Source of the DNA: a bacterium
Lineage (GTDB): Bacteria; Patescibacteriota; Doudnabacteria; UBA920
DNA length: 61,203 nucleotides
Assembly: GCA_021791515.1 (NCBI GenBank)
Contig: JAJYWK010000012.1
Span: 1-61,203 of the forward strand
Direction: 5' to 3'
Shown: in pieces, positions 1 to 61,203 of the stretch
Layout of the letters: each line of letters starts with the position of its first letter
How positions within the stretch are numbered: position 1 is the first letter of the stretch
Position numbers and translations under genes: made by a program
The notes under the pieces: generated by a model
The model's input: the letters and a program-made list of their open reading frames with translations, nothing else
The model's database searches: none
What the model was told of the DNA's origin: nothing

Positions 1-765
1 TTCATTGCCGGCCGTAATTTTCCGGCCAATGCCGGAAACAATGCCGGTAGTTACGGTATTTTGATATTGCCCCAGAGAGTTTCCAATAGCCACCACCCGC
101 TGGCCAATCTGAATGGAGGCAGAATCGGCTAAATTTAAAAAGGGTTGATTGGAAGTCTCAATTTTTACAATCGCCAAATCGTTTACCGGATCTTTTGCCA
201 ACACTTTTGCCTCAAATTTTTTGCCGTCTTGCGTTAATACGGTATAACTCGCGCTGTCGTCGGACACCACATGTTTGTTGGTTAAAATTAAACCATCGCT
301 CGATACAAAAAATCCGCTGCCCGCTCCAATCTGCTGAATGTTGGGAGTGCTGGATTTTGGCTGCTGCTGTGAGCCGTAAAAAAAGTTAAAAAACGGATCA
401 TCATAAAAAGGATTTATGCCGTATCCGGGAATTTTGCTTAAGTCTTTGGAAATGACTATGGAAACCACGGCCGGACTGGCTTTTTTTACAACGTCAATAA
501 CTGCCGAGTCTTCGCTTAAGGTAATTTTTTGATTAGTGACGGTTTGAAGCAAATTAGAAAAATATTTTTGGTATACTGGGGTTTTTAAAACATAAATCAC
601 CCCGACCGCGCCTCCGGCGGCGCCAAAAACCAAACTTAAAATCAAAGCTAAAATAACAAATTTAAATCCCAGTTTGCCATTTAGCTGATTTTGCTTAAAA
701 TCATAGCTTAAATTTGAAACAGGTACTGGGGTTTGGGAATTTAAATCATTATCTAAATTAGCCAT
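1..765 (-). CDS. HtrA/DegP-family trypsin-like serine protease, N-terminal part (3' end of gene beyond window start)
   Basis: Own translation from ATG 765-763: MANLDNDL..., one TM segment (FKFVILALILSLVFGAAGGAVGVIYVL), then GSGFFVSSDGLILTNKHVV (catalytic His region) and NDLAIVKI (Asp region). Frame open to nt 1, so it is absent from the ORF track. Confidence 0.75.
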   Translation of the reverse strand, partial: MANLDNDLNSQTPVPVSNLSYDFKQNQLNGKLGFKFVILALILSLVFGAAGGAVGVIYVLKTPVYQKYFSNLLQTVTNQKITLSEDSAVIDVVKKASPAVVSIVISKDLSKIPGYGINPFYDDPFFNFFYGSQQQPKSSTPNIQQIGAGSGFFVSSDGLILTNKHVVSDDSASYTVLTQDGKKFEAKVLAKDPVNDLAIVKIETSNQPFLNLADSASIQIGQRVVAIGNSLGQYQNTVTTGIVSGIGRKITAGNE

Positions 766-825
766 ACTTGATGGATGGGGATTACTTATTTTATTTGTAA
801 TTATTATACCATAAAATTGGCTTTC

Positions 826-866
826 ATAAAAACATGGGAACCATTGTGATTCACAGTGGTTCCCAT
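826..866 (-). terminator. Hairpin plus T-run downstream of the 616-aa gene
   Basis: ATGGGAACCA..TGGTTCCCAT inverted repeat (834-866), followed on the minus strand by GTTTTTATG. Confidence 0.45.
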
Positions 867-911
867 TGTTGGTTTTTACTCACCGCCGATTACTTCCAGT
901 TCGGTTGTCTT

Positions 912-2762
912 TTACCGCAATTTTAAAAGATAGCTTTTAAGATTGGAACAATCGGAAGTCGGCCTGATTTGTTGGGCGCATTGTTGGCTTAAAACTTGCA
1001 CATAAGATGATTTTGCCAAATCAGCGCAGCTCATAGTCCCGGTGTGGCCGGAGGGATTATTGACACAAATTCCTAATTCGCTGACAATTGCCGATGTGCA
1101 GTCGCTGGTCAGGCTGGTATAGCCCGAGCACTGTTGGGCCATTACGGCCTGTGTGGTCGGTACTGGCGGCGGGGTTTGAAACACAGTCGACGTGGCAGGC
1201 AATACCGGGGAAATTATTGCGGTATCTAAACAAGTTGATTGTTCTTTGAAAACGGCAATGTTCCCATTATTGGAACTCACCCCCTGGAAGACAAAACGGT
1301 TAACTAATGTTTCGGTAAGCCGGGAGACAATATCGCTAATAAGACTTTCTGCGTTATTAATACCCATTTGTAGCAGCGCGGTAAAACTCGCCCGTTCAGC
1401 GCTAATAATACTGTTAATAGAATTGGAAATTGTGCCCTGCAAAGGATTTCGGGGAGTTTTTAATCCCGGCCCCAGAAGCTCCTGCTCTGCTGCTTTTTGC
1501 GCCGCGCTTAGCGCCTGGCTTGCCGCATCCTGATAGTACAACTCCCAGCCTTGCGGCGAGGAAAGAAAATCCCCCACCCGCGCCAGCTTCTCATAATAAT
1601 TCGGATCCGAGGAACTTAGCGTGCCAGGGTCAAATCCCAAATACTCATTGGCCTTAGCTTCCAGCGCCGGTTTTAAATTTTGATTCTTCCCGCAGCTGAA
1701 TTGGGGAATAAAGTTCTTTATCATATTCCGGTCAAGCGCATCGTTTATATACTTGTTTAAATAATCATCCGCATACTGGCCGTTAATTAAGGCATCGCTA
1801 TAGTATAAAAAATTGGCAATCATGTAATTCTGCTCGATTTTCGTAATTAGCTTATTGAGCATAGTGCCCATAAATTGCAACACGGCAGACCTTAAACCCT
1901 CGCTGACCGCGTCCATAATTATCCGGGGGATATCGCCAATGGTAAAGCTAAAATTTATGCCTAAAAACGCTTTCGCCGGAGGCACCAAAAAATTTCCCTG
2001 AGCCGGCACGGACTGATTAGCATCGGCATAATAATTTACTTCCACATAACCAATCTGATACTTTGCGGCCAGTTTGTTTAGCTCATCGCCGTAAATTTTT
2101 GCGCTGTTATTGGCAATGGCGTAATTTTTATAGAACTGCGCCCAAGTATCGCTATTTTGATCCGCGCTGCCGGCAGAAAAATTCTTTGCCGCAGAAAGCA
2201 AATCCTGATAAGCCAAATACGAGGTAATTAACGCTTTTTGCAGAGGCAAAGCCGCTTTGGGAACCGGCACGGCATAAAGCTGATTGGTTAAATCGGTTAA
2301 TTTTGGCTCCAGCTTTTCGGCCGCTGACTGGTCGGCTGTAAAAAGATTTTGAGCCAAATTCTTGGTATTGGTGTTAAAACTATAAGCCTTGCTTAAACTG
2401 GCTGTTAAATAATCGCTAATGGCTTTTGAACTATCGGCGGAAATAAACTTTAATCTCTTTTCATCAACAACCGGAGCAACAATTGGTTGACTGGGTTTTA
2501 ACTCATTCTCCACTTCCGCCTGGATATCTTCTTTGGATAAAATAGTCTGAAACAATTTTTGACTGGCCTTGCTGTCAACCTTGACTGTTTTTAAATAATT
2601 GAGGTAAGCTTGGGATTGCAAAAATTCCCGGCTTGGGGAGTTTGGAATCGGGGTTGGCTGGTAATTAAAATCCGGCCGGTGCCATATGGACACCAGCCCT
2701 AAGATAATTACCAAAACAATACTGCCGGCAAAAATTTGTTTTTGTTCTTTTGTTTCTAACAT
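912..2762 (-). CDS. Hypothetical membrane-anchored/secreted protein, Cys-rich C-terminus
   Basis: 616-aa ORF with N-terminal TM (IFAGSIVLVIILGLVSIW). No family motif recognised. Confidence 0.65.
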   Translation of the reverse strand: MLETKEQKQIFAGSIVLVIILGLVSIWHRPDFNYQPTPIPNSPSREFLQSQAYLNYLKTVKVDSKASQKLFQTILSKEDIQAEVENELKPSQPIVAPVVDEKRLKFISADSSKAISDYLTASLSKAYSFNTNTKNLAQNLFTADQSAAEKLEPKLTDLTNQLYAVPVPKAALPLQKALITSYLAYQDLLSAAKNFSAGSADQNSDTWAQFYKNYAIANNSAKIYGDELNKLAAKYQIGYVEVNYYADANQSVPAQGNFLVPPAKAFLGINFSFTIGDIPRIIMDAVSEGLRSAVLQFMGTMLNKLITKIEQNYMIANFLYYSDALINGQYADDYLNKYINDALDRNMIKNFIPQFSCGKNQNLKPALEAKANEYLGFDPGTLSSSDPNYYEKLARVGDFLSSPQGWELYYQDAASQALSAAQKAAEQELLGPGLKTPRNPLQGTISNSINSIISAERASFTALLQMGINNAESLISDIVSRLTETLVNRFVFQGVSSNNGNIAVFKEQSTCLDTAIISPVLPATSTVFQTPPPVPTTQAVMAQQCSGYTSLTSDCTSAIVSELGICVNNPSGHTGTMSCADLAKSSYVQVLSQQCAQQIRPTSDCSNLKSYLLKLR

Positions 2763-2949
2763 AGGACCTTCTTTATTATTCTCCCCAATTCATGGGGAGA
2801 TGTCCAGCCCCACTTTCTATTAGTTATTTGTACATGATGATAATCTTTTATATAGCTGATGATTATCAACTATAGTGGAATAACCTTCAGAAAGTGAGGC
2901 TGGACAGAGAGGTTAAAAAAATATTGATCGATTTTATTATATCACAAAA
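2763..2949 (+). repeat. Partial mosaic palindromic element, opposite orientation to the ribosomal-operon copies
   Basis: Plus strand reads CTCCCCAATTCATGGGGAGATGTCCAGCCCCACTTTC ... GAAAGTGAGGCTGGACAGAGAGG. These are the same modules as the 14414-20007 copies, but reverse-complemented relative to the flanking minus-strand genes. Confidence 0.8.
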
Positions 2950-4674
2950 TCATTCTACCAATTCCCCGCCAAAGATTTTTAGCGCCTCGGCAACGGCTTC
3001 GGTAGCGCCAACCGCAGTCGCCGGCTGGTTATTTATTACCTGACCTACAACGGACAGCTTCTTGCCAACCAACTCTCCAATTACCGCAACTATCAATTGG
3101 GAATTTTTTGGTATTTCCAGACTCTTTTTATCAAAAGCAAATTTTACGCTTACGATTATTTTGCCGGGTTGGGTTTGCAGGAGCTGGGTATTTTTTAACA
3201 TACTGGCCAACGGCCCGTTAATTTCCTTGACTTTGGCGATTATTTTCGGCCAAGCCGCCTGAATTTCATCTAAGCTGGCCAAATCCCCTGTCTCCACAAC
3301 CCCAACTTCCGACTGCGGAATATTTTCTGATTCAACCCTAACAACAGGAGGTTTGTTAACATCCGACTTTACCGACATCTCAACATCACTTCCAATTATC
3401 CGACCTTCCGACTCACCGACCTTCCGACTCACCGACCTTCCGACATTCCGATTCTCCGACTCACCGATTTGCCGACCTGCCTCGCCGGCAGGCGGGCTTG
3501 CCGACTTCCGAGTTGCCGCCTCTATCCCCGCTATGAGCAACGGCACCTGCGGGACTGGTGAAAACGGCAAATCTTTATACGCCTTTAAAAACAGGCGTGT
3601 GATATAAATTAATTCCGGAACGGAAAAACTTTCTGCAAGCGTTGTAAGTTTCTCTTCATGTTGTTCTGCCAGCCCAAAATGAATTGCGCCTCCGCCGATT
3701 TTGGCAATTAGCACCTTGCGCAAAAATTCCAAAAAGTCGCGGTTAAAAATCGCGTAATCCGCGCCCTTTTGGGCAAGCTGATTCAAAAATTCCGGGACTT
3801 TTTGAGCCTCGGACTGCCGGATAATTTCCAAAAACTCTGCGGCTGTGCCAAAATCGGTAATTCCCAAAAGCTGCTCTGCTTCTTCCAGGCTGGCTAACGT
3901 GCCCAAGGTGGAAACCTTTCCCAAAAGCGACAAAGCGTCTCTTACGCTGCCTTCCGCGTTATTAGCTAACAATTCCAAAATCGAGTTATTAAAATCTACG
4001 CCTTCTTTTTTGCAAACTTCTTTCAGTAAGTCAAAAATATCCTTTGAGCTCAAGGCCTTAAAATCAAAACGTTGGGTGCGGGAAATAATAGTAGGCGGCA
4101 CTTTGCCTATTTCCGTGGTGGCTAAAATAAAAATCGCATGCTTTGGCGGTTCTTCCAAAGTCTTAAGCAGCGCGTTAAACGCGCCCTTAGAAAGCATATG
4201 AACTTCGTCGATAATAAATACTTTATAATTACCTACCGATGGAGAAAACTTTACATGCTCTATTAGTTCGCGAATATTATCCACGCCGGTATTGGATGCC
4301 GCGTCAATTTCCACTAAGTCGATAAAGTTGCCCTGCTCAATCTGCTTGCACACAGAGCACTCCCCACACGCGCCCCCCAAAGCATCAGGCAAAGCCTGCA
4401 CATTATTACTCTCCCCCTTTTGGGGGAGATGTCCGCCTTCGGCGGACAGAGAGGGCTCCGACCCGCCGATACGCCGACTCGCCGATTCACAATTCACCGC
4501 CTTTGCCATAATCCTCGCGACCGATGTCTTTCCCACCCCCCGACTGCCGGTAAACAAATAGGCATGCGCAAAACTGCCCCCAGCTACCTGGTTTTTGAGG
4601 GTTTGAATTATGGATTTTTGGCCCACCACGTCCGCGAAAATTTGGGGGCGATACTTGCGGTATAAAACAGCCAT
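2950..4674 (-). CDS. dnaX: DNA polymerase III subunit gamma/tau
   Basis: MAVLYRKYRPQIFADVVGQ, Walker A GSRGVGKTS, DEVHMLS, SRTQRF. Stop codon is TGA. Confidence 0.9.
   Translation of the reverse strand: MAVLYRKYRPQIFADVVGQKSIIQTLKNQVAGGSFAHAYLFTGSRGVGKTSVARIMAKAVNCESASRRIGGSEPSLSAEGGHLPQKGESNNVQALPDALGGACGECSVCKQIEQGNFIDLVEIDAASNTGVDNIRELIEHVKFSPSVGNYKVFIIDEVHMLSKGAFNALLKTLEEPPKHAIFILATTEIGKVPPTIISRTQRFDFKALSSKDIFDLLKEVCKKEGVDFNNSILELLANNAEGSVRDALSLLGKVSTLGTLASLEEAEQLLGITDFGTAAEFLEIIRQSEAQKVPEFLNQLAQKGADYAIFNRDFLEFLRKVLIAKIGGGAIHFGLAEQHEEKLTTLAESFSVPELIYITRLFLKAYKDLPFSPVPQVPLLIAGIEAATRKSASPPAGEAGRQIGESENRNVGRSVSRKVGESEGRIIGSDVEMSVKSDVNKPPVVRVESENIPQSEVGVVETGDLASLDEIQAAWPKIIAKVKEINGPLASMLKNTQLLQTQPGKIIVSVKFAFDKKSLEIPKNSQLIVAVIGELVGKKLSVVGQVINNQPATAVGATEAVAEALKIFGGELVE
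3401..3480. repeat. Ten tandem 8-nt units CGAYNNNC inside dnaX
   Basis: cgaccttc cgactcac cgaccttc cgactcac cgaccttc cgacattc cgattctc cgactcac cgatttgc cgacctgc, read directly. Translated as ...GESENRNVGRSVSRKVGESEGR... Confidence 0.9.
4411..4490. repeat. Palindromic mosaic modules plus 8-nt repeats inserted in-frame in dnaX
   Basis: CTCCCCCTTTTGGGGGAG, then GTCCGCCTTCGGCGGACAGAGAGGG, then cgacccgc cgatacgc cgactcgc cgattcac. Encodes SRRIGGSEPSLSAEGGHLPQKGE. Confidence 0.85.
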
Positions 4675-4841
4675 ACCCAGTAGAATTTCTTCGCAATTGC
4701 TCCCTGCATCAAAAGCCGACTAAACAATTGCTGATTTTATGTAATAATATTTACCCAATAAACGCTACTCTTTAAGACTCGCAAAGAAGGCTTTGCGAAG
4801 AAGCTCTACTGGGCATACACCCTATTATACCATTCCCCCAG

Positions 4842-5963
4842 CTACTGTAAAACTATGCTCACAATCTCGCTATGTGTGCCTACCCGCTGGGGTGGACCCC
4901 AGGTACCGACGCCGACGGTAGTTAATACTTGCATGTTTTTATAGGGTGTTAAGCCGTATTCATAGCCGCGAAAAAGAATTTTGGTTAAGAGGTTAAACGG
5001 AAACACCTGCCCCATATGGGTGTGGCCGGAAACCATTAAATTAACATGGGCCTCGTTTGCCGCTTTAAATCCCGATGGCACGTGCTTCATAAGAATGCTG
5101 GGCTTATCGCGGTCAAAATCAATTGCCTTAAGCACCTTGCGCAAATGCCTCACGCCCCGTGTACTGCGGTAATCCACGCCAATAATTTGAAGACCATTAA
5201 TTTCCACAAAATCATTATTCAGCACGACTACGCCGGCCTTTTTTAAAGCATGGACAAAAGGCACGTTGTGCTTAAATTCCTCATGGTTGCCGTCGCAAAA
5301 AAACACTCCGTGCTTAGCCTTAATTTTCGCCAGCGGGGCGGCCAAAGCTTCTAAATCTGCCGGCGGACCGTCAAAATAATCACCCGGAATTAGAACCAAA
5401 TCCGGCTTTTCGTTTTTTACCAAATCTACAGTTGTGTTAATAAAATTAATTCCGCGGATATTGCCCAAATGCACGTCTGCAAACATTACAATTTTTTTGC
5501 CACTCCAAGCCTGGGGCAAATTTTTTATTTTTATCTGATATCTTGCGATTTTAGTCTGGTAAGATTTCCAAACTCCATAAGCGCTAATAAACAAAGCCAA
5601 TAATATCAGCCAACGACCGATTGCCAAAGTCGGCAGATGCAATTCCGCGCTGTCGTTAAAAACCTGCAGTGTCCAATATCCCAAAGACGCCAATACCAAA
5701 AAATGCCCGGTCCCTAAATATAGATTGACGAAGGCAAAAAAACGAACACGCCACTTGGCGTAGCGCCTCATAACGAGCATCCAGCCGACTGTGAGACCCG
5801 CGTCCAACATCAACAACAGTAAAGTCAAAAGATAGATGGCCCAAAGATTATAAATTTCAAATAGTTGAATAAGGGTAACAAAAAAAATCGCCGTCCACAA
5901 AAGCAAGAGGCTTTGATAGGAAAAAGTCAAAATTATCGGACGTAAAAAAATATAGCGTTTCAT
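4842..5963 (-). CDS. Membrane-anchored metallophosphoesterase
   Basis: N-terminal TM helices, then motifs DVHLG, GDYFD, GNHE, GHTH. Confidence 0.85.
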   Translation of the reverse strand: MKRYIFLRPIILTFSYQSLLLLWTAIFFVTLIQLFEIYNLWAIYLLTLLLLMLDAGLTVGWMLVMRRYAKWRVRFFAFVNLYLGTGHFLVLASLGYWTLQVFNDSAELHLPTLAIGRWLILLALFISAYGVWKSYQTKIARYQIKIKNLPQAWSGKKIVMFADVHLGNIRGINFINTTVDLVKNEKPDLVLIPGDYFDGPPADLEALAAPLAKIKAKHGVFFCDGNHEEFKHNVPFVHALKKAGVVVLNNDFVEINGLQIIGVDYRSTRGVRHLRKVLKAIDFDRDKPSILMKHVPSGFKAANEAHVNLMVSGHTHMGQVFPFNLLTKILFRGYEYGLTPYKNMQVLTTVGVGTWGPPQRVGTHSEIVSIVLQ

Positions 5964-6180
5964 GGGCCTGTTGCCGAATGTGCTTTTCAGACGAAATTTC
6001 AGAATTTCGAGCGGATTGGCACAAATAAATTTTGATGTTTATCCGCGGGATAAGAGGAAAAATTTTGGGGACAAGACGCCGTAATTACGAAATTGCATTC
6101 AAAATGACATTCGGCGACAGGCCCTTTATAACTCAAATCAGGACACAACAAAAACAGCGCTTAGGCTGCTGTAGATTGAA

Positions 6181-6837
6181 TTATTTATTAAATACAATAA
6201 CTTTATAGCCGACAAAATTCCAAAATAAAGAAACGGCTGTTGCAACCACCGCGGCAATATTTTTATCTAAATCTGTATTGGTTAAGTGCACATTGGAGGA
6301 TACCACCGAAATCAACCCGCTGTTAATCCCCAACCCAATCAAAGTTACCACAAAAAACGCGACAAATGAATGGGCTTCGTGGTTAAAATTGGATAAGTGG
6401 AAACCAAAACTTTTCCACAGCGCGCCCTCAAAGATCAAATATATAATTAATAAAATTAAATAAAACAGCCAAGTTGCGGAAAAACGGGAACCAAGCAAAA
6501 CCAAAAGAATAGAAATAACCCCCAAGGCGCCGACCAAAACCAATCTTACAACATTATTCCACAAACTTACGCCCGATTCTGAACCAAAGGCCCAAGTCCG
6601 ATTCCATAAATAGCTTTGTATCACGGCAAAAATAAAAGACACTGCCCCCATTGCCCCCAAACTCCAGCCCTGGCTAATGCCAAAAAATTTGGACAGGGTG
6701 TTTAAAATCAAAAAATTCAGCCCGGTATTTAAAAATCCAATTGCCGCAAAGCGAAAGAATTGATAAATTACGGGCTGCCGTTCCAAAAAAGCTGTTAATT
6801 TTTGCTCAAAAAAACTGGGGTTTTGGATTTTGTCCAT
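6181..6837 (-). CDS. GtrA-like membrane protein
   Basis: FFRFAAIGFLNTGLNFLILN N-terminal signature, multiple TM segments. Confidence 0.6.
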   Translation of the reverse strand: MDKIQNPSFFEQKLTAFLERQPVIYQFFRFAAIGFLNTGLNFLILNTLSKFFGISQGWSLGAMGAVSFIFAVIQSYLWNRTWAFGSESGVSLWNNVVRLVLVGALGVISILLVLLGSRFSATWLFYLILLIIYLIFEGALWKSFGFHLSNFNHEAHSFVAFFVVTLIGLGINSGLISVVSSNVHLTNTDLDKNIAAVVATAVSLFWNFVGYKVIVFNK

Positions 6838-6890
6838 TCCTGATTCCCTGCCTGCCGGCAGGCAGGTTAATTCTAAATTCTTGATTCTAT

Positions 6891-7499
6891 TTATAGCTCT
6901 TCGTCTTCGTCCAAGATAACCTTTGCCCCCTCACCCATTTCTATATCAGCATGGCTGGCGCCTTTTTTAATAACATTTTCCACCGCGGCCCAGTCAGACT
7001 CGGTATCTTTTGGCACCACAATAGTAACTTCATCGCCCGCCTCGGCCTTAAAATAAGTTAAAGAAGCCAGCAAAACCTTAAACGGTTTACCCTCGGCCAT
7101 AACCCGAAAATCTCCCTTGTCGTCCACTATCAACATGCCCAGCATTTTCTTGCGCTCGGCCGGTCCGATTTGTTTATAAATAAACGAACCGTCGTCAGCA
7201 ATCGTAAGCTTCAAAACGTCGCCTTCGATCAGTTTTGATTTGGAAGCGTAATTTGCCGGAACCGGATACTGTTTTTTGTCCGGGCCGATCATATTTTGTC
7301 CGTCAAACACGCCTTCAATAATTTTTCCGCCTTCGGACACCGTTAAAACCTGCGCCTTTTCGGAAAGCGCGGAAAGATTTGCCTTGGTGGCCGGCCCGCC
7401 CATAATTTCCCGCAATAACTGCTTGGCGGAAGAAATACTCTTTTCCGCCGAATCAATCATCTGCGCTATGAGCGCTAAATTAGATACTTTGTTATCCAT
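6891..7499 (-). CDS. Hypothetical protein (202 aa)
   Basis: Clean ORF with non-repetitive composition; no motif recognised. Confidence 0.55.
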   Translation of the reverse strand: MDNKVSNLALIAQMIDSAEKSISSAKQLLREIMGGPATKANLSALSEKAQVLTVSEGGKIIEGVFDGQNMIGPDKKQYPVPANYASKSKLIEGDVLKLTIADDGSFIYKQIGPAERKKMLGMLIVDDKGDFRVMAEGKPFKVLLASLTYFKAEAGDEVTIVVPKDTESDWAAVENVIKKGASHADIEMGEGAKVILDEDEEL

Positions 7500-7666
7500 A
7501 ATTATTTTTGTTTCCTTTGGTCATTGACTGCAGACTGCAAAGTTGAAAACGCCTTAAATTTTATTTTTGTTTCAAAATTGCCATACCTGATTTAAAAGTA
7601 TTATATCACTTAAAATAAAAACAGGCAAATGCCCGCTTATCCACCTCCAAGACGGCTTTTTTTGGC

Positions 7667-8116
7667 CTATTTTGCGCCAATTTCCGATAATAATCCAGCC
7701 TTGTCCGAAGTTGTCATAAGGTAGCTGCAAAAATCCGGATATTTAACGCACATCTGCTGAATGGTCATGTCGGGCCGGGAAGCGTCCTGCAGAAACACAT
7801 TAGACCGCTGCAAATCTTGGGTAAAGATTCGGGCGGCATATTCCTTGATTTCCTTTTCAAATACTTTCACCTGCGAAGGCTCGTAGCCAAAATGCAAAGC
7901 CTGCTTTAAAGTAAAAACCTCCTGAAAATCTTTTTCAATATCAGTAAGAATTTTTAAGGCGCTAATTTCCGATGTCGCGCTGGCCAGGCGGGAAATTACC
8001 CGCTGGGATATTTCCGCCGCGCGCGCCAAAGAAGTTCTGCGGGTGCGGATGGCTTCGGCCAAAAACATGGCCACTAAATCGCTGAAGGGTTGATTTTGCG
8101 CGAATGTTGCCGCCAT
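7667..8116 (-). CDS. Hypothetical protein (149 aa)
   Basis: ORF directly downstream of the Gly/His-rich mini-gene, same strand. Confidence 0.5.
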   Translation of the reverse strand: MAATFAQNQPFSDLVAMFLAEAIRTRRTSLARAAEISQRVISRLASATSEISALKILTDIEKDFQEVFTLKQALHFGYEPSQVKVFEKEIKEYAARIFTQDLQRSNVFLQDASRPDMTIQQMCVKYPDFCSYLMTTSDKAGLLSEIGAK

Positions 8117-8134
8117 AAAAATTTAATTTGCCTA

Positions 8135-8356
8135 TTAATGACCGTGGCCATGTCCGGAACCGTGGGACTTGTGCTCATGGCCGCCACCTCCGCCATAACC
8201 ACCTCCGCCTGCCATATCCACGCCGCCGCCAATTTTAATTACATGCTCTGCCATCTGATCCAAAAAATTCGCCGCTCCCTCGCCGGCAGCTTCCAAAATT
8301 CCCGGCCCGTGGCTTTCCGACCCATGATGACTGCCTCCGCCATGTGGTACTGACAT
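8135..8356 (-). CDS. Gly/His-rich small protein (73 aa)
   Basis: HGGGSHHGSESHG at the N-terminus and GGGGYGGGGGHEHKSHGSGHGHGH at the C-terminus. Low-complexity ends flank a normal-looking core. Confidence 0.45.
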   Translation of the reverse strand: MSVPHGGGSHHGSESHGPGILEAAGEGAANFLDQMAEHVIKIGGGVDMAGGGGYGGGGGHEHKSHGSGHGHGH

Positions 8357-8418
8357 ACTATTGATTTTAATTATCTACTAATAATATTTTATTCCTAAAC
8401 TGCCATAAAATCAACCTG

Positions 8419-8466
8419 CTATAAGCCTCTCTCGATATTCGGAAGCGCCCCGCTCATGTTCTCGGC
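8419..8466 (-). other. Diverged duplicate of the last 15 codons plus stop of the 851-aa ATPase gene
   Basis: Minus strand encodes AENMSGALPNIERGL*, versus the real C-terminus AENMSEALPSIERGL* at 8603-8650. Most nucleotide differences are synonymous. Confidence 0.8.
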
Positions 8467-8472
8467 TATTTA

Positions 8473-8577
8473 TCCAGCACTAATTTCACTAAAGCCTATT
8501 TCTGATAAAAACCCATGATTGGAGCAAAATGAATATTATTTAATAACACCATTACGATTACGGAAATTAGTGCTGGA
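8473..8577. repeat. 15-bp perfect inverted repeat closing a ~75-nt AT-rich loop
   Basis: TCCAGCACTAATTTC (8473-8487) / GAAATTAGTGCTGGA (8563-8577). Confidence 0.9.
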
Positions 8578-8602
8578 CTTCGCTCTGCGGGTTTGAAACA
8601 CG

Positions 8603-11158
8603 CTACAACCCTCTTTCTATCGACGGCAAAGCCTCGCTCATGTTCTCAGCTACCTCGCTCGCCTCCAAAATTTCCTCCTCCACCTCTGCCCGCGGCCGAC
8701 CGTATTTCAATCTCGACAATTGTCTAATTGCCTTGGCCGTCTCTTCGCTCCCGTTCCTAAGCAGCGGATAAGTGGCCATATTAAAAGGTTTGCTTGCCGT
8801 ACCCTGAATCATTAACTTTAAATACGCGTTATAGCGATCAACGTTCACCAAATCAAACTCATTAAAAGTTGGCTTAAACTCTTTAGCCATTATTTCACTG
8901 TCCTCCGCGCCAATTCTAAAGCACACCATAGTGCCGGCATTACCGAACACCGCGTCGCGCAAATCCTTGCTCGCCGCGCCCTGCGCGCCTGCCTGCTGTT
9001 CCAATTGCCCCAAATACTGGTGCGCCACGATTAAATTCAAGCGGTATTTCCTGGCTTCCGACAATATGGAAGAAAACGCGTCGGTAATGAAATTCTGGAA
9101 CTCATCCACATACAAATAAAAATCCGGACGCTGATCTTCTTTTACGTCAGCTCGGGACAACGCCGCCATTTGGATTTTGGAAACAATAATAAGCCCCAAA
9201 AGCTTGGCGTTAATCTCCCCCACCTTGCCCTTAGCCAAATTGATGAGGAGAATTTTCTTTTTGTCCATTACGTCCCTAAAGTCAAACGCGGATTTGGATT
9301 GCCCGACGATGTTGCGCATCATGGCGTTTTCCACAAACCGGCCGACTTTGGAAATTAGGTAACCCAGCATTTCACTCTTGTGAAAGTCTGATGTTTTTGC
9401 CATTTCCTTTTCCCAAAACAGCCTAACTACCGGATCTTTGACTTTGGCCAGTTTATATTTTTGGAACTCCGTGTCCGTAAAAATACGCGGAATGTCGGTT
9501 ATGGTGCCCGGGTGCTCCTCATCCGCCATCAGTGTGAGCATGGCATTTCTCATGTTATGCTCAAACATCGGCCCCAGCATTGCCGGATCGGTAACCAATT
9601 TGTAAAAAATCTGGATCATTTCCTGCACGGCAAAATCTTTTTGCTCTTCGCTTTTTACTTCCAGCATATTCAACCCCATGGGTCTGTCCATATCAAACGG
9701 CTCAAATAAAATTACGTCCTCGGCTCTCTCTTTAGGGATGTGGGGCAAAATATCTTCTATAAAATCGCCGTGCGGGTCAATCACGCACAAACCTTCGCCG
9801 TTTTTAATGTCCTGCACGGACATGTATTTCATAATTTCGGTTTTGCCGCTGCCGGTACGCCCGATAATATACATATGGCGGCGGCGGTCGTCGCGCTGCA
9901 TAAACACTTTGGTTTCCTGCCCGCGATAAATATTCCGCCCCAAAAGCAGACCCTCCCTGGGCAAATTCACGGGCGGCGGCGCTTTTTTGGAAACCAGCCA
10001 CTTGATGTTCGGCGTCTCAATATACGGCGTGGGCAAATGCCACAGGCTGGTCATTTCTTCGGTGTTGACGATGCTGTTGCCCTGGTCGCGAAACACGCGA
10101 AAAATATAATCTTTTAAAATATCATTCTTATCGCGCTTTTTGACGCGGATGCCGTTAAACGGCGGCATATTGTATTGCAAAAAAGATGATAATAAATTGC
10201 GCATATGCATTTGCGCGTTGCCGGGAACGGCTGATGACGTGACCAGGCGGATGTTGATTTTATATCCAGGCCGACTGGCTTTTTCCTCCAGTTTTTTTAC
10301 AATTTCCTGCTGCATTGGCGTAAGCTGGATGGGCGAAGCATATCCGGATAAATCCTTGTGCGCGTGGGAGGGCTGGAAATTTCCGCTTTTGCCGCTGCCA
10401 ATCCCGGCCATAGAACGGCCCAACGCCCGGAAAAATCCAACGAATAAACGATAAACATGGCCGCGCTCTATTAATTCCGGATTTTTGCCCTGCTGGATTT
10501 CCAAAGCCATGTGCCGCGGCCTGCCCTGCCAAGTGGTGCCGGCCGGGCTGATTACATATTGAATAACCGCGCCTTCATTTTCCTGCAACTTGCTCATGGC
10601 GTTAGTGAGCGCGTTTAAAGGGTCTGTCTCCGTGGTTTTATAAGTGCGGAACGGATAAACATACTGCTTGGTTAACTGCAATTCTTCCACCTCAATTTGC
10701 CCGCCTTTTTGAAACGGATTATAACCCTTCACCTGTTCAATAAACGCGTGCGGGTACTGCGCCTGGATTTGCTTTTCCACCAACTGCTGCAGGTGCTTTG
10801 GACAATTAACAAAAAAACTTACCTTTTTATCCGTGCAAACTATTTCAAAACTGTAATAATCTTTACCCAATAACCAACCGCGGGACTCGCCGCTTTCAGA
10901 CAGCGTGGCAAACAGCTGTTCGCCCACGGCTATCATTAACTTTTTTTCTTCCTCGGTCTTGGGCCTTTGGTCTTCATTTTCTTTTGCGCTCTCTTTGGGC
11001 ATCATAATTTCCAAAAACACCCAATCTTTGATTCTAGGGATTACGTGTTTGGTGTGGTAAACATGGCGCTTGTAAAAATAAAAAAAGACCGTCGCAAAAA
11101 CGACGATCAATCCAATCAAAACCAGTACCGCAATATTAATTGTGCTTAACTCAAACAT
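8603..11158 (-). CDS. VirD4/TraD-like (FtsK/HerA superfamily) membrane-anchored ATPase
   Basis: N-terminal TM, Walker A GRTGSGKT, Walker B-like FYLYVDEFQNF. Family assignment is by motif only. Confidence 0.7.
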   Translation of the reverse strand: MFELSTINIAVLVLIGLIVVFATVFFYFYKRHVYHTKHVIPRIKDWVFLEIMMPKESAKENEDQRPKTEEEKKLMIAVGEQLFATLSESGESRGWLLGKDYYSFEIVCTDKKVSFFVNCPKHLQQLVEKQIQAQYPHAFIEQVKGYNPFQKGGQIEVEELQLTKQYVYPFRTYKTTETDPLNALTNAMSKLQENEGAVIQYVISPAGTTWQGRPRHMALEIQQGKNPELIERGHVYRLFVGFFRALGRSMAGIGSGKSGNFQPSHAHKDLSGYASPIQLTPMQQEIVKKLEEKASRPGYKINIRLVTSSAVPGNAQMHMRNLLSSFLQYNMPPFNGIRVKKRDKNDILKDYIFRVFRDQGNSIVNTEEMTSLWHLPTPYIETPNIKWLVSKKAPPPVNLPREGLLLGRNIYRGQETKVFMQRDDRRRHMYIIGRTGSGKTEIMKYMSVQDIKNGEGLCVIDPHGDFIEDILPHIPKERAEDVILFEPFDMDRPMGLNMLEVKSEEQKDFAVQEMIQIFYKLVTDPAMLGPMFEHNMRNAMLTLMADEEHPGTITDIPRIFTDTEFQKYKLAKVKDPVVRLFWEKEMAKTSDFHKSEMLGYLISKVGRFVENAMMRNIVGQSKSAFDFRDVMDKKKILLINLAKGKVGEINAKLLGLIIVSKIQMAALSRADVKEDQRPDFYLYVDEFQNFITDAFSSILSEARKYRLNLIVAHQYLGQLEQQAGAQGAASKDLRDAVFGNAGTMVCFRIGAEDSEIMAKEFKPTFNEFDLVNVDRYNAYLKLMIQGTASKPFNMATYPLLRNGSEETAKAIRQLSRLKYGRPRAEVEEEILEASEVAENMSEALPSIERGL

Positions 11159-11183
11159 TTTCTATTTTTATTTTAAAATTTTT

Positions 11184-11567
11184 TTAAACTTCCTGTCTTC
11201 CTGGGGCCGTAGCTTCATTTAAAAGATCCACAAACTCGGCGGCGTCATGTGCTGTAAGTGGAATATCCCCTTGCATAATTTTTAAGGCCTGATCCAAAAT
11301 CAGATAATATTTCTGTCCGGCAGAATCTGAATTTATTTGCGCCGTAAATTCCGGACTTTTTGTGCCTAAAGGCCCTTTTATAATGTTAGCGGGCTCGCTG
11401 CTATCAAGTTTGCTTCTGCCAACGTCGGATTGCCCTAAAACTTCCTTTCTAGCCAACTCTAAAGCAGCCAAAGCCCTTTTATCGCCTTTTTTTACAAGTG
11501 CCGCAACCTCTTCGGCTGTCTTAGGAATGTCTTGATTGCCAGGTACTAACTCTGATTTTGTAACCAT
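11184..11567 (-). CDS. Hypothetical protein (127 aa)
   Basis: ORF only. Confidence 0.45.
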   Translation of the reverse strand: MVTKSELVPGNQDIPKTAEEVAALVKKGDKRALAALELARKEVLGQSDVGRSKLDSSEPANIIKGPLGTKSPEFTAQINSDSAGQKYYLILDQALKIMQGDIPLTAHDAAEFVDLLNEATAPGRQEV

Positions 11568-11698
11568 AAATATACTATATTATAACATATTTAACTTACA
11601 ATTTTACATTTTTCCAGCATTTTTGTCAACCACCCTAGGTTCTAGAAGAGGTGTCCCCTCTTCCAGTTTGATTTTATGGTATAATAAATAAAATACTT

Positions 11699-12064
11699 CT
11701 AAATTTTGCCTTCTTTTGCCCATTTTTCTTCCAACTTCCTTATCCCATCTTCATCAAAGCCAAAATGGTGGCCGATTTCATGCCAGACCACACGGCGCAC
11801 CAGCGCGGGAATTTTATCTTCCGATCCAGCAAAGCGCTCAATCGTGCCTTTGTAAATCGTAATCTTATCCGGCAATACGGGATTCATGCCGTAACTGGAA
11901 CCTCGCTTTAATTGCGACACGCCGTGATACAAGCCGAACAAGGAATTATTCGGTGATTCCCCGGGCTCCATCACAATTTCCACGTTGCTTAGTTTATTCT
12001 TGATGGTGTCCGGCAACGCTTCAACTGCTAAGGTTATTAAATTTTCGAATTCCTTATTATCCAT
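11699..12064 (-). CDS. Zincin-like metallopeptidase family protein
   Basis: VVWHEIGHHFGFDEDG (HExxH) in a ~120-aa protein. Confidence 0.75.
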   Translation of the reverse strand: MDNKEFENLITLAVEALPDTIKNKLSNVEIVMEPGESPNNSLFGLYHGVSQLKRGSSYGMNPVLPDKITIYKGTIERFAGSEDKIPALVRRVVWHEIGHHFGFDEDGIRKLEEKWAKEGKI

Positions 12065-12530
12065 TTTGCGTTTTTAAAACCTCTTTTAGCTTATCTGCAT
12101 AAGGCTTTCTCTCTGCTTCTGTTGTCCAATACGCGTCGTGATGATTGATATAAAAATTATCATCTGCATACCGGGGATAAACGTGCAAATGATAATGTCA
12201 GACATCCTGATTCCCTGCGGGTTCGTTGTGTTGTCTCGTGGAAACCCCGTCACATTTATAGCTTTTTTTCAAAACAATCGCCACTTTTTTTGAAGCATCA
12301 AAAATAGCATGGCCATATTCTTCTGGCAAATCGTAAATATTTTTAAAATGCACATTCGGAATAATTATTACATGGCCTGGATTTGACCTCCACCATTTTG
12401 GAGAAATATAAACCGTAATATTTTTATCCCTAAAAATGACACTGCTTTCCAAATTCCCTCTTTCTGTTGTTTCGCCATTGGCTACTTGGCACAAAGGACA
12501 AATATATTTTTCTGGTTGATGATTATACAT
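12057..12530 (-). pseudogene. HIT-family hydrolase interrupted by an in-frame TGA
   Basis: The ORF ends ...NEPAGNQDV at TGA 12198-12200. The same frame continues HYHLHVYPRYADDNFYINHH...KTQNG to TAA 12057-12059, so the HxHxH triad lies after the stop. Confidence 0.7.
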
Positions 12531-12626
12531 AAATAAAAATTTAAAACCTGCCACCGCCAGCTGGCGGTATTATGGCAGGTTTTTATACTAAATACCAGAT
12601 ACAAAATACAAGATACAAGATACTAT

Positions 12627-13916
12627 CTAAAAGCCTTCATAATCATGCATAGTAAGCTGGGCTTCTATCTTTTTGATTACCTCGATGACGACCGAAACAA
12701 CAATCAACAACGAGGTGCCGCCGAATGTCAGCGAGGTAGTACCGGTGAAGTTTTGCAAAGTTAAAGGCAAAATCGCAATTACAGCCAAAAAGAACGCGCC
12801 GGCCAAAGTGATGCGGTTTAGCACCATGCTCAAAAAATCCGCAGTCTGTCCGCCCGGCCTAAGTCCCGGTACAAAGCCGCCGTTTTTTTGCACGTTTTCC
12901 GCAATTTCAGTCGGGTTAAATACTACAGCGGTATAAAAATAAGTAAACGCCATTACCAAAATAAAATAGGTAATGCCATAAAACATCCCCTGCGAATTGA
13001 ACAGCGCAATGGTTTTACTGGCCAGGCTCGCTATCACATGGGTCTTGGCCGTAACAAAAAACTGCGCAATCATGGCCGGAAAAAGCATAACAGAAATGGC
13101 AAAAATAATCGGGATTACGCCGGCCTGGTTAAGACGCAAAGGCAGGTGAGTGTTTACCCCGCCGAATAATTTGTTGCCCCGAACGCGCTTGGCATAGGCT
13201 ATTGGAATATTGCGCTGGGCCTCCGTAACCAAAACTACGCCGGCAATAACAATCAAAATTACCGCGATAAAAGCCAGGACTAAAGGCAGTTTGGTTGGGT
13301 CATACCAGCTCTTTAAAAAACCAATGTTTGCCGGCAGTCTGGAAACAATTCCGGCAAAAATAATCAGCGACACTCCATTACCCACGTCAAATTCGGAAAT
13401 AATTTCGCCTAGCCACATTGTTAACAATGTACCGGTGGTAACAGAAAGTAAAACCAAAAACCACTGAAACGGTGAAAACACGCCGAGCAGGGATGCCCCG
13501 CCCTGGCTGGCCAACAGGCGAATGGTGCCAAAAGCCTGCAAGGGAGCCAAAACAATCGTCATGTAGCGGGTATACTGGTTAATTTGCGCCCGGCCCGCCT
13601 CGCCGCCTTCCTTTTGCATTTCCGCCAAGGACGGAATTACAATGGTGAGCAGTTGCATAATAATAGAAGCGGTAATATAAGGTCCGACGCCTAACATGGC
13701 AATGGAAAAGTTGGTCAATCCCCCGCCGGAAAAAATATCCAACAAGTTAAAAAACTGGCTTTGTTGGAAATAATTTTTTAAATTCTGTACGTCAATGCCG
13801 GCTATTGGCACGTGAGCCAAAATTCTGGTCACAAACAAAAGACCCACCACAATTAAAATTTTATTGCGCAGGTCCTTAGTTTTCCAAATGAGAGCTAATT
13901 TATTCATAAGGTTCAT
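12627..13916 (-). CDS. secY: Preprotein translocase subunit SecY
   Basis: Multi-TM protein in the conserved position after rplO. Start set at MNLMNKLALIW; the upstream codons of the tracked ORF lie in a catgaagc-type repeat. Start is uncertain by a few codons. Confidence 0.9.
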   Translation of the reverse strand: MNLMNKLALIWKTKDLRNKILIVVGLLFVTRILAHVPIAGIDVQNLKNYFQQSQFFNLLDIFSGGGLTNFSIAMLGVGPYITASIIMQLLTIVIPSLAEMQKEGGEAGRAQINQYTRYMTIVLAPLQAFGTIRLLASQGGASLLGVFSPFQWFLVLLSVTTGTLLTMWLGEIISEFDVGNGVSLIIFAGIVSRLPANIGFLKSWYDPTKLPLVLAFIAVILIVIAGVVLVTEAQRNIPIAYAKRVRGNKLFGGVNTHLPLRLNQAGVIPIIFAISVMLFPAMIAQFFVTAKTHVIASLASKTIALFNSQGMFYGITYFILVMAFTYFYTAVVFNPTEIAENVQKNGGFVPGLRPGGQTADFLSMVLNRITLAGAFFLAVIAILPLTLQNFTGTTSLTFGGTSLLIVVSVVIEVIKKIEAQLTMHDYEGF

Positions 13917-13978
13917 GAAGCATGAAGTTTGAAACATAAAGCATCACGTAAAGTATGCTTCATGTTTTATGCTTCATG

Positions 13979-14413
13979 TTACATAATCTTCCCGCCAGCT
14001 TTTTCTACAGCCAGCTTTACACTGGCCGACACGGGCAATTTGATGTTTAATTTCTTGGCAATTTCGCCGCCTAAAATTTTAACTTTCACGGTATTGATAT
14101 CCACCAGCTTTTTAGCTTTAAGCGCGGCCAAATTTACAGTAGCATTGTCTTCAAATACAGCTAATCTGCTTAAAGAGATCGCTACCGGTTTGTCGCTTAA
14201 AGCCCTAAAACCCCGGGATTTCGGCAATTGGCGAATAAGCGGCTGGCGGCCACCTTCAAATCGTGCGGGCATTTTGCTGTGGCCGGTACGCTTAGTCTGG
14301 CCTTTATTGCCGCGCGTGCTGTAAGTACCCTTGCCACTACCCAAACCACGGCCGACAACTTTGCGGCGATGGGTGGATAATGGATTCTTTTTTAACTGAT
14401 GTAATTTTAACAT
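13979..14413 (-). CDS. rplO: 50S ribosomal protein L15
   Basis: GRGLGSGKGTYSTRGNKGQ; operon position. Confidence 0.93.
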   Translation of the reverse strand: MLKLHQLKKNPLSTHRRKVVGRGLGSGKGTYSTRGNKGQTKRTGHSKMPARFEGGRQPLIRQLPKSRGFRALSDKPVAISLSRLAVFEDNATVNLAALKAKKLVDINTVKVKILGGEIAKKLNIKLPVSASVKLAVEKAGGKIM

Positions 14414-14642
14414 AAATAGTTTATTCCTTATTGGGTTCCCCTCTCCAATTCCTGGAGAGGGGTCAGGGGAGAGGTTAAATACTTAGGATTCAAACCTCTC
14501 TGCCCAGCTCCACTTTCCAGTAATTATTCATTGGGGGGCAATAATTTGTTAACGTTTGATAATTATCTGCCTCAAATGATTAACTCTCAGAAAGCGGGGC
14601 TGGACATCTCCCCAAGCTTTGGGGAGAAAAATATTGAATTAT
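14414..14642 (-). repeat. Intercistronic mosaic hairpin element, long form (class I)
   Basis: Fills the rpsE-stop to rplO-start gap exactly; near-identical to 15144-15370 and 15749-15982. Confidence 0.95.
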
Positions 14643-15143
14643 CTATTTCCGCATTCTACCTAATTCTTCCTTGCTTTTCATCTTCTTAAAAGCCGCGAAA
14701 ACCGCTTTTACGTTATTAACTTTATTATTAGAGCCAAGCATTTTTGAAACCACGTTCTTTACGCCGGAAAGTTCCATAACACTGCGCACCGCGCCGCCGG
14801 CAATCACGCCGGTACCGGGCTTGGCCGGCTTTAGCATTAGAGAAGAAGATTTATACTTAATATTCAATCCATGCGGGATGGTTTGGTTAACCAAAGGTAA
14901 AACAATCAAATTCTTTTTGGCCGCGTTTACTGCTTTATTGACGCTCTCGGAGACATCCGCGCCTTTTTTCAGGCCCATGCCGACTTTGCCTTTGCGATCC
15001 CCGATTACGACCAAAGCGCGAAAGCGCATTCTTTTTCCGCCAGCCACCACGCGGGTGACACGCTTAACTTCCACGACTTTTTGGTCAAACTCGCTTCTTT
15101 CGCGTTCGCCTTCCCTGTTAGATTGTCTTCGTCTTTTTTCCAT
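14643..15143 (-). CDS. rpsE: 30S ribosomal protein S5
   Basis: VTRVVAGGKRMRFRALVVIGD. Confidence 0.93.
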   Translation of the reverse strand: MEKRRRQSNREGERERSEFDQKVVEVKRVTRVVAGGKRMRFRALVVIGDRKGKVGMGLKKGADVSESVNKAVNAAKKNLIVLPLVNQTIPHGLNIKYKSSSLMLKPAKPGTGVIAGGAVRSVMELSGVKNVVSKMLGSNNKVNNVKAVFAAFKKMKSKEELGRMRK

Positions 15144-15370
15144 AAAAATATTTTATTCCTTATTGGGTTCCCCTCTCCAATTCCTGGAGAGGGGTCAGGG
15201 GAGAGGTTAAATACTTAGGATTCAAACCTCTCTGCCCAGCTCCACTTTCCAGTAATTATTCATTGGGGGGCAATAATTTGTTAACGTTTGATAATTATCT
15301 GCCTCAAATGATTAACTCTCAGAAAGTGGGGCTGGACATCTCCCCAAGCTTTGGGGAGAAAAATATTGAA
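15144..15370 (-). repeat. Intercistronic mosaic hairpin element, long form (class I)
   Basis: Fills the rplR-stop to rpsE-start gap. Confidence 0.95.
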
Positions 15371-15748
15371 TTAAAAATCTAACCCACCCTCCCTTGCTCC
15401 TTCTGCCAATGCCTTTATTCTACCATGATAAGCAAAACCGCCGCGGTCAAATTTAACTGCCTTAACATTTTTTGACAAAGCTTTGCTCGCCACCAATTTT
15501 CCAACTTCTTTGGCTAAATCCGACTTCTTAGCTTTTCCGCCGGAGGCGGATCCGCCTTTGGCGGAAACTTCTTTGCTGGATGCCGCCAAAAGAGTCTTGC
15601 CAACAGAATCATCTATAACTTGAGCGTAAATATGGCGGTTGGCTTTGAATATCGAAAGGCGCGGCCTTGCGGTCGTACCGGCAATCCTGCTTCTTACCCG
15701 GCCGTGCCTTAAACTTCGCTTATTCCTTTTTTGCTGTTGCTTGTTCAT
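15371..15748 (-). CDS. rplR: 50S ribosomal protein L18
   Basis: [20 protein letters not shown]. Confidence 0.93.
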
Positions 15749-15982
15749 AATAGTTTATTCCTTATTGGGTTCCCCTCTCCAATTCCTGGAGAGGGGTAAG
15801 GGGAGAGATTAAATACTTAGGATTCAAACCTCTCTGTCCAGCTCCACTTTCCAGTAATTATTCATTGGGGGGCAATAATTTGTTAACGTTTGATAATTAT
15901 CTGCCTCAAATGATTAACTCTCAAAAAGTGGGGCTGGACATCTCCCCAAGCTTTGGGGAGAAAAATATTGAATTTTCTATAT
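15749..15982 (-). repeat. Intercistronic mosaic hairpin element, long form (class I)
   Basis: Fills the rplF-stop to rplR-start gap. Confidence 0.95.
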
Positions 15983-16534
15983 CTATTTCCCGCCCCCAAC
16001 CACCTTAACCACCTTGCCTGCTTTTCTCAAAATCACTTCATCTGAATATTTAATACCTTTACCCTTATAAGGCTCGGGCTTTTTAAGCTCCCGAATTTCC
16101 GCGGCAAACTGGCCGACTTTCTGTTTATCCGCCCCAAAAATGCTAATGACATTCTTTTCCACGGCTACGGTCAAATCTTTAGGCACCTCAACTTCCACCG
16201 GATGCGAAAAACCCAAATGCAATGTCAATTTGCCGGGCACAGTGGCAACTTTAAATCCCACACCAATTACTTCCAGTTTCTTTTCAAAACCTTTAACCAC
16301 GCCGTCTATTTGGTTCTGGATTAAAGCTCTAAATAATCCCCACAAGGCTTTTTCTCTCTTGTTCGCTCCGCCCACAGAAACAGCAACTTCCTTGTCGGAA
16401 ATTTCAACCTTAATTTTTGGATGCAAAGCCAAATGCAAAGTACCTTTAGGGCCGGTAACCACCAACTCTAAGTCTTTCTTTTCTACTTTTACCCCGGAAG
16501 GGATAATTACAGGTTTTTTTCCGATTCTAGACAT
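15983..16534 (-). CDS. rplF: 50S ribosomal protein L6
   Basis: MSRIGKKPVIIPSGVKV. Confidence 0.93.
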   Translation of the reverse strand: MSRIGKKPVIIPSGVKVEKKDLELVVTGPKGTLHLALHPKIKVEISDKEVAVSVGGANKREKALWGLFRALIQNQIDGVVKGFEKKLEVIGVGFKVATVPGKLTLHLGFSHPVEVEVPKDLTVAVEKNVISIFGADKQKVGQFAAEIRELKKPEPYKGKGIKYSDEVILRKAGKVVKVVGGGK

Positions 16535-16696
16535 AATATTTTATTCCTTGTTCTCCCCCTCCCCAAGACATGGGGAGGGAAATTCCACCGAAGGTGGAAT
16601 GGGGAGAGGTTGGTGATTCTTTTCAAACCTCTCTGCCCTCGCTTCGCTCGGGCATCTCCCCAAGCTTTGGGGAGAAAAATAATGAATTTTCTATAT
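16535..16696 (-). repeat. Intercistronic mosaic hairpin element, short form (class III)
   Basis: Same terminal modules. The AT-rich loop is replaced by the GCCCTCGCTTCGCTCGGGC hairpin. Confidence 0.9.
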
Positions 16697-17089
16697 TTAC
16701 CACACCTGGCAAACCACTTCTCCGCCGACCTTGGCTTTACGAGCTTCCCTGTCTGTCATAAGTCCCCGCGAAGTAGAAACAACCGTCAGCCCAAGCCCGC
16801 TGTTGGTTCTGGGCAATTTGTCCACCGGCAAATAAATTCTTTGACCCGGAGTACTTACACGCTTAATACCCGCAATTACCGGCTGGCCATCCTGTGTAAA
16901 CTTTAAACCGATCTTTAATAACTTAGGCTGGCCGCTTACTTCCTTTACATCTTTAACAAAACCTTCTTTCAACAAAACCTGAGCCAAATTAGCCTTGAAT
17001 TTGGAGTACGGCAAAATCAGCTCGGCTTTTTGAGCCATGCTTGCGTTACGGATTCTGGTTAACATGTCGGCGATTGGGTCTGTGAACAT
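16697..17089 (-). CDS. rpsH: 30S ribosomal protein S8
   Basis: MFTDPIADMLTRIRNA. Confidence 0.93.
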   Translation of the reverse strand: MFTDPIADMLTRIRNASMAQKAELILPYSKFKANLAQVLLKEGFVKDVKEVSGQPKLLKIGLKFTQDGQPVIAGIKRVSTPGQRIYLPVDKLPRTNSGLGLTVVSTSRGLMTDREARKAKVGGEVVCQVW

Positions 17090-17170
17090 AAGTTATTTTA
17101 GATTTATGATTTAAGATTTTAGATTTAACTGCAGCCAATCTGCAATCTACAATCTAAAATCTGCAATTAT

Positions 17171-17365
17171 TTACCACGAAGCTTTTACAATTCCAGGTAT
17201 CTCTCCCTTGCTGGCTAATTCTCTAAAGCAGATTCTGCACATGTCAAAATCTCTCATATAACCGGCTTTGCGGCCGCATTTCCAGCAGCGCCTCACAACC
17301 CGAGTCTGATACTTGGGTTTAGTTCTGCTTCTTAAAGATTTTGCAATTTGTGCTTGTGTAGCCAT
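17171..17365 (-). CDS. rpsN: 30S ribosomal protein S14, zinc-binding type Z (64 aa)
   Basis: MATQAQIAKS...CWKCGRKAGYMRDFDMCRICFRE. Start moved to the internal ATG; the upstream 23 codons of the tracked ORF are repeat sequence. Confidence 0.9.
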   Translation of the reverse strand: MATQAQIAKSLRSRTKPKYQTRVVRRCWKCGRKAGYMRDFDMCRICFRELASKGEIPGIVKASW

Positions 17366-17637
17366 ATATAGCTTATTCCTTATAGTCTCCCTCTCCAATT
17401 TCCGCCAGAGGCGGATCTGCCTTAGGCATGACATGGAGAGGGAAATTTCGCGTTAGCGAAATGGGGAGAGGTTAAATCCTTGGGTTCAAACCTCTCTGTC
17501 CAGCTCCACTTTCTATCGGTTATTTATCTTCTTATTAACAATCTTTCCTAATGATGATTATTAACCTCTATTCTATAACCTTCAGAAAGTGGGACTGGAC
17601 ATCTCCCCATGCTTTGGGGAGAAAAATATTGAATGGT
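17366..17637 (-). repeat. Intercistronic mosaic hairpin element, long form (class II)
   Basis: Fills the rplE-stop to rpsN-start gap. Carries an extra CCGCCAGAGGCGG module. Confidence 0.95.
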
Positions 17638-18177
17638 CTATTTCTTAAACGGAAAATTCATTAATCTTAAAAGTTCTCTAACCGGTTCGTCCTGGCCGGC
17701 GTTTGTGACAATTGATACTTCCAAGCCGAAAATATTTTCCAGACTTTCCGAGGAAATTTCCGGGAAAACCAACTGCTCCTTTAAACCCAAATGATAGTTA
17801 CCCCGGCCGTCAAAACCGTCTTTCTTTACGCCCTGGAAATCTCGCACTCTGGGCAACGCAGTGTTAATCAACTTGTCTAAAAAACTATACATTCTAAAAC
17901 CGCGCAAAGTGCAAACAACGCCCACTAACTGATTTTCTCTTACTTTAAAACCGGAAATAGATTTTTTAGCCTTGGTTTTCACCGGCGCCTGGCCGGTTAT
18001 CTTCTTTATATCCTCGGCCACTGCTTCCACTTTTTTCTTATCTTCTTTAATCTTTCCCACGCCAACATTTACAACAATTTTCACGATTTTAGGCACCTGC
18101 ATGACATTCTTAAAACCGAACTTCTGTTTTAAAGCCGGAACAATCTCTTTATTATATTTTTCCTGTAATCTTTCCAT
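17638..18177 (-). CDS. rplE: 50S ribosomal protein L5
   Basis: MERLQEKYNKEIVPALKQKFGFKNVMQVPKI. Start at the internal ATG. Confidence 0.92.
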   Translation of the reverse strand: MERLQEKYNKEIVPALKQKFGFKNVMQVPKIVKIVVNVGVGKIKEDKKKVEAVAEDIKKITGQAPVKTKAKKSISGFKVRENQLVGVVCTLRGFRMYSFLDKLINTALPRVRDFQGVKKDGFDGRGNYHLGLKEQLVFPEISSESLENIFGLEVSIVTNAGQDEPVRELLRLMNFPFKK

Positions 18178-18422
18178 ATATAGCTTATTCCTTATAGTCT
18201 CCCTCTCCAATTCATGGAGAGGGAAATTTCGCGTTAGCGAAATGGGGAGAGGTTAAATCCTTGGGTTCAAACCTCTCTGTCCAGCTCCACTTTCTATCGG
18301 TTATTTATCTTCTTATTAACAATCTTTCCTAATGATGATTATTAACCTCTATTCTATAACCTTCAGAAAGTGGGACTGGACATCTCCCCATGCTTTGGGG
18401 AGAAAAATATTGAATGGTCTAT
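18178..18422 (-). repeat. Intercistronic mosaic hairpin element, long form (class II)
   Basis: Fills the rplX-stop to rplE-start gap. Confidence 0.95.
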
Positions 18423-18740
18423 TTATACTGCCTTACCACTCGCCTTAGCTATTCTCTGCTTTGAACCGTTTTCTAAAAATACAAAATGTACTCTGGAAGG
18501 CTGGCCGGAATTAGGATCCAATAGCATGACTTTAGACGCTGGAAAAGCTGCAAAAAAAGTTATCTTTTTTCCACCCTCGCCGCTTCTTTTGGCTTTCTCA
18601 AAACGGGTGTGCGTATTTACGTTCTCTACTACCAGCTTGCCTGCTTTGGGCAGAACCTTTATAACTTTTCCGGTCTTTCCCTTGTCTTTTCCGGAAAGCA
18701 CTTTTACGGTATCGCCTTTTTTAATTCGTAATTTGTTCAT
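18423..18740 (-). CDS. rplX: 50S ribosomal protein L24
   Basis: KIKKGDTVKVLSGKDKGKTGKV. Confidence 0.92.
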   Translation of the reverse strand: MNKLRIKKGDTVKVLSGKDKGKTGKVIKVLPKAGKLVVENVNTHTRFEKAKRSGEGGKKITFFAAFPASKVMLLDPNSGQPSRVHFVFLENGSKQRIAKASGKAV

Positions 18741-18818
18741 AACTAGATAATTAGTTGGTTAGAGAATTAGAGAAATAGACTTTACTAATTCTCTGTCTCT
18801 CTAATTTTCTGACTCTTT

Positions 18819-19220
18819 CTATATTACTTCCGGAGCTAAGGATAAAATCTTCTTAAACCCATCTTCGTAATAACCTTTTGCCATATCGCGAATCTCTCTG
18901 GGGATGGGCCCAAAAATACGGGTACCGAGCATTTCGTAGTTGCCTTTGGCGTCTTTTTTTACCAATACCCCGGCATTCTCATCAAAGCGGATGTAAGAAC
19001 CGTCTTTGCGGCGGGTTTCTTTGCGCAAACGCACAATCACCGCATAAACTTTATCACCTTTTTTATAAGCGCCGTTCGGAGCGCAAACCCTTACCGATCC
19101 GGCCACCACGTCGCCCACTCTGGCAAAACGGTTGCTGTTCTTGCCGTTTACGCTAAAAACATTAACGACTTTCGCGCCTGTGTTGTCCGCTATTTTAATG
19201 TAGGAACGTACTTGTAACAT
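18819..19220 (-). CDS. rplN: 50S ribosomal protein L14
   Basis: IKIADNTGAK..., operon position. Confidence 0.92.
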   Translation of the reverse strand: MLQVRSYIKIADNTGAKVVNVFSVNGKNSNRFARVGDVVAGSVRVCAPNGAYKKGDKVYAVIVRLRKETRRKDGSYIRFDENAGVLVKKDAKGNYEMLGTRIFGPIPREIRDMAKGYYEDGFKKILSLAPEVI

Positions 19221-19306
19221 AGAATTAATTCAAAATTTAAATATCAAAGTGTAAAATGTAGTTGTCGCTTCGCGACTCTATAATTTTGCATTTTGATTTT
19301 TGCATT

Positions 19307-19552
19307 TTACATTTTCTGAATAACCTTAAACTTCTTCTCTTTACTTATCGGCCTTATTGATTCAATAGTAACTCGATCGCCGACTTTATACTCATTATTT
19401 TCATCATGCGCCTTGAACCTCTTCGAAACCGTGTAGGATTTTTTGTACTTGGAATGGCGCTTTTTAATATCAACCTTGACCACAACAGTCTTGGTCATTT
19501 TATCGGAAACCACCGTACCAATTAATTGCTGTTTTTTGATAGATGTTGTCAT
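19307..19552 (-). CDS. rpsQ: 30S ribosomal protein S17
   Basis: GTVVSDKMTKTVVVKV. Confidence 0.92.
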   Translation of the reverse strand: MTTSIKKQQLIGTVVSDKMTKTVVVKVDIKKRHSKYKKSYTVSKRFKAHDENNEYKVGDRVTIESIRPISKEKKFKVIQKM

Positions 19553-19563
19553 ATTCTTGATAC

Positions 19564-19764
19564 TTACTGCTTACTGCTTACTGCTTTTGAATGTAAATAA
19601 GTCATTATTCTGGCAATGTCTTTTTTGACCACTCCGAGCTCATGGGTATTCTTTAGCTGATTAAGCCGGATTTTAACCCCTAAATCCTGCGCCTTTTCTT
19701 TCAATTCCAAAAGCAGGTTCTTAATTTCAGCGTCTGATTTAGTTTTCAGTTCTTTAAAATTCAT
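19564..19764 (-). CDS. rpmC: 50S ribosomal protein L29
   Basis: 66 aa, ELKTKSDAEIKNLLLELK, operon position. Confidence 0.88.
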   Translation of the reverse strand: MNFKELKTKSDAEIKNLLLELKEKAQDLGVKIRLNQLKNTHELGVVKKDIARIMTYLHSKAVSSKQ

Positions 19765-20007
19765 AATAGCTTATTCCTTATAGTCTCCCTCTCCAATTCA
19801 CGGAGAGGGAAATTTCGCGTTAGCGAAATGGGGAGAGGTTAAATCCTTGGGTTCAAACCTCTCTGTCCAGCTCCACTTTCTATCGGTTATTTATCTTCTT
19901 ATTAACAATCTTTCCTAATGATGATTATTAACCTCTATTCTATAACCTTCAGAAAGTGGGACTGGACATCTCCCCATGCTTTGGGGAGAAAAATAATGTG
20001 CTTCGCG
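19765..20007 (-). repeat. Intercistronic mosaic hairpin element, long form (class II)
   Basis: Fills the rplP-stop to rpmC-start gap. Confidence 0.95.
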
Positions 20008-20424
20008 CTATCCCTGTTTCTCCTTCTCCAAAAATTTACTCTTTACCGGCAGTTTATAGCTGGCCAATCTCATGGCTTCCTGTGCCTGGTCCCGGGTTAC
20101 GCCGTCCATTTCAAACAAAATTTTCCCGCGTTTGACAACAGATACAAAATGATCCACCGCGCCTTTACCGCCACCCATAGGGCTCTCGTTTCCGTGCAAG
20201 GTGACCGGCTTGTCCGCAAACACACGGATCCAAATCTTTCCGCCTCTTTGCACGTAGCGGGTCATGGCTCGCCTGGCCGCTTCAATCTGCCTGGCTGTAA
20301 CCCAAGAACTTTCGGTGGCTTTAAGCGCAAACTGCCCAAAAGCAATCTGCTCGCCGGCCGAGGCCTGTCCTTTGGTATGACCGCGATGATGCTTGCGGTG
20401 TTTAAGTTTCTTAGGGATGAACAT
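20008..20424 (-). CDS. rplP: 50S ribosomal protein L16
   Basis: [15 protein letters not shown]. Confidence 0.93.
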
Positions 20425-20555
20425 ATATCTTTACAATCAATTTCTTAATTTCTATTAATTTCGCGAAAGCCGAAGGCTTGAACTAATTTCATAATAATAT
20501 TGATAGAAATTTGTTCGCCTTTCAGGCTCACGAAATTTGGAAATTGTCTTGAATA

Positions 20556-21206
20556 TTAAACCTTCTGCCTTTCTTCAAACTTATCTCCCTTATAAATCCA
20601 AATCTTTACGCCCACGGTTCCATATGTAGTAAATGCGGTGCTTCTGGCAAAATCAATGTCAGCCCTTAAAGTGTGAAGCGGAATTTTTCCGGAAGACAAA
20701 TGTTCGGTTCTGGCAATGTCCGCGCCGTTAAGCCTGCCGCCAATTGCTACTTTTGCTCCTTTGGCCCCCGCGTTCATTATCTGCTCCAAAGACTGCTTCA
20801 TCAGTTTTCTAAATGCCACGCGCTTTTCCAACTGCTCTACAATTCCGTTGGCTATTACCTGGGCCTGCAAATTAATGTCCCTTACTTCTTCAATGTTGAC
20901 TTTAAGTTCTTTTTTAATGCCAAGCTTGTTCTTTATCTTCTTTTTTAATTCTTCAATTCCGGCTCCGCCTTTGCCAATAATCAGTCCCGGTTTGGTGGTC
21001 TTTACTATTACCGTGATAGTACCATCATTTAAGCGCTCAATGTCAATTCTAACCAAGCCCGCTTTTTTGAGATGTTTTTCCAAATATTCGCGAATCCTCA
21101 CGTCATCCTGCAGTTGCTTGGCAAAACCGTGCCTTGCAAACCACCTGGATTTCCAGGATTCGGTAATATTAAGCCGTAATGAAGTTGGATTAATCTTATG
21201 TCCCAT
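20556..21206 (-). CDS. rpsC: 30S ribosomal protein S3
   Basis: MGHKINPTSLRL. Start at the internal ATG. Confidence 0.92.
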   Translation of the reverse strand: MGHKINPTSLRLNITESWKSRWFARHGFAKQLQDDVRIREYLEKHLKKAGLVRIDIERLNDGTITVIVKTTKPGLIIGKGGAGIEELKKKIKNKLGIKKELKVNIEEVRDINLQAQVIANGIVEQLEKRVAFRKLMKQSLEQIMNAGAKGAKVAIGGRLNGADIARTEHLSSGKIPLHTLRADIDFARSTAFTTYGTVGVKIWIYKGDKFEERQKV

Positions 21207-21375
21207 ATATAGCTTATTCCTTATTCTCTCCCTCTCCAAGACTTGGGGAGGGAAATTCCACCGAAGGTGGAATGGGGAGAGGTTGATATTAATTTAACCG
21301 TTCAAACCTCTCTGCCCTCGCTTCGATCGGGCATCTCCCCAAGCTTTGGGGAGAATTATAATGAATTTTCTATGT
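21207..21375 (-). repeat. Intercistronic mosaic hairpin element, short form (class III)
   Basis: Fills the rplV-stop to rpsC-start gap. Confidence 0.9.
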
Positions 21376-21960
21376 TTATTCTCCACTCTTTCTATTAAAT
21401 AACCTTCTCTTATTCGCTGCCTTGCTCAATTTCATTTGCTGTTCGGTCGTCTTGCCGACCTCGCTGTGTCTGCCCATTTCCTTTGGCGCTTTTTTGGCCG
21501 CCGCGTCCGCTTTGTCTGCATTTTCGGAAGTTTGTTCTTTCTTGTCTTCCACTTTCTTTAAGAAGCTCATTTTGGTCTTGCTGGCTTTGCCTTTCTTTCT
21601 TTCTTCCAGTACCAAATTTACATGGCAAAGTTTTCTGCGAATTACAAAAGCGCTTCCGCGGGCCCGGGGAAAATACCGCTTCATGGTTTGCCCCATGTCC
21701 GTGGAAATGCTCTTAATAAAAAGATGTTCGGGTGAAAGCGAAAAATTATTTTTGGCGTTGGCAATGGCGGATTTAATTAACCTGATGAGTAGCGGCGCAG
21801 CCTTTTTGTTGGCATGCTGCAATTGGACAATCGCGTCAACCGCGTTCATCCCGCTCACTAAACCGGTCACCAGGCGCATCTTTCTCGGGGCAATTCTAAG
21901 CTGACGGGCAGAAGCTCGGACTAATTTTGGAGATTCGGTTGTGGATGTCTTATTGGCCAT
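21376..21960 (-). CDS. rplV: 50S ribosomal protein L22 with ~75-aa Lys-rich C-terminal extension
   Basis: ASARQLRIAPRKMRLV core; 194 aa total. Confidence 0.9.
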   Translation of the reverse strand: MANKTSTTESPKLVRASARQLRIAPRKMRLVTGLVSGMNAVDAIVQLQHANKKAAPLLIRLIKSAIANAKNNFSLSPEHLFIKSISTDMGQTMKRYFPRARGSAFVIRRKLCHVNLVLEERKKGKASKTKMSFLKKVEDKKEQTSENADKADAAAKKAPKEMGRHSEVGKTTEQQMKLSKAANKRRLFNRKSGE

Positions 21961-21997
21961 TACTTTATAAACTTTATAACTTTATGAACTTGATAAA

Positions 21998-22330
21998 CTA
22001 TTTCTTTTCCGGCTCTTTCGCCGCATTCAGCTTTGCCTTTTCCGCTTCCGCTGCCGCGGCTTCCTGTTCTTTGGCCATCTTACCGCCGTGGCGGGTAAAT
22101 TTGCGGGTTGGGGAAAATTCGCCTAGCTTATGTCCGACCATATTTTCCGTAACAAATACCGGGGTGTGCGCCCTGCCGTTGTGCACCAAAAAAGTAAAGC
22201 CTACAAATTCAGGCGCAATAGAGCAAGCGCGGGACCAAGTTTTAATTTGATCCTTGCCTGCCTTGCCGTTCTGTACTTTCTTAAGTACTCGCGGGTCTAC
22301 GTATGGTCCTTTTTTAGAACTTCTTGACAT
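21998..22330 (-). CDS. rpsS: 30S ribosomal protein S19 (C-terminal Ala/Lys/Glu tail)
   Basis: [12 protein letters not shown]. Confidence 0.92.
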
Positions 22331-22426
22331 AAATGTAATACGAAACTACTAATTAAATACGAACCTGCGAAATGTTATGCGAAATTTCGAATTATTTTCG
22401 TTGTTTCGCATGCGCATTTTCGCATG

Positions 22427-23263
22427 CTACTTGCTTCTCCTTTGCACTATCATCTGATTAGAATATTTCTTCTTTAATCTCGTCTTAACCCCTAACGCAT
22501 GCTTGCCCCACGGGGTTTTTGGATATTTCATACCAATTGGGTTGTGTCCTTCACCACCACCGTGCGGGTGATCTACCGGGTTCATAACTTTGCCGCGAAC
22601 GGTCGGCCGCCAGCCCATATTGCGCATCCGGCCTGCCTTGCCGATTCTCACATTCATCCAATCTTGGTTCGCCAACTGGCCAACTGTGGCCAATGCCTCT
22701 TCTTTTACTTTACGAATTTCGCTGCTGGGAAGTTTAAGCAACGCGTACCCGCCTTCCAGCGTCTGTAGTGTAGCATATCCGCCGGCGCTGCGCGCGATTT
22801 TGCCGCCCTGTCCTGGAATCAATTCAATGTCGTGGATTAATGTTCCAACCGGAATATTTTTTAAAGCCAATCGGTTGCCGGGCAAAATTTCCGCTGTCTC
22901 GCCGTACATAACTTTATCGCCGACTTTCATGCCCTGCGCGGTTAACATATAGCGTTTACTGCCGTCTTTATAGGAAATCAGGGAAATAAAGCTGCTTCTG
23001 GTCGGATCGTACTCAATGGTTAAAACTTTGGCTGGAATATTCTTTTTGTCGCTCCTGGAAAAATCCACAATCCGGTATTTGCGCTTGGCGCCGCCGCCTT
23101 GATGGCGCACGGTAATTTTGCCGCTGTTGTTGCGGCCGGCCGGCCTGGCTTTGCTTACAATCAAACCTTTGGGGGTTTTCTTGAATTTACGCAAAACCGA
23201 ATAATCCGTAACCGAATGGATACGTCTGCCTGCGCTGGTTGGTTTGTAGAGTTTTACGGCCAT
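22427..23263 (-). CDS. rplB: 50S ribosomal protein L2
   Basis: MAVKLYKPTSAGRR ... HPHGGGEG. Start at the internal ATG; the upstream 39 codons are repeat sequence. Confidence 0.92.
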   Translation of the reverse strand: MAVKLYKPTSAGRRIHSVTDYSVLRKFKKTPKGLIVSKARPAGRNNSGKITVRHQGGGAKRKYRIVDFSRSDKKNIPAKVLTIEYDPTRSSFISLISYKDGSKRYMLTAQGMKVGDKVMYGETAEILPGNRLALKNIPVGTLIHDIELIPGQGGKIARSAGGYATLQTLEGGYALLKLPSSEIRKVKEEALATVGQLANQDWMNVRIGKAGRMRNMGWRPTVRGKVMNPVDHPHGGGEGHNPIGMKYPKTPWGKHALGVKTRLKKKYSNQMIVQRRSK

Positions 23264-23408
23264 AAATAGATTATTCTTTATCGTATTTCCCCTCTCCAAT
23301 TCCTGGAGAGGGATCAGGGGAGAGGTTAAATACCTGGTTTCAAACCTCTCTGTCCCGCCTTCGGCGGGACATCTCCCCAAGCTTTGGGAGAAAAATAATG
23401 AATGAGCT
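23264..23408 (-). repeat. Intercistronic mosaic hairpin element, short form (class III)
   Basis: Fills the rplW-stop to rplB-start gap. Central hairpin GTCCCGCCTTCGGCGGGAC. Confidence 0.9.
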
Positions 23409-23807
23409 TTACACGACGTCTGTTAGTCCCTTAATTGTATCTCCCTTTTTCAGGGTCACTATTGCTTTTTTAAAACCGGAGGTTTTGCCCGCGATGCGTC
23501 CAAAATTCTTTAATTTCCCTTGGGTATTTACCATATTAACCTGAATAACCCGGACTTTATAATGCTTTTCCACCGCTTTTTTTACTTCCACTTTATTGGC
23601 GGATTTTAAAACGGCAAAAACATACTTATTCAAACTCACCAACTTGCCGGCTTTTTCGGAAATTCTGGGCTGTAATAAAACGGCCGGGATTTTGAGTTCA
23701 GGGACCTTATCAGATTTAGATGCATCCGAAGAAACGGCATCCAAAGCAGATGTTTCTTTTTTCTGATCATCTTTTTGATCATCGGATTTTTTTGAAAATA
23801 AGGCCAT
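23409..23807 (-). CDS. rplW: 50S ribosomal protein L23 with acidic N-terminal extension
   Basis: Operon position; C-terminal two thirds L23-like (LLQPRISEKA...KKAIVTL). Confidence 0.85.
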   Translation of the reverse strand: MALFSKKSDDQKDDQKKETSALDAVSSDASKSDKVPELKIPAVLLQPRISEKAGKLVSLNKYVFAVLKSANKVEVKKAVEKHYKVRVIQVNMVNTQGKLKNFGRIAGKTSGFKKAIVTLKKGDTIKGLTDVV

Positions 23808-23873
23808 GTCTCAAATTTAAAATATAAATATCAAAGTGTAAAATACGAGTGTTTTTGCGAAACAAAAACTCAT

Positions 23874-24545
23874 TTATTTTTCATTTTGATTTTTCAATTT
23901 TGCATTTTTTAAATAAACTTTCTCAATTACCGGCAATGAATCTTTTAAAACCAGCATCCTGTCTGCAGTCAATACATCCACCAAATTCAAGCTGTTAGCT
24001 AAAATAGTTTTAATCCCTTGCAAATTCTTTGTGCTTCTGACTAACGACGCTTCAGCCCTTGGTAAAACCAATAACTGCTTCTTTGCCGCTGTCTTAAAAG
24101 CCGTATTTAAATCGGTTAAAACTTTAACAAATTCTTTAGTCTTGCCTTTCTCTAACGCAATTTGTTCAATAACCACTAAAGCTTTATCCTTGGCTTTATC
24201 GGAAAGAGACATAAACAGCGCCTTGGTCTTGGCTTTCTTGTTGATTTTCAAAGTCCAGTTCTGATTAGCTCTCGGACCAAAAGTCACGCCGCCTTTGCGC
24301 CAGATTGGACTTCTAGTGGAACCCGCGCGCGCTCTGCCTGTGCCTTTTTGCTTCCAGGGTTTTCTACCGCCGCCGCGCACTTCGGCGCGGGTCTTGGTGT
24401 TGCTGGTGCCCTGGCGCGAATTGCTAAGCTGGATGCGTACCGCTTCAGCCAATAAATGCTCATTAGGCTTAACTTCAAAAATTCTTGAGTTTAACTCAAC
24501 GTCGCCCACCACTTCGCCTTTTTGGTTGTATAAGTTAACCTTCAT
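23874..24545 (-). CDS. rplD: 50S ribosomal protein L4
   Basis: MKVNLYNQKGE ... GGGRKPWKQKGTGRAR. Start at the internal ATG. Confidence 0.92.
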   Translation of the reverse strand: MKVNLYNQKGEVVGDVELNSRIFEVKPNEHLLAEAVRIQLSNSRQGTSNTKTRAEVRGGGRKPWKQKGTGRARAGSTRSPIWRKGGVTFGPRANQNWTLKINKKAKTKALFMSLSDKAKDKALVVIEQIALEKGKTKEFVKVLTDLNTAFKTAAKKQLLVLPRAEASLVRSTKNLQGIKTILANSLNLVDVLTADRMLVLKDSLPVIEKVYLKNAKLKNQNEK

Positions 24546-24616
24546 AAAACATGAATTATGAAGCATGAAGTTTGAAAAGCAAAATGTTGCGTGTTTCAAG
24601 TTTCATGTTTCATCGT

Positions 24617-25282
24617 TTATTTTTTCTTCTTTTCTTCCTTTACTGCTTCTACTCTTACCAACGGTTTAACTTTGCCTGTGGAAATAATTTTTACCCAACC
24701 GTTTCTGTGTCCGGGCACCGCGCCTTTTACGGAAATTAAATTCTTTTTGGCGTCAACTTCTACAATCTGCAAATTCTTTATGGTAACCTGCTCTACGCCC
24801 ATATGGCCGGCCATGCGCATGCCTTTTCTTACGTGCTGCGGGAATCTTTGCCCAATGGAACCGACACTGCGGGGTTTGTTATGTCCGTGGCTCATGGGGA
24901 AACCGTGGAAACCGTGGCGCTTCATAGCGCCGGCAAAGCCGCGGCCCTTGCTAATACCAATAGCATTAACCAATTCACCGGTTTTAAAACCGCTGATATC
25001 AATTTTTTGCCCTCGCTGATAAGCTTTTGCGTCTGAAACTCTAAATTCAGATAAAACAGCAAAAGTCCCCAAATCTTTAAGGTGCCCCTTTACAGATTTT
25101 GAGACTTTTTTTGTTTTTCCCACGCCAATTTGCACGGCATTATACTTATCCTTGCTTTCCAAGGATTTTACCTGGGTAATGGTCATGGGCGCGGCATGAA
25201 TAACGGTCAACGGCACAACTTCGCCGCTGGCTTCATCAAAATACTGGGACATATTAAGTTTTCTGCCAATCAGAAAATTCAT
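24617..25282 (-). CDS. rplC: 50S ribosomal protein L3
   Basis: FKTGELVNAIGISKGRGFAG. Confidence 0.92.
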   Translation of the reverse strand: MNFLIGRKLNMSQYFDEASGEVVPLTVIHAAPMTITQVKSLESKDKYNAVQIGVGKTKKVSKSVKGHLKDLGTFAVLSEFRVSDAKAYQRGQKIDISGFKTGELVNAIGISKGRGFAGAMKRHGFHGFPMSHGHNKPRSVGSIGQRFPQHVRKGMRMAGHMGVEQVTIKNLQIVEVDAKKNLISVKGAVPGHRNGWVKIISTGKVKPLVRVEAVKEEKKKK

Positions 25283-25542
25283 AAAATATATAATACGAAA
25301 CTACGAAATGTATTCGAATCTGCGAAATTATATACGAAACAGGTTTTCGTAGTATTTTCGCAGTTTCGTATTTCAATTTTCGCATTTTAAAAGCGGGCCA
25401 ATTCGCCCGCATAAACAATGACAGCAACCTGTCTTTGGCTATCCGCGCAAATCGTTTTCTCGTCGGTTGACCATTTTTGGTTTGGCCAACAAGAACTAAT
25501 TTACTTTCCATGATTCATGATTCAAACTTCATGATTCATGTT

Positions 25543-25866
25543 TTATGACATTTTTATCTCTACATCCACCCCAGCCGGTAAATTCAAGTTGGTAAGAGAA
25601 TCTATGGTTTTTGGAGTTGCGTTCACAATATCAATCAAACGCTTATGAACTCGCATCTCAAACTGCTCGCGGCTGTCTTTGTGCACAAAAGTGGAGCGAA
25701 GAACCGTATACTTGGTCTTTTCGGTAGGAAGTGGGATAGGTCCGGAAATAGACGCGCCGGTCCGCTTGGCGGTATCGACAATTTGTTTAGAGCTTTGGTC
25801 AATTAGCTTATGATCATAAGCTCTGATTTTTATGCGGATTTTAGGAGCTGCTACAGACTTATCCAT
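25543..25866 (-). CDS. rpsJ: 30S ribosomal protein S10
   Basis: [17 protein letters not shown]. Confidence 0.93.
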
Positions 25867-25967
25867 TGTTAAGCTACGAGATTATTAACGATAATAAAAC
25901 GTGCTGTTTTCCGCGTGTTTTCCGCGTTGCTATCCGCGAGCAATCAGCGTTTTTAAGCACTTGCAAT

Positions 25968-25996
25968 ATTTTATATGAAGATTAGATTTTTGTCAA
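25968..25996 (-). promoter_or_regulatory. Sigma-70-type promoter for the S10 operon
   Basis: Minus strand: TTGACA (25996-25991), 17 nt, TAAAAT (25973-25968), ~95 nt upstream of rpsJ. Confidence 0.55.
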
Positions 25997-26022
25997 ACAT
26001 TTTACGCTAATTTTCCTTACTC

Positions 26023-26051
26023 TTGACAAAAACCTAAAAAAGTGCTATAAT
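26023..26051 (+). promoter_or_regulatory. Consensus sigma-70 promoter, divergent from the S10 promoter
   Basis: TTGACA (26023-26028), 17 nt, TATAAT (26046-26051). Confidence 0.6.
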
Positions 26052-26057
26052 ATATAA

Positions 26058-26113
26058 AGATTACTTCGGTTTTTTAGCAAAAATCCCCTGCCAACGGCGA
26101 TGGGGATTTTTGC
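26058..26113 (+). ncRNA. Candidate ~55-65-nt small RNA (promoter to intrinsic terminator)
   Basis: Consensus promoter immediately upstream. AAATCCCC(12 nt)GGGGATTT stem at 26081-26109, followed by TTTTGCTTTT. No ORF. Confidence 0.35.
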
Positions 26114-26147
26114 TTTTACTATTGCCTATTACCTAATCGCTAATAGA

Positions 26148-26198
26148 CTATTTGATTATTTTAGTAACTACACCAGCGCCTACTGTGTGACCGCCTCC
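26148..26198 (-). other. Diverged duplicate of the last ~16 codons plus stop of tuf
   Basis: Minus strand encodes [15 protein letters not shown], identical in amino acids to the tuf C-terminus but with many synonymous nucleotide differences. Confidence 0.8.
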
Positions 26199-26246
26199 CT
26201 CCTTCGCTAAAGCTACGGCGGGCAGGTCGCGAATGTAATCGTTAGA

Positions 26247-27437
26247 TTATTTTATAATCTTCGTGACCACACCTGCGCCTACGGTATGTCCACCCTCTCT
26301 AATAGCGAACTTGCCTTTTTCTTCCAAAGCAACTGGAGTAATTAATTTTACAACCAATTTTACGGTATCACCAGGCATAACCATTTCCTGGCCTTCCGGC
26401 AAGGTAACATCACCGGTTACGTCCGTAGTGCGAACATAGAATTGCGGCTTATATCCCTTAAAGAACGGAGTGTGGCGGCCGCCTTCTTCTTTGGTCAAAA
26501 TATAAACTTCGGTTTCAAATTCAGTGTGCGGGTTAATGGATCCCGGCTTGCACAAAACTTGTCCGCGTTCCACTTCGTCTTTCTTAGTACCGCGCAGGAG
26601 AATACCGGCGTTGTCCCCGGCCATACCGGAATCAAGCTGCTTGTTGAACATTTCAATACCGGTAACCACGGTTTTTTGAGTAGGCTTTAAACCTACAATT
26701 TCAATTTCTTCGTTAATCTTAACCTGGCCGCGTTCAATTCTGCCGGTGACCACGGTTCCTCTGCCTTCAATGGAGAAGATGTCTTCAATCGGCATCAAGA
26801 ACGGCTTATCAACTTCGCGTTTGGGGTCCGGGATATAGCTGTCCAAGGTTTCCATTAATTTCTTAATGGAGCCTTCGCCCATATCAGATGCATCCCCTTC
26901 CAAAGCTTTCAAAGCGCTGCCCCTGATAATCGGAGTGTCTTTGCCCGGGAATTCATACTTCGTGAGTAAATCGCGGATTTCTTCTTCTACCAAGTCCAAA
27001 AGTTCAGCGTCCTGAACCATATCGCACTTGTTCATATAAACCACAATGTAAGGCACGCCTACTTGGCGGGCTAACAGAATGTGCTCGCGGGTCTGCGGCA
27101 TGGGGCCGTCAGCGGCCGAAACTACCAAGATAGCGCCGTCCATTTGGGCCGCGCCGGTAATCATATTCTTAATGTAGTCGGCGTGTCCCGGACAGTCTAC
27201 GTGCGCGTAGTGGCGCTTATCTGTCTGATATTCAACGTGCGCGGTGTTAATGGTAATACCGCGGGCTTTTTCTTCCGGGGCATTGTCAATGCTGTCATAA
27301 GCGCGGGCTTTGGCGCCGCCGGTTTTGGCGAGCACCGTGGTGATGGCCGCGGTTAATGTAGTCTTACCGTGGTCAACGTGGCCAATAGTTCCCACGTTAA
27401 CGTGGGTTTTGCTACGGTCAAACTTTCCTTCTGCCAT
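26247..27437 (-). CDS. tuf: Elongation factor Tu
   Basis: [18 protein letters not shown]. Confidence 0.97.
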
Positions 27438-27773
27438 AAACTTTATACCTTTCTTTTTGATGAGTCAGTATGGATATTAATCCAATATGCCGATTCACCA
27501 ATCTGCCCGAGACCCCCTCACCGCTGCAGCGTATCGATCCGCCACAGTGCCGAGGGTATCTCTTTCTTTCCTTTCGGAATCCAGGGCAATAATTAATTTG
27601 TTAGTCAAAACTTATTTTAAAGATATTTAGCAGGTTTGTCAACCTACAATCCTAACACGGATATTACGGATTGGTCACGCCTGCCTGCCGGCAGGCAGGG
27701 AACTACTGATATCTGCGGATTTGATATCCGTAGTAATCCGTTTTTCCGTGTACAATCAGCAGATCCGTGTTAA

Positions 27774-28109
27774 CTATAAATCATCAACTTCAACCTTCGG
27801 TCCTTCGAAGTCGAAACTGGGGTCAATGACCTCTTCCCTTAAGTCCACTCTGGCGCGGGGCTGGGGCACGGTTTGGACGGTTGGGCCAGTGGCGGGTTTA
27901 GCCGATAGTTCTTCGGTCAATTGCGCCCGCATAATTTCTTTATTAATTTTTTCCACATCCAAAATTTGCCTTTGCAGTTTGCCCAAAAGCATTTTTTGAT
28001 ACTCATCTATACCCATTATCACCAGCTTCGGCTCACCCTGTTCGTCAATAACAAAAAACTTCCCTCCATCGGCTTTGGCTAAATTGATTAAATCTTGTAG
28101 TGATGCCAT
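27774..28109 (-). CDS. Hypothetical protein with Phd/YefM-like N-terminal segment
   Basis: KFFVIDEQGEPKLVIMGIDEYQKML resembles the antitoxin-fold pattern. No toxin partner nearby. Confidence 0.5.
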   Translation of the reverse strand: MASLQDLINLAKADGGKFFVIDEQGEPKLVIMGIDEYQKMLLGKLQRQILDVEKINKEIMRAQLTEELSAKPATGPTVQTVPQPRARVDLREEVIDPSFDFEGPKVEVDDL

Positions 28110-28260
28110 AGAATTAGCTGTTAGGAATCAGCTTGTAGCTTTTTAGATTATAACCCTTAAATGTAGCCAAAACAAGGGCTTTATCCAGCACTAATAAAAC
28201 TACAATCTTTAAGGGGTCCCTCCACTCCTTCGGATGCACTCAGTCGGTCGGGATAACGTA

Positions 28261-28286
28261 ACAAAAGGGCGGCCGTTCGGCCGCCC
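28261..28286 (-). terminator. Intrinsic terminator after fusA
   Basis: GGGCGGCC GAAC GGCCGCCC, followed by TTTTGT on the minus strand. Confidence 0.65.
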
Positions 28287-28336
28287 TTTAATTTCTGCGT
28301 CAGTCTGCGTTTAGTCCGCGTAAGTCCGCGCTTGTA

Positions 28337-30517
28337 TTACATTCCCTTACGCACGTTAATCCCCTGCCGGCTTTCAATAATTTTTTCCGCCACATTTCTT
28401 GGTACTTCGGCGTAGTGGTCAAATTCCATTGTGTAGGAAGCCTGACCCTGGGTCATACTGCGAAGAGCGGTGGCATAGCCAAACATTTCGGACAATGGCA
28501 CAAAAGCGTCTATAACCTTTAAGTGCAAGCGGTCGGTCATTTCGTTAATTTGCGCGCGTTTGGAATTCAAATCCCCAATCACGTCGCCCATGTTGGATTC
28601 CGGCGTAATAACCTCCACTTTCATAATCGGTTCCAAAATAATCGGATCAGCTCGCTTTACCACTTCCTGAAGACCCTTACTGGCCGCGATTTTAAACGCC
28701 ATTTCACTGGAGTCAACTTCGTGATAGCTTCCATCGTAAAGCGCGATGCGGAAATCCACCAAAGGATATCCGGCAATAACGCCATTAGCAGCGGATTCCT
28801 GAATACCTTTGTCAACAGGTTTAATAAATTCTTTCGGAATGACGCCGCCGACAATTTCGTCCACGAATTCATAGCCCTTGCCGCGCTCTAAAGGCTCAAT
28901 GCGCAAGTATACATGGCCGTATTGACCCTTACCGCCCGACTGGCGAATGTATTTGCTCTCGGCTTCGGCGGTCTTTTTTATAGTTTCCTTGTAAGCCACT
29001 TCCGGTTTGCCCACATTGGCTTCCACTTTAAATTCGCGCTTCATTCTGTCCACGATAATTTCCAGGTGCAGTTCGCCCATACCCGAAATAATAGTCTGCT
29101 GGGTTTCTTCGTCCCCGCGAATGCGGAAGGTCGGATCTTCTTCAGCGAGCTTGCTTAAAGCAATGCCCATTTTTTCCTGGTCAGCTTTGGTCTTGGGTTC
29201 AATGGACATGGAAATAACCGGCTCGGCAAACTTGATGGACTCCAGCATCATAGGCTTGTCCACGTCGCACAAAGTGTCGCCGGTAAAAGTATTTTTCGGG
29301 CCGACCAGCGCGCAAATGTCGCCGGCAAAAACTTCCTTAACCTCATCGCGCTGGTCCGCGCGCATTCTTACAATGCGTCCTACGCGCTCCTTGTCGCCGG
29401 TGCGCGCGTTAAGCACGTACGAGCCGGCTTCCAATTTTCCGGAATAAACGCGGAAAAAACACAGCCGGCCCACAAACGGGTCAGTGGCAATTTTAAAAGC
29501 CAAAGCCGTAAACGGCTCGTCGTCGGAGGGCTTTCTTTCTATTTCCGCGCCGGTTTTTAAATCGTGGCCTTTTACGTTGCCACGGTCTACCGGAGAGGGC
29601 AAAAAGTTAGTAACCGCGTCCAAAACTGTCTGCACAATAATCCCGCGCCCGTCGCCGCCTAAAACCGGGAAGAACTTGCCGCCCTGCACCGCCTTGCGAA
29701 TCGCGCTTAAAAATTCGGCTTCGGTTAATTCCTGACCGGCTAAATATTTTTCCATTAAAGCATCATCGCTCTCCACCACTTTTTCCAACAGCCGGTGGCG
29801 GTACTCTTTAGCCTTCTCCAGCATATTGGCCGGCACTTCTCCTACCGTGAATTCCTTATCCGTAAAATCTTTATAGGTATAGGATTTCATGTTAATCAAA
29901 TCCACCACGCCGTTGATTTCTTTTTCAAAACCAATTGGCAGTTGAATCGGAAAAGCATTCGGAGACAGGCGCTTGTGAATGGAATCCAAAGATTTGTAAA
30001 AATCGCCGCCGGTTTGGTTGATTTTATTAATAAAGCACATTCTGGGCACGCCGTATTTATCGGCCTGGCGCCAGACGGTCTCGCTTTGGGGCTCCACGCC
30101 CATTTTTCCGTCAAAAACTACAACCGCGCCGTCCAAAACGCGGAGCGATCTTTCAACCTCTACGGTAAAGTCCACGTGGCCCGGGGTGTCAATAATGTTG
30201 ATTTTGTGCCTTGCCCCGTTAAATTTCGCCGCAGGCGAACCGGCTTCGCCGGATTTAACGGGGTGAAGTATCGCCGGCGCTAATTTAATAAATTTCGGTT
30301 CCCAATAGCAGGTTACCGCGGCCGAGGTAATGGTAATACCGCGTTCGCGCTCCTGCTCCATCCAGTCGGTGGTGGTTTCGCCTTCGTGCACCGCGCCGAT
30401 TTTGTGGATCATGCCGGTGTTATACAAAACACCCTCGGTAACCGTGGTTTTCCCCGCGTCAATGTGAGCAATGATGCCGATATTCCTTGTTAACTCAATT
30501 GGATACTCTCTAGACAT
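28337..30517 (-). CDS. fusA: Elongation factor G
   Basis: [17 protein letters not shown], full-length 726 aa. Confidence 0.97.
30214..30263. repeat. 50-nt hairpin element inserted in-frame in the fusA G domain
   Basis: CCCCGTTAAAT ... ATTTAACGGGG 11-bp perfect arms enclosing two mini-hairpins. Lies in the segment [29 protein letters not shown]. Confidence 0.85.
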
Positions 30518-30750
30518 TTTAGATTTTAGATTTAATGATTTTGGATTGTAGGGGGCGGACTTGCCCGCCAGTTAATCGATTATATAGTATACCGATTTAT
30601 CGGTTTTAGTTTCTGTAGGCATCTGTAGTGCATTTCCTCTGTAGTTCTGTAGTACCTTTACAAACCTCTCTCTCTTTGATATTCTGACCTGTCACCATAA
30701 AGGGATACGGGCCTTGAGACCCTAAAGCCCGGCGAGAAAGGAGGAAGCCA

Positions 30751-31011
30751 ATGCTAATAAACGGCTATCATCGATGTCCACACTTGCCCTTGGATGTCGT
30801 AATCCACCACCAAGCAAACCCGGTGCAGTGGTTCCTAGAGCATAGAGCACCGGCGATTTCAGAACTCCGGATCCCCGAGAAGGTTTTCTTGCTCGCAATC
30901 TGGTTCTGCCCCATCTGCGGGCAGAATCTCAGCCAGCCACCAGAGGAAGCTCTGCCGCGCGACGGCCGGACGAGCGATCTGGATCTGCCCAAGGACTCGG
31001 TCCCCATCTGA
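30751..31011 (+). CDS. GC-rich small ORF (86 aa), convergent with the str operon
   Basis: AAGGAGG 6 nt before the ATG. HRCPH ... CPICG Cys/His pairs. Intrinsic terminator downstream. Confidence 0.5.
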   Translation: MLINGYHRCPHLPLDVVIHHQANPVQWFLEHRAPAISELRIPEKVFLLAIWFCPICGQNLSQPPEEALPRDGRTSDLDLPKDSVPI

Positions 31012-31035
31012 ACAGTACCTGCCGCCGCCACTCTC

Positions 31036-31078
31036 GCGCCGCGCCTGACCCTCCCGGTCTCGCGCGGCGCATTTTTTT
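31036..31078 (+). terminator. Intrinsic terminator of the 86-aa ORF
   Basis: GCGCCGCGC ... GCGCGGCGC stem, followed by ATTTTTTT. Confidence 0.6.
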
Positions 31079-31241
31079 GATTCAAATTACGTAATTAATT
31101 ACGTAATTATTTTTTAAAGTTCCTTATAAATGTATCGTCCTAAATTTATTTTAGGACCCATCCTTCTTTGTAGATTCTGAAACAAGTTCAGAATGACACT
31201 TCAGCGTAAGTCTGCGTTCAGTCCGCGTTAGTCAGCGCTGT

Positions 31242-31838
31242 TTATCTGCGTTTATTTCCAAACCTCGCAAAGTGCGCGAAGGCCTTGTTGGCTTCGGCCA
31301 TTCGGTGCACGTCTTCTCTCTTTTTCATGGCAATACCGGTCTTGTTATAAGCATCCAGTACTTCTTGGGCCAACTTTTCGGCCATGGGCACGCCTTTACG
31401 CGAGCGGGCGCCCAAAAGCAGCCAGCGCATAGCCAAGGTGGTGCGCCTCGGTTCCATAACTTCCATCGGCACTTGATAGTTAGCTCCGCCAATACGGCGG
31501 GATTTTAATTCCATAATCGGCGCCACGTTTTTTAAGGCAATGTCAAAGGCGGCTCTGCCGTCCAGTTTTTTCTCGGCCGGTGCGGCTTTTTTGGCATCCA
31601 CTGGCGCGGCCTTGTCGGCCGCTGCCGGTTTTGCCGCCGATGGAGTAGCCGGAGCGATAACCGGCATCTGGGCAATCTTCTCGCTCACAATATCCAGGGC
31701 AGTATAAAAAATCCTGCGCGCAACGGTTTTCTTGCCGCGCTCCATTATCAGATTAATAAATTTGGCGTACTTCACCGAGCCGTATTTCGGATCCGGCAAA
31801 GGCACGTGTTTGTCGTATGAACGTGATTTTCTAGGCAT
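31242..31838 (-). CDS. rpsG: 30S ribosomal protein S7 with ~36-aa Ala/Pro/Lys insertion
   Basis: MPRKSR..LPDPKYGS ... KSRRIGGANYQVPMEV. Confidence 0.93.
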   Translation of the reverse strand: MPRKSRSYDKHVPLPDPKYGSVKYAKFINLIMERGKKTVARRIFYTALDIVSEKIAQMPVIAPATPSAAKPAAADKAAPVDAKKAAPAEKKLDGRAAFDIALKNVAPIMELKSRRIGGANYQVPMEVMEPRRTTLAMRWLLLGARSRKGVPMAEKLAQEVLDAYNKTGIAMKKREDVHRMAEANKAFAHFARFGNKRR

Positions 31839-31990
31839 AATAGATTTTCCTTACAATTCTCCTCTCTCCAATTCTTGGAGAGAGGCCGGGAGAGAGGTTA
31901 AAACCTAAGTTTCAAACCTCTCTGTCCCGCCTTCGGCGGGACATCTCCCCTCCGCCAGCTGGCGGACTTGGGGAGAATAATAATGTAAAA
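31839..31990 (-). repeat. Intercistronic mosaic hairpin element, short form
   Basis: Fills the rpsL-stop to rpsG-start gap; modules GTCCCGCCTTCGGCGGGAC and CCGCCAGCTGGCGG. Confidence 0.9.
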
Positions 31991-32404
31991 CTATTTTCTC
32001 TTCGCTCCATACTTGCTTCTTGAGCGTTTCCGACCGTCAACGCCTAATGTATCCAACTTCCCTCTTACAATGTGATAGCGCACGCCGGGCAAATCTTTTA
32101 CCCTACCGCCACGAATCATAACCACGCTGTGTTCCTGCAAGTTGTGGCCAATGCCGGGAATATAGGCAATTACTTCCATCCCGTTGGTGAGTTTCACTTT
32201 GGCAACTTTGCGCAAAGCAGAGTTCGGCTTTTTTGGCGTGGTGGTATACACCTTTAAGCACACGCCGCGCATAAACGGCGCTCCGGTTTTTATGTGCAGG
32301 GTTTTATTTTTGATTAAGTTGACGCGGCGCATAAGCGCAGGGCTTTTGCTCTTGTACTTAAACGGATGCCGCCCTTTTCGAACTAATTGGTTGATTGTTG
32401 GCAT
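31991..32404 (-). CDS. rpsL: 30S ribosomal protein S12
   Basis: [13 protein letters not shown]. Start at the internal ATG; the upstream 67 codons of the tracked ORF are repeat sequence. Confidence 0.93.
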
Positions 32405-32590
32405 AAATAGTCCATTCCTTATTCGGTTCCCCTCTCCAATTTCCGCCAGAGGCGGATCTGCCTTAGGCATGACATGGAGAGGGGTCAGGGGAGAGGTTAA
32501 AAACTTAGATTTCAAACCCCTCTGTCCCGACGAGTCGGGACATCTCACCTCCGCCAGCTGGCGGACTTGGGGAGAAAAATAATGATTAAA
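32405..32590 (-). repeat. Mosaic hairpin element in the rpsL leader
   Basis: Same head (GGTTCCCCTCTCCAATT...) and tail modules as the intercistronic copies; abuts the rpsL ATG. Confidence 0.9.
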
Positions 32591-32847
32591 TCTATCTTGG
32601 CGCAATAAAAACTGATTATAGACATCAGTTTTGCGTCTACTTCGCTCATTCGGTACTCATCAGAAACCGCTGATGTTGCTTCCCAAACAAGTCGACTAAA
32701 ATTGAGTAATTCAACCACAGATTTTTATCGCAGATAAACACTGATAACTTTATCTGTGCCATCTGTCCCAATCTGCGCCCGCCTGCAACGCTATGCGTAG
32801 CATTGCGGGCAGGTATCTGCGGTCGGGTTTCTTATTCAATTAAACGT

Positions 32848-32877
32848 ATTATACCTTAGCTGTGGCTTAACTGTCAA
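32848..32877 (-). promoter_or_regulatory. Sigma-70-type promoter of the str operon
   Basis: Minus strand: TTGACA (32877-32872), 18 nt, TATAAT (32853-32848). Confidence 0.55.
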
Positions 32878-32885
32878 ATTAATTT

Positions 32886-32914
32886 TTGACATCTTTTTTC
32901 AAATCCTGTAAATT
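32886..32914 (+). promoter_or_regulatory. Promoter of the 85-aa plus-strand ORF
   Basis: TTGACA (32886-32891), 17 nt, TAAATT (32909-32914). The ATG lies 10 nt after the -10 box. Confidence 0.5.
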
Positions 32915-32924
32915 ATACGACAGT

Positions 32925-33182
32925 ATGCAACCACAAACGCCTGATACCGAACCCAGCCCGCTCACTGTGGGCAGCGATGTATTGGCCATCACGAGCCCTG
33001 TTGACGTTGTCGGCAGGTCACGCGTAGTGCCAATGGGGGGCAAGTATCGGATAACCGAAATCTTGCCTGGATTCAGCGAAGGTCAACTCCACGCCCGTGT
33101 GGGGGAAATCAAGGAGGATGGAACCGTGAAACCGGTACCCGCACTTTTTCACCTTTCCAGCTTCAGAGCGGCGACCGCCTGA
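32925..33182 (+). CDS. GC-rich small ORF (85 aa), probably near-leaderless
   Basis: MQPQTPDTEPSPLTVGSDVLAITSPVDVV... has protein-like composition. No SD; promoter directly upstream. Confidence 0.5.
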   Translation: MQPQTPDTEPSPLTVGSDVLAITSPVDVVGRSRVVPMGGKYRITEILPGFSEGQLHARVGEIKEDGTVKPVPALFHLSSFRAATA

Positions 33183-33282
33183 TACAAGAGCGCCTATTCG
33201 GCGCAAACAACAAAAGCCGATCCTCGCGCCCGTCACACCAGTGGCAATGGGCGAAAGGAAAGGCTTTTTCTCTTTTTTGGTA

Positions 33283-33891
33283 TTAAAAAAACCTAAGGCC
33301 AAAAATTGTGCCGAACCACAAAATCACAGGTACTAACAAATAATTCAGCCACCCCAGATACAAAAATAAAAGCACCAATAAAAACCCATAGCGCTCCAGG
33401 GATAAAATTTTCTCCATCCAGGCATTAGGCGCCAAAGAAGCCAAAATTTTACTGCCATCCAGCGGCGGAATCGGCACCAAATTAAAAGTCCCCAAAACCA
33501 AATTAATTAAAATCCCCTGCATTAATATTGGATAAGAAATCTCATTTGCCAACCCCAGCTTAATCGGCAAAACCAACAAAATAGCGAGCGCAAAATTAGA
33601 CAAAGGGCCTGCTAAACTTACCAAAGCCATACCCTTCTTTGGCTCCCTTAAATTATTAAAATTCACTGGCACCGGCTTGGCTGCGCCAAAAATAATCGGA
33701 GAACCTACGCTTAGTAAAATAAAGGGCAATAAAATGCTGCCAAACGGATCTATATGGGGAATTGGATTTAAAGTAATTCTCCCTGCTTCCCTGGCCGTGT
33801 CATCGCCCAATTTTTCCGCCATAAGGCCGTGCGCCACTTCATGCACTATGGCGCTAAATATTAAAATGATAAATGTAATTAGAATGTCCAT
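33283..33891 (-). CDS. Site-2 protease (M50) family membrane metalloprotease
   Basis: HEVAHG and NLVPIPPLDGSK. Start at MDILITF; the upstream codons are repeat sequence. Confidence 0.85.
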   Translation of the reverse strand: MDILITFIILIFSAIVHEVAHGLMAEKLGDDTAREAGRITLNPIPHIDPFGSILLPFILLSVGSPIIFGAAKPVPVNFNNLREPKKGMALVSLAGPLSNFALAILLVLPIKLGLANEISYPILMQGILINLVLGTFNLVPIPPLDGSKILASLAPNAWMEKILSLERYGFLLVLLFLYLGWLNYLLVPVILWFGTIFGLRFF

Positions 33892-34040
33892 AAAAAAATA
33901 AAGCCTGAAACATGAAGCATGATACATGTTTTATATTTCATGTTTCATAATTTTTCCCTTGACCATTATACCAAACTATGTTAATCTGTTCTAGATACTT
34001 AATACTTAATACTTAATACTAAATACAAGATACTTATTCC

Positions 34041-34214
34041 ATGCCCAGACAATGCGCCGTTTGCAATAAAACTTACTCCCGCACCATAAAGCGCTCTCAT
34101 TCCATGAGACCTTCTATTGTGCGCCTTTTGCCTAACTTACAGTATGCGGTTTTTGACGGCCAGCGCGTAAAAGCCTGCGCGAGATGCATAAAAACCCAGA
34201 ACAAAGGCAAGTAG
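34041..34214 (+). CDS. rpmB: 50S ribosomal protein L28 (57 aa)
   Basis: Own translation: MPRQCAVCNKTYSRTIKRSHSMRPSIVRLLPNLQYAVFDGQRVKACARCIKTQNKGK*. Below the ORF-track length cutoff. Confidence 0.85.
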   Translation: MPRQCAVCNKTYSRTIKRSHSMRPSIVRLLPNLQYAVFDGQRVKACARCIKTQNKGK

Positions 34215-34252
34215 AGCCGCGGACCATACGCGGATAAACGCTGAAACTTAAA

Positions 34253-34280
34253 GGCCGCCCAAAAACGGGCGGTCTTTTTT
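34253..34280. terminator. Terminator between convergent rpmB and the Cys-rich mini-gene
   Basis: GGCCGCCC AAAAAC GGGCGGTC TTTTTT. Confidence 0.65.
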
Positions 34281-34287
34281 ATACCTG

Positions 34288-34455
34288 TCATTCTCCATCC
34301 ACAGCGTCCGACTTCGGCATAACTTCTTCGTGATTACCGTCGGTGCAATTACATTCCACTAACGGCTGGTTATGCATTCGACAGCTTTCCGCCTGGCAAT
34401 TGCCAGGCTGGTCCGAGACCCCGCCGCAATCGCCGGTGCAAACATAATGAACCAT
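34288..34455 (-). CDS. Cys-rich small protein (55 aa)
   Basis: Own translation: MVHYVCTGDCGGVSDQPGNCQAESCRMHNQPLVECNCTDGNHEEVMPKSDAVDGE*. Contains 7 Cys. Confidence 0.5.
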   Translation of the reverse strand: MVHYVCTGDCGGVSDQPGNCQAESCRMHNQPLVECNCTDGNHEEVMPKSDAVDGE

Positions 34456-34527
34456 ATAATTTTTAAATTTAAGATTTATAATTAAAGGATTAAAACTTGT
34501 TATCTTACATCTTATATCTTACATCTA

Positions 34528-36252
34528 TTAGTGCCCGAAAAATCCTCTCGCGTCCTTGTCCGGGAGCATAACCAAAGTTATTTTGTTATCTTCGCAAAAC
34601 TTTTTAACTTCCTCATCGCGCACACTGCCGGAAGTGGCGAAGATGGTTGTAATGCCGGCGTTAAATAAAACCTGAACACCGTCCACAAACGGAAAAAAGC
34701 TGTCGCTGTAGGCAGTGGCATTCTTAACATCATGACCCGCGTCAGTTGCGCGTTTTATGGCCAACTGACAGCAACCCACCCTGTCCTGCTGACCCACGCC
34801 GTTTCCAAGCAGCTGATTATTTTTTACGACCGTGACCGTGTTGCTATTGCTGGTAGAGCCAATTGCCCAGGCTAAAATGATATCCGATTTTTGCTGGTCT
34901 GATAAATTCCCTATTCGTGTCATTCGGGTAGAATTCGTGTCATTCGGGTCGGACAAATTTGGTATAAATGAATAATTTGGCTGTTTTAAAAACCCGCCGC
35001 GCACGTAGCGAAAACGAGAATGTTGATCGAGAGAATTTTTAGAAAGCGATGTGAGAGCCGGATTAACTAAAAATCTGCACTTGTCGCCTTTTCGCTTCAT
35101 TAGTTCTATAGCTTTCTGATCAAAATCCGGCGCAATAATTCCGTCCAGCAAACGCCTTCCCGATTCCATACGATGAGTTAAAAGTACCTCTGCCAACTCT
35201 TCATCTATTTTAAAATTTACCATTACTACTCCGCCGAATATTGCGCGCAAATCCCCTTCCAGCATTTTTTGGATTGCGGTTTTAGCGTCTTGTGATGCTG
35301 ATGCCCCGCACGGATTTCCATGTTTGACCCCAACTGCAATATTCAATTTAGACCTCCCCTCCCCAAGACTTGGGGAGGGGTCGGGGGAGAGGTTGATTTT
35401 ATTCACATCAAACCCCGCGGCTATGTGGGTCATGGTCTGCAAGAGCCTGTCAACATCCGCCAAATTATTGTAAGACGGCGCCGTACCCGCAACTAACTTA
35501 AAATTAGAAATTGCTAATTCATCTTCAATTTCGTTTTTAAACAGCCCAGCCGGCACCTGCCAGGCATTCTCTCCGTATTTAAGGCCCAAAACTTCATGGG
35601 CAACCACGCCGCCAATCTTGCCTTGGGCATGATAGCGGGCTGAAGCCAAAGCATAATCAGACACAACAAATTCCGCTTTGGCGCAATATTTGTTTATAAA
35701 ATTTTCCCTATCCGGCTCGCCGTTTTTTAACCACTCGATTATTTTTGGCCTATCTTCGGGATCACAGACAACTATGCGTCGGCCCTTTGCCGCGCTTCTT
35801 AGCATTGTCGGCCCGCCAATATCGGTTTTTTCTAACACAGCTTCTAATCCTTTTTGTTTCTCTCCCCAAGTTTGGGGAGAGTTAGAGAGAGGTTGATGTT
35901 TAGTAATCTCCTCCGAAAGCGGATACAAATCCACGCAAACCAAATCTATAAACGGAATATGCAAACGATCCAACTCTTTTCGATCCTCATCAATATCCCG
36001 CGCCAAAAGCCCGGCATGGATTTCGCGCGACAGTGTAACCACGCGGTGGCCCAAAATCGCCCCACCGCCGACAAGCGAAGCCACATCTGTGGTCTCAATG
36101 CCGGCATCGGATAACACCTTGGCCGTCCCCCCGCTGGCTAAAATTCTAAAACCCAAAGCAACCAGTTCTTTGGCAAACTCCACAATCCCTTCTTTATTGA
36201 AAACCGAAATTAAGGCTATCCTGTTCTTTACATTTTGATCAATCATAATCAT
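34528..36252 (-). CDS. purH: Bifunctional AICAR transformylase / IMP cyclohydrolase
   Basis: MGS-like N-terminus (SVFNKEGIVEFAKEL..GGTAK), GVKHGNPCGAS, AYSDSFFPF. Confidence 0.9.
   Translation of the reverse strand: MIMIDQNVKNRIALISVFNKEGIVEFAKELVALGFRILASGGTAKVLSDAGIETTDVASLVGGGAILGHRVVTLSREIHAGLLARDIDEDRKELDRLHIPFIDLVCVDLYPLSEEITKHQPLSNSPQTWGEKQKGLEAVLEKTDIGGPTMLRSAAKGRRIVVCDPEDRPKIIEWLKNGEPDRENFINKYCAKAEFVVSDYALASARYHAQGKIGGVVAHEVLGLKYGENAWQVPAGLFKNEIEDELAISNFKLVAGTAPSYNNLADVDRLLQTMTHIAAGFDVNKINLSPDPSPSLGEGRSKLNIAVGVKHGNPCGASASQDAKTAIQKMLEGDLRAIFGGVVMVNFKIDEELAEVLLTHRMESGRRLLDGIIAPDFDQKAIELMKRKGDKCRFLVNPALTSLSKNSLDQHSRFRYVRGGFLKQPNYSFIPNLSDPNDTNSTRMTRIGNLSDQQKSDIILAWAIGSTSNSNTVTVVKNNQLLGNGVGQQDRVGCCQLAIKRATDAGHDVKNATAYSDSFFPFVDGVQVLFNAGITTIFATSGSVRDEEVKKFCEDNKITLVMLPDKDARGFFGH
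35351..35396. repeat. Palindromic module inserted in-frame in purH
   Basis: GACCTCCCCTCCCCAAGACTTGGGGAGGGGTCGGGGGAGAGGTTG; encodes LSPDPSPSLGEGRS. Confidence 0.85.
35860..35897. repeat. Palindromic module inserted in-frame in purH
   Basis: CTCTCCCCAAGTTTGGGGAGAGTTAGAGAGAGGTTG; encodes LSNSPQTWGEK. Confidence 0.85.
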
Positions 36253-36272
36253 TTTTTATTTAATAAAACCTT

Positions 36273-37103
36273 TTATAAATTATTTCTATGTATATTTATA
36301 AACTTTTGAGCCAGCAAGTCACTTTGCCCTATAACATTTTGTTCATTCTCAAAATCTGCTTGCCAATCTGAAGCAGTGGAATACCGCCCCAAAATTCTAA
36401 CGGGGTTTGTTGTGCGCAATCTGTTTAAATTAGGTACCGGGGCAACCGAACTTATGGCGCCCGCCAATCCGCGCGAGGGTACAAATTTTCTTTTGCCTTT
36501 GGTTGCCAGCACAAAATCTGTCGGATTTACTGAGAAACTATAAACCATTTTGCTTCCTTCCATGTGTTCTAAAACATATGGAAGTCCGCCATAAAATTGC
36601 ATTTTATTTCCGCTCTGCTCTATTCCCCCGCTTGGAAACATTAAAAATAACCCGCCGGACTTAATATGCTCAATAGCCGAATCCAAGGCTTGTTTGGCGG
36701 GTTTGTATTCTTTTGGTTTCAATTCAATAAAATTCTCTTTGCCTAAATTACCCGCGAATGCCGGATATGTACTATCATTAACTAAAATTTTAAAATCTTT
36801 TCTCACCTGTCCGGCCCTATTTTTTACCATTTCCAATGCAATTGGGATATCAAAAATTCCGGGATGATTTGCTATTACCAAACCCGGTTCAGTAAGTAGC
36901 CTGTCCATATTTTCCGCTCCGCTGAAATCCGGTTTAACATTCCATAAATTAAATATGCTTTCTGAGTAATGGTCAATCGCCCTGTTGCCATAATTCATTC
37001 TGGTTTTTACCAACTCATCCTCAAAAGCCATAGCTCCAAAAAGGTGATTGCCTTTATCTACCTCCTTTTTGATACGGCCTCCAATTTCCGACAATAAACG
37101 CAT
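36273..37103 (-). CDS. PlsC-like acyltransferase family protein
   Basis: NHPGIFD (HX4D-type) and FPSGG motifs. Start at MRLLSEIGG. Confidence 0.55.
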   Translation of the reverse strand: MRLLSEIGGRIKKEVDKGNHLFGAMAFEDELVKTRMNYGNRAIDHYSESIFNLWNVKPDFSGAENMDRLLTEPGLVIANHPGIFDIPIALEMVKNRAGQVRKDFKILVNDSTYPAFAGNLGKENFIELKPKEYKPAKQALDSAIEHIKSGGLFLMFPSGGIEQSGNKMQFYGGLPYVLEHMEGSKMVYSFSVNPTDFVLATKGKRKFVPSRGLAGAISSVAPVPNLNRLRTTNPVRILGRYSTASDWQADFENEQNVIGQSDLLAQKFINIHRNNL

Positions 37104-37108
37104 AAAAA

Positions 37109-37636
37109 TTATCCTTTCCACTCCCTGTCTAAAATTGACATATGGTAAACATCCCAAAACTTTCCTTTGTGATAATTATGTTCCCTCTTAACGCCCTCTT
37201 TCTTAAAACCCAACCGCTTATAAACCTTAAGCGCTCTCGGGTTATAGCCAAAAACATCCAACTCAACCTTATGCAGTTTCATTTTTTCAAATCCATACTT
37301 TAAAATCGTCCTTGCCGCATCGGTGCCCAGCCCTTTGTTCCAATAGCTTTTTTCGCCGATAAAAATTCCCAATGTCGCGCGCTTATGCTTTACCTCAACT
37401 CTTTCCAAACTTACCACGCCAATATGCTTATGCTCCAAAGTCTCTATGGCAAACCGTTTATCTGTTTTATTCTTTAAGCTATCTCTAATCCATTTCCGTT
37501 CTTTCTTTAAAGTAAGATGCCGCGCTTGGGCCTGTAAATATTGATAAACCTTAGGGTCATTAAGCCACTTCACAAACCGCTCGGCGTCAGATAGCCGAAC
37601 ATGCCGGAGTGTAACTTTATCTCCTTTAATAACCAT
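37109..37636 (-). CDS. GNAT family N-acetyltransferase (RimJ/RimL-like)
   Basis: VTLRHVRLSDAERFVKWLNDP ... typical GNAT core. Start at MVIKGDK. Confidence 0.8.
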   Translation of the reverse strand: MVIKGDKVTLRHVRLSDAERFVKWLNDPKVYQYLQAQARHLTLKKERKWIRDSLKNKTDKRFAIETLEHKHIGVVSLERVEVKHKRATLGIFIGEKSYWNKGLGTDAARTILKYGFEKMKLHKVELDVFGYNPRALKVYKRLGFKKEGVKREHNYHKGKFWDVYHMSILDREWKG

Positions 37637-37673
37637 GATGGAATTATACCAAAAAAACCCTTTTTGGGGCATT

Positions 37674-38246
37674 TCAAAACTTAACATTTAACTTTTCCAA
37701 AGCATTGTACACAAAACCCAAAGGCAAGCCTAAATTGTTGTTAAAATCGCCGGTCATTTTCTCCAATAAGTTAAACCCAATTCCCTGCGGACTAAACCCG
37801 CCGGCTTTGTCATAAGGGTGCCCGCGCTTGATGTAATCCAAAATATCTTTCTGCTCTAATTTTCTAAAATAGATTTTAGATTTTGTGACATTGGTAATGA
37901 GCCTACCGGTCTTGGCATCCAACACCGCTGTGCCGGTAATAAATTCGTGATGCTTGCCGGAAAAATCCTTAAAATTTTGAATAGCTTCTTGTCTGGTTTT
38001 TGGCTTGCCGATGATTTTACCTTTAAAGTAAGCCACGGAATCCGCCGCTATAATAATAGCTTTTGGATATTTTTTTGCCGCGGCTTTGGCTTTGCCTAAA
38101 GCAAGATATTTTACCAATTGTTCAACGCTTAAGTGTTTATGCACAACTTCCTCATAGCCGGAATCAACGGCCTTAAAAGGAATGCCAAAAAGCTTAAACA
38201 TTTGCCTCCGACGCGGACTAATTGTGGCTAAAATAATTTGTCTCAT
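37674..38246 (-). CDS. maf: Maf-like nucleoside triphosphate pyrophosphatase
   Basis: ILATISPRRRQMF, IIAADSV, DKAGGF. TGA stop. Confidence 0.85.
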   Translation of the reverse strand: MRQIILATISPRRRQMFKLFGIPFKAVDSGYEEVVHKHLSVEQLVKYLALGKAKAAAKKYPKAIIIAADSVAYFKGKIIGKPKTRQEAIQNFKDFSGKHHEFITGTAVLDAKTGRLITNVTKSKIYFRKLEQKDILDYIKRGHPYDKAGGFSPQGIGFNLLEKMTGDFNNNLGLPLGFVYNALEKLNVKF

Positions 38247-38381
38247 CTCATTAGAATTCAGTTAATTTTATTCTTCGAGCGTAGCGCTAGCGAAGTCGAG
38301 AAGATAAAATTATAGTATAAAAATTTAGGTTCTCCACAAGGTCGAACACTATTATTTAACTGTCGTGTAAGTCCTAATTTT

Positions 38382-38840
38382 TTAAACTTTCTCCGCCCAT
38401 GGTTTTAAATTCGCACCAATGTTCATTACCAAGGCAATCAAAACCAAATTTTTTATAATATATTGTCCTTCCAAAGTCGGAGTTAAAAAACTCTGCCAAG
38501 CCACAGCAGGTAAAAATACCAAGGGCATAAAGGTAGTGCCCATATGCAAAACAAACAGAGCGATGGCAATCCGGTCAAACTTCTTAAACAAAAACAAAAC
38601 GCCAATTAGCATCTCAAAAAGGGCAAAGCCAACAATAAACTGATGGAAGCTTAAAAAAGGCAGGGTTTTTTGCTGCAGCTGCATTACCAAAGGATTGGCC
38701 GGGCTGGTATCTAAAATTTTTAATATTCCAAACCAAAAGTAAACAATAAACAAAGCAAAACGGGCAAAATAAGGGTGGAATCGCCTTAATTGTTCTATAA
38801 GCTTGGCATCTAATTGTTGAATTTTTGGATGTATAAACAT
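38382..38840 (-). CDS. Hypothetical integral membrane protein
   Basis: 152 aa, 4 predicted TM segments. Confidence 0.6.
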   Translation of the reverse strand: MFIHPKIQQLDAKLIEQLRRFHPYFARFALFIVYFWFGILKILDTSPANPLVMQLQQKTLPFLSFHQFIVGFALFEMLIGVLFLFKKFDRIAIALFVLHMGTTFMPLVFLPAVAWQSFLTPTLEGQYIIKNLVLIALVMNIGANLKPWAEKV

Positions 38841-38921
38841 AAAGCTATTATAACAAATATTTTTTAAATCACCAGTTCCATTTTCCCCAAGTATCTGTTA
38901 AAATATCAAAAGGTAAATTTT

Positions 38922-39163
38922 CGGGCTGTAGCCCCATAGTAGTTCCGGCAAGCCGGAACACTACGGGGTAAATATAGCTTGCCCTGTTAAATATTTGCCC
39001 TTGTACGGGATATAGTATAATGGTAGTACGCGTGCATGGGGTGCATGTAGCCCCGGTTCGATTCCGGGTATCCCGACCACGGGCAAATAATATTTAACGG
39101 GGTGAAGTAGTACGCGTCCATGGGGTGGATGTAGTCTGGGTTCGATTCCCAGCAGCCCGACCA
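38922..39163 (+). other. Disrupted/outer tRNA-Pro(GGG)-like gene enclosing the intact tRNA-Pro
   Basis: CGGGCTG (38922-38928) is perfectly complementary to CAGCCCG (39151-39157), which is followed by ACCA. The 3' part has the anticodon arm CGTCC-ATGGGGT-GGATG and the T arm CTGGG-TTCGATT-CCCAG. The D region is interrupted by hairpin elements and tRNA-Pro. Confidence 0.5.
39006..39079 (+). tRNA. tRNA-Pro (anticodon GGG), CCA encoded
   Basis: Hand-folded cloverleaf: CGGGATA/TATCCCG acceptor, GTAT/GTAC D stem, CGTGC-AUGGGGU-GCATG anticodon arm, CCCGG-TTCGATT-CCGGG T arm, A73, CCA. Confidence 0.9.
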
Positions 39164-39270
39164 TGACGAAAATTACTACAGGGTAAAGGTGCGTGCTCGC
39201 CCCGTAGCATCCCGCCGATGGCGGGATTGCTACCGGGGTAGTCCGAGTTCGATTCTCGGCATCCCGACCA
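39164..39270 (+). other. tRNA-derived fragment (T arm + acceptor 3' strand + CCA) fused to a long hairpin
   Basis: ...CCCCGTAGCATCCCGCCGATGGCGGGATTGCTACCGGGG TAGT CCGAG TTCGATT CTCGG CATCCCG ACCA. No matching 5' acceptor strand found. Confidence 0.6.
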
Positions 39271-39348
39271 CGGGCAAATATTTCACTGTTCGTTTCCCAG
39301 TCTACCCCGTAGCCAACCGAAGGTTGTGCTACCGGGGCAGCCCGACCA
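39271..39348 (+). other. tRNA-derived fragment (acceptor 3' strand + CCA only) fused to a hairpin
   Basis: GGGCAAATATTT... CCCCGTAGCCAACCGAAGGTTGTGCTACCGGGG CAGCCCG ACCA. Confidence 0.55.
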
Positions 39349-39384
39349 TTCGATGATGCTTGTGGTCTGTGGTCGAAAGACAAT

Positions 39385-39404
39385 CCCGCCTTTGGGCGGG
39401 TTTT
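39385..39404 (+). terminator. Weak intrinsic terminator after the tRNA-Pro cluster
   Basis: CCCGCC TTTG GGCGGG TTTT. Confidence 0.4.
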
Positions 39405-39422
39405 AAATTGACAAAATTTCAC

Positions 39423-40930
39423 TTTTTTTTACCAGAAATGAAACAGCCGAGACAACAGTTTCTTATTGCAACTGGTCATCGCAATAATACTTATGTTTAT
39501 CTCGGACTGTAAGCATGCGCCATGTATTGCCCCTAGGCCACCTGGGGGGACTATGACACTGTTTGTACCCGGCCCGGAGCCGGGCTCATAACTATTTACC
39601 TCCTTAAAATTGAAAACCAAAAAAGCAAAACGCCCCTACTGGCCTGGTTGGCCAAAAGACCTAAACGATTATTGTAAAACCGAGTTGGTCTTGGACGTCA
39701 ACTGCCGTTTGGCTGCGCTTTGCGCGCTAAGCTTGACCCAAACTTTTTGGCCAAACTTACCAAGCAAGTACAGCTGCTTTAATATATAGGACTTACGCAT
39801 TTAGCCAAGTTCAAGGCATTTTCCCTGCCTGCGGCAGGCAGGCGAGGATATTTGGAGCCGTAGTTTAACTACGGCGACAAATACCGAAAGACAAAATAAC
39901 GCATCGGGGTTCCCCGAAAATCTGAAAGATTTTTGGGGTGATCAAGAAATTGGCTAAACTTTAGCGCAGTTGCCCTGAAATGCGGGCAAAGCCTGCATTT
40001 TGGGCAACTAGTGCGTAAGTTCTAAAAAATAAAATGAACGGCCCCGGGCAGTTGCTCATGATCTCGCGATCACAAGTACTTGCCCGGGGGTCTCTGCCGC
40101 CGTTTCGGTCACCCCCCTCGAGGTTGGGTGAAGCTCGTCCCACTCTGATGTAATGAGGGGAGCAAAGCTTCGACAGTGTGAGGTGCCGCAACGGACGACA
40201 GGTCTGTGGCATCAACTTTCTACCACCTTACGATGGTTTGCCCGAGTTGATTGCTCAGGCAGGCTGATGCCGAGTTGCATTTCTGGCGGTTTTTTGATGA
40301 CAGCCTGGTTGACTGCCAAAACCTGCTACCATAGCAGGCCGCCAGCGAAACGGCTAGGTGGCCGCAAATCTTGCGGCCAATCCAGCCCACTCCGCCGAAA
40401 AGAATGGCTCCGGCGGCGGAGCGGGCTCCCCATTCTCCACGCACTCCTGGCACACCAGGCCCTCCTGGTGATTACTGTCGAATGCGGGAATATGGGGTGT
40501 CATGCATCTGCACGCATGACAGAACTGAATATTTTCAGCTCCAGCCATCTCTGGCCCTCCTTAGACACCATCGCCTCGTGCTTGATTAAGGCGACGGTTT
40601 TGCACGGCCAGGTTTCCCCGGCCAGCACTGGGGTGGGTGGTTATTCCAATTTTCAGCCATTGAACGCGGGCTGAATTAACTGGACAGGAGCCTGTGGCTC
40701 ATCAGAGACCGCTCTGACTGGTTCCCTTAACCTTCACCATTAAGGAAACCAACTTACCACCCAAACTGGTGGGCGCTTTGAGAGCATTTGCCGTTTGTAA
40801 CAGCAAATTTGGAGTTCGGACATACGCCGGCGTCCCCAGCTCTCATTGCGCCCGTAACTTTTGCGAAGCTCTTACGCTCGCGGCAATAAAATCAAAATTA
40901 TTAATTTTACTGCCCCAAACATTAGGCTTT
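39423..40930. other. GC-rich, ORF-poor, hairpin-dense region (candidate large structured RNA or island remnant)
   Basis: Only short, Arg/Cys-rich or overlapping ORFs. Hand count of line 40321-40380 gives 37/60 G+C, versus 17/60 for line 38401-38460. Many perfect nested stems. Confidence 0.5.
40354..40548 (-). CDS. Small zinc-ribbon-like protein (64 aa)
   Basis: GGAGGG 6 nt before the ATG. FCHAC ... CQEC Cys pairs. Hairpin CCTGCTA-TGG-TAGCAGG plus TTTT downstream. Confidence 0.5.
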   Translation of the reverse strand: MAGAENIQFCHACRCMTPHIPAFDSNHQEGLVCQECVENGEPAPPPEPFFSAEWAGLAARFAAT

Positions 40931-40953
40931 AAAAAAACCCGCCTTGCGCGGGA
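40931..40953 (-). terminator. Intrinsic terminator ending the parB / four-helix-bundle transcription unit
   Basis: Minus strand: CCCGC GCAAG GCGGG, followed by TTTTTTT. Confidence 0.6.
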
Positions 40954-41181
40954 TTTGGTTTTGCTTTGATTTTTTTAAAAAAATCTTACGCCAAATCCCT
41001 ATTTTTAATAACCCAAACCAAGCCCTTAAAAAGGACCGGGAGGGTAACAATAGAGTTGCGGCGAAAATTCATCATAATTTATACTAACTTGATTTAACTA
41101 AAGTATACGGATTTTAAAAAGTTTGTCAAACGGAGTTATCCAGAGGGTGTAGGGTTGAGGGTGTAGGGTACAGAAGCTTAT

Positions 41182-41544
41182 TTATTTTTTGAGACTTTTT
41201 ATTAAAACAAACAGCATTTTTTGGACTTCAGTAAGTAAACTTTCCATTTTTGAAAAGTTAATATTCCTGTATAAATCTTTACTAATTATTTCTTGAGTTT
41301 CTAATTCCGCAGATGATGCGTCTGCAATGCTTAAAAATTGAATATATTCTCCTAAATTTTTTCTTTTATATCCTTCGGCAATATTTGAAGGAATAGAAAC
41401 GGCAGCCCGACGCATTTGGCTAACTAATCCATATAGTTCGTTTTTTGGAAACTTTTCAGTAACAAAATAAACTTCCTTTACTAACTCAATTGCCTTTTGC
41501 CAAACTATTAATTCTTTAAATGAAGTTATCATTTTTGTTTGCAA
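41182..41544 (-). CDS. Four-helix-bundle protein (23S rRNA intervening-sequence protein family)
   Basis: FKELIVWQKAIELVKEVY...LVSQMRRAAVSIPSNIAEGY signature. Confidence 0.85.
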   Translation of the reverse strand: MQTKMITSFKELIVWQKAIELVKEVYFVTEKFPKNELYGLVSQMRRAAVSIPSNIAEGYKRKNLGEYIQFLSIADASSAELETQEIISKDLYRNINFSKMESLLTEVQKMLFVLIKSLKK

Positions 41545-41579
41545 TATCCAACTATACCCTAAACCCTTTACCCTATCCC

Positions 41580-42638
41580 CTACACCGTCAAATAGGTTTC
41601 CCCTTCGGTACCCTTAGGCTCTGCCATCTTGTGTACAATCTCATTCAACTCCTCTTCGCTGTAAAAATCTATGGTAATTTTTCCGCCATCGCCCTGGCGC
41701 TGGATTTTTACCAAAGTACCCAGTTTGCCCCTAAGTTCGGTTTCTATGGCCATTAATTTTGGATCCGGCGTGGCGGCATCCATGGCCCGCTTTTGAGTTA
41801 TGTCGCGCACTTTTGTTTCCACCTGGCGCACGTTTAAGCCCTGCTCCAAAACCATCTTATACATTATAAGCATGCGGTCTATGTCATTGAGGCCCAAAAT
41901 CGCCCTTGCGTGACCTTCGGTAATTTTGCCTTCTATTAACGCGCGCTGGATTTCCGCCGGCAAATTCAGCAAACGCACGGTATTGGCCACCGCCGGGCGG
42001 GATTTGCCAACCTTTTTGGCCACCTGCTCCTGGGTCATATTAAAGGTCTTCATCAATCTATCGAAGGCCATGGCTTCTTCTATGGGGTTTAACTCCTGCC
42101 GTTGAATATTTTCTATAAGAGCCACTTCCAGCTTGGTCTGGTCTACCATCGCCTCCTTAATTATGGCCGGAACCTTTTCTATGCCCGCGAGCTGGCTGGC
42201 CCTAAAGCGCCTCTCGCCCACCACCAATTCATAACCGCCGGGCGTTTTGGTTACCACCAAGGGCTGAATCACCCCGTGCTCTTTAATGGAATCTGCCAAT
42301 TCTTTTAGCGCTAAGGGTTCAAAAGTTTTTCTGGGCTGGAAAGGATTGGGTACGATTTTTGCCACTTCAATTTCCTGAATTTGCGCGTCGGCATAAGAAA
42401 CCCTGTCGTCAGCCGGGGCACTAACCGCAGTTGGCTGATTAGCCGCCGGCCCAAGACCAACCGGCGCCGGGATCTGAAAATCATTCCGATTTAAAGGCTC
42501 AACCGCCCCAGTAGCAGTCGCTCCGACGTTCGTCGTCTCCACTACGGGGTAAACCGGTTGAGCCTTTGGCAAAACGGCCGGGGCCAGAGTGTCCAAAGGC
42601 TGAATACTAATATTTGGTTGTGGATTTATAGCGTCCAT
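41580..42638 (-). CDS. parB: ParB/Spo0J chromosome partitioning protein
   Basis: LVVGERRFRASQLAG box, HTH TQEQVAKKVGKSRPAVANTVRLL. Confidence 0.9.
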   Translation of the reverse strand: MDAINPQPNISIQPLDTLAPAVLPKAQPVYPVVETTNVGATATGAVEPLNRNDFQIPAPVGLGPAANQPTAVSAPADDRVSYADAQIQEIEVAKIVPNPFQPRKTFEPLALKELADSIKEHGVIQPLVVTKTPGGYELVVGERRFRASQLAGIEKVPAIIKEAMVDQTKLEVALIENIQRQELNPIEEAMAFDRLMKTFNMTQEQVAKKVGKSRPAVANTVRLLNLPAEIQRALIEGKITEGHARAILGLNDIDRMLIMYKMVLEQGLNVRQVETKVRDITQKRAMDAATPDPKLMAIETELRGKLGTLVKIQRQGDGGKITIDFYSEEELNEIVHKMAEPKGTEGETYLTV

Positions 42639-43042
42639 TGGTCTTTCTCCCCTCCTCTTGATGCAAGAGGAGGCCGGGAGGAGTTTAATTCTGTGGTTAT
42701 CACCTGAATTACACCGTCAATATTATTTAAAACTTCATTATTCCAAAATCTTAAAACTTTAATATGATTCTCGTTTAAAAATTCGGTTCTTAGCTTATCA
42801 TGACTTTTATCAGCTTCCCGGGAGTGCTGTCCGCCGTCAACTTCTATCGCCAACCTGCAAAACGGACAATAAAGATCTAAAATATAATCCCCGACGCTGT
42901 ACTGGCGAAAAAATTTTAACCCTAACAGCTTTTTATTCCTTACGCAATTCCAAATTTTTCTTTCCGCTTCTGTTTGGGTTTTTCTTAAGGATTTTCTAAA
43001 ATTTTTCTTATCAGGATTGTTATAAATGGAATTATATACCAT
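42626..43042 (-). CDS. DUF559 (Vsr-like) endonuclease-domain protein
   Basis: TEAERKIWNCVRNKKLLGLKFFRQYSVGDYILDLYCP..LAIEVDGGQH...VLRFWNNEV. Confidence 0.8.
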   Translation of the reverse strand: MVYNSIYNNPDKKNFRKSLRKTQTEAERKIWNCVRNKKLLGLKFFRQYSVGDYILDLYCPFCRLAIEVDGGQHSREADKSHDKLRTEFLNENHIKVLRFWNNEVLNNIDGVIQVITTELNSSRPPLASRGGEKDQWTL

Positions 43043-43117
43043 TTAACTCCCCCTAACCCCCTCTTATAATAAGAGGGGGAAAGTTTGGTGCCTTTGGGCT
43101 GATATAAGGCTGCTTTA

Positions 43118-43357
43118 TGGTGCCGGTGGTCGGAGTCGAACCGACATGCCGTTAGGCGCGCGCTCTTGCCTGTCCGCCGCAGTCCCGCCGCAAGGCGGGA
43201 CGAAGGCGGAAGGCGCGTGTGCCCTGTACAAATGGTGCCGGTGGTCGGAGTCGAACCGACATGCCGTTAGGCGCGCGCTCTTGAGGCGCGTGTGTCTGCC
43301 ATTTCACCACACCGGCACCAACTGTACAGGGTAAATCTGCCATTTCACCACACCGGC
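43118..43357 (-). pseudogene. Outer tRNA-Leu(CAA) gene split by a 114-nt insert (containing the inner tRNA-Leu) and a 42-nt hairpin
   Basis: Segments 43357-43336, 43221-43211 and 43168-43118 concatenate to exactly the 84-nt sequence of the inner tRNA. Confidence 0.85.
43233..43316 (-). tRNA. tRNA-Leu (anticodon CAA), class II, CCA encoded
   Basis: Hand-folded: GCCGGTG/CACCGGC acceptor, GTG/CAC D stem, CGCGC-CUCAAGA-GCGCG anticodon arm, 13-nt variable arm, GTCGG-TTCGACT-CCGAC T arm, A73, CCA. Confidence 0.92.
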
Positions 43358-43388
43358 ATCAGCTGAAAATATTAACCTAAATGTAATT

Positions 43389-43919
43389 TTACCAAAAGCC
43401 AGCACTCACGTAAAGAGTCAGAATGCCAGCCAAAATCCCCACCAGCCAGCCGGCAAAAATGTCGTCAACATGATGATAACCCAAAACCACCCGCGCCATA
43501 CCGTTAATTATTGTAAATAATATCAAAGCGATCCCAAACGGCGGGAAAAAGTAGCAAAGAACCAAAGTAATAGACGCCCAGCTTACGCCGTGATCGGAAG
43601 GAAAAGAGTTTAATTTGATGGTAGGCTCGGAAAGCAACCAAGAATGCACCGGAATAAAATTTAAAACCTGATACGGCCGGGCTTTTTTATAAAATAAATA
43701 AATTAAAGGCGACAAAATTAACCTGGCCAAAACAAAAGCCAAAAAAGCCAGAAAAACTTTTTTCCATTCGCCGATAAAAAGTAAATATCCGCCCACGATA
43801 AACGACAACAAAACCGAATAAATTCCCCAAAACGCCCAAAACCGCCGGAAAGCCGGACTTTCCTTAATTCGCTTTTGCCAGTTTAAATATTGTAGGTCGG
43901 AAATCATAAAGATTGTCAT
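43389..43919 (-). CDS. PAP2-family phosphatase
   Basis: KKARPY, FPSDHG, ARVVLGYHHVDD motifs. Confidence 0.75.
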   Translation of the reverse strand: MTIFMISDLQYLNWQKRIKESPAFRRFWAFWGIYSVLLSFIVGGYLLFIGEWKKVFLAFLAFVLARLILSPLIYLFYKKARPYQVLNFIPVHSWLLSEPTIKLNSFPSDHGVSWASITLVLCYFFPPFGIALILFTIINGMARVVLGYHHVDDIFAGWLVGILAGILTLYVSAGFW

Positions 43920-44013
43920 TCCGGAAAATTTATACTGCTGTTAAATTTGTCCGGAATCTATTTTCTAAAGAATGGATCCCGGACATCCCGCCAGGGCGGG
44001 ATTCCGGGATGAC
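43915..44013. repeat. GTCATYCC-type MITE-like element
   Basis: GTCATTCCGGAA ... TTCCGGGATGAC termini with an internal CATCCCGCCAGGGCGGGAT hairpin. The left end supplies the PAP2 ATG. Confidence 0.85.
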
Positions 44014-44027
44014 AGACCAAGGATAGA

Positions 44028-44837
44028 TTAACTCCTTAAATATAAAACAACCAAAATCAGCGCCGCCAAAGCCAACCTATACCAAACAAAAATTTTATAA
44101 TCGTGCTTGGCTAAGTACTGCAGTAAAAATTTAATGGATAAAAACCCCACGATCGCGGAAGTAATAAACCCAACCGCTAATTCAACCAATGTTACGCCTT
44201 TGCCAAAATTTTCAAACGCCACCAGCCCGGCGCCAAAAATTATTGGCGCGGACATTAAAAAACTAAACCTGGCCGCGTCTTCTCGCTTAAAGCCCAAAGC
44301 CAAACCGGTGGCCATGGTTGCGCCGCTGCGCGACACCCCGGGAATAATTGCCACTGCTTGTCCTAAGCCAATCAGCAAAGCGTCTAATTTAGTTATTCGA
44401 TCTAAATTTTTTGCTTTTTTGCCCAAATAATCAACCAGCCAAAACACCAAGCCAAAGCTGGCAAGCGTAATTGCGATTAACAGAGGGCTTCTTAAACTGC
44501 TTTCCGCTTTGCTTTCTAATAAATAGCCGATTACAGCGCCCGGAATGCTGGCAATAATAATTAGCCAGGAAAGTTTTTGATAAATATTATTTTGCAAATC
44601 CCTGGACGCAGGCGAAAGGGAATGGAAAAAACCGCGAATGATGAGCAAAATATCCTGCCAAAAATAAAACAACAGCGCCGCCAGCGTGCCCATATGAAGC
44701 GCCAAATCAAACCCCAAGCCCGGATCGTTCCACTTAAACAACCAAGGCGTAATAACAAGATGGGCCGTTGAGGAAATTGGCAAAAATTCCCCCAGACCCT
44801 GAACTATGCCTAAAACTAAAGCGTGGAGTATACTCAT
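44028..44837 (-). CDS. uppP: Undecaprenyl-diphosphate phosphatase
   Basis: GLGEFLPISSTAHL, PGVSRSGAT. Confidence 0.92.
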   Translation of the reverse strand: MSILHALVLGIVQGLGEFLPISSTAHLVITPWLFKWNDPGLGFDLALHMGTLAALLFYFWQDILLIIRGFFHSLSPASRDLQNNIYQKLSWLIIIASIPGAVIGYLLESKAESSLRSPLLIAITLASFGLVFWLVDYLGKKAKNLDRITKLDALLIGLGQAVAIIPGVSRSGATMATGLALGFKREDAARFSFLMSAPIIFGAGLVAFENFGKGVTLVELAVGFITSAIVGFLSIKFLLQYLAKHDYKIFVWYRLALAALILVVLYLRS

Positions 44838-45433
44838 TATTTTAAATAAAACTCTTTAATAATTTTAAACACCTGATGCTCTTTAGTAACTTGGGTAATG
44901 ACCAATCTTTGAGCGGCAAATCTTTTCCACCGATACTTATCGACGAGCTTTATAGCCTCAGGCGAATCGGCCGGATTTTTTACGTGACCCAAAGTAATAT
45001 GCGGATGAAAATATTTTAGCACATTACCCACGCCATAAAGCTTAAAATACTTTTTTTGCAAATTATTTTTGGGTTTTTTGGGAAGCAAAATTATTCCTGT
45101 CCGATATGGGCTGATGGATTTTACAATTTTTTGATGAAGATTGAACAATTGTTTGGGCTTTGTAGTGGCAATACAAAAATACATTTTTCCGCTATAAGCT
45201 GAAGTAAATTCCAAGGGAATTTTTCGATGTTTGGCCGCCAACCGAGCAACTAATTTAACAATCGCCGGAAGCTTTGCGGACGATGATTTTAAGTGCAAAA
45301 GCGAAATATGCGGAAACAATTTTTTGCTGTCAACCGCAAGACTTAAAGGAACTTTTTTGCCAACTTTCAAAACTCTGCGGCCAATAGTAGCGGATAAATT
45401 TTTTGGCGGTAAGATGACGACATCTAAATCCAT
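44837..45433 (-). CDS. 2'-5' RNA ligase / 2H-phosphoesterase family protein
   Basis: Two HxT/S-type motifs: HISLLH and HITLGH. Confidence 0.65.
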   Translation of the reverse strand: MDLDVVILPPKNLSATIGRRVLKVGKKVPLSLAVDSKKLFPHISLLHLKSSSAKLPAIVKLVARLAAKHRKIPLEFTSAYSGKMYFCIATTKPKQLFNLHQKIVKSISPYRTGIILLPKKPKNNLQKKYFKLYGVGNVLKYFHPHITLGHVKNPADSPEAIKLVDKYRWKRFAAQRLVITQVTKEHQVFKIIKEFYLK

Positions 45434-45434
45434 A

Positions 45435-46685
45435 TTATTCTATCCCCGGCACCGGGAATTTTAAGGCAAAGGCTTTTACCTTATCTTTTACAGATGCCAA
45501 TTTGGTTTCATCCGCGCGATTCATTAAAGCTTCGTCCATTAAATCCGCCACGGTTTGCATATCCGCTTCCTTACAGCCGCGGGTGGTGAGAGCCGGCGTG
45601 CCCAAGCGAATGCCGGAAGGGTCAAGGGGCTTTCTTGGGTCGAAGGGAATCATATTTTTGTTAATGGAAATCCCCACTTGCTCCAAGCATTTTTCCGCCT
45701 CCTTGCCGGTAATTTGTTTACTGCCGAATAAATCTACAAGCATTAAATGATTGTCCGTACCGCCGGAGATTATTCGGTAGCCTTTTTCCTGCAAAGCGGA
45801 TGCTAATTTCTGGGCATTCTTAATAACCTGTTTGGAATATTCTTGAAATGAGGGCTTTAACGCTTCGCCATAAGCCACGGCTTTGGCCGCGTTAATATGG
45901 TCATGCGGCCCGCCCTGAACCCCGGGGAAAACCGATTTATCTATGACAGACGCGAACTTTTCCTTGCACATAATCATGGCCCCCCGCGGGCCTCTTAAGG
46001 TTTTGTGAGTGGTGGTTGATACCACGTCAAAATACGGCACCGGGTTTTCCAACTGCTTGCCGGCAATTAAGCCGGCCGCATGCGCAATATCCGCGAAAGT
46101 AAATGCGCCGACTTTGTCCGCAATTTCCTTAAAACGTTTCCAATCCATATTTCGGCTGTACGCGCTAAATCCGGCCAAAATCATTTTTGGTTTTTCACGA
46201 AGCGCAATTTCTTCCACTTCATCCATATCTATTATTTCTGTTTCCTTTTTGGCAAAATACGGAATTATAGTGTAAAGCTTGCCGCTAAAATTTAAAGGGT
46301 GTCCGTGGGACAAATGCCCGCCCTGGTCAAGCGAAAAACCCAAAACCTTATCGCCGGGATTCAACAAAGCCATATACACGGCCAAGTTCGCCGGGCTTCC
46401 GGAAAGCGGCTGAACGTTTACGTGTTCAGCTTCAAACAGCTGTTTAGCGCGCTCAACAGCCAAACTTTCGGCCTGATCAATAATTTCATTGCCGCCATAA
46501 TACCTCTTTCCCGGATAACCTTCGGAGTATTTGTTTGTCAAAACCGAACCCATGGCTTCCAACACCGCGCGGGAAACATAATTTTCGCTGGCAATAAGTT
46601 CTATGCCCTCTTTTTGCCTCTGCTCTTCGCGTTTAATAATTTCATAAACCGCTAAATCTTCTGCTTGAATATTTGGATAATTCAT
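45435..46685 (-). CDS. glyA: Serine hydroxymethyltransferase
   Basis: LIASENY, TTTHKTLRGPRG. Confidence 0.95.
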   Translation of the reverse strand: MNYPNIQAEDLAVYEIIKREEQRQKEGIELIASENYVSRAVLEAMGSVLTNKYSEGYPGKRYYGGNEIIDQAESLAVERAKQLFEAEHVNVQPLSGSPANLAVYMALLNPGDKVLGFSLDQGGHLSHGHPLNFSGKLYTIIPYFAKKETEIIDMDEVEEIALREKPKMILAGFSAYSRNMDWKRFKEIADKVGAFTFADIAHAAGLIAGKQLENPVPYFDVVSTTTHKTLRGPRGAMIMCKEKFASVIDKSVFPGVQGGPHDHINAAKAVAYGEALKPSFQEYSKQVIKNAQKLASALQEKGYRIISGGTDNHLMLVDLFGSKQITGKEAEKCLEQVGISINKNMIPFDPRKPLDPSGIRLGTPALTTRGCKEADMQTVADLMDEALMNRADETKLASVKDKVKAFALKFPVPGIE

Positions 46686-46735
46686 AAAAATAGCTTTTAG
46701 GTTTTAGTTATTAGCTTTTAGTAAGAAACCTGGTT

Positions 46736-46820
46736 GTCATTCCTGCGAAAGCAGGAATCTTTTTAAATTTTCAAAAATCCTTCACTCAACCCATCTACCG
46801 GCAGGCAGGTTCAGTATGAC
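46736..46820. repeat. GTCATYCC-type MITE-like element
   Basis: GTCATTCCTGCGAAAGCAGGAAT ... CCGGCAGGCAGGTTCAGTATGAC. Confidence 0.75.
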
Positions 46821-46871
46821 ATTAAAGATTAAAATAATGGAATTTGATTTGAAAATAATATTTATTCATGG

Positions 46872-47270
46872 TTATAATCCGCAAAATTTTCTTAATTCCT
46901 CAAATTTTTGCAACAAAATTTTATAGTACGACTCCTGGGAAAAATCTGGCTTAAGAACACCATCTCCCGTCTTAACCATATTAATAGTTCTCCCATAAGT
47001 ATTACCACCTGACAAAGATCTTGCTTTATTGATAGCTTGTGTGATTAAATCATCCAACCCAACTCTGGCAAAATCTATATCAAATTGCTCCTGAACTTCT
47101 AAAGGAAAATGCTTAAATAAAAACAAAAAGTCTCTTTCAGTTCTCTCAATAAACAATAACTCTTCGCCTTGCTGTCCAATTTGGTAATTGACTAAAGTTT
47201 GCAACTTTTCTGGCGACAAAGCTTCATTCGGATTATATTTTTCCATGTTACTTTCATCCATTGATTTCAA
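46872..47270 (-). CDS. Hypothetical protein (132 aa)
   Basis: ORF only. Confidence 0.5.
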   Translation of the reverse strand: MKSMDESNMEKYNPNEALSPEKLQTLVNYQIGQQGEELLFIERTERDFLFLFKHFPLEVQEQFDIDFARVGLDDLITQAINKARSLSGGNTYGRTINMVKTGDGVLKPDFSQESYYKILLQKFEELRKFCGL

Positions 47271-47329
47271 AACTTAATTTCAAAATTTGCTCTGTTATCA
47301 TCTTCTAAAAGCTATAACCTACAATCTAG

Positions 47330-48478
47330 TTATATATACATATAAAACAGGCTAAAAACAGCGGCTAATATGAATAATACCATAAAGCTGCCGGTGAGGC
47401 TAAAAAGCAGGGCTCCCAAAAGCGCTGCCAGCAATTTGCCAACAGCCAGGCTTTGTTCAAAAAACACGGCATACGGCACAATGTGCGTGGCTTCCGCCCG
47501 CAAATAGGTTAGAGTGGAAAGCGGGATAAAAAAAGTTTCCCTGGCGACTTTGGAAAGCGAATCCGCGGAAAAAGTAGTAATAAAATTTGTGGCAAAAATT
47601 CTGGCCAGCCAAAAAACCGCGGAAAAAAACGCGCCGATTTTTATTAACACTCTTTTAGTGTAAGTGTCGGTAATTTTTCCTAAAAATAGGGCGATTATCG
47701 CGGCCACAAAACTGGCCGTCGCGGCCAGCAGACCAGTGTCTTTGTAATCTTTCACAATAATAAAAATAAAAATCGGCCAAGCGGTTAAAAACAGCAGTTC
47801 TTCGCCAAAACCCGCGTAGCCTAAAAATTTTTTGGGGAAATCTTTGTAAAGCTGCCAAGTGTCTCTGTATTTATAGACTTTCGGCACAAAAATTTCCGGA
47901 GCCAACAGAACCGGCACGGCGCTAATACAATAAATTATAGCCGCGGCCAAAAATGCCGCCGGCATTCCAAAATATTGGGACAGAATACCGCCGAGTAGCG
48001 GCCCGCCGATTTGCGCCAAGCTGATAATCGCGTAAGCCGCTCCAAATTCGCGCCCCACCTGTTCGGTTTGCGCGTAGCGGGCAATTACCGAATGAAATCC
48101 GGGCCAATAAAAAGATTTTTGCAAAGCAAACACCGGCGCGGCCAAAAATGCCGCGTTGCCGTGGCCAATAGAAGCTAAAAGCGCCAGCCAATAAAAAATT
48201 TGAAACGGCACGGAAATCGCAATGCAGTGCCTATAGCCGTAAATGCTGGCAAACTTCCCGCCCAAAGGGATTAAGACAATATAAAAACCGTACACCAGCG
48301 CCATAAACAGCAAAACTTTGGGCACGGAAAAATGCAAAACATTATACAAAAAAATCGGCTCAAAAATCGTAATAACCGCGAGAGCGAAATTGGAAATGGC
48401 CGAAGAAGCGTAAAGCTCCCCCATTTCCTTGCGGACGTCTTTGTGAAAATAATGCGGAAGGTGAAAATTTAGAAGCAC
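47330..48478 (-). CDS. MFS-type transporter
   Basis: ~12 TM segments, 382 aa. Confidence 0.6.
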   Translation of the reverse strand: MLLNFHLPHYFHKDVRKEMGELYASSAISNFALAVITIFEPIFLYNVLHFSVPKVLLFMALVYGFYIVLIPLGGKFASIYGYRHCIAISVPFQIFYWLALLASIGHGNAAFLAAPVFALQKSFYWPGFHSVIARYAQTEQVGREFGAAYAIISLAQIGGPLLGGILSQYFGMPAAFLAAAIIYCISAVPVLLAPEIFVPKVYKYRDTWQLYKDFPKKFLGYAGFGEELLFLTAWPIFIFIIVKDYKDTGLLAATASFVAAIIALFLGKITDTYTKRVLIKIGAFFSAVFWLARIFATNFITTFSADSLSKVARETFFIPLSTLTYLRAEATHIVPYAVFFEQSLAVGKLLAALLGALLFSLTGSFMVLFILAAVFSLFYMYI

Positions 48479-48486
48479 GGAAAAAT

Positions 48487-49161
48487 TTAAGATTTAAGAT
48501 TTAGAATATAAGATATTCGAGCTGTAGACACCGGCCCGGATCGCAGAACTTCTACTTGATTACCATCAATTTTCACCACCGTGGACGGTTTGCGCTTGGA
48601 CAATTTCCCAACGTTGATAATAATGTCGGGCTTTAGTTTTTGATTTTGAAACTGCGCAATAATATCTTTTGCTGAATAACAATCCGGCCGGCCGGCCAGG
48701 TTTGCAGATGTCGCTGTAATTGGCTTTTTTAGATATTTTGCCAGATCAAGGGCGATTTTATTCTTCGGCATTCTTAAACCAATCCAGCCTGTTTTTCCTG
48801 TTAAAATCTTTGCCCCCTCTCCCTTAATCCCTCTCCATCGAGGGAGAGGGGCAGGGGTGAGGGGGAGTACAAAAGTGATCATCCCCGGCCAAAATCTTTT
48901 TGCCAACCTGTCCGCCGCATTATTCCATCGTACTATTTTTTTTGCGTGCGCCGCCGAAGGCACTACCACCGAACTTGGCTTATTAAACCCCCGTCCTTTT
49001 ACTTTGTATAACCTTTTAATCGATTTAATATTCGTCGCGTCCGCCGCCAACCCATAGCTGGTATCTGTCGGATAGGCCACAACCTTACCTTGTTTTAATG
49101 CCACCAAACAAGCATGGATAATTTTTTTGTGATGTTGCTTTTTGTAATCGATAATAATCAT
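48487..49161 (-). CDS. tsaC: L-threonylcarbamoyladenylate synthase (YrdC/TsaC family)
   Basis: VVAYPTDTSYGLAADA, TSANLAGRP. Confidence 0.85.
   Translation of the reverse strand: MIIIDYKKQHHKKIIHACLVALKQGKVVAYPTDTSYGLAADATNIKSIKRLYKVKGRGFNKPSSVVVPSAAHAKKIVRWNNAADRLAKRFWPGMITFVLPLTPAPLPRWRGIKGEGAKILTGKTGWIGLRMPKNKIALDLAKYLKKPITATSANLAGRPDCYSAKDIIAQFQNQKLKPDIIINVGKLSKRKPSTVVKIDGNQVEVLRSGPVSTARISYILNLKS
48812..48867. repeat. Palindromic module inserted in-frame in tsaC
   Basis: GCCCCCTCTCCCTTAATCCCTCTCCATCGAGGGAGAGGGGCAGGGGTGAGGGGGAG; encodes LTPAPLPRWRGIKGEGA. Confidence 0.85.
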
Positions 49162-49211
49162 AATTATCCGGAACTACGGGATGATCGCGAATCTACGGAA
49201 AACTGCGGAAC

Positions 49212-49580
49212 TTAGTTAATTCTTAGAATTCTATGCGGCTTAACGTACAATTCTCTAAAATTATAAATTACCCCTAATTCCCAATTTAGTGCCTGCAAAT
49301 ACCTTTGCACCTGATAATAATCTTCTTTGGTTATAAAAGGCTTGGCCTTCATTTCTAAAGCGATTTTATCAGCTACAACAAAATCCAAACGATTACCCGT
49401 ACCACCAATGGTTTGTTCTCTAACAGCTAAAATTCCCTTTTCTTTTAGCTTAGCCCAATATAAATCGCAATATTGCTTTTCTCTGCCATACCTACCAATC
49501 TCTTTTCTAACTTCTATAGCAATACCATTAAGCCTAAAAGTTAAGTCTTCATATAGCAATTTTGTATTTTTGGTTTCCAT
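49212..49580 (-). CDS. GxxExxY-family protein
   Basis: LLYEDLTFRLNGIAIEVRKEIG ... RLDFVVADKIALEMKA pattern. Confidence 0.75.
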   Translation of the reverse strand: METKNTKLLYEDLTFRLNGIAIEVRKEIGRYGREKQYCDLYWAKLKEKGILAVREQTIGGTGNRLDFVVADKIALEMKAKPFITKEDYYQVQRYLQALNWELGVIYNFRELYVKPHRILRIN

Positions 49581-49619
49581 TTCCGTAGTTTTCCGCAGTT
49601 CCGGATTACTCTTTCCGGA

Positions 49620-52600
49620 TTATATTACAAGATTTATCAATCTGTCCTTCACAAAAATCACTCGCTTAACGCTTTCCCCCACCAAAGCTTGTTTTACCGC
49701 CGGCAACTGCATAACCAGTTCTTTTACCGCCGTTTCCTCGCTTCCGCTTGGCGCTGTAATTTTACCTTTTACCCGGCCGTTAATCTGTAAAACAATTTCC
49801 ACTGTCTTATCAATTATCATAACCGGATCAAACGAAGGCCAACTCGCTGTTTGCAAAGTTGTCTGACTCTTTGACTTTCCGATTCTCTGATATAATTCCT
49901 CCGAAATATGCGGCGCAAACGGATACAGTAAAACTAAAAACTTTTTTACCGACTCTAGGGTAATAAATTCATCTTTCACTTCGTTATGGAATTCCATAAA
50001 CGCGGAAATGCAGGTATTAAACCTAAACGCCTCTATGTCTTCGGTAATTTTCTTGATCAAACGATTCAAACTTCTTTCGACTTTCTCTGTATCTTTTACT
50101 TCCGACTCACCGACTTCCGACCTTCCGACCTTCCGACCCGCCGATTTCTGATGCGGCGCCTCTGCAATTTCGTTCACCCAGCCCCAAACCCTGTCTAAAA
50201 ATCTGCGCACTCCCACCACGCCCTTATTATTCCACGAAACCATGGCCTCATGCGGACCTAAAAACAATTCATACATCCTTAAAGTATCCGAGCCATAAGT
50301 TTTTACAATATCGTCCGGATTTACCACATTACCCCGGCTCTTGGACATTTTTTCGCCATCTGGCCCCAAAACAATTCCGTGCGGATGGCGTTTGGCATAA
50401 GGTTCGCTCTGGGATACCAAACCTTGGTCATACAAAAACAAATTCCAAAAACGCGAGTATAGCAAATGCAAAGTGGTGTGTTCCATACCGCCAAAATAAA
50501 CATCAACCGGCGTCCAATACTTCTGTTTTTTCAACGACGCAAATTCTTTGGCGTTTTTGGAATCCGCGTATCTTAACCAATACCAGGAACTTCCCGCCCA
50601 TTGCGGCATGGTGTTGGTTTCGCGCCAGGCCAATTTTTTGCATTTTGGACATTTAGTTTTTACCCATTTTTCAATATCTGCCAAAGGCGACTCGCCGGTG
50701 CCGGTGGGTTCGTATTTTTTTACGTTAGGTAATTTAACAGGCAAATCTTTTTCCGGCACCGGCACAGTACCGCAATCTTCACAGTGAATAAGGGGGATTG
50801 GCTCGCCCCAATAGCGCTGGCGGGAAAATACCCAGTCACGGAGCTTGTAATTTATAACTCTTTTTCCATAACCCTTTTCTACCATATAATCCATAATCTT
50901 TTCCGTCGCCGCGTGAATATCCATTCCATTCAAAAAATCGGAATTAACCATAATGCCTTCGTCTTCCTGAACTTGATCTAGCGATGTTATGTCGCCTGCA
51001 TCATTGGCGTTTTTTTGCACCACTCTTTTAACTTCCAATTTGAAAACCTGGGCAAATTCAAAATCGCGCTTGTCGTGCCCGGGCACGCCAACTACCGCCC
51101 CTGTCCCCACGTTGCCTAAAACGTAATCCGCCACATAAAGCGGCATTTTAAAATTATTTAAAGTATTTATACAATACAAACCCGTAAAGACCCCTGTCTT
51201 TTTTCTATTTTCAGCCGTTCTATCCATATCGGCTGCCTCCACTGCCTGCTTTTGATACTGTTCAATTTCCTTCCAAATTTTTTCTTCAATGCCTAAAATA
51301 TTCCTGTCTTTTAAAAGCGGATGTTCCGGCCCCAGCACTACAAAAGTCGCTCCAAAGTTGGTGTCAGGACGGGTGGTAAAGCAAGTAATTTGTGGTAACA
51401 AAATATTTAAAATTAAAGGTTCTTCCTCATTGGTAAAATGCGGCTTCAAGCCATTCTGCTCAATAAGGGCGCCATTTAATTTTTGACTTAAAATTTTTCC
51501 CTGTTCAATAGGAATAGCAAAGTCAGTTGGATCACTAAGCACGGTGATTGATTTGGCTTTATTTTTTATAGTTTCAAAATCAAACTTCCAATTAAACTTG
51601 GCGTGATAATTTCTGGGTCGATCTTTAAATCGTGGCTCAGTAAAACCACCGGCTAAAACTAATCCTGCTATTTTAATAGGTAGTTTTTCCAAAACTTTCA
51701 TTGCCACCACTGCGCCCAAACTGTGTCCAAAAAGAATAGTGTTTTCATCAAACTGACAATTTTGCAATACAAAACTAACCTGTTCTTCCTCCGTAGGCTC
51801 GCTTGCGTTAGGCAGCTGCGGAGCTTGATATTTAACACCTTGCTTATTTAGTTCCTTTTTAAGCGAAGGAAAGAATATTCCATCCGGGGTGCCCTTAAAC
51901 CCATGCAATAATACATAATTATTTTTTAAGTCAAAATTATAGGTGATATTTATCCCTGTCTTTTTTCCAATCCAATTCTCCTGCTGGAGTTTTACCGCCT
52001 CCGGCCACTCGGGCAGATTTTTTAAACCTTCCAATAATTTTTCCGCGTACGCGGTAATTTTTAAATACCACTGCCTAAGTTCTTTCTTTTCAACAGTTGT
52101 TCCGCAGCGTTCGCACTTGCCGTCTATAACTTCTTCGTTGGCAAGACCGGTTTTGTCCTTGGGGCACCAATTAATTACGCCTGTAGACTCGTAAGCCAAA
52201 CCCTTTTTAAAAAATTGCAAAAACAGCCATTGCGTCCATTTGTAGTAGCTTGGATCGGTCGTGTTTACCTCTCTGCTAAAATCAAAACTCAACCCCCAAC
52301 TAAGCATCTGTTTTTTGGCGTTTTTAATGTTGGTTTCCGTGGTTTTGGATGGATGCACACCCATTTTTATGGCATAGTTTTCCGCTGGCAAACCAAAAGC
52401 ATCCCAGCCAATTGGAAAAAGCGTTTCAAAACCTTTCATCCGGTGATAACGGCTATAAACATCACCGGCGACATAAGGCCTTAAATGTCCCATGTGCAAA
52501 CCCGCGCCGGAAGGATACGGAAATTCCACCAGCACGTATTTTTTTAGCTTTCTGGAAAAATCTTTGGCAAAAAAAGTTTTTTTTGTCAGCCAAAATTTTT

Positions 52601-52655
52601 GCCACTTAGCTTCTATTTTTTTATGATTGTATTTATTCATATTAGGCCTGTTCAC
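49620..52655 (-). CDS. leuS: Leucyl-tRNA synthetase with an inserted alpha/beta-hydrolase domain
   Basis: HMGH, TTRPDT, GTGAVVGVPGHDKRDFEFA, KMSKS. 1011 aa. Confidence 0.95.
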   Translation of the reverse strand: MNRPNMNKYNHKKIEAKWQKFWLTKKTFFAKDFSRKLKKYVLVEFPYPSGAGLHMGHLRPYVAGDVYSRYHRMKGFETLFPIGWDAFGLPAENYAIKMGVHPSKTTETNIKNAKKQMLSWGLSFDFSREVNTTDPSYYKWTQWLFLQFFKKGLAYESTGVINWCPKDKTGLANEEVIDGKCERCGTTVEKKELRQWYLKITAYAEKLLEGLKNLPEWPEAVKLQQENWIGKKTGINITYNFDLKNNYVLLHGFKGTPDGIFFPSLKKELNKQGVKYQAPQLPNASEPTEEEQVSFVLQNCQFDENTILFGHSLGAVVAMKVLEKLPIKIAGLVLAGGFTEPRFKDRPRNYHAKFNWKFDFETIKNKAKSITVLSDPTDFAIPIEQGKILSQKLNGALIEQNGLKPHFTNEEEPLILNILLPQITCFTTRPDTNFGATFVVLGPEHPLLKDRNILGIEEKIWKEIEQYQKQAVEAADMDRTAENRKKTGVFTGLYCINTLNNFKMPLYVADYVLGNVGTGAVVGVPGHDKRDFEFAQVFKLEVKRVVQKNANDAGDITSLDQVQEDEGIMVNSDFLNGMDIHAATEKIMDYMVEKGYGKRVINYKLRDWVFSRQRYWGEPIPLIHCEDCGTVPVPEKDLPVKLPNVKKYEPTGTGESPLADIEKWVKTKCPKCKKLAWRETNTMPQWAGSSWYWLRYADSKNAKEFASLKKQKYWTPVDVYFGGMEHTTLHLLYSRFWNLFLYDQGLVSQSEPYAKRHPHGIVLGPDGEKMSKSRGNVVNPDDIVKTYGSDTLRMYELFLGPHEAMVSWNNKGVVGVRRFLDRVWGWVNEIAEAPHQKSAGRKVGRSEVGESEVKDTEKVERSLNRLIKKITEDIEAFRFNTCISAFMEFHNEVKDEFITLESVKKFLVLLYPFAPHISEELYQRIGKSKSQTTLQTASWPSFDPVMIIDKTVEIVLQINGRVKGKITAPSGSEETAVKELVMQLPAVKQALVGESVKRVIFVKDRLINLVI
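50103..50149. repeat. 8-nt CGAYNNNC tandem units inside leuS
   Basis: cgactcac cgacttc cgaccttc cgaccttc cgacccgc cgatttct; encodes SAGRKVGRSEVGESE. Confidence 0.88.
51390..51923 (-). other. ~178-aa alpha/beta-hydrolase (YdeN/RBBP9-like serine hydrolase) domain within LeuRS (aa ~245-422)
   Basis: YVLLHGFKG ... LFGHSLGA (nucleophile elbow) ... VLAGGF ... VLSDPTDFAIP (Asp) ... KPHF (His). Sits between NITYNF and ITCFTTRPDT. Confidence 0.7.
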
Positions 52656-52746
52656 CCTCCGAAGCTTTAGCGAAGGAGGGTCACTTTTTTTCTATTTGCT
52701 GATGATTATACTTTTACATAATAGCCGTTCTTTATTCCCTCTCCCT

Positions 52747-53736
52747 CTAGGGAGAAGGTAAATTAAACAATTTTTTTGCATTATTGGTGGTCAGTTCCGC
52801 AATTTCTCCGGCTGATAATCCTTTAATTTCCGCTACCTTCTCCGCAACAAATTTCACATAGGCAGGCTCGTTTCTTTTTCCGCGCATAGGCACTGGCGAC
52901 AAATAAGGGCTATCTGTTTCTAAAAGTATTCTATCAAGCGGCGTAAGTTTAACCAACTTTTCCATATTACCAGTCTTGTCAAAGGTAATTATTCCATTAA
53001 AACTAACATACGCGCCGCGGTCTAAAAATTTTTGCAAAGCTTCTGGACTGCCGGTAAAACTGTGGACTTCAAACTTTAGCGGTTTGTCATCCCGACCGAC
53101 TGAACCTGCCTGCCGGCAGGCAGGTGCGTCTGAGGGTGAGTGGAGGGATCCCTTAACTTTTGATAAATCCCTAACTTTAAGGGATTCCTCGTTCGGATGC
53201 ACTCTCTCGGAATGACGCCAAGGGGAAGCTTCTTCATCCAAAATTTTTATTAAATCATCAAACAATTCCTCGTTGCCTTTTTCCGGCCGGCTGTGGATTA
53301 CTAAAACTTTATTTACTTCCTTGGCTAATTTAACCTGGAGTCTAAAAACTTCTTTTTGCTTTTCTTTAATTGTCCGATGAAGTTCCTTGTCTTCCGGCAG
53401 ACGATAATAGTCCAGCCCACACTCTCCAATCGCGACTACCTTTTCGTTTAATGCCAATTTTTTATACTCTTCGTAATTAAAATTTTCTTCTCTGCTTTTA
53501 AAATGCGTTTCTTCCTCGTCCACATATTGCGAGTGAGTGTGTTCGGGATGCAGCCCCACGGCTGCATAAACGCCGGTCTCAAACTGTTCTGCCAATTCCA
53601 CAGCCTGCCGGCTGGTATCTATTTGCGAGCCGATGTTGATTACAAAAACTCCCGCATCCAAAGCCCTAGCTAGAGTTTCTTTAGCGTCGTCCTTAAAGGA
53701 GCGAAAATTAACATGCGCGTGGGTGTCAATTAGCAT
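52747..53736 (-). CDS. TatD-family metal-dependent hydrolase
   Basis: MLIDTHAHVNF, GECGLDY, ETDSPYLSP. Confidence 0.9.
   Translation of the reverse strand: MLIDTHAHVNFRSFKDDAKETLARALDAGVFVINIGSQIDTSRQAVELAEQFETGVYAAVGLHPEHTHSQYVDEEETHFKSREENFNYEEYKKLALNEKVVAIGECGLDYYRLPEDKELHRTIKEKQKEVFRLQVKLAKEVNKVLVIHSRPEKGNEELFDDLIKILDEEASPWRHSERVHPNEESLKVRDLSKVKGSLHSPSDAPACRQAGSVGRDDKPLKFEVHSFTGSPEALQKFLDRGAYVSFNGIITFDKTGNMEKLVKLTPLDRILLETDSPYLSPVPMRGKRNEPAYVKFVAEKVAEIKGLSAGEIAELTTNNAKKLFNLPSP
53086..53216. repeat. GTCATYCC-type MITE-like element inserted in-frame in the TatD-like gene
   Basis: GTCATCCCGACCGACT...CCTGCCTGCCGGCAGGCAGG...GGGATCCCTTAAC..TTAAGGGATTCC...CTCGGAATGAC; encodes ~44 extra aa. Confidence 0.85.
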
Positions 53737-54391
53737 CTTTAGCGGGTTTTTTAATTAAATCGAAAATAATTATTTTATTATATTTGGTATCATAAGCCAT
53801 ATTATGCGTATCCACATCATAAAAATGAGGCCTTAATATTCTGACTATTTCGTCTTTTTTTTGTATTAAATATTCATATTCAGCCTGCTTATCTGGCAAT
53901 AATCTTATCCTGCCCATATAATCCTCCAAGTTTTCCCGCAAACCGTCGTCCCATCTGGAAACTAAAAATGTTTCGTAATTATCCTCAAAACCCACATGAT
54001 ATTCCAATACGCTAACGCCAGAAATTCCTTCCAAAAGTTTTCCAGCTTCGGACATTGCGGTTATTTCCCCTGCCCCACCTCCAAAATCCTGAAGTTCTTT
54101 GGTCGGCGTCCTTTTTACAAAATAAATGTTGTCTTCCAGCTGCATTCTGTAATAATATCTTGATCTTCCGCTTGAACCGATCTTCCGGCCCACCATTTCC
54201 ATCTTCATACCATTTTTTTCTTGTTCTCCGGATAATTTCGCTGCCCTGTCAATCAATTCCACAAAAATTCCGCGGTTGGGCCGGGTGAGCAAATGGCCGA
54301 TTTCGGCATTTCTAACCAATTTCTTACCGCGCCCAAATTCAACTTCAACATATTTTCCTCCGTCAAATTCTCTTCTTTTCGGAAAACTCAT
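53726..54391 (-). CDS. Hypothetical protein, possibly atypical kinase-like
   Basis: 221 aa; FYDVDTHNMAYD...IIIFDL faintly resembles the HxDxxxxN...D catalytic pattern. Overlaps both neighbours. Confidence 0.5.
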   Translation of the reverse strand: MSFPKRREFDGGKYVEVEFGRGKKLVRNAEIGHLLTRPNRGIFVELIDRAAKLSGEQEKNGMKMEMVGRKIGSSGRSRYYYRMQLEDNIYFVKRTPTKELQDFGGGAGEITAMSEAGKLLEGISGVSVLEYHVGFEDNYETFLVSRWDDGLRENLEDYMGRIRLLPDKQAEYEYLIQKKDEIVRILRPHFYDVDTHNMAYDTKYNKIIIFDLIKKPAKDAN

Positions 54392-55926
54392 ATAATTCTA
54401 GGAAATAATCTTGGAATATTTTCTTCTTTTAAATTTTTTAGGGCTTCTAATATTTTTTCAGCGGTTTTTGGCAAAAATGGCTGCAAACTAACGGCAATAT
54501 TTTGCAATTCTGAAAGCAAGTACTCAATATCTTTTTTTGCCGCCTCTGCATCTGTTTTAATTTTCTTAAACGGTTCTTCTTTTTGAATAAACTGATCACA
54601 GGCTTGAATTTTCGCCCAAATTTCATCCATTGCTTTGGCGAGTTCGTAGGAATCCAAGAGCTGGTTTGTATTACTTGCATTCGACCCCTCCCTGCCCTCC
54701 CCTCGCCAGGGGAGGAGGGATGAGGAGTGAGCCATTTTCAAAATCCTACTAGTTAAATTCCCAATCCCATTAGCCAGCCCCGCGTTATAAGTTTCCACCA
54801 GACGCTCCCAAGTGTAATCGCCGTCTTCAAAAGTCGGAATTTCACGCAATAAATAATAACGCAAAGCGTCAGTTGCCTGCTCATTAGTTAGGCCTTTGGA
54901 TTTCAGCTGATTGATTATTTGATAAGGATCCGCCACATTGCCCAAAGACTTGGACATTTTTTGGTTGCCGGAAGTAATGAAGCCGTGAATAATAATCTGC
55001 CTGGAGTTAGGCAGCCCGGCGGACATTAACATGGCCTGCCACATGGCGGATTGCTGGCGCAAATTGTCTTTGCCGGCGATTTGAATGGCATTGGGCTTTT
55101 CTTTAGTGCCCCAATAGTCATGAAACTTGAAACTTGAAACTTGAAACTTTTTTTCATGCTTCATGTTTCCTGCTTCATGCTTCATGCTAGTCCCCCACCC
55201 CAACGTTGAAACATAATTAATAAGCGCGTCAAACCACACATACATTACATGGTCTTCATCGCCGGGCACCGGCACTCCCCAGGGCATTTTTTCTTTTAAT
55301 CGCGATATGGAAAAATCCTGCAGGCCATTTTTTACAAACTGCTTAATTTCGTTAAAGCGGAAATCCGGCACCACAAAATCCGGATGCTTTTCGTAAAAAT
55401 CCAAAAGCGGCTTTTGGTAATTGGAAAACCGAAAAAAATAATTTTCTTCCTCAATTAATTCAATTTCCAAATTGGGATGGATTGGGCAGTGGCCGCTGTC
55501 ATCCAAATCGCTTTCCGTTTTTTCCAGTTCGCATCCCACGCAATATTTAACTTTGTAAATCTTCTTGTAAATATCGCCGCGGCCTTCGCACCTATCCCAA
55601 AACTCCTGGCAAGCGGCAATGTGATGCTGGTCGGTTGTGCGAATAAAATGAATATCCGGCAATATGCCCAAAGCCGGCGCTAATTGTTTAAATTTTTCCG
55701 CGTACTCGTCACAATAACCTTGAATATCTTTTCCGGCTTCTTCGGCCTTTTGATAAACTTTCTGGCCGTGTTCGTCTGTACCGGTATTAAAAAATACTTC
55801 CTGCTTAAGCAGTTTATGGTACCTGACAATCGCGTCTGACTGCACCAATTCCAAAGCAAACCCCAAATGCGGGTCGGAATTTACATATGGCAGGGTGGTG
55901 GTTAAATAGAAATTATTCTCGGCCAT
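54388..55926 (-). CDS. metG: Methionyl-tRNA synthetase
   Basis: PYVNSDPHLGF (HIGH variant), KMSKSLGN. Confidence 0.93.
   Translation of the reverse strand: MAENNFYLTTTLPYVNSDPHLGFALELVQSDAIVRYHKLLKQEVFFNTGTDEHGQKVYQKAEEAGKDIQGYCDEYAEKFKQLAPALGILPDIHFIRTTDQHHIAACQEFWDRCEGRGDIYKKIYKVKYCVGCELEKTESDLDDSGHCPIHPNLEIELIEEENYFFRFSNYQKPLLDFYEKHPDFVVPDFRFNEIKQFVKNGLQDFSISRLKEKMPWGVPVPGDEDHVMYVWFDALINYVSTLGWGTSMKHEAGNMKHEKKFQVSSFKFHDYWGTKEKPNAIQIAGKDNLRQQSAMWQAMLMSAGLPNSRQIIIHGFITSGNQKMSKSLGNVADPYQIINQLKSKGLTNEQATDALRYYLLREIPTFEDGDYTWERLVETYNAGLANGIGNLTSRILKMAHSSSLLPWRGEGREGSNASNTNQLLDSYELAKAMDEIWAKIQACDQFIQKEEPFKKIKTDAEAAKKDIEYLLSELQNIAVSLQPFLPKTAEKILEALKNLKEENIPRLFPRII
54684..54730. repeat. Palindromic module inserted in-frame in metG
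   Basis: ACCCCTCCCTGCCCTCCCCTCGCCAGGGGAGGAGGGATGAGGAGTGA; encodes SSLLPWRGEGREGS. Confidence 0.8.
55119..55187. repeat. catgaagc/gaaactt word-repeat hairpin inserted in-frame in metG
   Basis: CATGAAACTTGAAACTTGAAACTTGAAAC...CATGCTTCATGTTTCCTGCTTCATGCTTCATGC; encodes SMKHEAGNMKHEKKFQVSSFKFHDY. Confidence 0.85.
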
Positions 55927-55937
55927 AAAATTGGCGC

Positions 55938-56050
55938 CACTCCGAGTCCCGCAACAAGCGGGACGAGGAATCTCTTAACACCCGACAATTATCAAATGAT
56001 AAGGGATCCCTCGGCTCGTCCCGCCTGCGGCGGGACTCGCTCGGGATGAC
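55938..56050. repeat. GTCATYCC-type MITE-like element upstream of metG
   Basis: ...GAGTCCCGCAACAAGCGGGAC...TAAGGGATCCCTCGG...GTCCCGCCTGCGGCGGGACTCGCTCGGGATGAC. Confidence 0.8.
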
Positions 56051-56109
56051 AAAATAAAAAGGCTTTAAAAGCCTCTTTATTATAGCGTTTCTTTAGATTT
56101 TAAACAACA

Positions 56110-57111
56110 TTAGGCATTTTTATTAGACCAAAACTCGTTAACCACCACGGTGATTGCGCTTACCAGCGGCACGGCAATTAATAAACCAATTACCCCGGCC
56201 AATTTAAAACCCACTAAAATTGCCAACAGCACGGCTAAAGGAGAAGTTCCCACGGTTTTTTGCATCACTTTTGGCACCAGCACATAGCCCTCGGTTTTTT
56301 GGATTATCAAATAAAGCAATCCGACCACCAAAGCCAAGGGCGGATTTTGGGTGAAAGCTATAAACATTGCCGGAATGGCGGATAAAAACGGACCGATATA
56401 CGGCACAATTTCCAGCATGCCCGCGACCATGGCCAAAAACAAAGCGTACTTCACGCCCAAAATCATTAAGCCAACCCAGGTAATTATAAAAATGGAAAGG
56501 CTTAAAATAATCTGGCCCAAAACCCACAAGCCCATTTTCCTCTGAATCTTTTCTATTAAAGAAAGAGTAAATTCGTGATGGTGCTCGGGAATTAAGGTTG
56601 CCACAAACTGCTTCATGCCTTTTTCTTCCGCTACCAAATAAAAAGAAATTACTAGCACGCTGATAAACGAGACTACTCCGTTAAACACCCCAAAAGTTTG
56701 GCTAACTACTCCGTCTTGAGAGCCAAAACCGGATAGCGCTTTTTGGGCCAGATTGGAAAAATCCACATCGCCCAAACCCAAAGAGGTAAGCTTGGCTTGC
56801 AAAGCAACTAAATTCTGGGGCAAGGTGCTTTGGATAATTTTAAACTCGCTTACTATTGGCGGCACAATTAAATAAATCACCAAACCAATTAAACCAAATA
56901 CCGCAAGGTAAGTTACCAAAATACTTACCGCGCGCGGAACTTTTTTTTCGTTAAAATAATCCACCATCGGCTCCATGGCCGAAGCAAAAATTAAAGCCAA
57001 CAGCAAAATTAAAATAATGTCGCGCGTAAGCCACAAAAAGCCTAAAATCAGCCCGGCCAACACAACTTTCAAAATAATCTTGGTTGAATTTTCCAGTTCG
57101 CTAAATCGCAT
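56110..57111 (-). CDS. AI-2E family transporter (PerM-like)
   Basis: 333 aa, 7-8 TM segments, typical ...EIVPYIGPFLSAIPA... segment. Confidence 0.8.
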   Translation of the reverse strand: MRFSELENSTKIILKVVLAGLILGFLWLTRDIILILLLALIFASAMEPMVDYFNEKKVPRAVSILVTYLAVFGLIGLVIYLIVPPIVSEFKIIQSTLPQNLVALQAKLTSLGLGDVDFSNLAQKALSGFGSQDGVVSQTFGVFNGVVSFISVLVISFYLVAEEKGMKQFVATLIPEHHHEFTLSLIEKIQRKMGLWVLGQIILSLSIFIITWVGLMILGVKYALFLAMVAGMLEIVPYIGPFLSAIPAMFIAFTQNPPLALVVGLLYLIIQKTEGYVLVPKVMQKTVGTSPLAVLLAILVGFKLAGVIGLLIAVPLVSAITVVVNEFWSNKNA

Positions 57112-57147
57112 ATATTTTTATTACAAAAACAAAATAATCCATCCGCG

Positions 57148-57372
57148 TCAGGCGGATGGATTTGATTGAACTTTTTCTTCCAAGCTCTTTTTTGCCGCAA
57201 TAATTTTCTCATCAATTAACTTTAAACCTTCCATGCAGTAAGCCTGAATTTGTTCCCGCAAAAAATCCGTCAGCCCTTCGGCTTCCAAATCTCTAATCAA
57301 AATATCTTTTATAGTCTGGTCCAGCGGAGATTGCCGGATTAAATGTATAATGTTTTGAATTTTATTTTCCAT
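57148..57372 (-). CDS. Hypothetical small protein (74 aa)
   Basis: ORF only. Confidence 0.4.
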   Translation of the reverse strand: MENKIQNIIHLIRQSPLDQTIKDILIRDLEAEGLTDFLREQIQAYCMEGLKLIDEKIIAAKKSLEEKVQSNPSA

Positions 57373-57377
57373 ATTTT

Positions 57378-57569
57378 TTATTGTCCAACCGCTTTTTGTA
57401 AAGCAAGCAGGCCCTTTTGATATTCCTGTAATTCTTTCAAAGACGCCCCCTTTAAAACCATTTCATTTAAATGGTGCTGGCCTTCTACTATTAAGGCTAG
57501 TTTGGGGTCTATTAAAGACCTCTTCTCCCCTCCGGCTACCGAATTTTCTGGCATACGTTGCCCTTTCAT
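57378..57569 (-). CDS. Hypothetical small protein (63 aa)
   Basis: ORF only. Confidence 0.35.
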   Translation of the reverse strand: MKGQRMPENSVAGGEKRSLIDPKLALIVEGQHHLNEMVLKGASLKELQEYQKGLLALQKAVGQ

Positions 57570-57572
57570 TTT

Positions 57573-58490
57573 TTATTTCTTGAGGTTATTCCTCAAAGAT
57601 TTTAAAAGCTTAATATCTGTTTTTACTTTATCATGTTCTGTTTCTAAGATCAAATAAAAAGACCCGGACTCTGCATACTGCTTACTGTATACTGTATTTA
57701 AATACTCCAAAAATGCCTTAAATCCGGCCTGGCCGATTTTCCCTTCGCCAATATGCTCGTGGCGGTCTTTTCGGCCACCCAGGTCTATTTTGGAATCATT
57801 GATGTGCGACATTTTTAGCCACTTGAGGCCAATGGCTTTATCAAATTGTTTAAAAGTTTTAGCGACTGATGATGCGTCGCGCAAATCGTAGCCAGAAGCA
57901 AACGCGTGCTGGGTATCAAAGCACACGCCGCCAAAAGTTTTAAACTTCATCAAAGGCTCCATAAGTTCGGCCAACTGTTCAAAATTGCCCCCAATAGTTT
58001 CGCCGGAACCAGCGGCAATTTCAAGCAAAAACGCCGTGTCGCCTTTGTATTTTTTTAACACTTCACTCAAACCCGCTTTGGCCTGCTTCATCCCTTTTTT
58101 TGCCCCCAAATCTTTAAAACTGCCCAGGTGCGTCATCACGTATTTCGCGCCCAGCAAATTAGCGCGTTTGAGATCTTCCCCCACTACCGATATAGATCCG
58201 TGGTAAATCCTTGGAGTGGCGGAACCAAAATTTACAAAGTACGGACAGTGCACCACAAACAGAGGTGTCCCCTCTGCTGCAGAGGGGACACCTCTGTCAA
58301 AACACCTCTCCATCTCTTCTTTGAATTTGCTGATAATTTCCGGTGTTAGCTCCGGAGCATTCCCTCCCATCGGCGGACGCGTAAAAATTTGAAAAGTCTC
58401 ACAGCCTAAATCCGCCGCATTTTTAGGCGCGTTCCATACTCCTCCGGCAATACTTACATGGCAGCCGATTTTATACATAACGTCTGTCAT
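57573..58490 (-). CDS. nfo: Endonuclease IV
   Basis: THLGS, LLEIAAGSG, CFDTQHAFASGYD, DRHEHIGEGKIG. Confidence 0.9.
   Translation of the reverse strand: MTDVMYKIGCHVSIAGGVWNAPKNAADLGCETFQIFTRPPMGGNAPELTPEIISKFKEEMERCFDRGVPSAAEGTPLFVVHCPYFVNFGSATPRIYHGSISVVGEDLKRANLLGAKYVMTHLGSFKDLGAKKGMKQAKAGLSEVLKKYKGDTAFLLEIAAGSGETIGGNFEQLAELMEPLMKFKTFGGVCFDTQHAFASGYDLRDASSVAKTFKQFDKAIGLKWLKMSHINDSKIDLGGRKDRHEHIGEGKIGQAGFKAFLEYLNTVYSKQYAESGSFYLILETEHDKVKTDIKLLKSLRNNLKK
58259..58297. repeat. 39-nt perfect palindrome (19-bp arms) in-frame in nfo
   Basis: ACAGAGGTGTCCCCTCTGC T GCAGAGGGGACACCTCTGT; encodes DRGVPSAAEGTPL. Confidence 0.92.
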
Positions 58491-58546
58491 TCCGGCCTAA
58501 GGGCCAAGAATCTATTTTCTGGATCCCGGATCAAGTCCGGGATGAC
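58486..58546. repeat. GTCATYCC-type MITE-like element bridging the M16 peptidase stop and the nfo start
   Basis: GTCATTCCGGCC...GGATCCCGGATCAAGTCCGGGATGAC. The nfo ATG (58490-58488) and the M16 stop (58531-58533) both lie inside it. Confidence 0.85.
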
Positions 58547-59808
58547 AAAATCAATTTTGTAAAAACTTTTTCGTTTTTATATGGACCGATTATTGCCAAA
58601 GTCATTCGTTTGCTATTAAACAAATCATTGGCGACTTTTTGAATATCGGCCGACGTTACCGCGTCAATTTTTTTAAACGCCTCTTCCGGCGTTTCCACCG
58701 GCCTGCAAAAAGCCACTCTGTCGAGCATCCAATCCAAACGTATTTGATTGTCTTCCAAAGCCAAAATCGTTTTGCCTTTAATGTACTCTTTGGTTTTTTT
58801 GAGTTCGGTTGGGCTAACTTGATGGGTCTTAATTTTACGCAATTCATCTAAAATGACTTTTAGCGCTTCTTCGATTTTAGGAATTTGCACGCCCGCGCCA
58901 ATATTAAACACGCCGGTGTCCTGATAATTCGAACCGCTGGCTCTTACATAATAAGCCAAGCCCCTGCGCTCCCTAACTTCCATAAACAAGCGGCTGGACA
59001 TTCCCCCGCCCAGGATTGCGGATAAAACCGATTGTGCCTTGTTGCGCTTGTCATTATACGCAAACCCTTTAAAACCTAAAGACAGATGCGCTTGCTCTGT
59101 GGCTTTAAATTCAACTTTTAATCTGGGCTGTGTTTGCTTATCTGCGGCGCGATTCCAACCGTGAAAACTTTTCTTGGGATATTTTACCCAATACTTGTTT
59201 ATTAAACCAGATAATTTTTTCTTATTGTATTTTCCCGAAACGCCCAAAATCATGTTTGGCATTTGGTAGTGCCGGGAAATATAATCTTGAAACATCTGGC
59301 GATTAAACTTCGATACGGTTTCCTTAGTACCGGCAATGTCGCGGCCAAGCGCGTCTTTCGGCCACATGGTTCGCTCCAGCACATTCTCTATTTCGTACAT
59401 GGGCGTGTCTTTATACATATTTATTTCTTCCACAATTACGCCTTTTTCCCGCTCCAACTCCGCGCTATCCAGTAGCGGATTTTGAATCATGTCCGTAAGC
59501 ACTTCAAAAATTAATTCAAGATGCTTGCTGGCTGCCTTAATGTAAAACTGCGTGTGCTCTTTACCAGTGTTGGCGTTCATTTCCCCGCCAATACTGTCAA
59601 TAAGCGATGATATAGCAAGAGCCGATGGATATTTTTTTGTGCCTTTAAAAAGAAAATGCTCCAAAAAATGCGAAATGCCGTTTTCCTTTGGAGTTTCTGA
59701 ACGCGAGCCGGTCTTCACAAAAAAATCTACCACCACGCTTTCCGCGTCATGGGATGGAACTTCTAAAATTATCAAACCGTTTTTTAAAATTTTCTTTGTA
59801 AATTTCAT
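58531..59808 (-). CDS. M16 (pitrilysin) family peptidase
   Basis: HFLEHFLFKGT (HxxEH). Confidence 0.85.
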   Translation of the reverse strand: MKFTKKILKNGLIILEVPSHDAESVVVDFFVKTGSRSETPKENGISHFLEHFLFKGTKKYPSALAISSLIDSIGGEMNANTGKEHTQFYIKAASKHLELIFEVLTDMIQNPLLDSAELEREKGVIVEEINMYKDTPMYEIENVLERTMWPKDALGRDIAGTKETVSKFNRQMFQDYISRHYQMPNMILGVSGKYNKKKLSGLINKYWVKYPKKSFHGWNRAADKQTQPRLKVEFKATEQAHLSLGFKGFAYNDKRNKAQSVLSAILGGGMSSRLFMEVRERRGLAYYVRASGSNYQDTGVFNIGAGVQIPKIEEALKVILDELRKIKTHQVSPTELKKTKEYIKGKTILALEDNQIRLDWMLDRVAFCRPVETPEEAFKKIDAVTSADIQKVANDLFNSKRMTLAIIGPYKNEKVFTKLILSSRT

Positions 59809-60071
59809 GTTCTTTTTCTATAAATAGAATCTTTTAATTTTGACAAGTTATCCCGTAAATGATTAACCTTTAAATTGCTCGGAATGTAATCCGGATTTTG
59901 ATCCATTTTTGCTATTTCTAAACACACCGAAGGAAACGTCTGAAGATAAATTTGCCTCTCACTCTCTTCTAACAAGGGCTGATCAATGCCCTGTAAATTT
60001 TCAAATAAAAACTTAAGGTCTTCCCTTGCCCATTGCCTTTGCTTTTCAAAACCACTTTCTGGGGATGTCAT
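59805..60071 (-). CDS. Hypothetical protein (88 aa)
   Basis: ORF only; 4-nt overlap with the downstream gene. Confidence 0.45.
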   Translation of the reverse strand: MTSPESGFEKQRQWAREDLKFLFENLQGIDQPLLEESERQIYLQTFPSVCLEIAKMDQNPDYIPSNLKVNHLRDNLSKLKDSIYRKRT

Positions 60072-60075
60072 ATAC

Positions 60076-61203
60076 TCATAAAATATTTTCTTCTAACTTT
60101 GTAGAGGCCTCGATAAATTTTTTACATTCGCCTTTATCCAAGTATACTAAATCCTCAATCCTTATGCCACCAAGCTTAGGAATGTACACCCCGGGCTCAA
60201 TGGAAAACACCATGCCGTTTTGCAATATATCTTTTGACCCAGGCGACAAATTCGGCAGTTCGTGGATTTCCAACCCCGTGCCGTGGCCCAAGGAATGGAT
60301 GAAATATTTGTCCAAGTGTTTTTCCGCCAGAACATCAACCGCGCGCTGATACAAATCGTTGCCAGTTACAATACTGTCATTGCGAGGAGCCCCGCCTCTG
60401 GCGGGGCGACGAAGTAATCCCTTACCTGATATGAGATTGCTTCGCTCGGATGCACTCGCTCGCAATGGCATACACGAATTATACGCCTTCTCCACCTGAT
60501 TATACGCTTCTTCCAAACGCGGCGAAACTTTTTTTAAAAACACCGTCCGTGTAAAATCACTGCAGTAATTTTTGTACTTAAAACCAAAATCGATGATAAT
60601 TGATTCGCCGGGCTTTAATTTTTTGTTAGATGGCACATGATGCGGTACGGCCGCGTTGGCGCCGCAGGCCACAATGGGCGGAAAACTCACGTCCTCCGCG
60701 CCCAATTTTAGGCCGGCTGATTTAATAAAATTAGCCAGCCTGAATTCCGTCATCCCCGGTTTTTTTATTTCCCGCCTGACCTGATCAAATACTTTACCAA
60801 CAATGTTCATTGATTTGCCAACCAACCTTATTTCCCCAGGCTCTTTTATTTGCCGCTGGTAATCCACCGGACTTTTAACGTGGTTAATTTTTACCTTATA
60901 CCTTATGCCTTTTACCTTTTTCCTGATGTAATTATATTCTCTAAAACTAAACTCATCCTCCAACTCCAATTTTTCAGCCCTGCCCAAATATAGTCCGATA
61001 TTTTTTAGCCTGTCTGACTTGATGCCTTCCACGTGCTCTAACCCATCCCCAAAAAATACTGTCTTAGCCCTCAGCCCTTCTCGCTTAGCGCTAGGTATAA
61101 CCAGCAAATACCCATGCATAAAAGAACGACCTGTCAAATACAACAGGTTTTCTTTTTTCTTTATTAAAACTGGATTTCTTAAATCCGCCTGAAGTTTTTT
61201 TAT
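60076..61203 (-). CDS. Xaa-Pro aminopeptidase (M24B) family, 5' end beyond window
   Basis: HSLGHGTGLEIHE, GMVFSIEPGVY, IRIEDLV. The frame stays open upstream of the tracked TTG start to nt 61203 (IKKLQADLRNPVLIKKKENLLYLTGRS). Confidence 0.88.
   Translation of the reverse strand: MKKLQADLRNPVLIKKKENLLYLTGRSFMHGYLLVIPSAKREGLRAKTVFFGDGLEHVEGIKSDRLKNIGLYLGRAEKLELEDEFSFREYNYIRKKVKGIRYKVKINHVKSPVDYQRQIKEPGEIRLVGKSMNIVGKVFDQVRREIKKPGMTEFRLANFIKSAGLKLGAEDVSFPPIVACGANAAVPHHVPSNKKLKPGESIIIDFGFKYKNYCSDFTRTVFLKKVSPRLEEAYNQVEKAYNSCMPLRASASERSNLISGKGLLRRPARGGAPRNDSIVTGNDLYQRAVDVLAEKHLDKYFIHSLGHGTGLEIHELPNLSPGSKDILQNGMVFSIEPGVYIPKLGGIRIEDLVYLDKGECKKFIEASTKLEENIL
60376..60468. repeat. GTCATYCC-type MITE-like element inserted in-frame (93 nt) in the PepP-like gene
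   Basis: GTCATTGCGAGGAGCCCCGCCTCTGGCGGGGCGACG...CGGATGCACTCGCTCGCAATGGC; encodes PLRASASERSNLISGKGLLRRPARGGAPRND. Confidence 0.85.

Follow-up and report, generated by a model that had tools for sequence, protein, structure and literature searches.

A complete tRNA-Leu(CAA) gene nested within an identical, interrupted copy of itself in a CPR bacterium

The tRNA-Leu(CAA) locus of this Doudnabacteria genome holds two copies of one gene, one inside the other. We analyzed a single stretch of 61,203 nt (the window), in which the locus occupies the minus strand from 43357 down to 43118 and reads outer fragment A (22 nt), X (19 nt), a complete tRNA-Leu(CAA) (84 nt), Y (11 nt), fragment B (11 nt), Z (42 nt) and fragment C (51 nt). 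The inner tRNA (43233–43316), presumed to be the functional gene, is complete with an encoded CCA. Around it, fragment A (43336–43357) supplies nt 1–22 of the outer copy, comprising the 5′ strands of the acceptor and D stems and the whole D loop. B (43211–43221) supplies nt 23–33, comprising the D stem 3′ strand, nt 26, the anticodon stem 5′ strand, C32 and U33, and C (43118–43168) supplies nt 34–84, from anticodon to CCA. X (43317–43335) consists of a TTTA prefix, a CCCTGTACAG stem arm and the leader TTGGT; Y (43222–43232) consists of TT and a TGTACAGGG stem arm. Together with the inner tRNA they form a 114-nt block inserted exactly where the D loop ends and the 3′ strand of the D stem begins (standard position 21/22). 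Z (43169–43210) is a nested hairpin, TCCGCC[..GTCCCGCC TTGC GGCGGGAC..]GGCGGA with a CAGG tail, and lies between U33 and C34 of the outer anticodon loop. Read on the plus strand, Z is CCTG followed by a hairpin, that is, an antisense-oriented palindromic element.

Joined in order, A, B and C match the inner tRNA base for base (84/84). An initial annotation made from the letters alone had claimed this exact nesting, and all of its coordinates and sequences were correct on re-extraction. Repeats that are exact over 22, 11 and 51 nt and whose boundaries are complementary exclude chance. The four junctions allow no sliding and carry no target-site duplication; with the exact anatomy and complementary boundaries, this identifies the 114-nt block and Z as insertions and sets aside the simple tandem duplication that had been named as a possible refutation. 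Nor is the outer copy a permuted or split tRNA gene, since its pieces are colinear on one strand within one 240-nt locus. We ran tRNA models, as the annotation had proposed, on the native and spliced sequences. Natively, only the inner copy is recognized, as tRNA-Leu(CAA) by ARAGORN and with 53.4 bits by Rfam RF00005 (gathering threshold 29), and its cloverleaf score, 7-nt anticodon loop, class II variable arm and encoded CCA are those of a canonical bacterial tRNA. The outer copy as encoded was called by neither ARAGORN nor Rfam, permissive thresholds included; with both blocks removed in silico, it is called tRNA-Leu(CAA). The inner tRNA is also 100% identical to the sole tRNA-Leu(CAA) of three other lineages (L005, L022, L038).

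The inverted repeat that brackets the inner tRNA is longer than first described. The 9-bp repeats of the initial annotation are present, but the true length is 22 nt, because TGGT in the leader base-pairs with the encoded ACCA, linking the X/Y and acceptor stems. The accompanying idea that these repeats could zip up the outer halves holds only in part, as what they prolong is the acceptor stem of the inner tRNA. In predicted folds, the 114-nt block forms a cloverleaf carried by an extended stem (−59.8 kcal/mol, z = −6.0), Z forms a stable hairpin (−28.9 kcal/mol, z = −4.4), and the full 261-nt transcript forms a cloverleaf within a cloverleaf (z = −4.8; −7.4 in L037 and −5.3 in L043). The only promoter-like site on the tRNA strand (43386–43414, minus strand; TTTACG, 17 nt, TAAAAT with a TG extension) lies upstream of the outer gene, ~20 nt from its 5′ end, and a matching motif precedes the tRNA-Leu locus in L037 and L038. 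Two apparent sequence ties did not hold. The inner leader CAGTTGGT resembles the native leader CAGCTGAT, as a local self-duplication might leave it; the L037 cassette has AGTTGGT too, so this leader belongs to the cassette. A derivation of X from a tRNA promoter, prompted by TTTACCCTGTA in the −35 region of L028 at the PAP2 3′ end, was judged a coincidence: the searched sequence should yield ~0.3 such matches by chance, and the spacing does not fit.

The junctions do not resemble those of known introns. Bulge-helix-bulge (3-4-3) geometry was absent by inspection and in folds at A/X, Y/B, B/Z and Z/C; the X/Y helix directly abuts the D stem 3′ strand opposite a 14-nt single-stranded stretch, and the 5′ junction of Z sits within a continuous helix. 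No Rfam intron or ribozyme matched at the locus (E ≤ 1), and X, Y, Z and the other hairpins matched no known RNA family in Rfam at permissive thresholds. Group I introns have a self-splicing core of at least 200 nt (P1–P9) and classically interrupt tRNA-Leu(UAA) at 34/35; we rejected this identity for Z, which is 42 nt long, sits at 33/34 of tRNA-Leu(CAA) and has no Rfam intron match. A Pfam search of 57 ORFs in these 61 kb of the genome found no EndA-like domain.

An assembly artefact, whether a repeat-induced mis-join or a strain-variant chimera, is extremely unlikely and already largely refuted. Such an error would find exact repeats of 22, 11 and 52 nt in the locus, and a Logan assembly (L027, built from SRR22387951) that differs from the window at 2 positions in 5661 nt ends inside the 52-nt repeat; for this strain, the Y-B-Z-C side is seen in the window only. 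The L027 contig nevertheless contains upstream-A-X-inner, reading upstream-A-X-A-B-C(part) without a break. Logan contigs are built from 31-mers, which, if so here, would span the 22-nt repeat A. The unique X, Y and Z moreover require a genome path that crosses the repeats twice. The L027 junction and diverged loci of the same architecture in four other CPR lineages together argue against an artefact; these loci come from different studies and assemblers (ENA, JGI, NCBI and Logan assemblies), one lies on a 372-kb contig, and two of them (L043 and L037) have an arrangement homologous to Y-B-Z-C.

The nested architecture recurs at a syntenic locus across CPR lineages. It is found between PAP2 and ParB in L037, L041, L043 and L011, making five nested lineages with the window included, and 13 of 19 lineages have a plain tRNA-Leu gene at the same place. 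The lineages with plain genes include the closest relatives by SHMT (L022, 92%; L028, 91%). An exact look-up of the window PAP2 protein returned no record, and homologues were used instead. X and Y are homologous in the window, L037, L041 and L043, which places a bracketed cassette at the identical D-loop position in three lineages beyond the window; L011 lacks them. Between the window and L037, X and Y are identical at 26 of 30 positions, compared with only 64% protein identity for ParB and 46% for SHMT. Across the four cassettes, 39 of 40 cells of the 10-bp bracket stem are paired, with two positions altered on both sides and two only to G·U, a pattern that points to compensatory changes maintaining X/Y pairing. 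A homologue of Z occupies 33/34 in L043, and a different family member occupies 33/34 in L037.

The bracket was seen only with nesting. X and Y flank none of the 13 plain genes, and hence no donor locus with X/Y flanks is known. Our searches found no X-tRNA-Y unit outside tRNA genes and no empty X/Y hairpin at 21/22. Among genome contigs with the tRNA 3′ end, we found 26 loci, none of them two-copy; many come from unrelated phyla, with T arm and acceptor alike by chance. Scans of viral sequence gave no match to the tRNA segment or the X+tRNA junction, and their TTTACCCCGCACAAATG matches were rejected as chance coding matches.

Inner copies are canonical in all five nested lineages, and outer copies show graded decay. 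Spliced in silico, the outer copy is perfect in the window and still called in L037 despite one A·C mismatch and the loss of 2 nt; that of L011 has an abnormal anticodon loop, that of L043 is uncalled, and that of L041 has lost its 3′ half. In L037, L041, L043 and L011, the outer copy is of another allele than the inner one, in both polarities, as allele replacement predicts. Bracket and cargo histories disagree, a point against the reading favored below: L041 and L043 share a bracket subtype with different tRNA alleles, and L037 and L043 share a tRNA allele with different bracket subtypes. The window, L043 and L041 fall in one clade of the ParB tree, which makes an old vertical arrangement with repeated loss possible; such a history would suggest selection on the outer structure. 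Alleles are also mosaic among relatives. L028, the closest by flanking genes, has a 79%-identical tRNA and L005 and L022 a 100%-identical one; the L034 tRNA and the L041 inner copy are chimeras; and the orientation of the tRNA-Leu gene flips. Less regular remains occur as well, including the L011 locus, which has also lost 3 nt, an L050 locus consisting of a 12-nt 5′ fragment, 44 nt and a full gene with no bracket, and partial 3′ copies downstream of tRNA genes in L009, L028 and L022.

X/Y and Z belong to a family of small hairpin elements. X/Y, Z and the extra hairpins have a common oriented design, in which a 4-nt prefix (TTTA, CCTG or CTTG) precedes CCCYG...CRGGG or TCCGCC...GGCGGA; the Leu cassette takes the form TTTA-CCCYGTA...TACRGGG. 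Elements measure 23–48 nt without cargo, and the loops of other hairpins can hold nested members. The window contains ~10 hairpins of the GTCCCGCC type, 4 of the CCTGCCTG type, many of the TCTCCCC/CCCCTCTCC type and at least 6 copies of the CCCCGTAG type. One solo member (42506–42553, minus strand; TTTA-CCCCGTAG...CTACTGGGG; 48 nt) adds 16 codons in frame to the N-terminal linker of ParB, sits in the loop of a 13-bp hairpin (42493–42505/42555–42567) and is absent from five relatives. dnaX likewise encodes ~30 extra residues between its NCE and CGxC motifs, in frame and stop-free, splitting the Pfam domain match. Such members fit translated DNA insertions, not spliced RNA. The BacA-PAP2 spacer is 108 nt with a hairpin in the window versus 52 nt in L028. 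One further genuine member (L061) adjoins secA on a cellular-looking contig.

Dispersal as short hairpins, presence/absence polymorphism and in-frame, stop-free insertion are traits of palindromic MITE- or RPE-like repeats, and all are seen here; a target-site duplication, as left by MITEs that a DDE transposase drives, was found at 0 of 4 window junctions. The only repeat at an insertion edge is a 4-nt CAAG/CAAG at the L037 hairpin H-b. Left flanks differ among elements (GGCAGA, CTCTTG, GCCAG, CTATA, ACCGG), with no fixed target word. We rejected IS91-type CTTG targeting, which fits 33/34 on the antisense strand only; other sites differ. Both tRNA species (Leu and Pro) show repeated use of positions 21/22 and 33/34.

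The tRNA-Pro(GGG) locus of the window (38922–39352, plus strand) is a mosaic that follows the same logic, a parallel that the initial annotation had missed. In order, it comprises native-type nt 1–10 (38922–38931), the antisense element H1 (38932–38972), native nt 11–15 (38973–38977), a left bracket CTTG-CCCTGTTAAATATTTGCCC-TTGTA (38978–39005), an intact inner tRNA-Pro (39006–39079), a right bracket C-GGGCAAATAATATTTAACGGGG (39080–39102), native nt 18–74 (39107–39163; 100% identical to the L028 gene), hairpin H2 at 33/34 of the 3′ part of a third allele (39200–39270), and hairpin H3 with the native acceptor 3′ end (39305–39348), all on the plus strand. Bracketed inner tRNAs amid older-allele fragments and hairpins also occur at the tRNA-Pro(GGG) loci of L011 and L050; those of the window and L011 are parsed in part, with some junctions ambiguous. 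The Pro brackets differ in sequence from the Leu bracket and have the terminal signature CCCYG...CRGGG in common with it. Simple 3′ remnants of tRNA-Pro remain in L028 and L022. An integron attC-like reading of the Pro bracket (GTTAAAT...ATTTAAC) was rejected because the box order is wrong and the boxes are absent from the Leu bracket.

The neighborhood offers no obvious mobilizing enzyme. Among 57 ORFs of the 61-kb window, Pfam recognized no transposase, integrase, HUH enzyme or reverse transcriptase. Past the outer 3′ end, 75 nt downstream, lies a DUF559 gene with a Vsr-like endonuclease fold (42626–43042, minus strand); it adjoins the tRNA in L005, is absent in L028, L022 and L037, and is here a neighbor only. 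A gene of the LigT family (2′-5′ RNA ligase/2H phosphoesterase) lies three genes upstream of the tRNA locus and is equally present beside plain loci such as that of L028. At a distance of 1.6 kb is a gene (41182–41544) for a member of the ‘23S rRNA-intervening sequence protein’ family.

We consider it probable that the event at 21/22 was the insertion of a hairpin element with a promoter-less tRNA as cargo, leaving a working inner copy and an outer copy that is a very young pseudogene. This account draws on what is observed: the anatomy and its recurrence, the conserved bracket, outer decay, the element family and its behavior in other genes, and the position of the promoter. A resident tRNA-Leu(CAA) gene would have been split by two insertions of small oriented palindromic DNA elements. 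The first, X...Y, would have carried a complete promoter-less tRNA-Leu(CAA) in its loop and landed at the 3′ edge of the D loop (21/22); the second, Z, would have entered the anticodon loop between U33 and C34. A single transcript from the resident promoter would then run through the whole locus, with the inner tRNA held on a ~21-bp extended stem (X/Y, TGGT:ACCA and acceptor) and freed by normal end-processing. The outer copy would be too young or too recently homogenised to have diverged; since it is 84/84 identical to the inner one, its death in the window is judged from relatives. Over time, outer pieces would decay and gather more hairpins, with replacement of the resident tRNA allele as the net effect. 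Recurrence of the cassette in three lineages, outer decay and the dispersed hairpin family favor one of two readings in the initial annotation, a hairpin element with tRNA cargo inserted into its own target; that X-tRNA-Y arrived as one unit, by insertion into DNA, is something we infer, as are the processing route and the order of events. Exact re-use of tRNA sites, sense-strand G·U pairs and loops of UUCG/GNRA type would also suit a role at the RNA level.

The other reading in the initial annotation, excised intervening sequences, found no support, and we regard RNA-level excision as disfavored and improbable. X...Y and Z would be cut out of a single precursor, for instance through RNase P/Z and a ligase together with an RNase III-like cut, to give two tRNA-Leu(CAA); alternatively, the outer cloverleaf would act as a scaffold on which the inner tRNA is processed. 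The predicted cloverleaf within a cloverleaf, here and in L037 and L043, suits this idea, as do the fully intact outer copy of the window, the still tRNA-like one of L037, and the exact re-use of 21/22 and 33/34 across several lineages and two tRNA species. So does the covarying bracket, whose G·U pairs wobble only on the sense strand. Its case is weakened by the lack of bulge-helix-bulge geometry at every junction and of any Rfam intron or ribozyme match, and by outer copies that are decayed or half-lost in L043, L011 and L041. In-frame, stop-free members in parB and dnaX would be needless if spliced out, and the LigT-family gene three genes upstream, a further point in its favor, is offset by LigT beside plain loci. 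We know of no bacterial enzyme system that excises and religates tRNA introns that are not self-splicing.

A cassette may also be unnecessary. On this account, which we hold to be unlikely, the locus is a by-product of frequent tRNA allele replacement by incoming homologous DNA (natural transformation), through illegitimate or short-homology joins in the conserved D-loop block (TGGCAGAC); hairpins would colonise the dead pieces later, and X/Y would be a later or co-opted hairpin. Mosaic alleles discordant with host genes (L028 versus L005 and L022), the chimeras in L034 and L041, flipped gene orientations, the bracket-free loci of L011 and L050, and the simple tRNA-Pro 3′ remnants of L028 and L022 all sit well with it. 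It explains less readily why X/Y, in each of the four lineages that have it, accompanies nesting, sits at precisely one position and has clean, complementary edges, why it flanks 0 of 13 plain genes, and why Pro brackets of different sequence keep CCCYG...CRGGG ends. Integration at tRNA genes, which are classic integration sites, leaves one segment repeated in direct orientation on either side of the element. The partial 3′ copies in L009, L028 and L022 could be such traces, but at this locus complementary 5′ and 3′ fragments flank a whole gene in a 114-nt block, the 61-kb window encodes no integrase, and a 114–115-nt unit recurs in four lineages; that an att-site duplication outlived a deleted element here is very improbable.

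The insertion of hairpin elements that we favor has partial parallels in known repeats. Rickettsia palindromic elements (RPE) were reportedly described by Ogata and colleagues in 2000, and nested small dispersed repeats of cyanobacteria are said to have been described by Elhai and colleagues in 2008. Like RPE and MITE- or REP-like repeats, the elements here are short, dispersed, non-coding, self-nesting hairpins in a small genome that vary between relatives, and, like RPE, they are tolerated in frame in essential protein genes (parB, dnaX) and in RNA genes. Unlike in RPE, the loop of one subfamily holds an entire tRNA gene, insertions fall at defined tRNA loop positions (21/22, 33/34) with no target-site duplication, and elements are much shorter (23–48 nt without cargo) with no sequence relationship. 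IS200/IS605-derived PATE and REP/RAYT elements insert 3′ of a fixed tetra- or pentanucleotide without duplication, using a Y1 HUH transposase; here, no duplication was seen, the left flanks share no fixed target word, and the 61-kb window contains no HUH gene.

Insertions in structural RNA offer a second set of comparisons. Intervening sequences (IVS) of 23S and 16S rRNA are, like these elements, extended stem-loops in RNA loops (here the D and anticodon loops), sporadic among relatives and apparently spread horizontally. RNase III cuts them out and leaves rRNA that works in pieces, whereas a tRNA severed at the anticodon loop would be nonfunctional; here, function is presumably restored by a second, embedded gene. 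In archaea, a box C/D guide RNA lies inside the intron of pre-tRNA-Trp, and both RNAs function once the host tRNA is spliced. That case resembles the proposed release of one embedded stable RNA from a common precursor, whereas host and guest here are the same tRNA and the host appears dead. Integrative elements and phages that target tRNAs also bring a functional tRNA sequence, leave old fragments and replace the allele. They use an integrase and att sites, duplicate the crossover segment only and span kilobases, unlike the ~115-nt unit here, which holds a whole gene in an inverted-repeat bracket with no recombinase nearby. Archaeal tRNA genes can have multiple or non-canonical introns, transposed introns, and split or permuted forms (PMC4033280, PMC4390854, PMC3218864; for disrupted tRNAs, Fujishima 2010 as cited in PMC10714607). 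Both systems use several non-canonical sites, including the D loop, and related insertions across sites and tRNAs suggest mobility. Archaeal disrupted tRNAs require a bulge-helix-bulge and a splicing endonuclease and yield one functional tRNA per interrupted gene; here, in a bacterium with no bulge-helix-bulge, the interrupted copy decays and the ‘intron’ holds a complete second copy of the same tRNA. Our literature search found archaeal and eukaryotic disrupted tRNAs and CPR rRNA introns and no nested bacterial tRNA genes, in agreement with the initial annotation, which knew of no such arrangement in bacteria.

If it holds, this arrangement would be a bacterial counterpart to the disrupted tRNA genes of archaea, with the broken gene supplanted by a carried copy rather than restored by splicing. 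It would account for the patchy and mosaic way in which tRNA alleles are distributed across these CPR genomes, and it warns annotators that CPR tRNA loci may conceal pseudogene shells and nested genes. It also defines a compact hairpin family at exact tRNA positions (21/22, 33/34), whose insertion activity would be structure-guided, on DNA or RNA, and offers a testable case of palindromic repeats spreading through the conserved genes of minimal genomes (tRNA, parB, dnaX, a ribosomal-protein operon). More tentatively, X...Y units may be undescribed non-autonomous palindromic mobile elements that carry tRNA cargo and home to loop positions of the cognate tRNA (21/22, also 33/34), that is, selfish ‘tRNA gene replacement cassettes’. 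Were this so, a cassette would in one step kill the resident copy, borrow its promoter and make the cell depend on the newcomer. Its target would be chosen by the structure of the tRNA, or of cloverleaf single-stranded DNA, and not by sequence, and such cassettes would drive tRNA allele turnover and horizontal spread among CPR bacteria.

A complete tRNA gene lies inside an interrupted copy of itself. On the minus strand of the window, 43357-43118 reads as outer piece A (22 nt, GCCGGTGTGGTGAAATGGCAGA), left bracket X (19 nt, TTTACCCTGTACAGTTGGT), a complete 84-nt inner tRNA-Leu(CAA) with encoded CCA (43316-43233), right bracket Y (11 nt, TTTGTACAGGG), outer piece B (11 nt, CACACGCGCCT), a 42-nt hairpin Z and outer piece C (51 nt), an order that the initial annotation had described base for base. 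Joined, A, B and C are identical to the inner tRNA at 84/84 positions. The 114-nt block of X, inner gene and Y sits exactly at 21/22, where the D loop ends and the 3' strand of the D stem begins, and Z separates U33 from C34 of the outer gene. All four junctions are fixed, with no sliding possible, and inspection of each revealed no target-site duplication. ARAGORN and Rfam called the inner but not the outer tRNA in the native sequence; the outer copy becomes callable only once both blocks are deleted in silico. The inverted repeat around the inner gene is present but longer than the 9 bp originally proposed: the encoded ACCA pairs with a leader TGGT, and these 4 bp link X/Y to the acceptor stem in one helix of ~21 bp. 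The full transcript has a predicted fold in which one cloverleaf encloses another. At 43085-43096 on the minus strand, 22 nt 3' of the outer CCA, AAGGCACCAAAC looks like the 3' end of a tRNA (..GGCACCA); it may have been left by a still older copy or may match by chance, with ~0.8 such 7-mers expected in the flanks searched.

The locus lies among housekeeping genes of a Patescibacteria/CPR bacterium, in a window of 43.7% GC; its nearest relatives with a name are MAGs labelled 'Patescibacteria group' and Candidatus Doudnabacteria. The window carries a ribosomal-protein operon, EF-Tu/G, SecY, LeuRS, MetRS and DnaX, and gene order at the locus is SHMT-LigT-BacA-PAP2-[tRNA-Leu]-DUF559-ParB. The sole promoter-like site on the tRNA strand lies at 43414-43386, upstream of the outer 5' end, and there is no terminator-like site in the 170 nt that follow, so the promoter of the resident gene must drive the inner one. 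Three small selfish-looking genes, all on the minus strand and variably present among relatives, are scattered through the housekeeping genes: a 23S-rRNA-intervening-sequence protein with a bAvd-like four-helix bundle (41182-41544), a DUF559 protein with a Vsr-like endonuclease fold (42626-43042), which lies right next to the tRNA-Leu locus both here and in the relative L005, and a PDDEXK_3 nuclease (49212-49580). The LeuRS gene (49620-52655, minus strand) has an alpha/beta-hydrolase segment (Ser_hydrolase / Abhydrolase) inserted at about residues 247-399, as do those of L040, L043, L044, L046, L050 and L053.

The nested architecture recurs in relatives. A near-identical Logan contig (L027, SRR22387951), from a sample possibly the same as the window's or its sister, shows 2 differences in 5661 nt; it covers the upstream region, A, X and the inner gene and terminates within a 52-nt repeat, where a short-k assembler must stop. 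Diverged versions occupy the same syntenic locus in four other sequences. L037 (JGI) has a GGCCGAG-type outer gene split at 21/22 by TTTACCCCGTATAGTTGGT, a GCCGCTG-type inner gene and CTTGTACGGGG, with further hairpins at 33/34 and, as a third, in the D loop. L041 (a 372-kb ENA/NCBI contig) and L043 (Logan, 67 kb) are nested at 21/22 with X and Y homologous to the window's, and L043 has a Z homologue (TCCGCC...GGCGGACAGG) at 33/34. In L011, a GCCGGTG-type outer gene holds a complete GGCCGAG-type gene in its D loop, with no X/Y, and L050-52 have a 12-nt 5' fragment only. Among 19 distinct lineages with the locus, 5 are nested, 1 has the fragment and 13 have a plain, uninterrupted gene, the last group including the closest SHMT relatives, L022 (92%) and L028 (91%). 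Because the nested form recurs, diverged, at the syntenic locus of other lineages, an assembly artefact is poorly supported and very unlikely. The strand of tRNA-Leu(CAA) at the PAP2/BacA-ParB locus also varies: L022, L037, L043, L044, L046 and L050 are opposite to the window, L028, L005, L032 and L041, implying that the gene or the whole nested unit was repeatedly inverted or re-inserted.

Sequence comparison is suggestive of a bracket conserved as a stem, at the DNA or RNA level. X and Y are identical between the window and L037 at 26/30 positions, against protein identities of only 64% (ParB) and 46% (SHMT). The arms read CCCTGTACA / TGTACAGGG in the window, CCCCGTATA / TGTACGGGG in L037, CCCCGCACAA / TTGTGCGGGG in L041 and CCCCGCACAAA / TTTGTGCAGGG in L043. 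In the alignment of these four cassettes, 39/40 cells of the 10-bp stem are paired; changes are both-sided at 2 positions and only to G·U at 2, with covariation statistics that are weak at n=4.

Outer copies decay while inner copies stay intact. After in-silico deletion of every insertion, the window's outer copy is perfect. That of L037 is still called tRNA-Leu(CAA), with A28 and C42 mismatched and 2 nt deleted at the variable arm; in L011 the anticodon loop is abnormal and 3 bases of the D loop are missing; L043, with a non-canonical T loop and an extra AAAG, is not called; and the 3' half of L041 is unrecognisable. The inner copy is canonical in 5/5 nested loci (52.8-55.3 bits). Outer and inner alleles differ in four nested loci and in both polarities, the GGCCGAG type being the outer allele in L037 and the inner one in L011 and L041, as replacement of a resident allele predicts. 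Discordance between tRNA-Leu alleles and host genes fits the same process and suggests frequent allele replacement or recombination: L028, the closest to the window by PAP2 and BacA and second to L022 by SHMT, has a tRNA-Leu only 79% identical, while L005, L022 and L038, called more distant, match 43233-43316 at 100%. The tRNA-Leu of L034 and the inner copy of L041 are chimeras of two allele families. The full identity of outer and inner copies in the window may reflect either a very recent event with an identical allele or homogenised A and C tracts; the B sequence is identical anyway in related tRNA-Leu alleles.

The tRNA-Pro(GGG) locus repeats this pattern, so both tRNA genes of the window are affected. 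It is a mosaic (38922-39352, plus strand; parse partly resolved) that runs from native-type nt 1-10 through an antisense element, native nt 11-15, a bracket CTTG-CCCTGTTAAATATTTGCCC-TTGTA, an intact tRNA-Pro different from the native one (39006-39079), the complementary bracket arm (...GGGCAAATAATATTTAACGGGG) and native nt 18-74, 100% identical to the L028 gene, to the 3' part of a third allele, which carries a hairpin at 33/34, immediately 5' of the anticodon, and lastly a hairpin and the native acceptor 3' end. The bracket of the inner gene is a ~20-bp inverted repeat, the native pieces around it come from an older allele identical to the L028 gene, the locus holds at least three hairpin elements, and Rfam gives 31.8 bits to a pseudo-tRNA at 39098-39160 whose D arm is deleted. 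In L011, a perfect 13-bp bracket (TTTTACAAACTTG...CAAGTTTGTAAAA) follows an outer tRNA-Pro 5' fragment (nt 1-21) and an antisense element; in L050 a hairpin accompanies pieces of the outer 5' end. Re-use of 21/22 and 33/34 in two tRNA species despite differing local sequences suggests that structure, not sequence, is what is recognised. Fragments of the tRNA-Pro 3' end also lie downstream of functional tRNA-Pro genes at L028 7690-7755 (and in L029), where a hairpin-interrupted T arm is followed by the original terminator ~230 nt downstream, and at L022 1480-1502, where a short stretch of the acceptor 3' end is left. The tRNA-Leu locus of these genomes is plain, and their tRNA-Pro fragments look like earlier rounds of this turnover.

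The hairpins belong to a family of dispersed, oriented elements with a common design. X...Y, the extra L037 and L041 hairpins and several others in the window share a 4-nt prefix (TTTA, CCTG or CTTG), a stem starting CCCYG(T/C)A, a variable interior, often closed by a UUCG- or GNRA-like loop, and (C/T)RGGG at the end of the 3' arm. Z also has a CCTG prefix, on the opposite strand, with stem TCCGCC...GGCGGA. Elements occur in both orientations relative to the tRNA and nest in the loops of other hairpins (31923 versus 23351; Z; 42506-42553 in a 13-bp hairpin). Two essential protein genes carry them in-frame and stop-free, which argues that the hairpins are expressed DNA insertions and not spliced introns. 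In parB (41580-42638), a 48-nt, 16-codon element of the CCCCGTAG family (VYPVVETTNVGATATG, 42506-42553, minus strand) occupies the N-terminal linker, which is variable; the element is absent from five relatives. In dnaX (2950-4674), two adjacent hairpins, TGTCCGCC..GGCGGACA and TCTCCCCC..GGGGGAGA (4410-4450, minus strand), lengthen the protein by ~30 residues in the stretch from the NCE to the CGxC motif and break the Pfam clamp-loader match in two. A clean member, TTTACCCCGTAGTGTCCGCCTCTGGCGGTCTACTACTGGGG, at 10461-10501 of L061 (an IMG/VR contig of 51% GC, classed as viral), between secA and an AAA_24 / SLT / NUMOD3 cluster, extends the family beyond the window's clade.

Other repeats accompany these elements. 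In the ribosomal-protein operon (~14400-23400; also 31860-32630 and 35350-35880), nearly all genes are separated by 150-230-nt spacers full of repeated hairpin modules (CCCCTCTCC..GGAGAGGGG, TCTCCCC..GGGGAGA, GTCCCGCC TTCG GGCGGGAC), some taking in the GGAG-rich stretch before the next start codon; they could be processing or translation-control sites, or merely selfish repeats. The longest perfect hairpin in the window, ACAGAGGTGTCCCCTCTGCTGCAGAGGGGACACCTCTGT at 58259-58297, is an 18-bp palindrome with a 3-nt loop, and half of it (GAAGAGGTGTCCCCTCTTC-like) is present again at 11645.

We consider it probable that a palindromic element with tRNA cargo split the resident gene, leaving a working inner copy in a pseudogene shell. 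A promoter-less tRNA-Leu(CAA) would have been carried as a unit with X and Y into 21/22 at the DNA level, and a second palindromic element, Z, into 33/34. A single transcript from the resident promoter would then release the inner tRNA through ordinary 5' and 3' processing, and the shell would later decay and gain further hairpins, as in relatives. In E. coli and Salmonella the Leu(CAA) and Pro(GGG) isoacceptors are dispensable, their codons being read by the UAA and UGG isoacceptors; this may make a transient loss tolerable, which relaxes the need for rescue to coincide with disruption. One caveat comes from a quick, rough neighbour-joining tree of ParB that places the window, L043 and L041 in one clade with the plain L022 and L025: the nested arrangement may be old and repeatedly lost. 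Bracket subtype, Z type and cargo allele have discordant distributions among nested lineages.

Allele replacement by illegitimate or short-homology recombination, with the hairpins arriving afterwards, would account for L011, L050 and the mosaic alleles, but we hold it doubtful, since it leaves unexplained a conserved X/Y seen with nesting only. The blocks might instead be intervening sequences removed from RNA, yielding two tRNAs or making the outer copy a processing scaffold. The perfect outer copy in the window, the re-use of exact insertion sites and the G·U pairs on the sense strand speak for this; yet the nested locus has no BHB motif and no known intron or ribozyme, other lineages have decayed outer copies, and the parB and dnaX insertions are in-frame, making it distinctly unlikely. 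No transposase, integrase or reverse transcriptase is encoded within the 61-kb window, and an origin from integrase att remnants is poorly supported and highly improbable.

The proposed insertion of a tRNA-bearing palindromic element resembles several known systems and fits none of them as a member. The window's elements work like RPE-/MITE-type palindromic repeats and share in-frame insertion in essential genes with those of the Rickettsia type; their placement recalls rRNA intervening sequences and archaeal multi-intron tRNAs, and the outcome recalls tRNA-targeting integrative elements with their own tRNA segment. Full-text literature searches turned up neither nested tRNA genes in a bacterium nor palindromic elements with a tRNA as cargo. 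We class the locus as a case of palindromic selfish repeats invading genes, a kind already known; what is unusual, and possibly important, is the tRNA cargo, the logic of self-replacement and the definition of target positions by structure.

Follow-up and report, generated by a model that had tools for sequence, protein, structure and literature searches.

Small serine hydrolases of the YdeN/RBBP9 family (PF06821), exemplified by Bacillus subtilis YdeN (1uxo) and human RBBP9 (2qs9, 7oex), have a fold of about 180 aa in which an HG motif and a GHSxG elbow are followed by the catalytic Asp and His in this order, and their known members are free-standing proteins. The domain described here shares all these features, but it is wholly nested in a domain of another protein, the CP1 editing domain of a leucyl-tRNA synthetase (LeuRS), and the clade of nested hydrolases to which it belongs has conserved motifs of its own. 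CP1 (PF13603) is itself inserted in the Rossmann fold of the synthetase and resembles this guest domain in being hydrolytic and accommodated in frame through a two-strand beta linker; unlike the guest, it is of ancient origin, occurs in every LeuRS and is integrated in the working of the enzyme. In a survey of 213 insertion events PF13603 was invariably a guest and never a host (PMC13114784); here it is host to a further insertion, so that the domains are nested three deep.

An unrelated second catalytic domain is also carried by the IleRSs with a GNAT domain collected in NCBIfam model NF040702 and by the MetRS of Mycoplasma penetrans, whose aminotransferase domain is an N-terminal appendage with a demonstrated role in substrate supply (PMC7694997). 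The guest differs from these extra domains in being internal and placed in the editing domain, in changing both its location and its kind from one close allele to the next, and in occurring also in hosts that are not aminoacyl-tRNA synthetases (aaRSs). Inteins, like the guest, are foreign in-frame elements that interrupt conserved essential proteins beside highly conserved motifs, with a patchy phylogeny discordant with that of the host, several sites per host and several hosts; the guest, however, has no homing endonuclease and conserves an enzymatic triad of its own, and, since it has neither a HINT fold nor splicing residues at its junctions, it is presumably retained in the mature protein. 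The Rickettsia palindromic elements, which Ogata and colleagues reportedly recognized in 2000, are said to be selfish DNA translated in frame within protein genes. They share with the guest an in-frame position in surface loops of essential proteins and the setting of a reduced genome, but they are short, non-enzymatic and recognizable as DNA repeats, whereas the guest is a full enzyme without recognizable repeat termini.

The leuS gene under study lies on the reverse strand of a 61,203-nt stretch of DNA, referred to here as the window. Its mechanical open reading frame is uninterrupted from a GTG start at 52655 (49620..52655, 1011 aa); the database gene call and the relatives use an ATG five codons into this frame, with a product of 1006 aa. 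Residue numbers are those of the 1011-aa frame unless marked as 1006-aa numbering, and the features are collected in Table 1. The product scores 982.5 bits against the TIGR00396 leuS_bact equivalog model (cut-off 548.4), which identifies it as a LeuRS of the bacterial type, and PF13603 matches aa 422-591 over profile positions 22-184 of 185 (E 6e-51). The host keeps all its synthetic and editing motifs. Across the 85 LeuRS sequences of our alignment A2, the invariant positions (1006-aa numbering) include H49, G51 and H52 of HMGH, T422, T423, R424 and T427 of the Thr-rich motif, which is part of ITCFTTRPDT (aa 423-432), and G512, T513, G514, H522, D523, R525 and D526 of the GTG...HDxRD region, to which GTGAVVGVPGHD (aa 517-528) belongs.

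Table 1. Features of leuS and of the domain nested in its product (window coordinates).
Feature	Position	Strand	Basis
leuS coding sequence, 1006 aa from ATG	49620..52640	-	1006-aa database proteins P0037 and P0304 identical
HMGH (class I HIGH signature), aa 54-57	52485..52496	-	motif position; A2 alignment
First beta-strand of CP1 hairpin, GINITYNFDLKNN, aa 234-246, upstream guest junction	51918..51956	-	motif position; Thermus alignment; AF2
Guest domain, aa 247-422, 176 aa, YdeN/RBBP9-type (PF06821) serine hydrolase	51390..51917	-	Pfam, profile, AF2, Foldseek, boundaries
His251-Gly252 (HG), oxyanion-hole region after beta-1	51900..51905	-	A1; site-A rows
Nucleophile elbow GHSLG, aa 310-314; Ser312 codon 51720-51722	51714..51728	-	motif; A1
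Catalytic acid Asp378	51522..51524	-	aligns with family-invariant Asp, D134 of A1
Catalytic His406	51438..51440	-	invariant H162 of A1
CP1 editing domain remainder, aa 423-600	50856..51389	-	PF13603; confident AF2 model
TTRPDT Thr-rich editing motif, aa 427-432	51360..51377	-	motif position; A2
GTG...HDxRD editing motif (HDKRD here), aa 517-531, Asp528 and Asp531	51063..51107	-	motif position; A2
Site B-equivalent loop, aa 545-566, empty here	50958..51023	-	alignment with relatives
Site C-equivalent HCEDCG knuckle, aa 625-629, empty here	50769..50783	-	alignment with relatives
KMSKS signature, aa 769-773	50337..50351	-	motif position; invariant in A2
Anticodon-binding domain PF08264, aa 860-975	49731..50078	-	Pfam

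The tip of the first CP1 beta-hairpin accommodates the guest in frame, after the first beta-strand of the domain and before the strand that runs into TTRPDT. Upon alignment with Thermus thermophilus (Tt) LeuRS (1h3n), aa 6-242 pair with Tt 1-237 and aa 423-764 with Tt 243-579, so that about 180 residues (aa 243-422) stand in place of five (Tt 238-242); the spacing from NWIG to TTRPDT is 196 residues, as against 21 in close relatives without the insert. Only about five residues separate the C-terminus of the guest from the Thr-rich motif, a distance along the chain that must bring the guest near the editing pocket. Its extent is that of a complete free-standing ORF of the family, with the same boundaries as the free-standing proteins P0161 and P0165. 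In the AF2 model of the full-length LeuRS (mean pLDDT 86) the guest blocks reach 92-98 and the flanking strands are confident (about 89-96 for strand E226-236 upstream of the guest, 1006-aa numbering); the guest is predicted to form an alpha/beta domain in its own right.

With the isolated insert as query, PF06821 (Ser_hydrolase) scores 26.6 bits (gathering cut-off 22, E 6e-6); with the full-length protein it reaches 21.6 bits, slightly below the cut-off, and with relatives up to 87 bits. A profile built from the insert and its free-standing homologs (A1) matches YdeN (E 2e-46) and RBBP9 (E 1e-32) over the full length. The AF2 model of the insert (pLDDT 92.5, pTM 0.90) finds its best Foldseek matches in YdeN 1uxo and RBBP9 7oex/2qs9 (TM 0.84-0.86, with the next tier at 0.78 or lower), and the top 50 matches are exclusively alpha/beta hydrolases. 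The insert is thereby confirmed as a complete hydrolase of the YdeN/RBBP9 family, with the minimal alpha/beta fold of about 180 aa, at a level of similarity far above chance. Homology to AlaX/tRNA_SAD, YbaK/INS, DTD or CP1 was not found in Pfam, NCBIfam or the Foldseek top 50, where only alpha/beta-hydrolase families appeared, nor was homology to MccF-type S66 peptidases found in Pfam or in PDB searches by sequence and by fold.

In the alignment, the invariant S68, D134 and H162 of A1 correspond to Ser312, Asp378 and His406 here. The HG motif belongs to YVLLHGF (aa 247-253), the N-terminal end of the guest; G252 is invariant in A1, and in the 89 aligned rows for the same insertion site (site A; 88 true copies and one mis-anchored row) H is found in 79 and G in 85. 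Asp378 is the second D of LSDPTD (aa 373-378), and His406 lies in LKPHF (aa 403-407). None of the 88 true guests at site A lacks the Ser or the His, and their acid is always D (77 copies) or E (11 copies); Ser is also kept in 139 of 139 LeuRS-embedded copies, and the whole S-D-H set in 20 of 20 guest copies from outside LeuRS. To judge from this conservation, the triad of the guest is under purifying selection. Motifs peculiar to the guest clade include, for example, LPN..P..EQV.FVL.NC.FDENT, W.FDF..IK and PHF....EP.IL.

An earlier note, made from the DNA sequence of the window, had proposed that a complete hydrolase with an intact Ser-Asp-His set is inserted in CP1 just ahead of the Thr-rich motif, with the HMGH, KMSKS, TTRPDT and GTG...HDxRD motifs retained. 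The Pfam and structure-prediction checks that it suggested have borne out the hydrolase, its place in the first CP1 hairpin agrees with the motif positions and the Thermus alignment, and the retention of the host motifs is upheld. The interval 51390..51923 given there corresponds to aa 245-422, and the domain proper to aa 247-422. One detail had to be amended: the Asp in the position of the family-invariant acid is D378 rather than D375.

An artefact could be suspected, be it a chimeric assembly, an intron or intein left unspliced, or a pseudo-insert in decay, on account of the GC and GC3 of the insert, both lower than in the rest of leuS, and of the three frame changes in the leuS of the syntenic relative L001. 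Against this, the frame is single and open, an identical 1006-aa protein occurs in independent assemblies (P0037, P0304), the architecture recurs in L001 and is common to most relatives in four databases, and the triad is under purifying selection. The intein version is rejected on the junctions (KNN/YVLLHG and LLPQ/ITCF), which lack a Cys/Ser/Thr in first position, a terminal His-Asn and a Cys/Ser/Thr extein residue, and on the alpha/beta-hydrolase fold, with neither a HINT fold nor an intein Pfam match. Rfam covariance models give no match to an intron or other RNA family over 49620-52655, which rules out a group I or II intron, and in the whole window only two tRNAs reach the gathering score. 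For practical purposes an artefactual origin is refuted, and we give it next to no credence.

The spread of the insert was mapped, as the earlier note had advised, by alignment of the 120 nearest LeuRSs, drawn from NCBI, JGI, ENA and Logan; the bacterium itself belongs to the CPR (Patescibacteria), and the named organisms among its closest relatives are Candidatus Doudnabacteria. The hydrolase is present in 93 of them: 88 carry it at site A, four at site C (P0074, P0085, P0133, P0102) and one at site B only. It also occurs inside LeuRSs whose core is merely 35-57% identical to the present one, and a JGI automatic label already reads 'leucyl-tRNA synthetase/predicted alpha/beta hydrolase family esterase'; the rarity implied in the earlier note therefore does not hold. 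No paper on a serine hydrolase inside LeuRS CP1 was found in the searchable literature. A first search with the insert only returned no LeuRS-embedded copies; the hosts emerged from full-length and exhaustive representative searches. A scan of GTDB genomes with the full LeuRS was informative only for L002, L004, L008 and L013, because a universal motif served as pattern and mostly ordinary LeuRSs (Firmicutes and others) were retrieved. Many database proteins begin at the first residues of the guest, as if LeuRS were split at this junction; this possibility was discarded, as P0183 is cut by a contig end and P0162 has a mis-called start in a continuous ORF.

The LeuRS loops are also open to unrelated guests, NUDIX, HAD_2, Methyltransf_23/11, GNAT and an IS200-like Y1 transposase, which in some LeuRSs occur instead of the hydrolase or beside it; site B in particular holds NUDIX, HAD, methyltransferase or hydrolase guests. 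Members of this hydrolase clade are also embedded in ValRS, AlaRS, SecA, TsaD/Kae1, EngA, Fmt, UvrA and an HD-domain fusion from CPR bacteria and DPANN-like archaea, the TsaD/Kae1 copy being in an archaeal context. These eight are among the 20 copies from outside LeuRS, and the remainder are in unclassified proteins of 253-423 aa. The guests of the non-LeuRS hosts have identical boundaries and are most closely related to guests at site A of LeuRS. Overall the clade occupies at least three LeuRS loops, and loops in a minimum of seven further families of housekeeping proteins. No other host is nearly as common as LeuRS, which accounts for about 46 of 64 long matches, from very divergent lineages, in a search seeded with a LeuRS-derived guest, and most of the other hosts (ValRS, AlaRS, Fmt, TsaD) act on tRNA or on its aminoacylated 3' end; such an enrichment would suggest that the connection is functional rather than a matter of mere permissiveness.

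Host and guest do not share the same history. The correlation of pairwise distances is 0.63-0.72 among the modules of the core and only 0.14-0.19 between guest and core. As an example, P0042 stands at 0.88 for the core and 0.39 for the guest, while the core value is 0.87 for P0067 and P0063, which have no insert; for P0088 the values are about 0.76 (core), 0.42 (CP1) and 0.70 (guest). The site-C guests of P0085 and P0133 are each closest to a different site-A subtype, and those of P0074 and P0156 have their nearest kin among free-standing genes. From these sequence comparisons the two phylogenies disagree, and the interleaving of presence, absence and subtype of the guest among the closest host alleles means that it has repeatedly been acquired, lost and exchanged. 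The GC3 of the guest is 0.31, as compared to 0.44-0.46 elsewhere in leuS, with a difference of the same sign in four other loci; this trough is ambiguous as a mark of foreign origin, because the less conserved segments of leuS are generally lower in GC3, and weaker constraint can also explain it.

No terminal repeats or target-site duplications were found at the junctions, where there are only short scattered repeats; one inverted repeat of 13 nt is perfect, but its arms, at 51481-51493 and 51924-51936, do not enclose the insert. Among phages and viruses no carrier of the guest was found, the only matches being a distant ydeN of an Acinetobacter phage (24% identity) and two marginal IMG/VR fragments. 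Capture of neighboring genes was considered, as free NUDIX and methyltransferase genes lie within a few kb of leuS at loci without the insert, and was rejected: by blastp these genes are not closely related to the guests of the two types at site B, and the matches span the Nudix box only. As a point of comparison with the Rickettsia elements, copies of a palindromic repeat are translated within tatD in the window, and an 8-nt repeat lies within leuS.

What the guest may do can be approached through the chemistry of its family. Valacyclovir is the L-valyl ester of a nucleoside analogue. Human RBBP9, a serine aminopeptidase, goes through acyl-enzymes that carry Leu/Ile, Met, Phe, Tyr or Trp, and the alpha-amine of its substrate has to be free (PMC8866121); it also reportedly activates valacyclovir (Shenoy 2020, cited in PMC7730578). 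By analogy, and with moderate confidence, we favor the interpretation that the guest is an autonomous, evolutionarily mobile enzyme tethered to LeuRS, probably a hydrolase that acts on esters or amides of alpha-aminoacyl groups whose alpha-amine is free, and not an integrated second editing site. The prevalence of LeuRS and of other tRNA-handling hosts, the nearness of the guest to the editing motif, and the junction and viral searches, which gave no DNA-level sign of mobility, weigh against it. The CP1 loops would be very permissive docking places, embedding in an essential gene would supply expression and protect the reading frame, selection would maintain the guest's own activity, and recombination through the conserved flanks would spread it among alleles. 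Its presence in many other essential proteins makes it look like a roaming passenger rather than a dedicated second proofreading site, and of the two functions contemplated in the earlier note, the unrelated moonlighting esterase is nearer to the interpretation we favor. A more general formulation, which we advance tentatively, is that of a gene-sized, in-frame, non-splicing mobile cassette that colonizes surface loops beside conserved motifs of essential CPR and DPANN proteins (LeuRS in at least three places, ValRS, AlaRS, SecA, Kae1/TsaD, EngA, Fmt, UvrA), with LeuRS CP1 as its main reservoir. It would have an intein-like lifestyle without protein splicing, would share its loops with NUDIX, HAD, GNAT, methyltransferase and Y1-transposase cassettes, and would move by recombination across conserved flanks. 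Simple inactivation would be no route to its loss, since a frameshift in it destroys the host gene as well.

The other function contemplated in the earlier note, a second proofreading activity, would make the guest a hydrolase of aminoacyl-tRNA esters or aminoacyl-adenylates coupled to the CP1 pocket beside it, clearing mischarged or unwanted species that CP1 misses, doing the same job in ValRS, AlaRS and Fmt, and acting in trans when free-standing. The five-residue link to the editing motif, the repeated and independent colonization of LeuRS at three loops all in or adjoining CP1, the over-representation of hosts that bind the aminoacylated tRNA end, the strict conservation of the triad and the preferences of RBBP9, including valacyclovir, all fit this proposal. 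It is weakened by the occurrence of the same clade in SecA, UvrA and EngA, none of which handles aminoacyl-tRNA, by close LeuRS alleles without the guest, and by the unrelated domains accepted in the same loops, which speak for loop permissiveness; moreover, the editing residues of CP1 are all intact and leave the guest nothing to replace, and the free swapping of guest subtype relative to CP1 type argues against a co-adapted interface. We consider such a coupled module less likely, but a serious rival.

Improbable, in our estimate, is a role in substrate supply, whereby an aminopeptidase or amino-acid esterase would free hydrophobic amino acids, Leu included, from scavenged peptides and feed the LeuRS, ValRS or AlaRS to which it is tethered in an auxotroph. 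The acyl-enzymes of RBBP9 and the use of aliphatic amino acids by all three synthetases are compatible with it, as are the aminotransferase domain of M. penetrans MetRS (PMC7694997) and the many biosynthetic pathways missing in CPR bacteria (PMC11665869); yet SecA, UvrA, EngA and TsaD would gain nothing from amino-acid channeling, the insertion is in the editing domain, distant in sequence from the synthetic pocket, and freely diffusing amino acids leave little kinetic value in tethering. Protection in cis from inhibitors, with the hydrolase, GNAT, NUDIX, HAD and methyltransferase guests inactivating aminoacyl-adenylate mimics or editing-site poisons, is suggested by the overlap of this repertoire with the enzyme classes that confer immunity to Trojan-horse aaRS inhibitors: MccE2, a GNAT, acetylates aminoacyl-nucleotides, MccF, a serine peptidase, cleaves them, and TM84 of agrocin 84 targets LeuRS (PMC8323819). 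A curated NCBIfam model, 'isoleucine--tRNA ligase, N-acetyltransferase domain-containing', is in line with this purely analogical idea, which we regard as very improbable: the only family matches of the guest are YdeN/RBBP9 and generic alpha/beta hydrolases, not the S66/MccF type, proteins other than aaRSs host it as well, and no inhibitor gene cluster lies near the leuS loci examined.

Synthetases are very well studied, and a triad-intact hydrolase nested in CP1 nevertheless spans hundreds of uncultivated lineages. Annotation is affected, because such guests are hidden inside 'leucine--tRNA ligase' calls, and the guest loops of LeuRS offer protein engineering a set of permissive sites for insertions that nature has already validated. 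Should aminoacyl esters prove to be the substrates of the guest, a single synthetase would have three hydrolytic checkpoints. If it is instead an autonomous passenger, essential proteins of ultra-small bacteria and archaea would carry complete enzymes as cassettes, acquired, lost and exchanged in turn, which would bear on how reduced genomes retain accessory functions and on the evolution of domain insertion, in which CP1 was thought never to be a host.

The leuS gene is a single unbroken ORF of 1011 codons from a GTG, on the minus strand (49620..52655), whose residue numbers we use throughout; in the database call and in the relatives the start is an ATG five codons inside, giving leuS 49620..52640 and a protein of 1006 residues, represented by the database proteins P0037 and P0304 (100% identical). 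The earlier note had placed a hydrolase inside CP1, the editing domain of LeuRS, and this observation is confirmed, every motif it quoted being found in its place (see table). In an alignment with Thermus thermophilus LeuRS (1h3n), Thermus residues 1-237 match window residues 6-242 and residues 243-579 match 423-764, with about 180 residues at the insertion point versus 5 in Thermus; likewise, the spacing from NWIG to TTRPDT is 196 residues, versus 21 in close relatives that lack the insert. The match to PF13603 (editing domain) begins at residue 422 at profile position 22, so the insert lies within the Pfam-defined CP1, past its first strand, in the first hairpin (site A).

The host scores 982 bits against the bacterial LeuRS equivalog model (cut-off 548), and both the HIGH and KMSKS signatures and the editing-site residues (the Thr-rich residues, GTG and H-D-x-R-D) are invariant in an 85-sequence alignment. 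To judge from its sequence the host is thus a bona fide bacterial LeuRS, with no sign that the guest makes up for a lost editing site. The leucine-specific domain is absent, Thermus residues 580-636 being replaced by window residues 765-768. Among relatives, identity to the window CP1 is bimodal (0.68-0.81 or 0.36-0.47) and that of the catalytic core is steady at 0.75-0.89. The type of CP1 is independent of the guest subtype, so whole CP1 domains seem to have been swapped between LeuRS alleles.

The isolated insert matches PF06821 (Ser_hydrolase) with 26.6 bits, above the cut-off of 22, over profile positions 1-147 of 172, and the full-length LeuRS scores 21.6 bits, slightly under it; the next Pfam matches of the insert are generic alpha/beta-hydrolase models. 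In an alignment of the insert with 32 free-standing homologs (about 185 residues), G252, H311, S312, G314, D378 and H406 are invariant, and the profile of this alignment retrieves over its full length B. subtilis YdeN (E 2e-46) and human RBBP9 (E 1e-32). The Ser-Asp-His set of the earlier note therefore stands, with the acid corrected: it is D378, not D375, that aligns with the invariant Asp of the family. An AlphaFold2 model of the insert built from this alignment (pLDDT 92.5, pTM 0.90) displays the beta-alpha-beta pattern, and its best Foldseek matches in the PDB are YdeN (1uxo) and RBBP9 (7oex, 2qs9, 9fcr), with TM 0.84-0.86, followed by larger esterases with lower TM. HMM score, fold and triad all mark the guest as a genuine PF06821 protein. 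The full-length model has a mean pLDDT of 86 and a pTM of 0.74, with guest blocks at 92-98 and both flanking host strands modelled confidently; the guest is predicted to fold independently.

The arrangement is not rare, contrary to what the earlier note had implied. Among the 120 best LeuRS matches, several of them named Candidatus Doudnabacteria or Patescibacteria, 88 have a hydrolase at site A, 4 at site C (past the second Cys in the HCxxC knuckle that follows CP1), 1 only at site B (the loop following the HDxRDFEFA motif), 2 carry two copies, and 27 have none. Ser and His are kept in all 88 true site-A copies, the acid being Asp in 77 and Glu in 11; one apparent exception proved to be a mis-anchored sequence that lacks a hydrolase there. 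In the GTDB genome collection, site A also holds the guest in one LeuRS from Gracilibacteria (genetic code 25) and in two other CPR LeuRS. An assembly artefact can in practice be set aside, given that the identical protein occurs in independent assemblies and that 88 of the 120 relatives carry the site-A hydrolase. A syntenic relative (L001, MetRS-TatD-LeuRS) shares both the insert and its triad; the leuS of L001 (5669-8775 of ERZ25039512 contig_93273, 372 kb) is broken by 3 frame changes, either long-read assembly errors or a pseudogene. A bacterial-type LeuRS with a site-A guest also occurs in an archaeal gene context, beside S17e and a tRNA-intron endonuclease (L090, 2275-5280 of a 137-kb contig, GCA_038740375.1); its gene call wrongly begins at the guest, and the ORF is unbroken. 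One JGI record is auto-named 'leucyl-tRNA synthetase/predicted alpha/beta hydrolase family esterase', and full-text literature searching found no paper describing a LeuRS-nested hydrolase. We conclude that the feature is real and widespread in CPR, and that the literature searched does not report it.

For 69 full-length site-A LeuRS, pairwise distances among the three core modules are correlated with r = 0.63-0.72, versus r = 0.14-0.19 between guest and core and r = 0.16 between guest and CP1. When relatives are ordered by core identity to the window LeuRS, alleles with a different guest (P0042, core 0.88, guest 0.39, a different subtype), without an insert (P0067 and P0063, core 0.87) and with a similar guest (P0038, core 0.86, guest 0.62) interleave; the guest of P0088 is 70% identical in a far more distant host (CP1 0.42, C-terminal domain 0.41). 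The site-C guests of P0085 and P0133 are each nearest a different site-A subtype. For the guests of P0074 (at site C) and P0156 (at site B), and for one copy of the two in P0125, the nearest relatives are free-standing genes, so there were several independent acquisitions as well as intragenic moves. Guest and host have discordant histories, hosts and sites are promiscuous, and the triad is under purifying selection. The GC3 of the guest is 0.31, versus 0.44-0.46 elsewhere in the window leuS, and is below that of the host gene in four other loci (L002, L004, L008, L013; strongest in L013, 0.33 vs 0.58); this is consistent with a foreign origin but not proof of it, because less conserved leuS segments are generally lower in GC3.

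When the window insert was searched exhaustively with HMMER against 1.84 billion cluster representatives, 1332 proteins matched at E<=1e-3. About 46 of the 64 long proteins in the best 150 are LeuRS or LeuRS fragments, with cores only 35-57% identical to that of the window, so that guest-bearing LeuRS come from very divergent lineages. The same clade is nested in several other proteins, with host domains on both sides (see table). In all of them S-D-H is retained and the guest has equal boundaries, from 2-3 residues ahead of beta-1 to the same final helix. These limits coincide exactly with those of clade members encoded by free-standing genes (P0161 and P0165, which are 48-50% identical to the window guest). 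The guests in these hosts are most closely related to those at site A of LeuRS. The Kae1 host is archaeal and was seen on 11 contigs, surrounded by archaeal ribosomal-protein genes, with L7Ae, S28e and L24e as neighbours. The Gly-to-Trp artefacts in P0225 and P0226 are of the kind that typically arises when a code-25 organism is read with the wrong table.

Sequence motifs, nested hosts and other features of the window and its relatives
Feature	Position or accession	Strand	Context
HMGH	aa 54-57	minus	window LeuRS
GINITYNFDLKNN	aa 234-246	minus	window LeuRS
Guest	aa 247-422 (51390..51917)	minus	window LeuRS
YVLLHGF	aa 247-253	minus	guest
GHSLG	aa 310-314	minus	guest
LSDPTD	aa 373-378	minus	guest
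LKPHF	aa 403-407	minus	guest
ITCFTTRPDT	aa 423-432	minus	window LeuRS, CP1
GTGAVVGVPGHD	aa 517-528	minus	window LeuRS, CP1
KMSKS	aa 769-773	minus	window LeuRS
CP1 compared with relatives	50856-51389		window leuS
Replaced leucine-specific domain	50337-50360		window leuS
Other CP1-loop enzymes	P0058, P0069, P0099, P0106, P0108, P0120, P0126, P0212, P0215, P0224		LeuRS relatives; equivalent window loop 50958-51023
ValRS	P0199, P0241		nested
AlaRS	P0208		nested
SecA	P0175		nested
TsaD/Kae1	P0205; loci L085, L086		nested
EngA	P0254		nested
Methionyl-tRNA formyltransferase (Fmt)	P0226		nested
UvrA	P0225		nested
HD-domain protein	P0238		fusion
8-nt tandem repeat	50106-50153		leuS, aa ~835-850
Same 8-nt repeat	3373-3484		within ORF 2950..4674
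Palindrome and 55-nt element	53098-53192		within tatD (52747..53736)
Further copies of palindrome/element	6847-6881, 27680-27714, 46790-46824, 55963-56017		intergenic
Dense repeat modules	14390-23420, 31860-32550		intergenic, between short ORFs
tRNA-Pro(GGG)	39006-39079
Partial tRNA-Pro 3'-end copies	39131-39173, 39238-39280
221-aa ORF without an assigned function	53726-54391	minus	between metG and tatD

The loops of LeuRS relatives also accommodate other enzymes. At site B, NUDIX, HAD_2 or Methyltransf_23/11 domains replace or are added to the hydrolase, and some variants have GNAT and hydrolase together at site A; proteins with such CP1-loop domains, sometimes alongside the hydrolase, reach 1318 residues. 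In P0217 (MCX6741383.1, Candidatus Parcubacteria) an IS200-like Y1 (HUH) transposase domain lies in frame at site A (aa 269-374), with a hydrolase downstream of it. Sites B and C are empty in the window LeuRS.

Several repeats were observed in coding sequence. In P0052, P0155, P0096 and P0077 extra peptides stand beside the site-A guest (for example SSVIPAKAGIQ and RRHSEGAQPTEE), as if palindromic repeat DNA had entered that loop and been translated. In the window, leuS contains a tandem repeat of 8 nt, GTCGGAAG-like on its coding strand, whose in-frame translation ...GRKVGRSEVGESEV... falls in a LeuRS loop modelled with low confidence; the repeat recurs in another ORF. TatD includes an in-frame translation (...APACRQAGS...) of the palindrome CCTGCCTGCCGGCAGGCAGG and of the 55-nt element next to it; both are intergenic elsewhere, and they look like REP/MITE-like selfish DNA in a coding gene. 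The intergenic modules fall into families D1-D10, which have 3-18 copies of up to 237 nt and carry the hairpin CCCCTCTCCAA...TGGAGAGGG, and the two partial tRNA-Pro 3' ends look like remnants of integrations into the tRNA gene. The ORF between metG and tatD overlaps each by a few bases; relatives have in its slot a methyltransferase-like gene (L082) or nothing (L001).

The sole characterised member of the family is human RBBP9. Valacyclovir consists of a nucleoside analogue esterified with L-valine. RBBP9 activates this compound, according to the title of Shenoy 2020 (cited in PMC7730578); it is an aminopeptidase that requires a free alpha-amine, and forms acyl-enzymes with Leu/Ile, Met, Phe, Tyr and Trp (PMC8866121). 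By analogy with this chemistry, from which the substrate class is derived, the guest would most plausibly hydrolyse alpha-aminoacyl esters or amides. We lean slightly toward an autonomous enzyme that would merely be tethered to LeuRS, because the same guest occurs in SecA, UvrA and EngA, because unrelated enzymes are tolerated in the same LeuRS loops, and because close LeuRS alleles exist without it.

These same observations bear against the main rival, a guest truly coupled to hydrolysis of aminoacyl-tRNA or aminoacyl-adenylate. Coupling would fit the approximately 5 residues between the C-terminus of the guest and the Thr-rich editing motif, the status of LeuRS as by far the commonest host, colonised at three loops, and the fact that most of the remaining hosts also handle tRNA or the aminoacylated tRNA end; we regard coupling as rather unlikely. 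The interpretation in the earlier note is partly supported: the intact hydrolase inside the CP1 of a normal LeuRS holds, the case for a second proofreading module is weakened, and the note's alternative, an unrelated moonlighting esterase, lies nearer the reading preferred here. That the guest supplies substrate is improbable, and detoxification of an inhibitor, by analogy with the immunity enzymes MccE and MccF (PMC8323819), is more improbable still.

In a 2026 survey of 213 domain-insertion events, the LeuRS editing domain was always guest and never host (PMC13114784). Other synthetases have a second catalytic domain, as in the IleRS-with-GNAT model of NCBIfam or the aminotransferase domain of M. 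penetrans MetRS (PMC7694997); unlike these, the guest considered here is nested within CP1, varies in site and type, and is common to unrelated hosts. In its population behaviour it resembles inteins, but it has neither their junction residues nor the HINT fold. No homology to known trans-editing factors was found. A non-splicing mobile enzyme cassette living inside essential genes is a tentative reading, to which we give less credence than to its opposite; if true, it would be broader than the LeuRS-hydrolase architecture alone.
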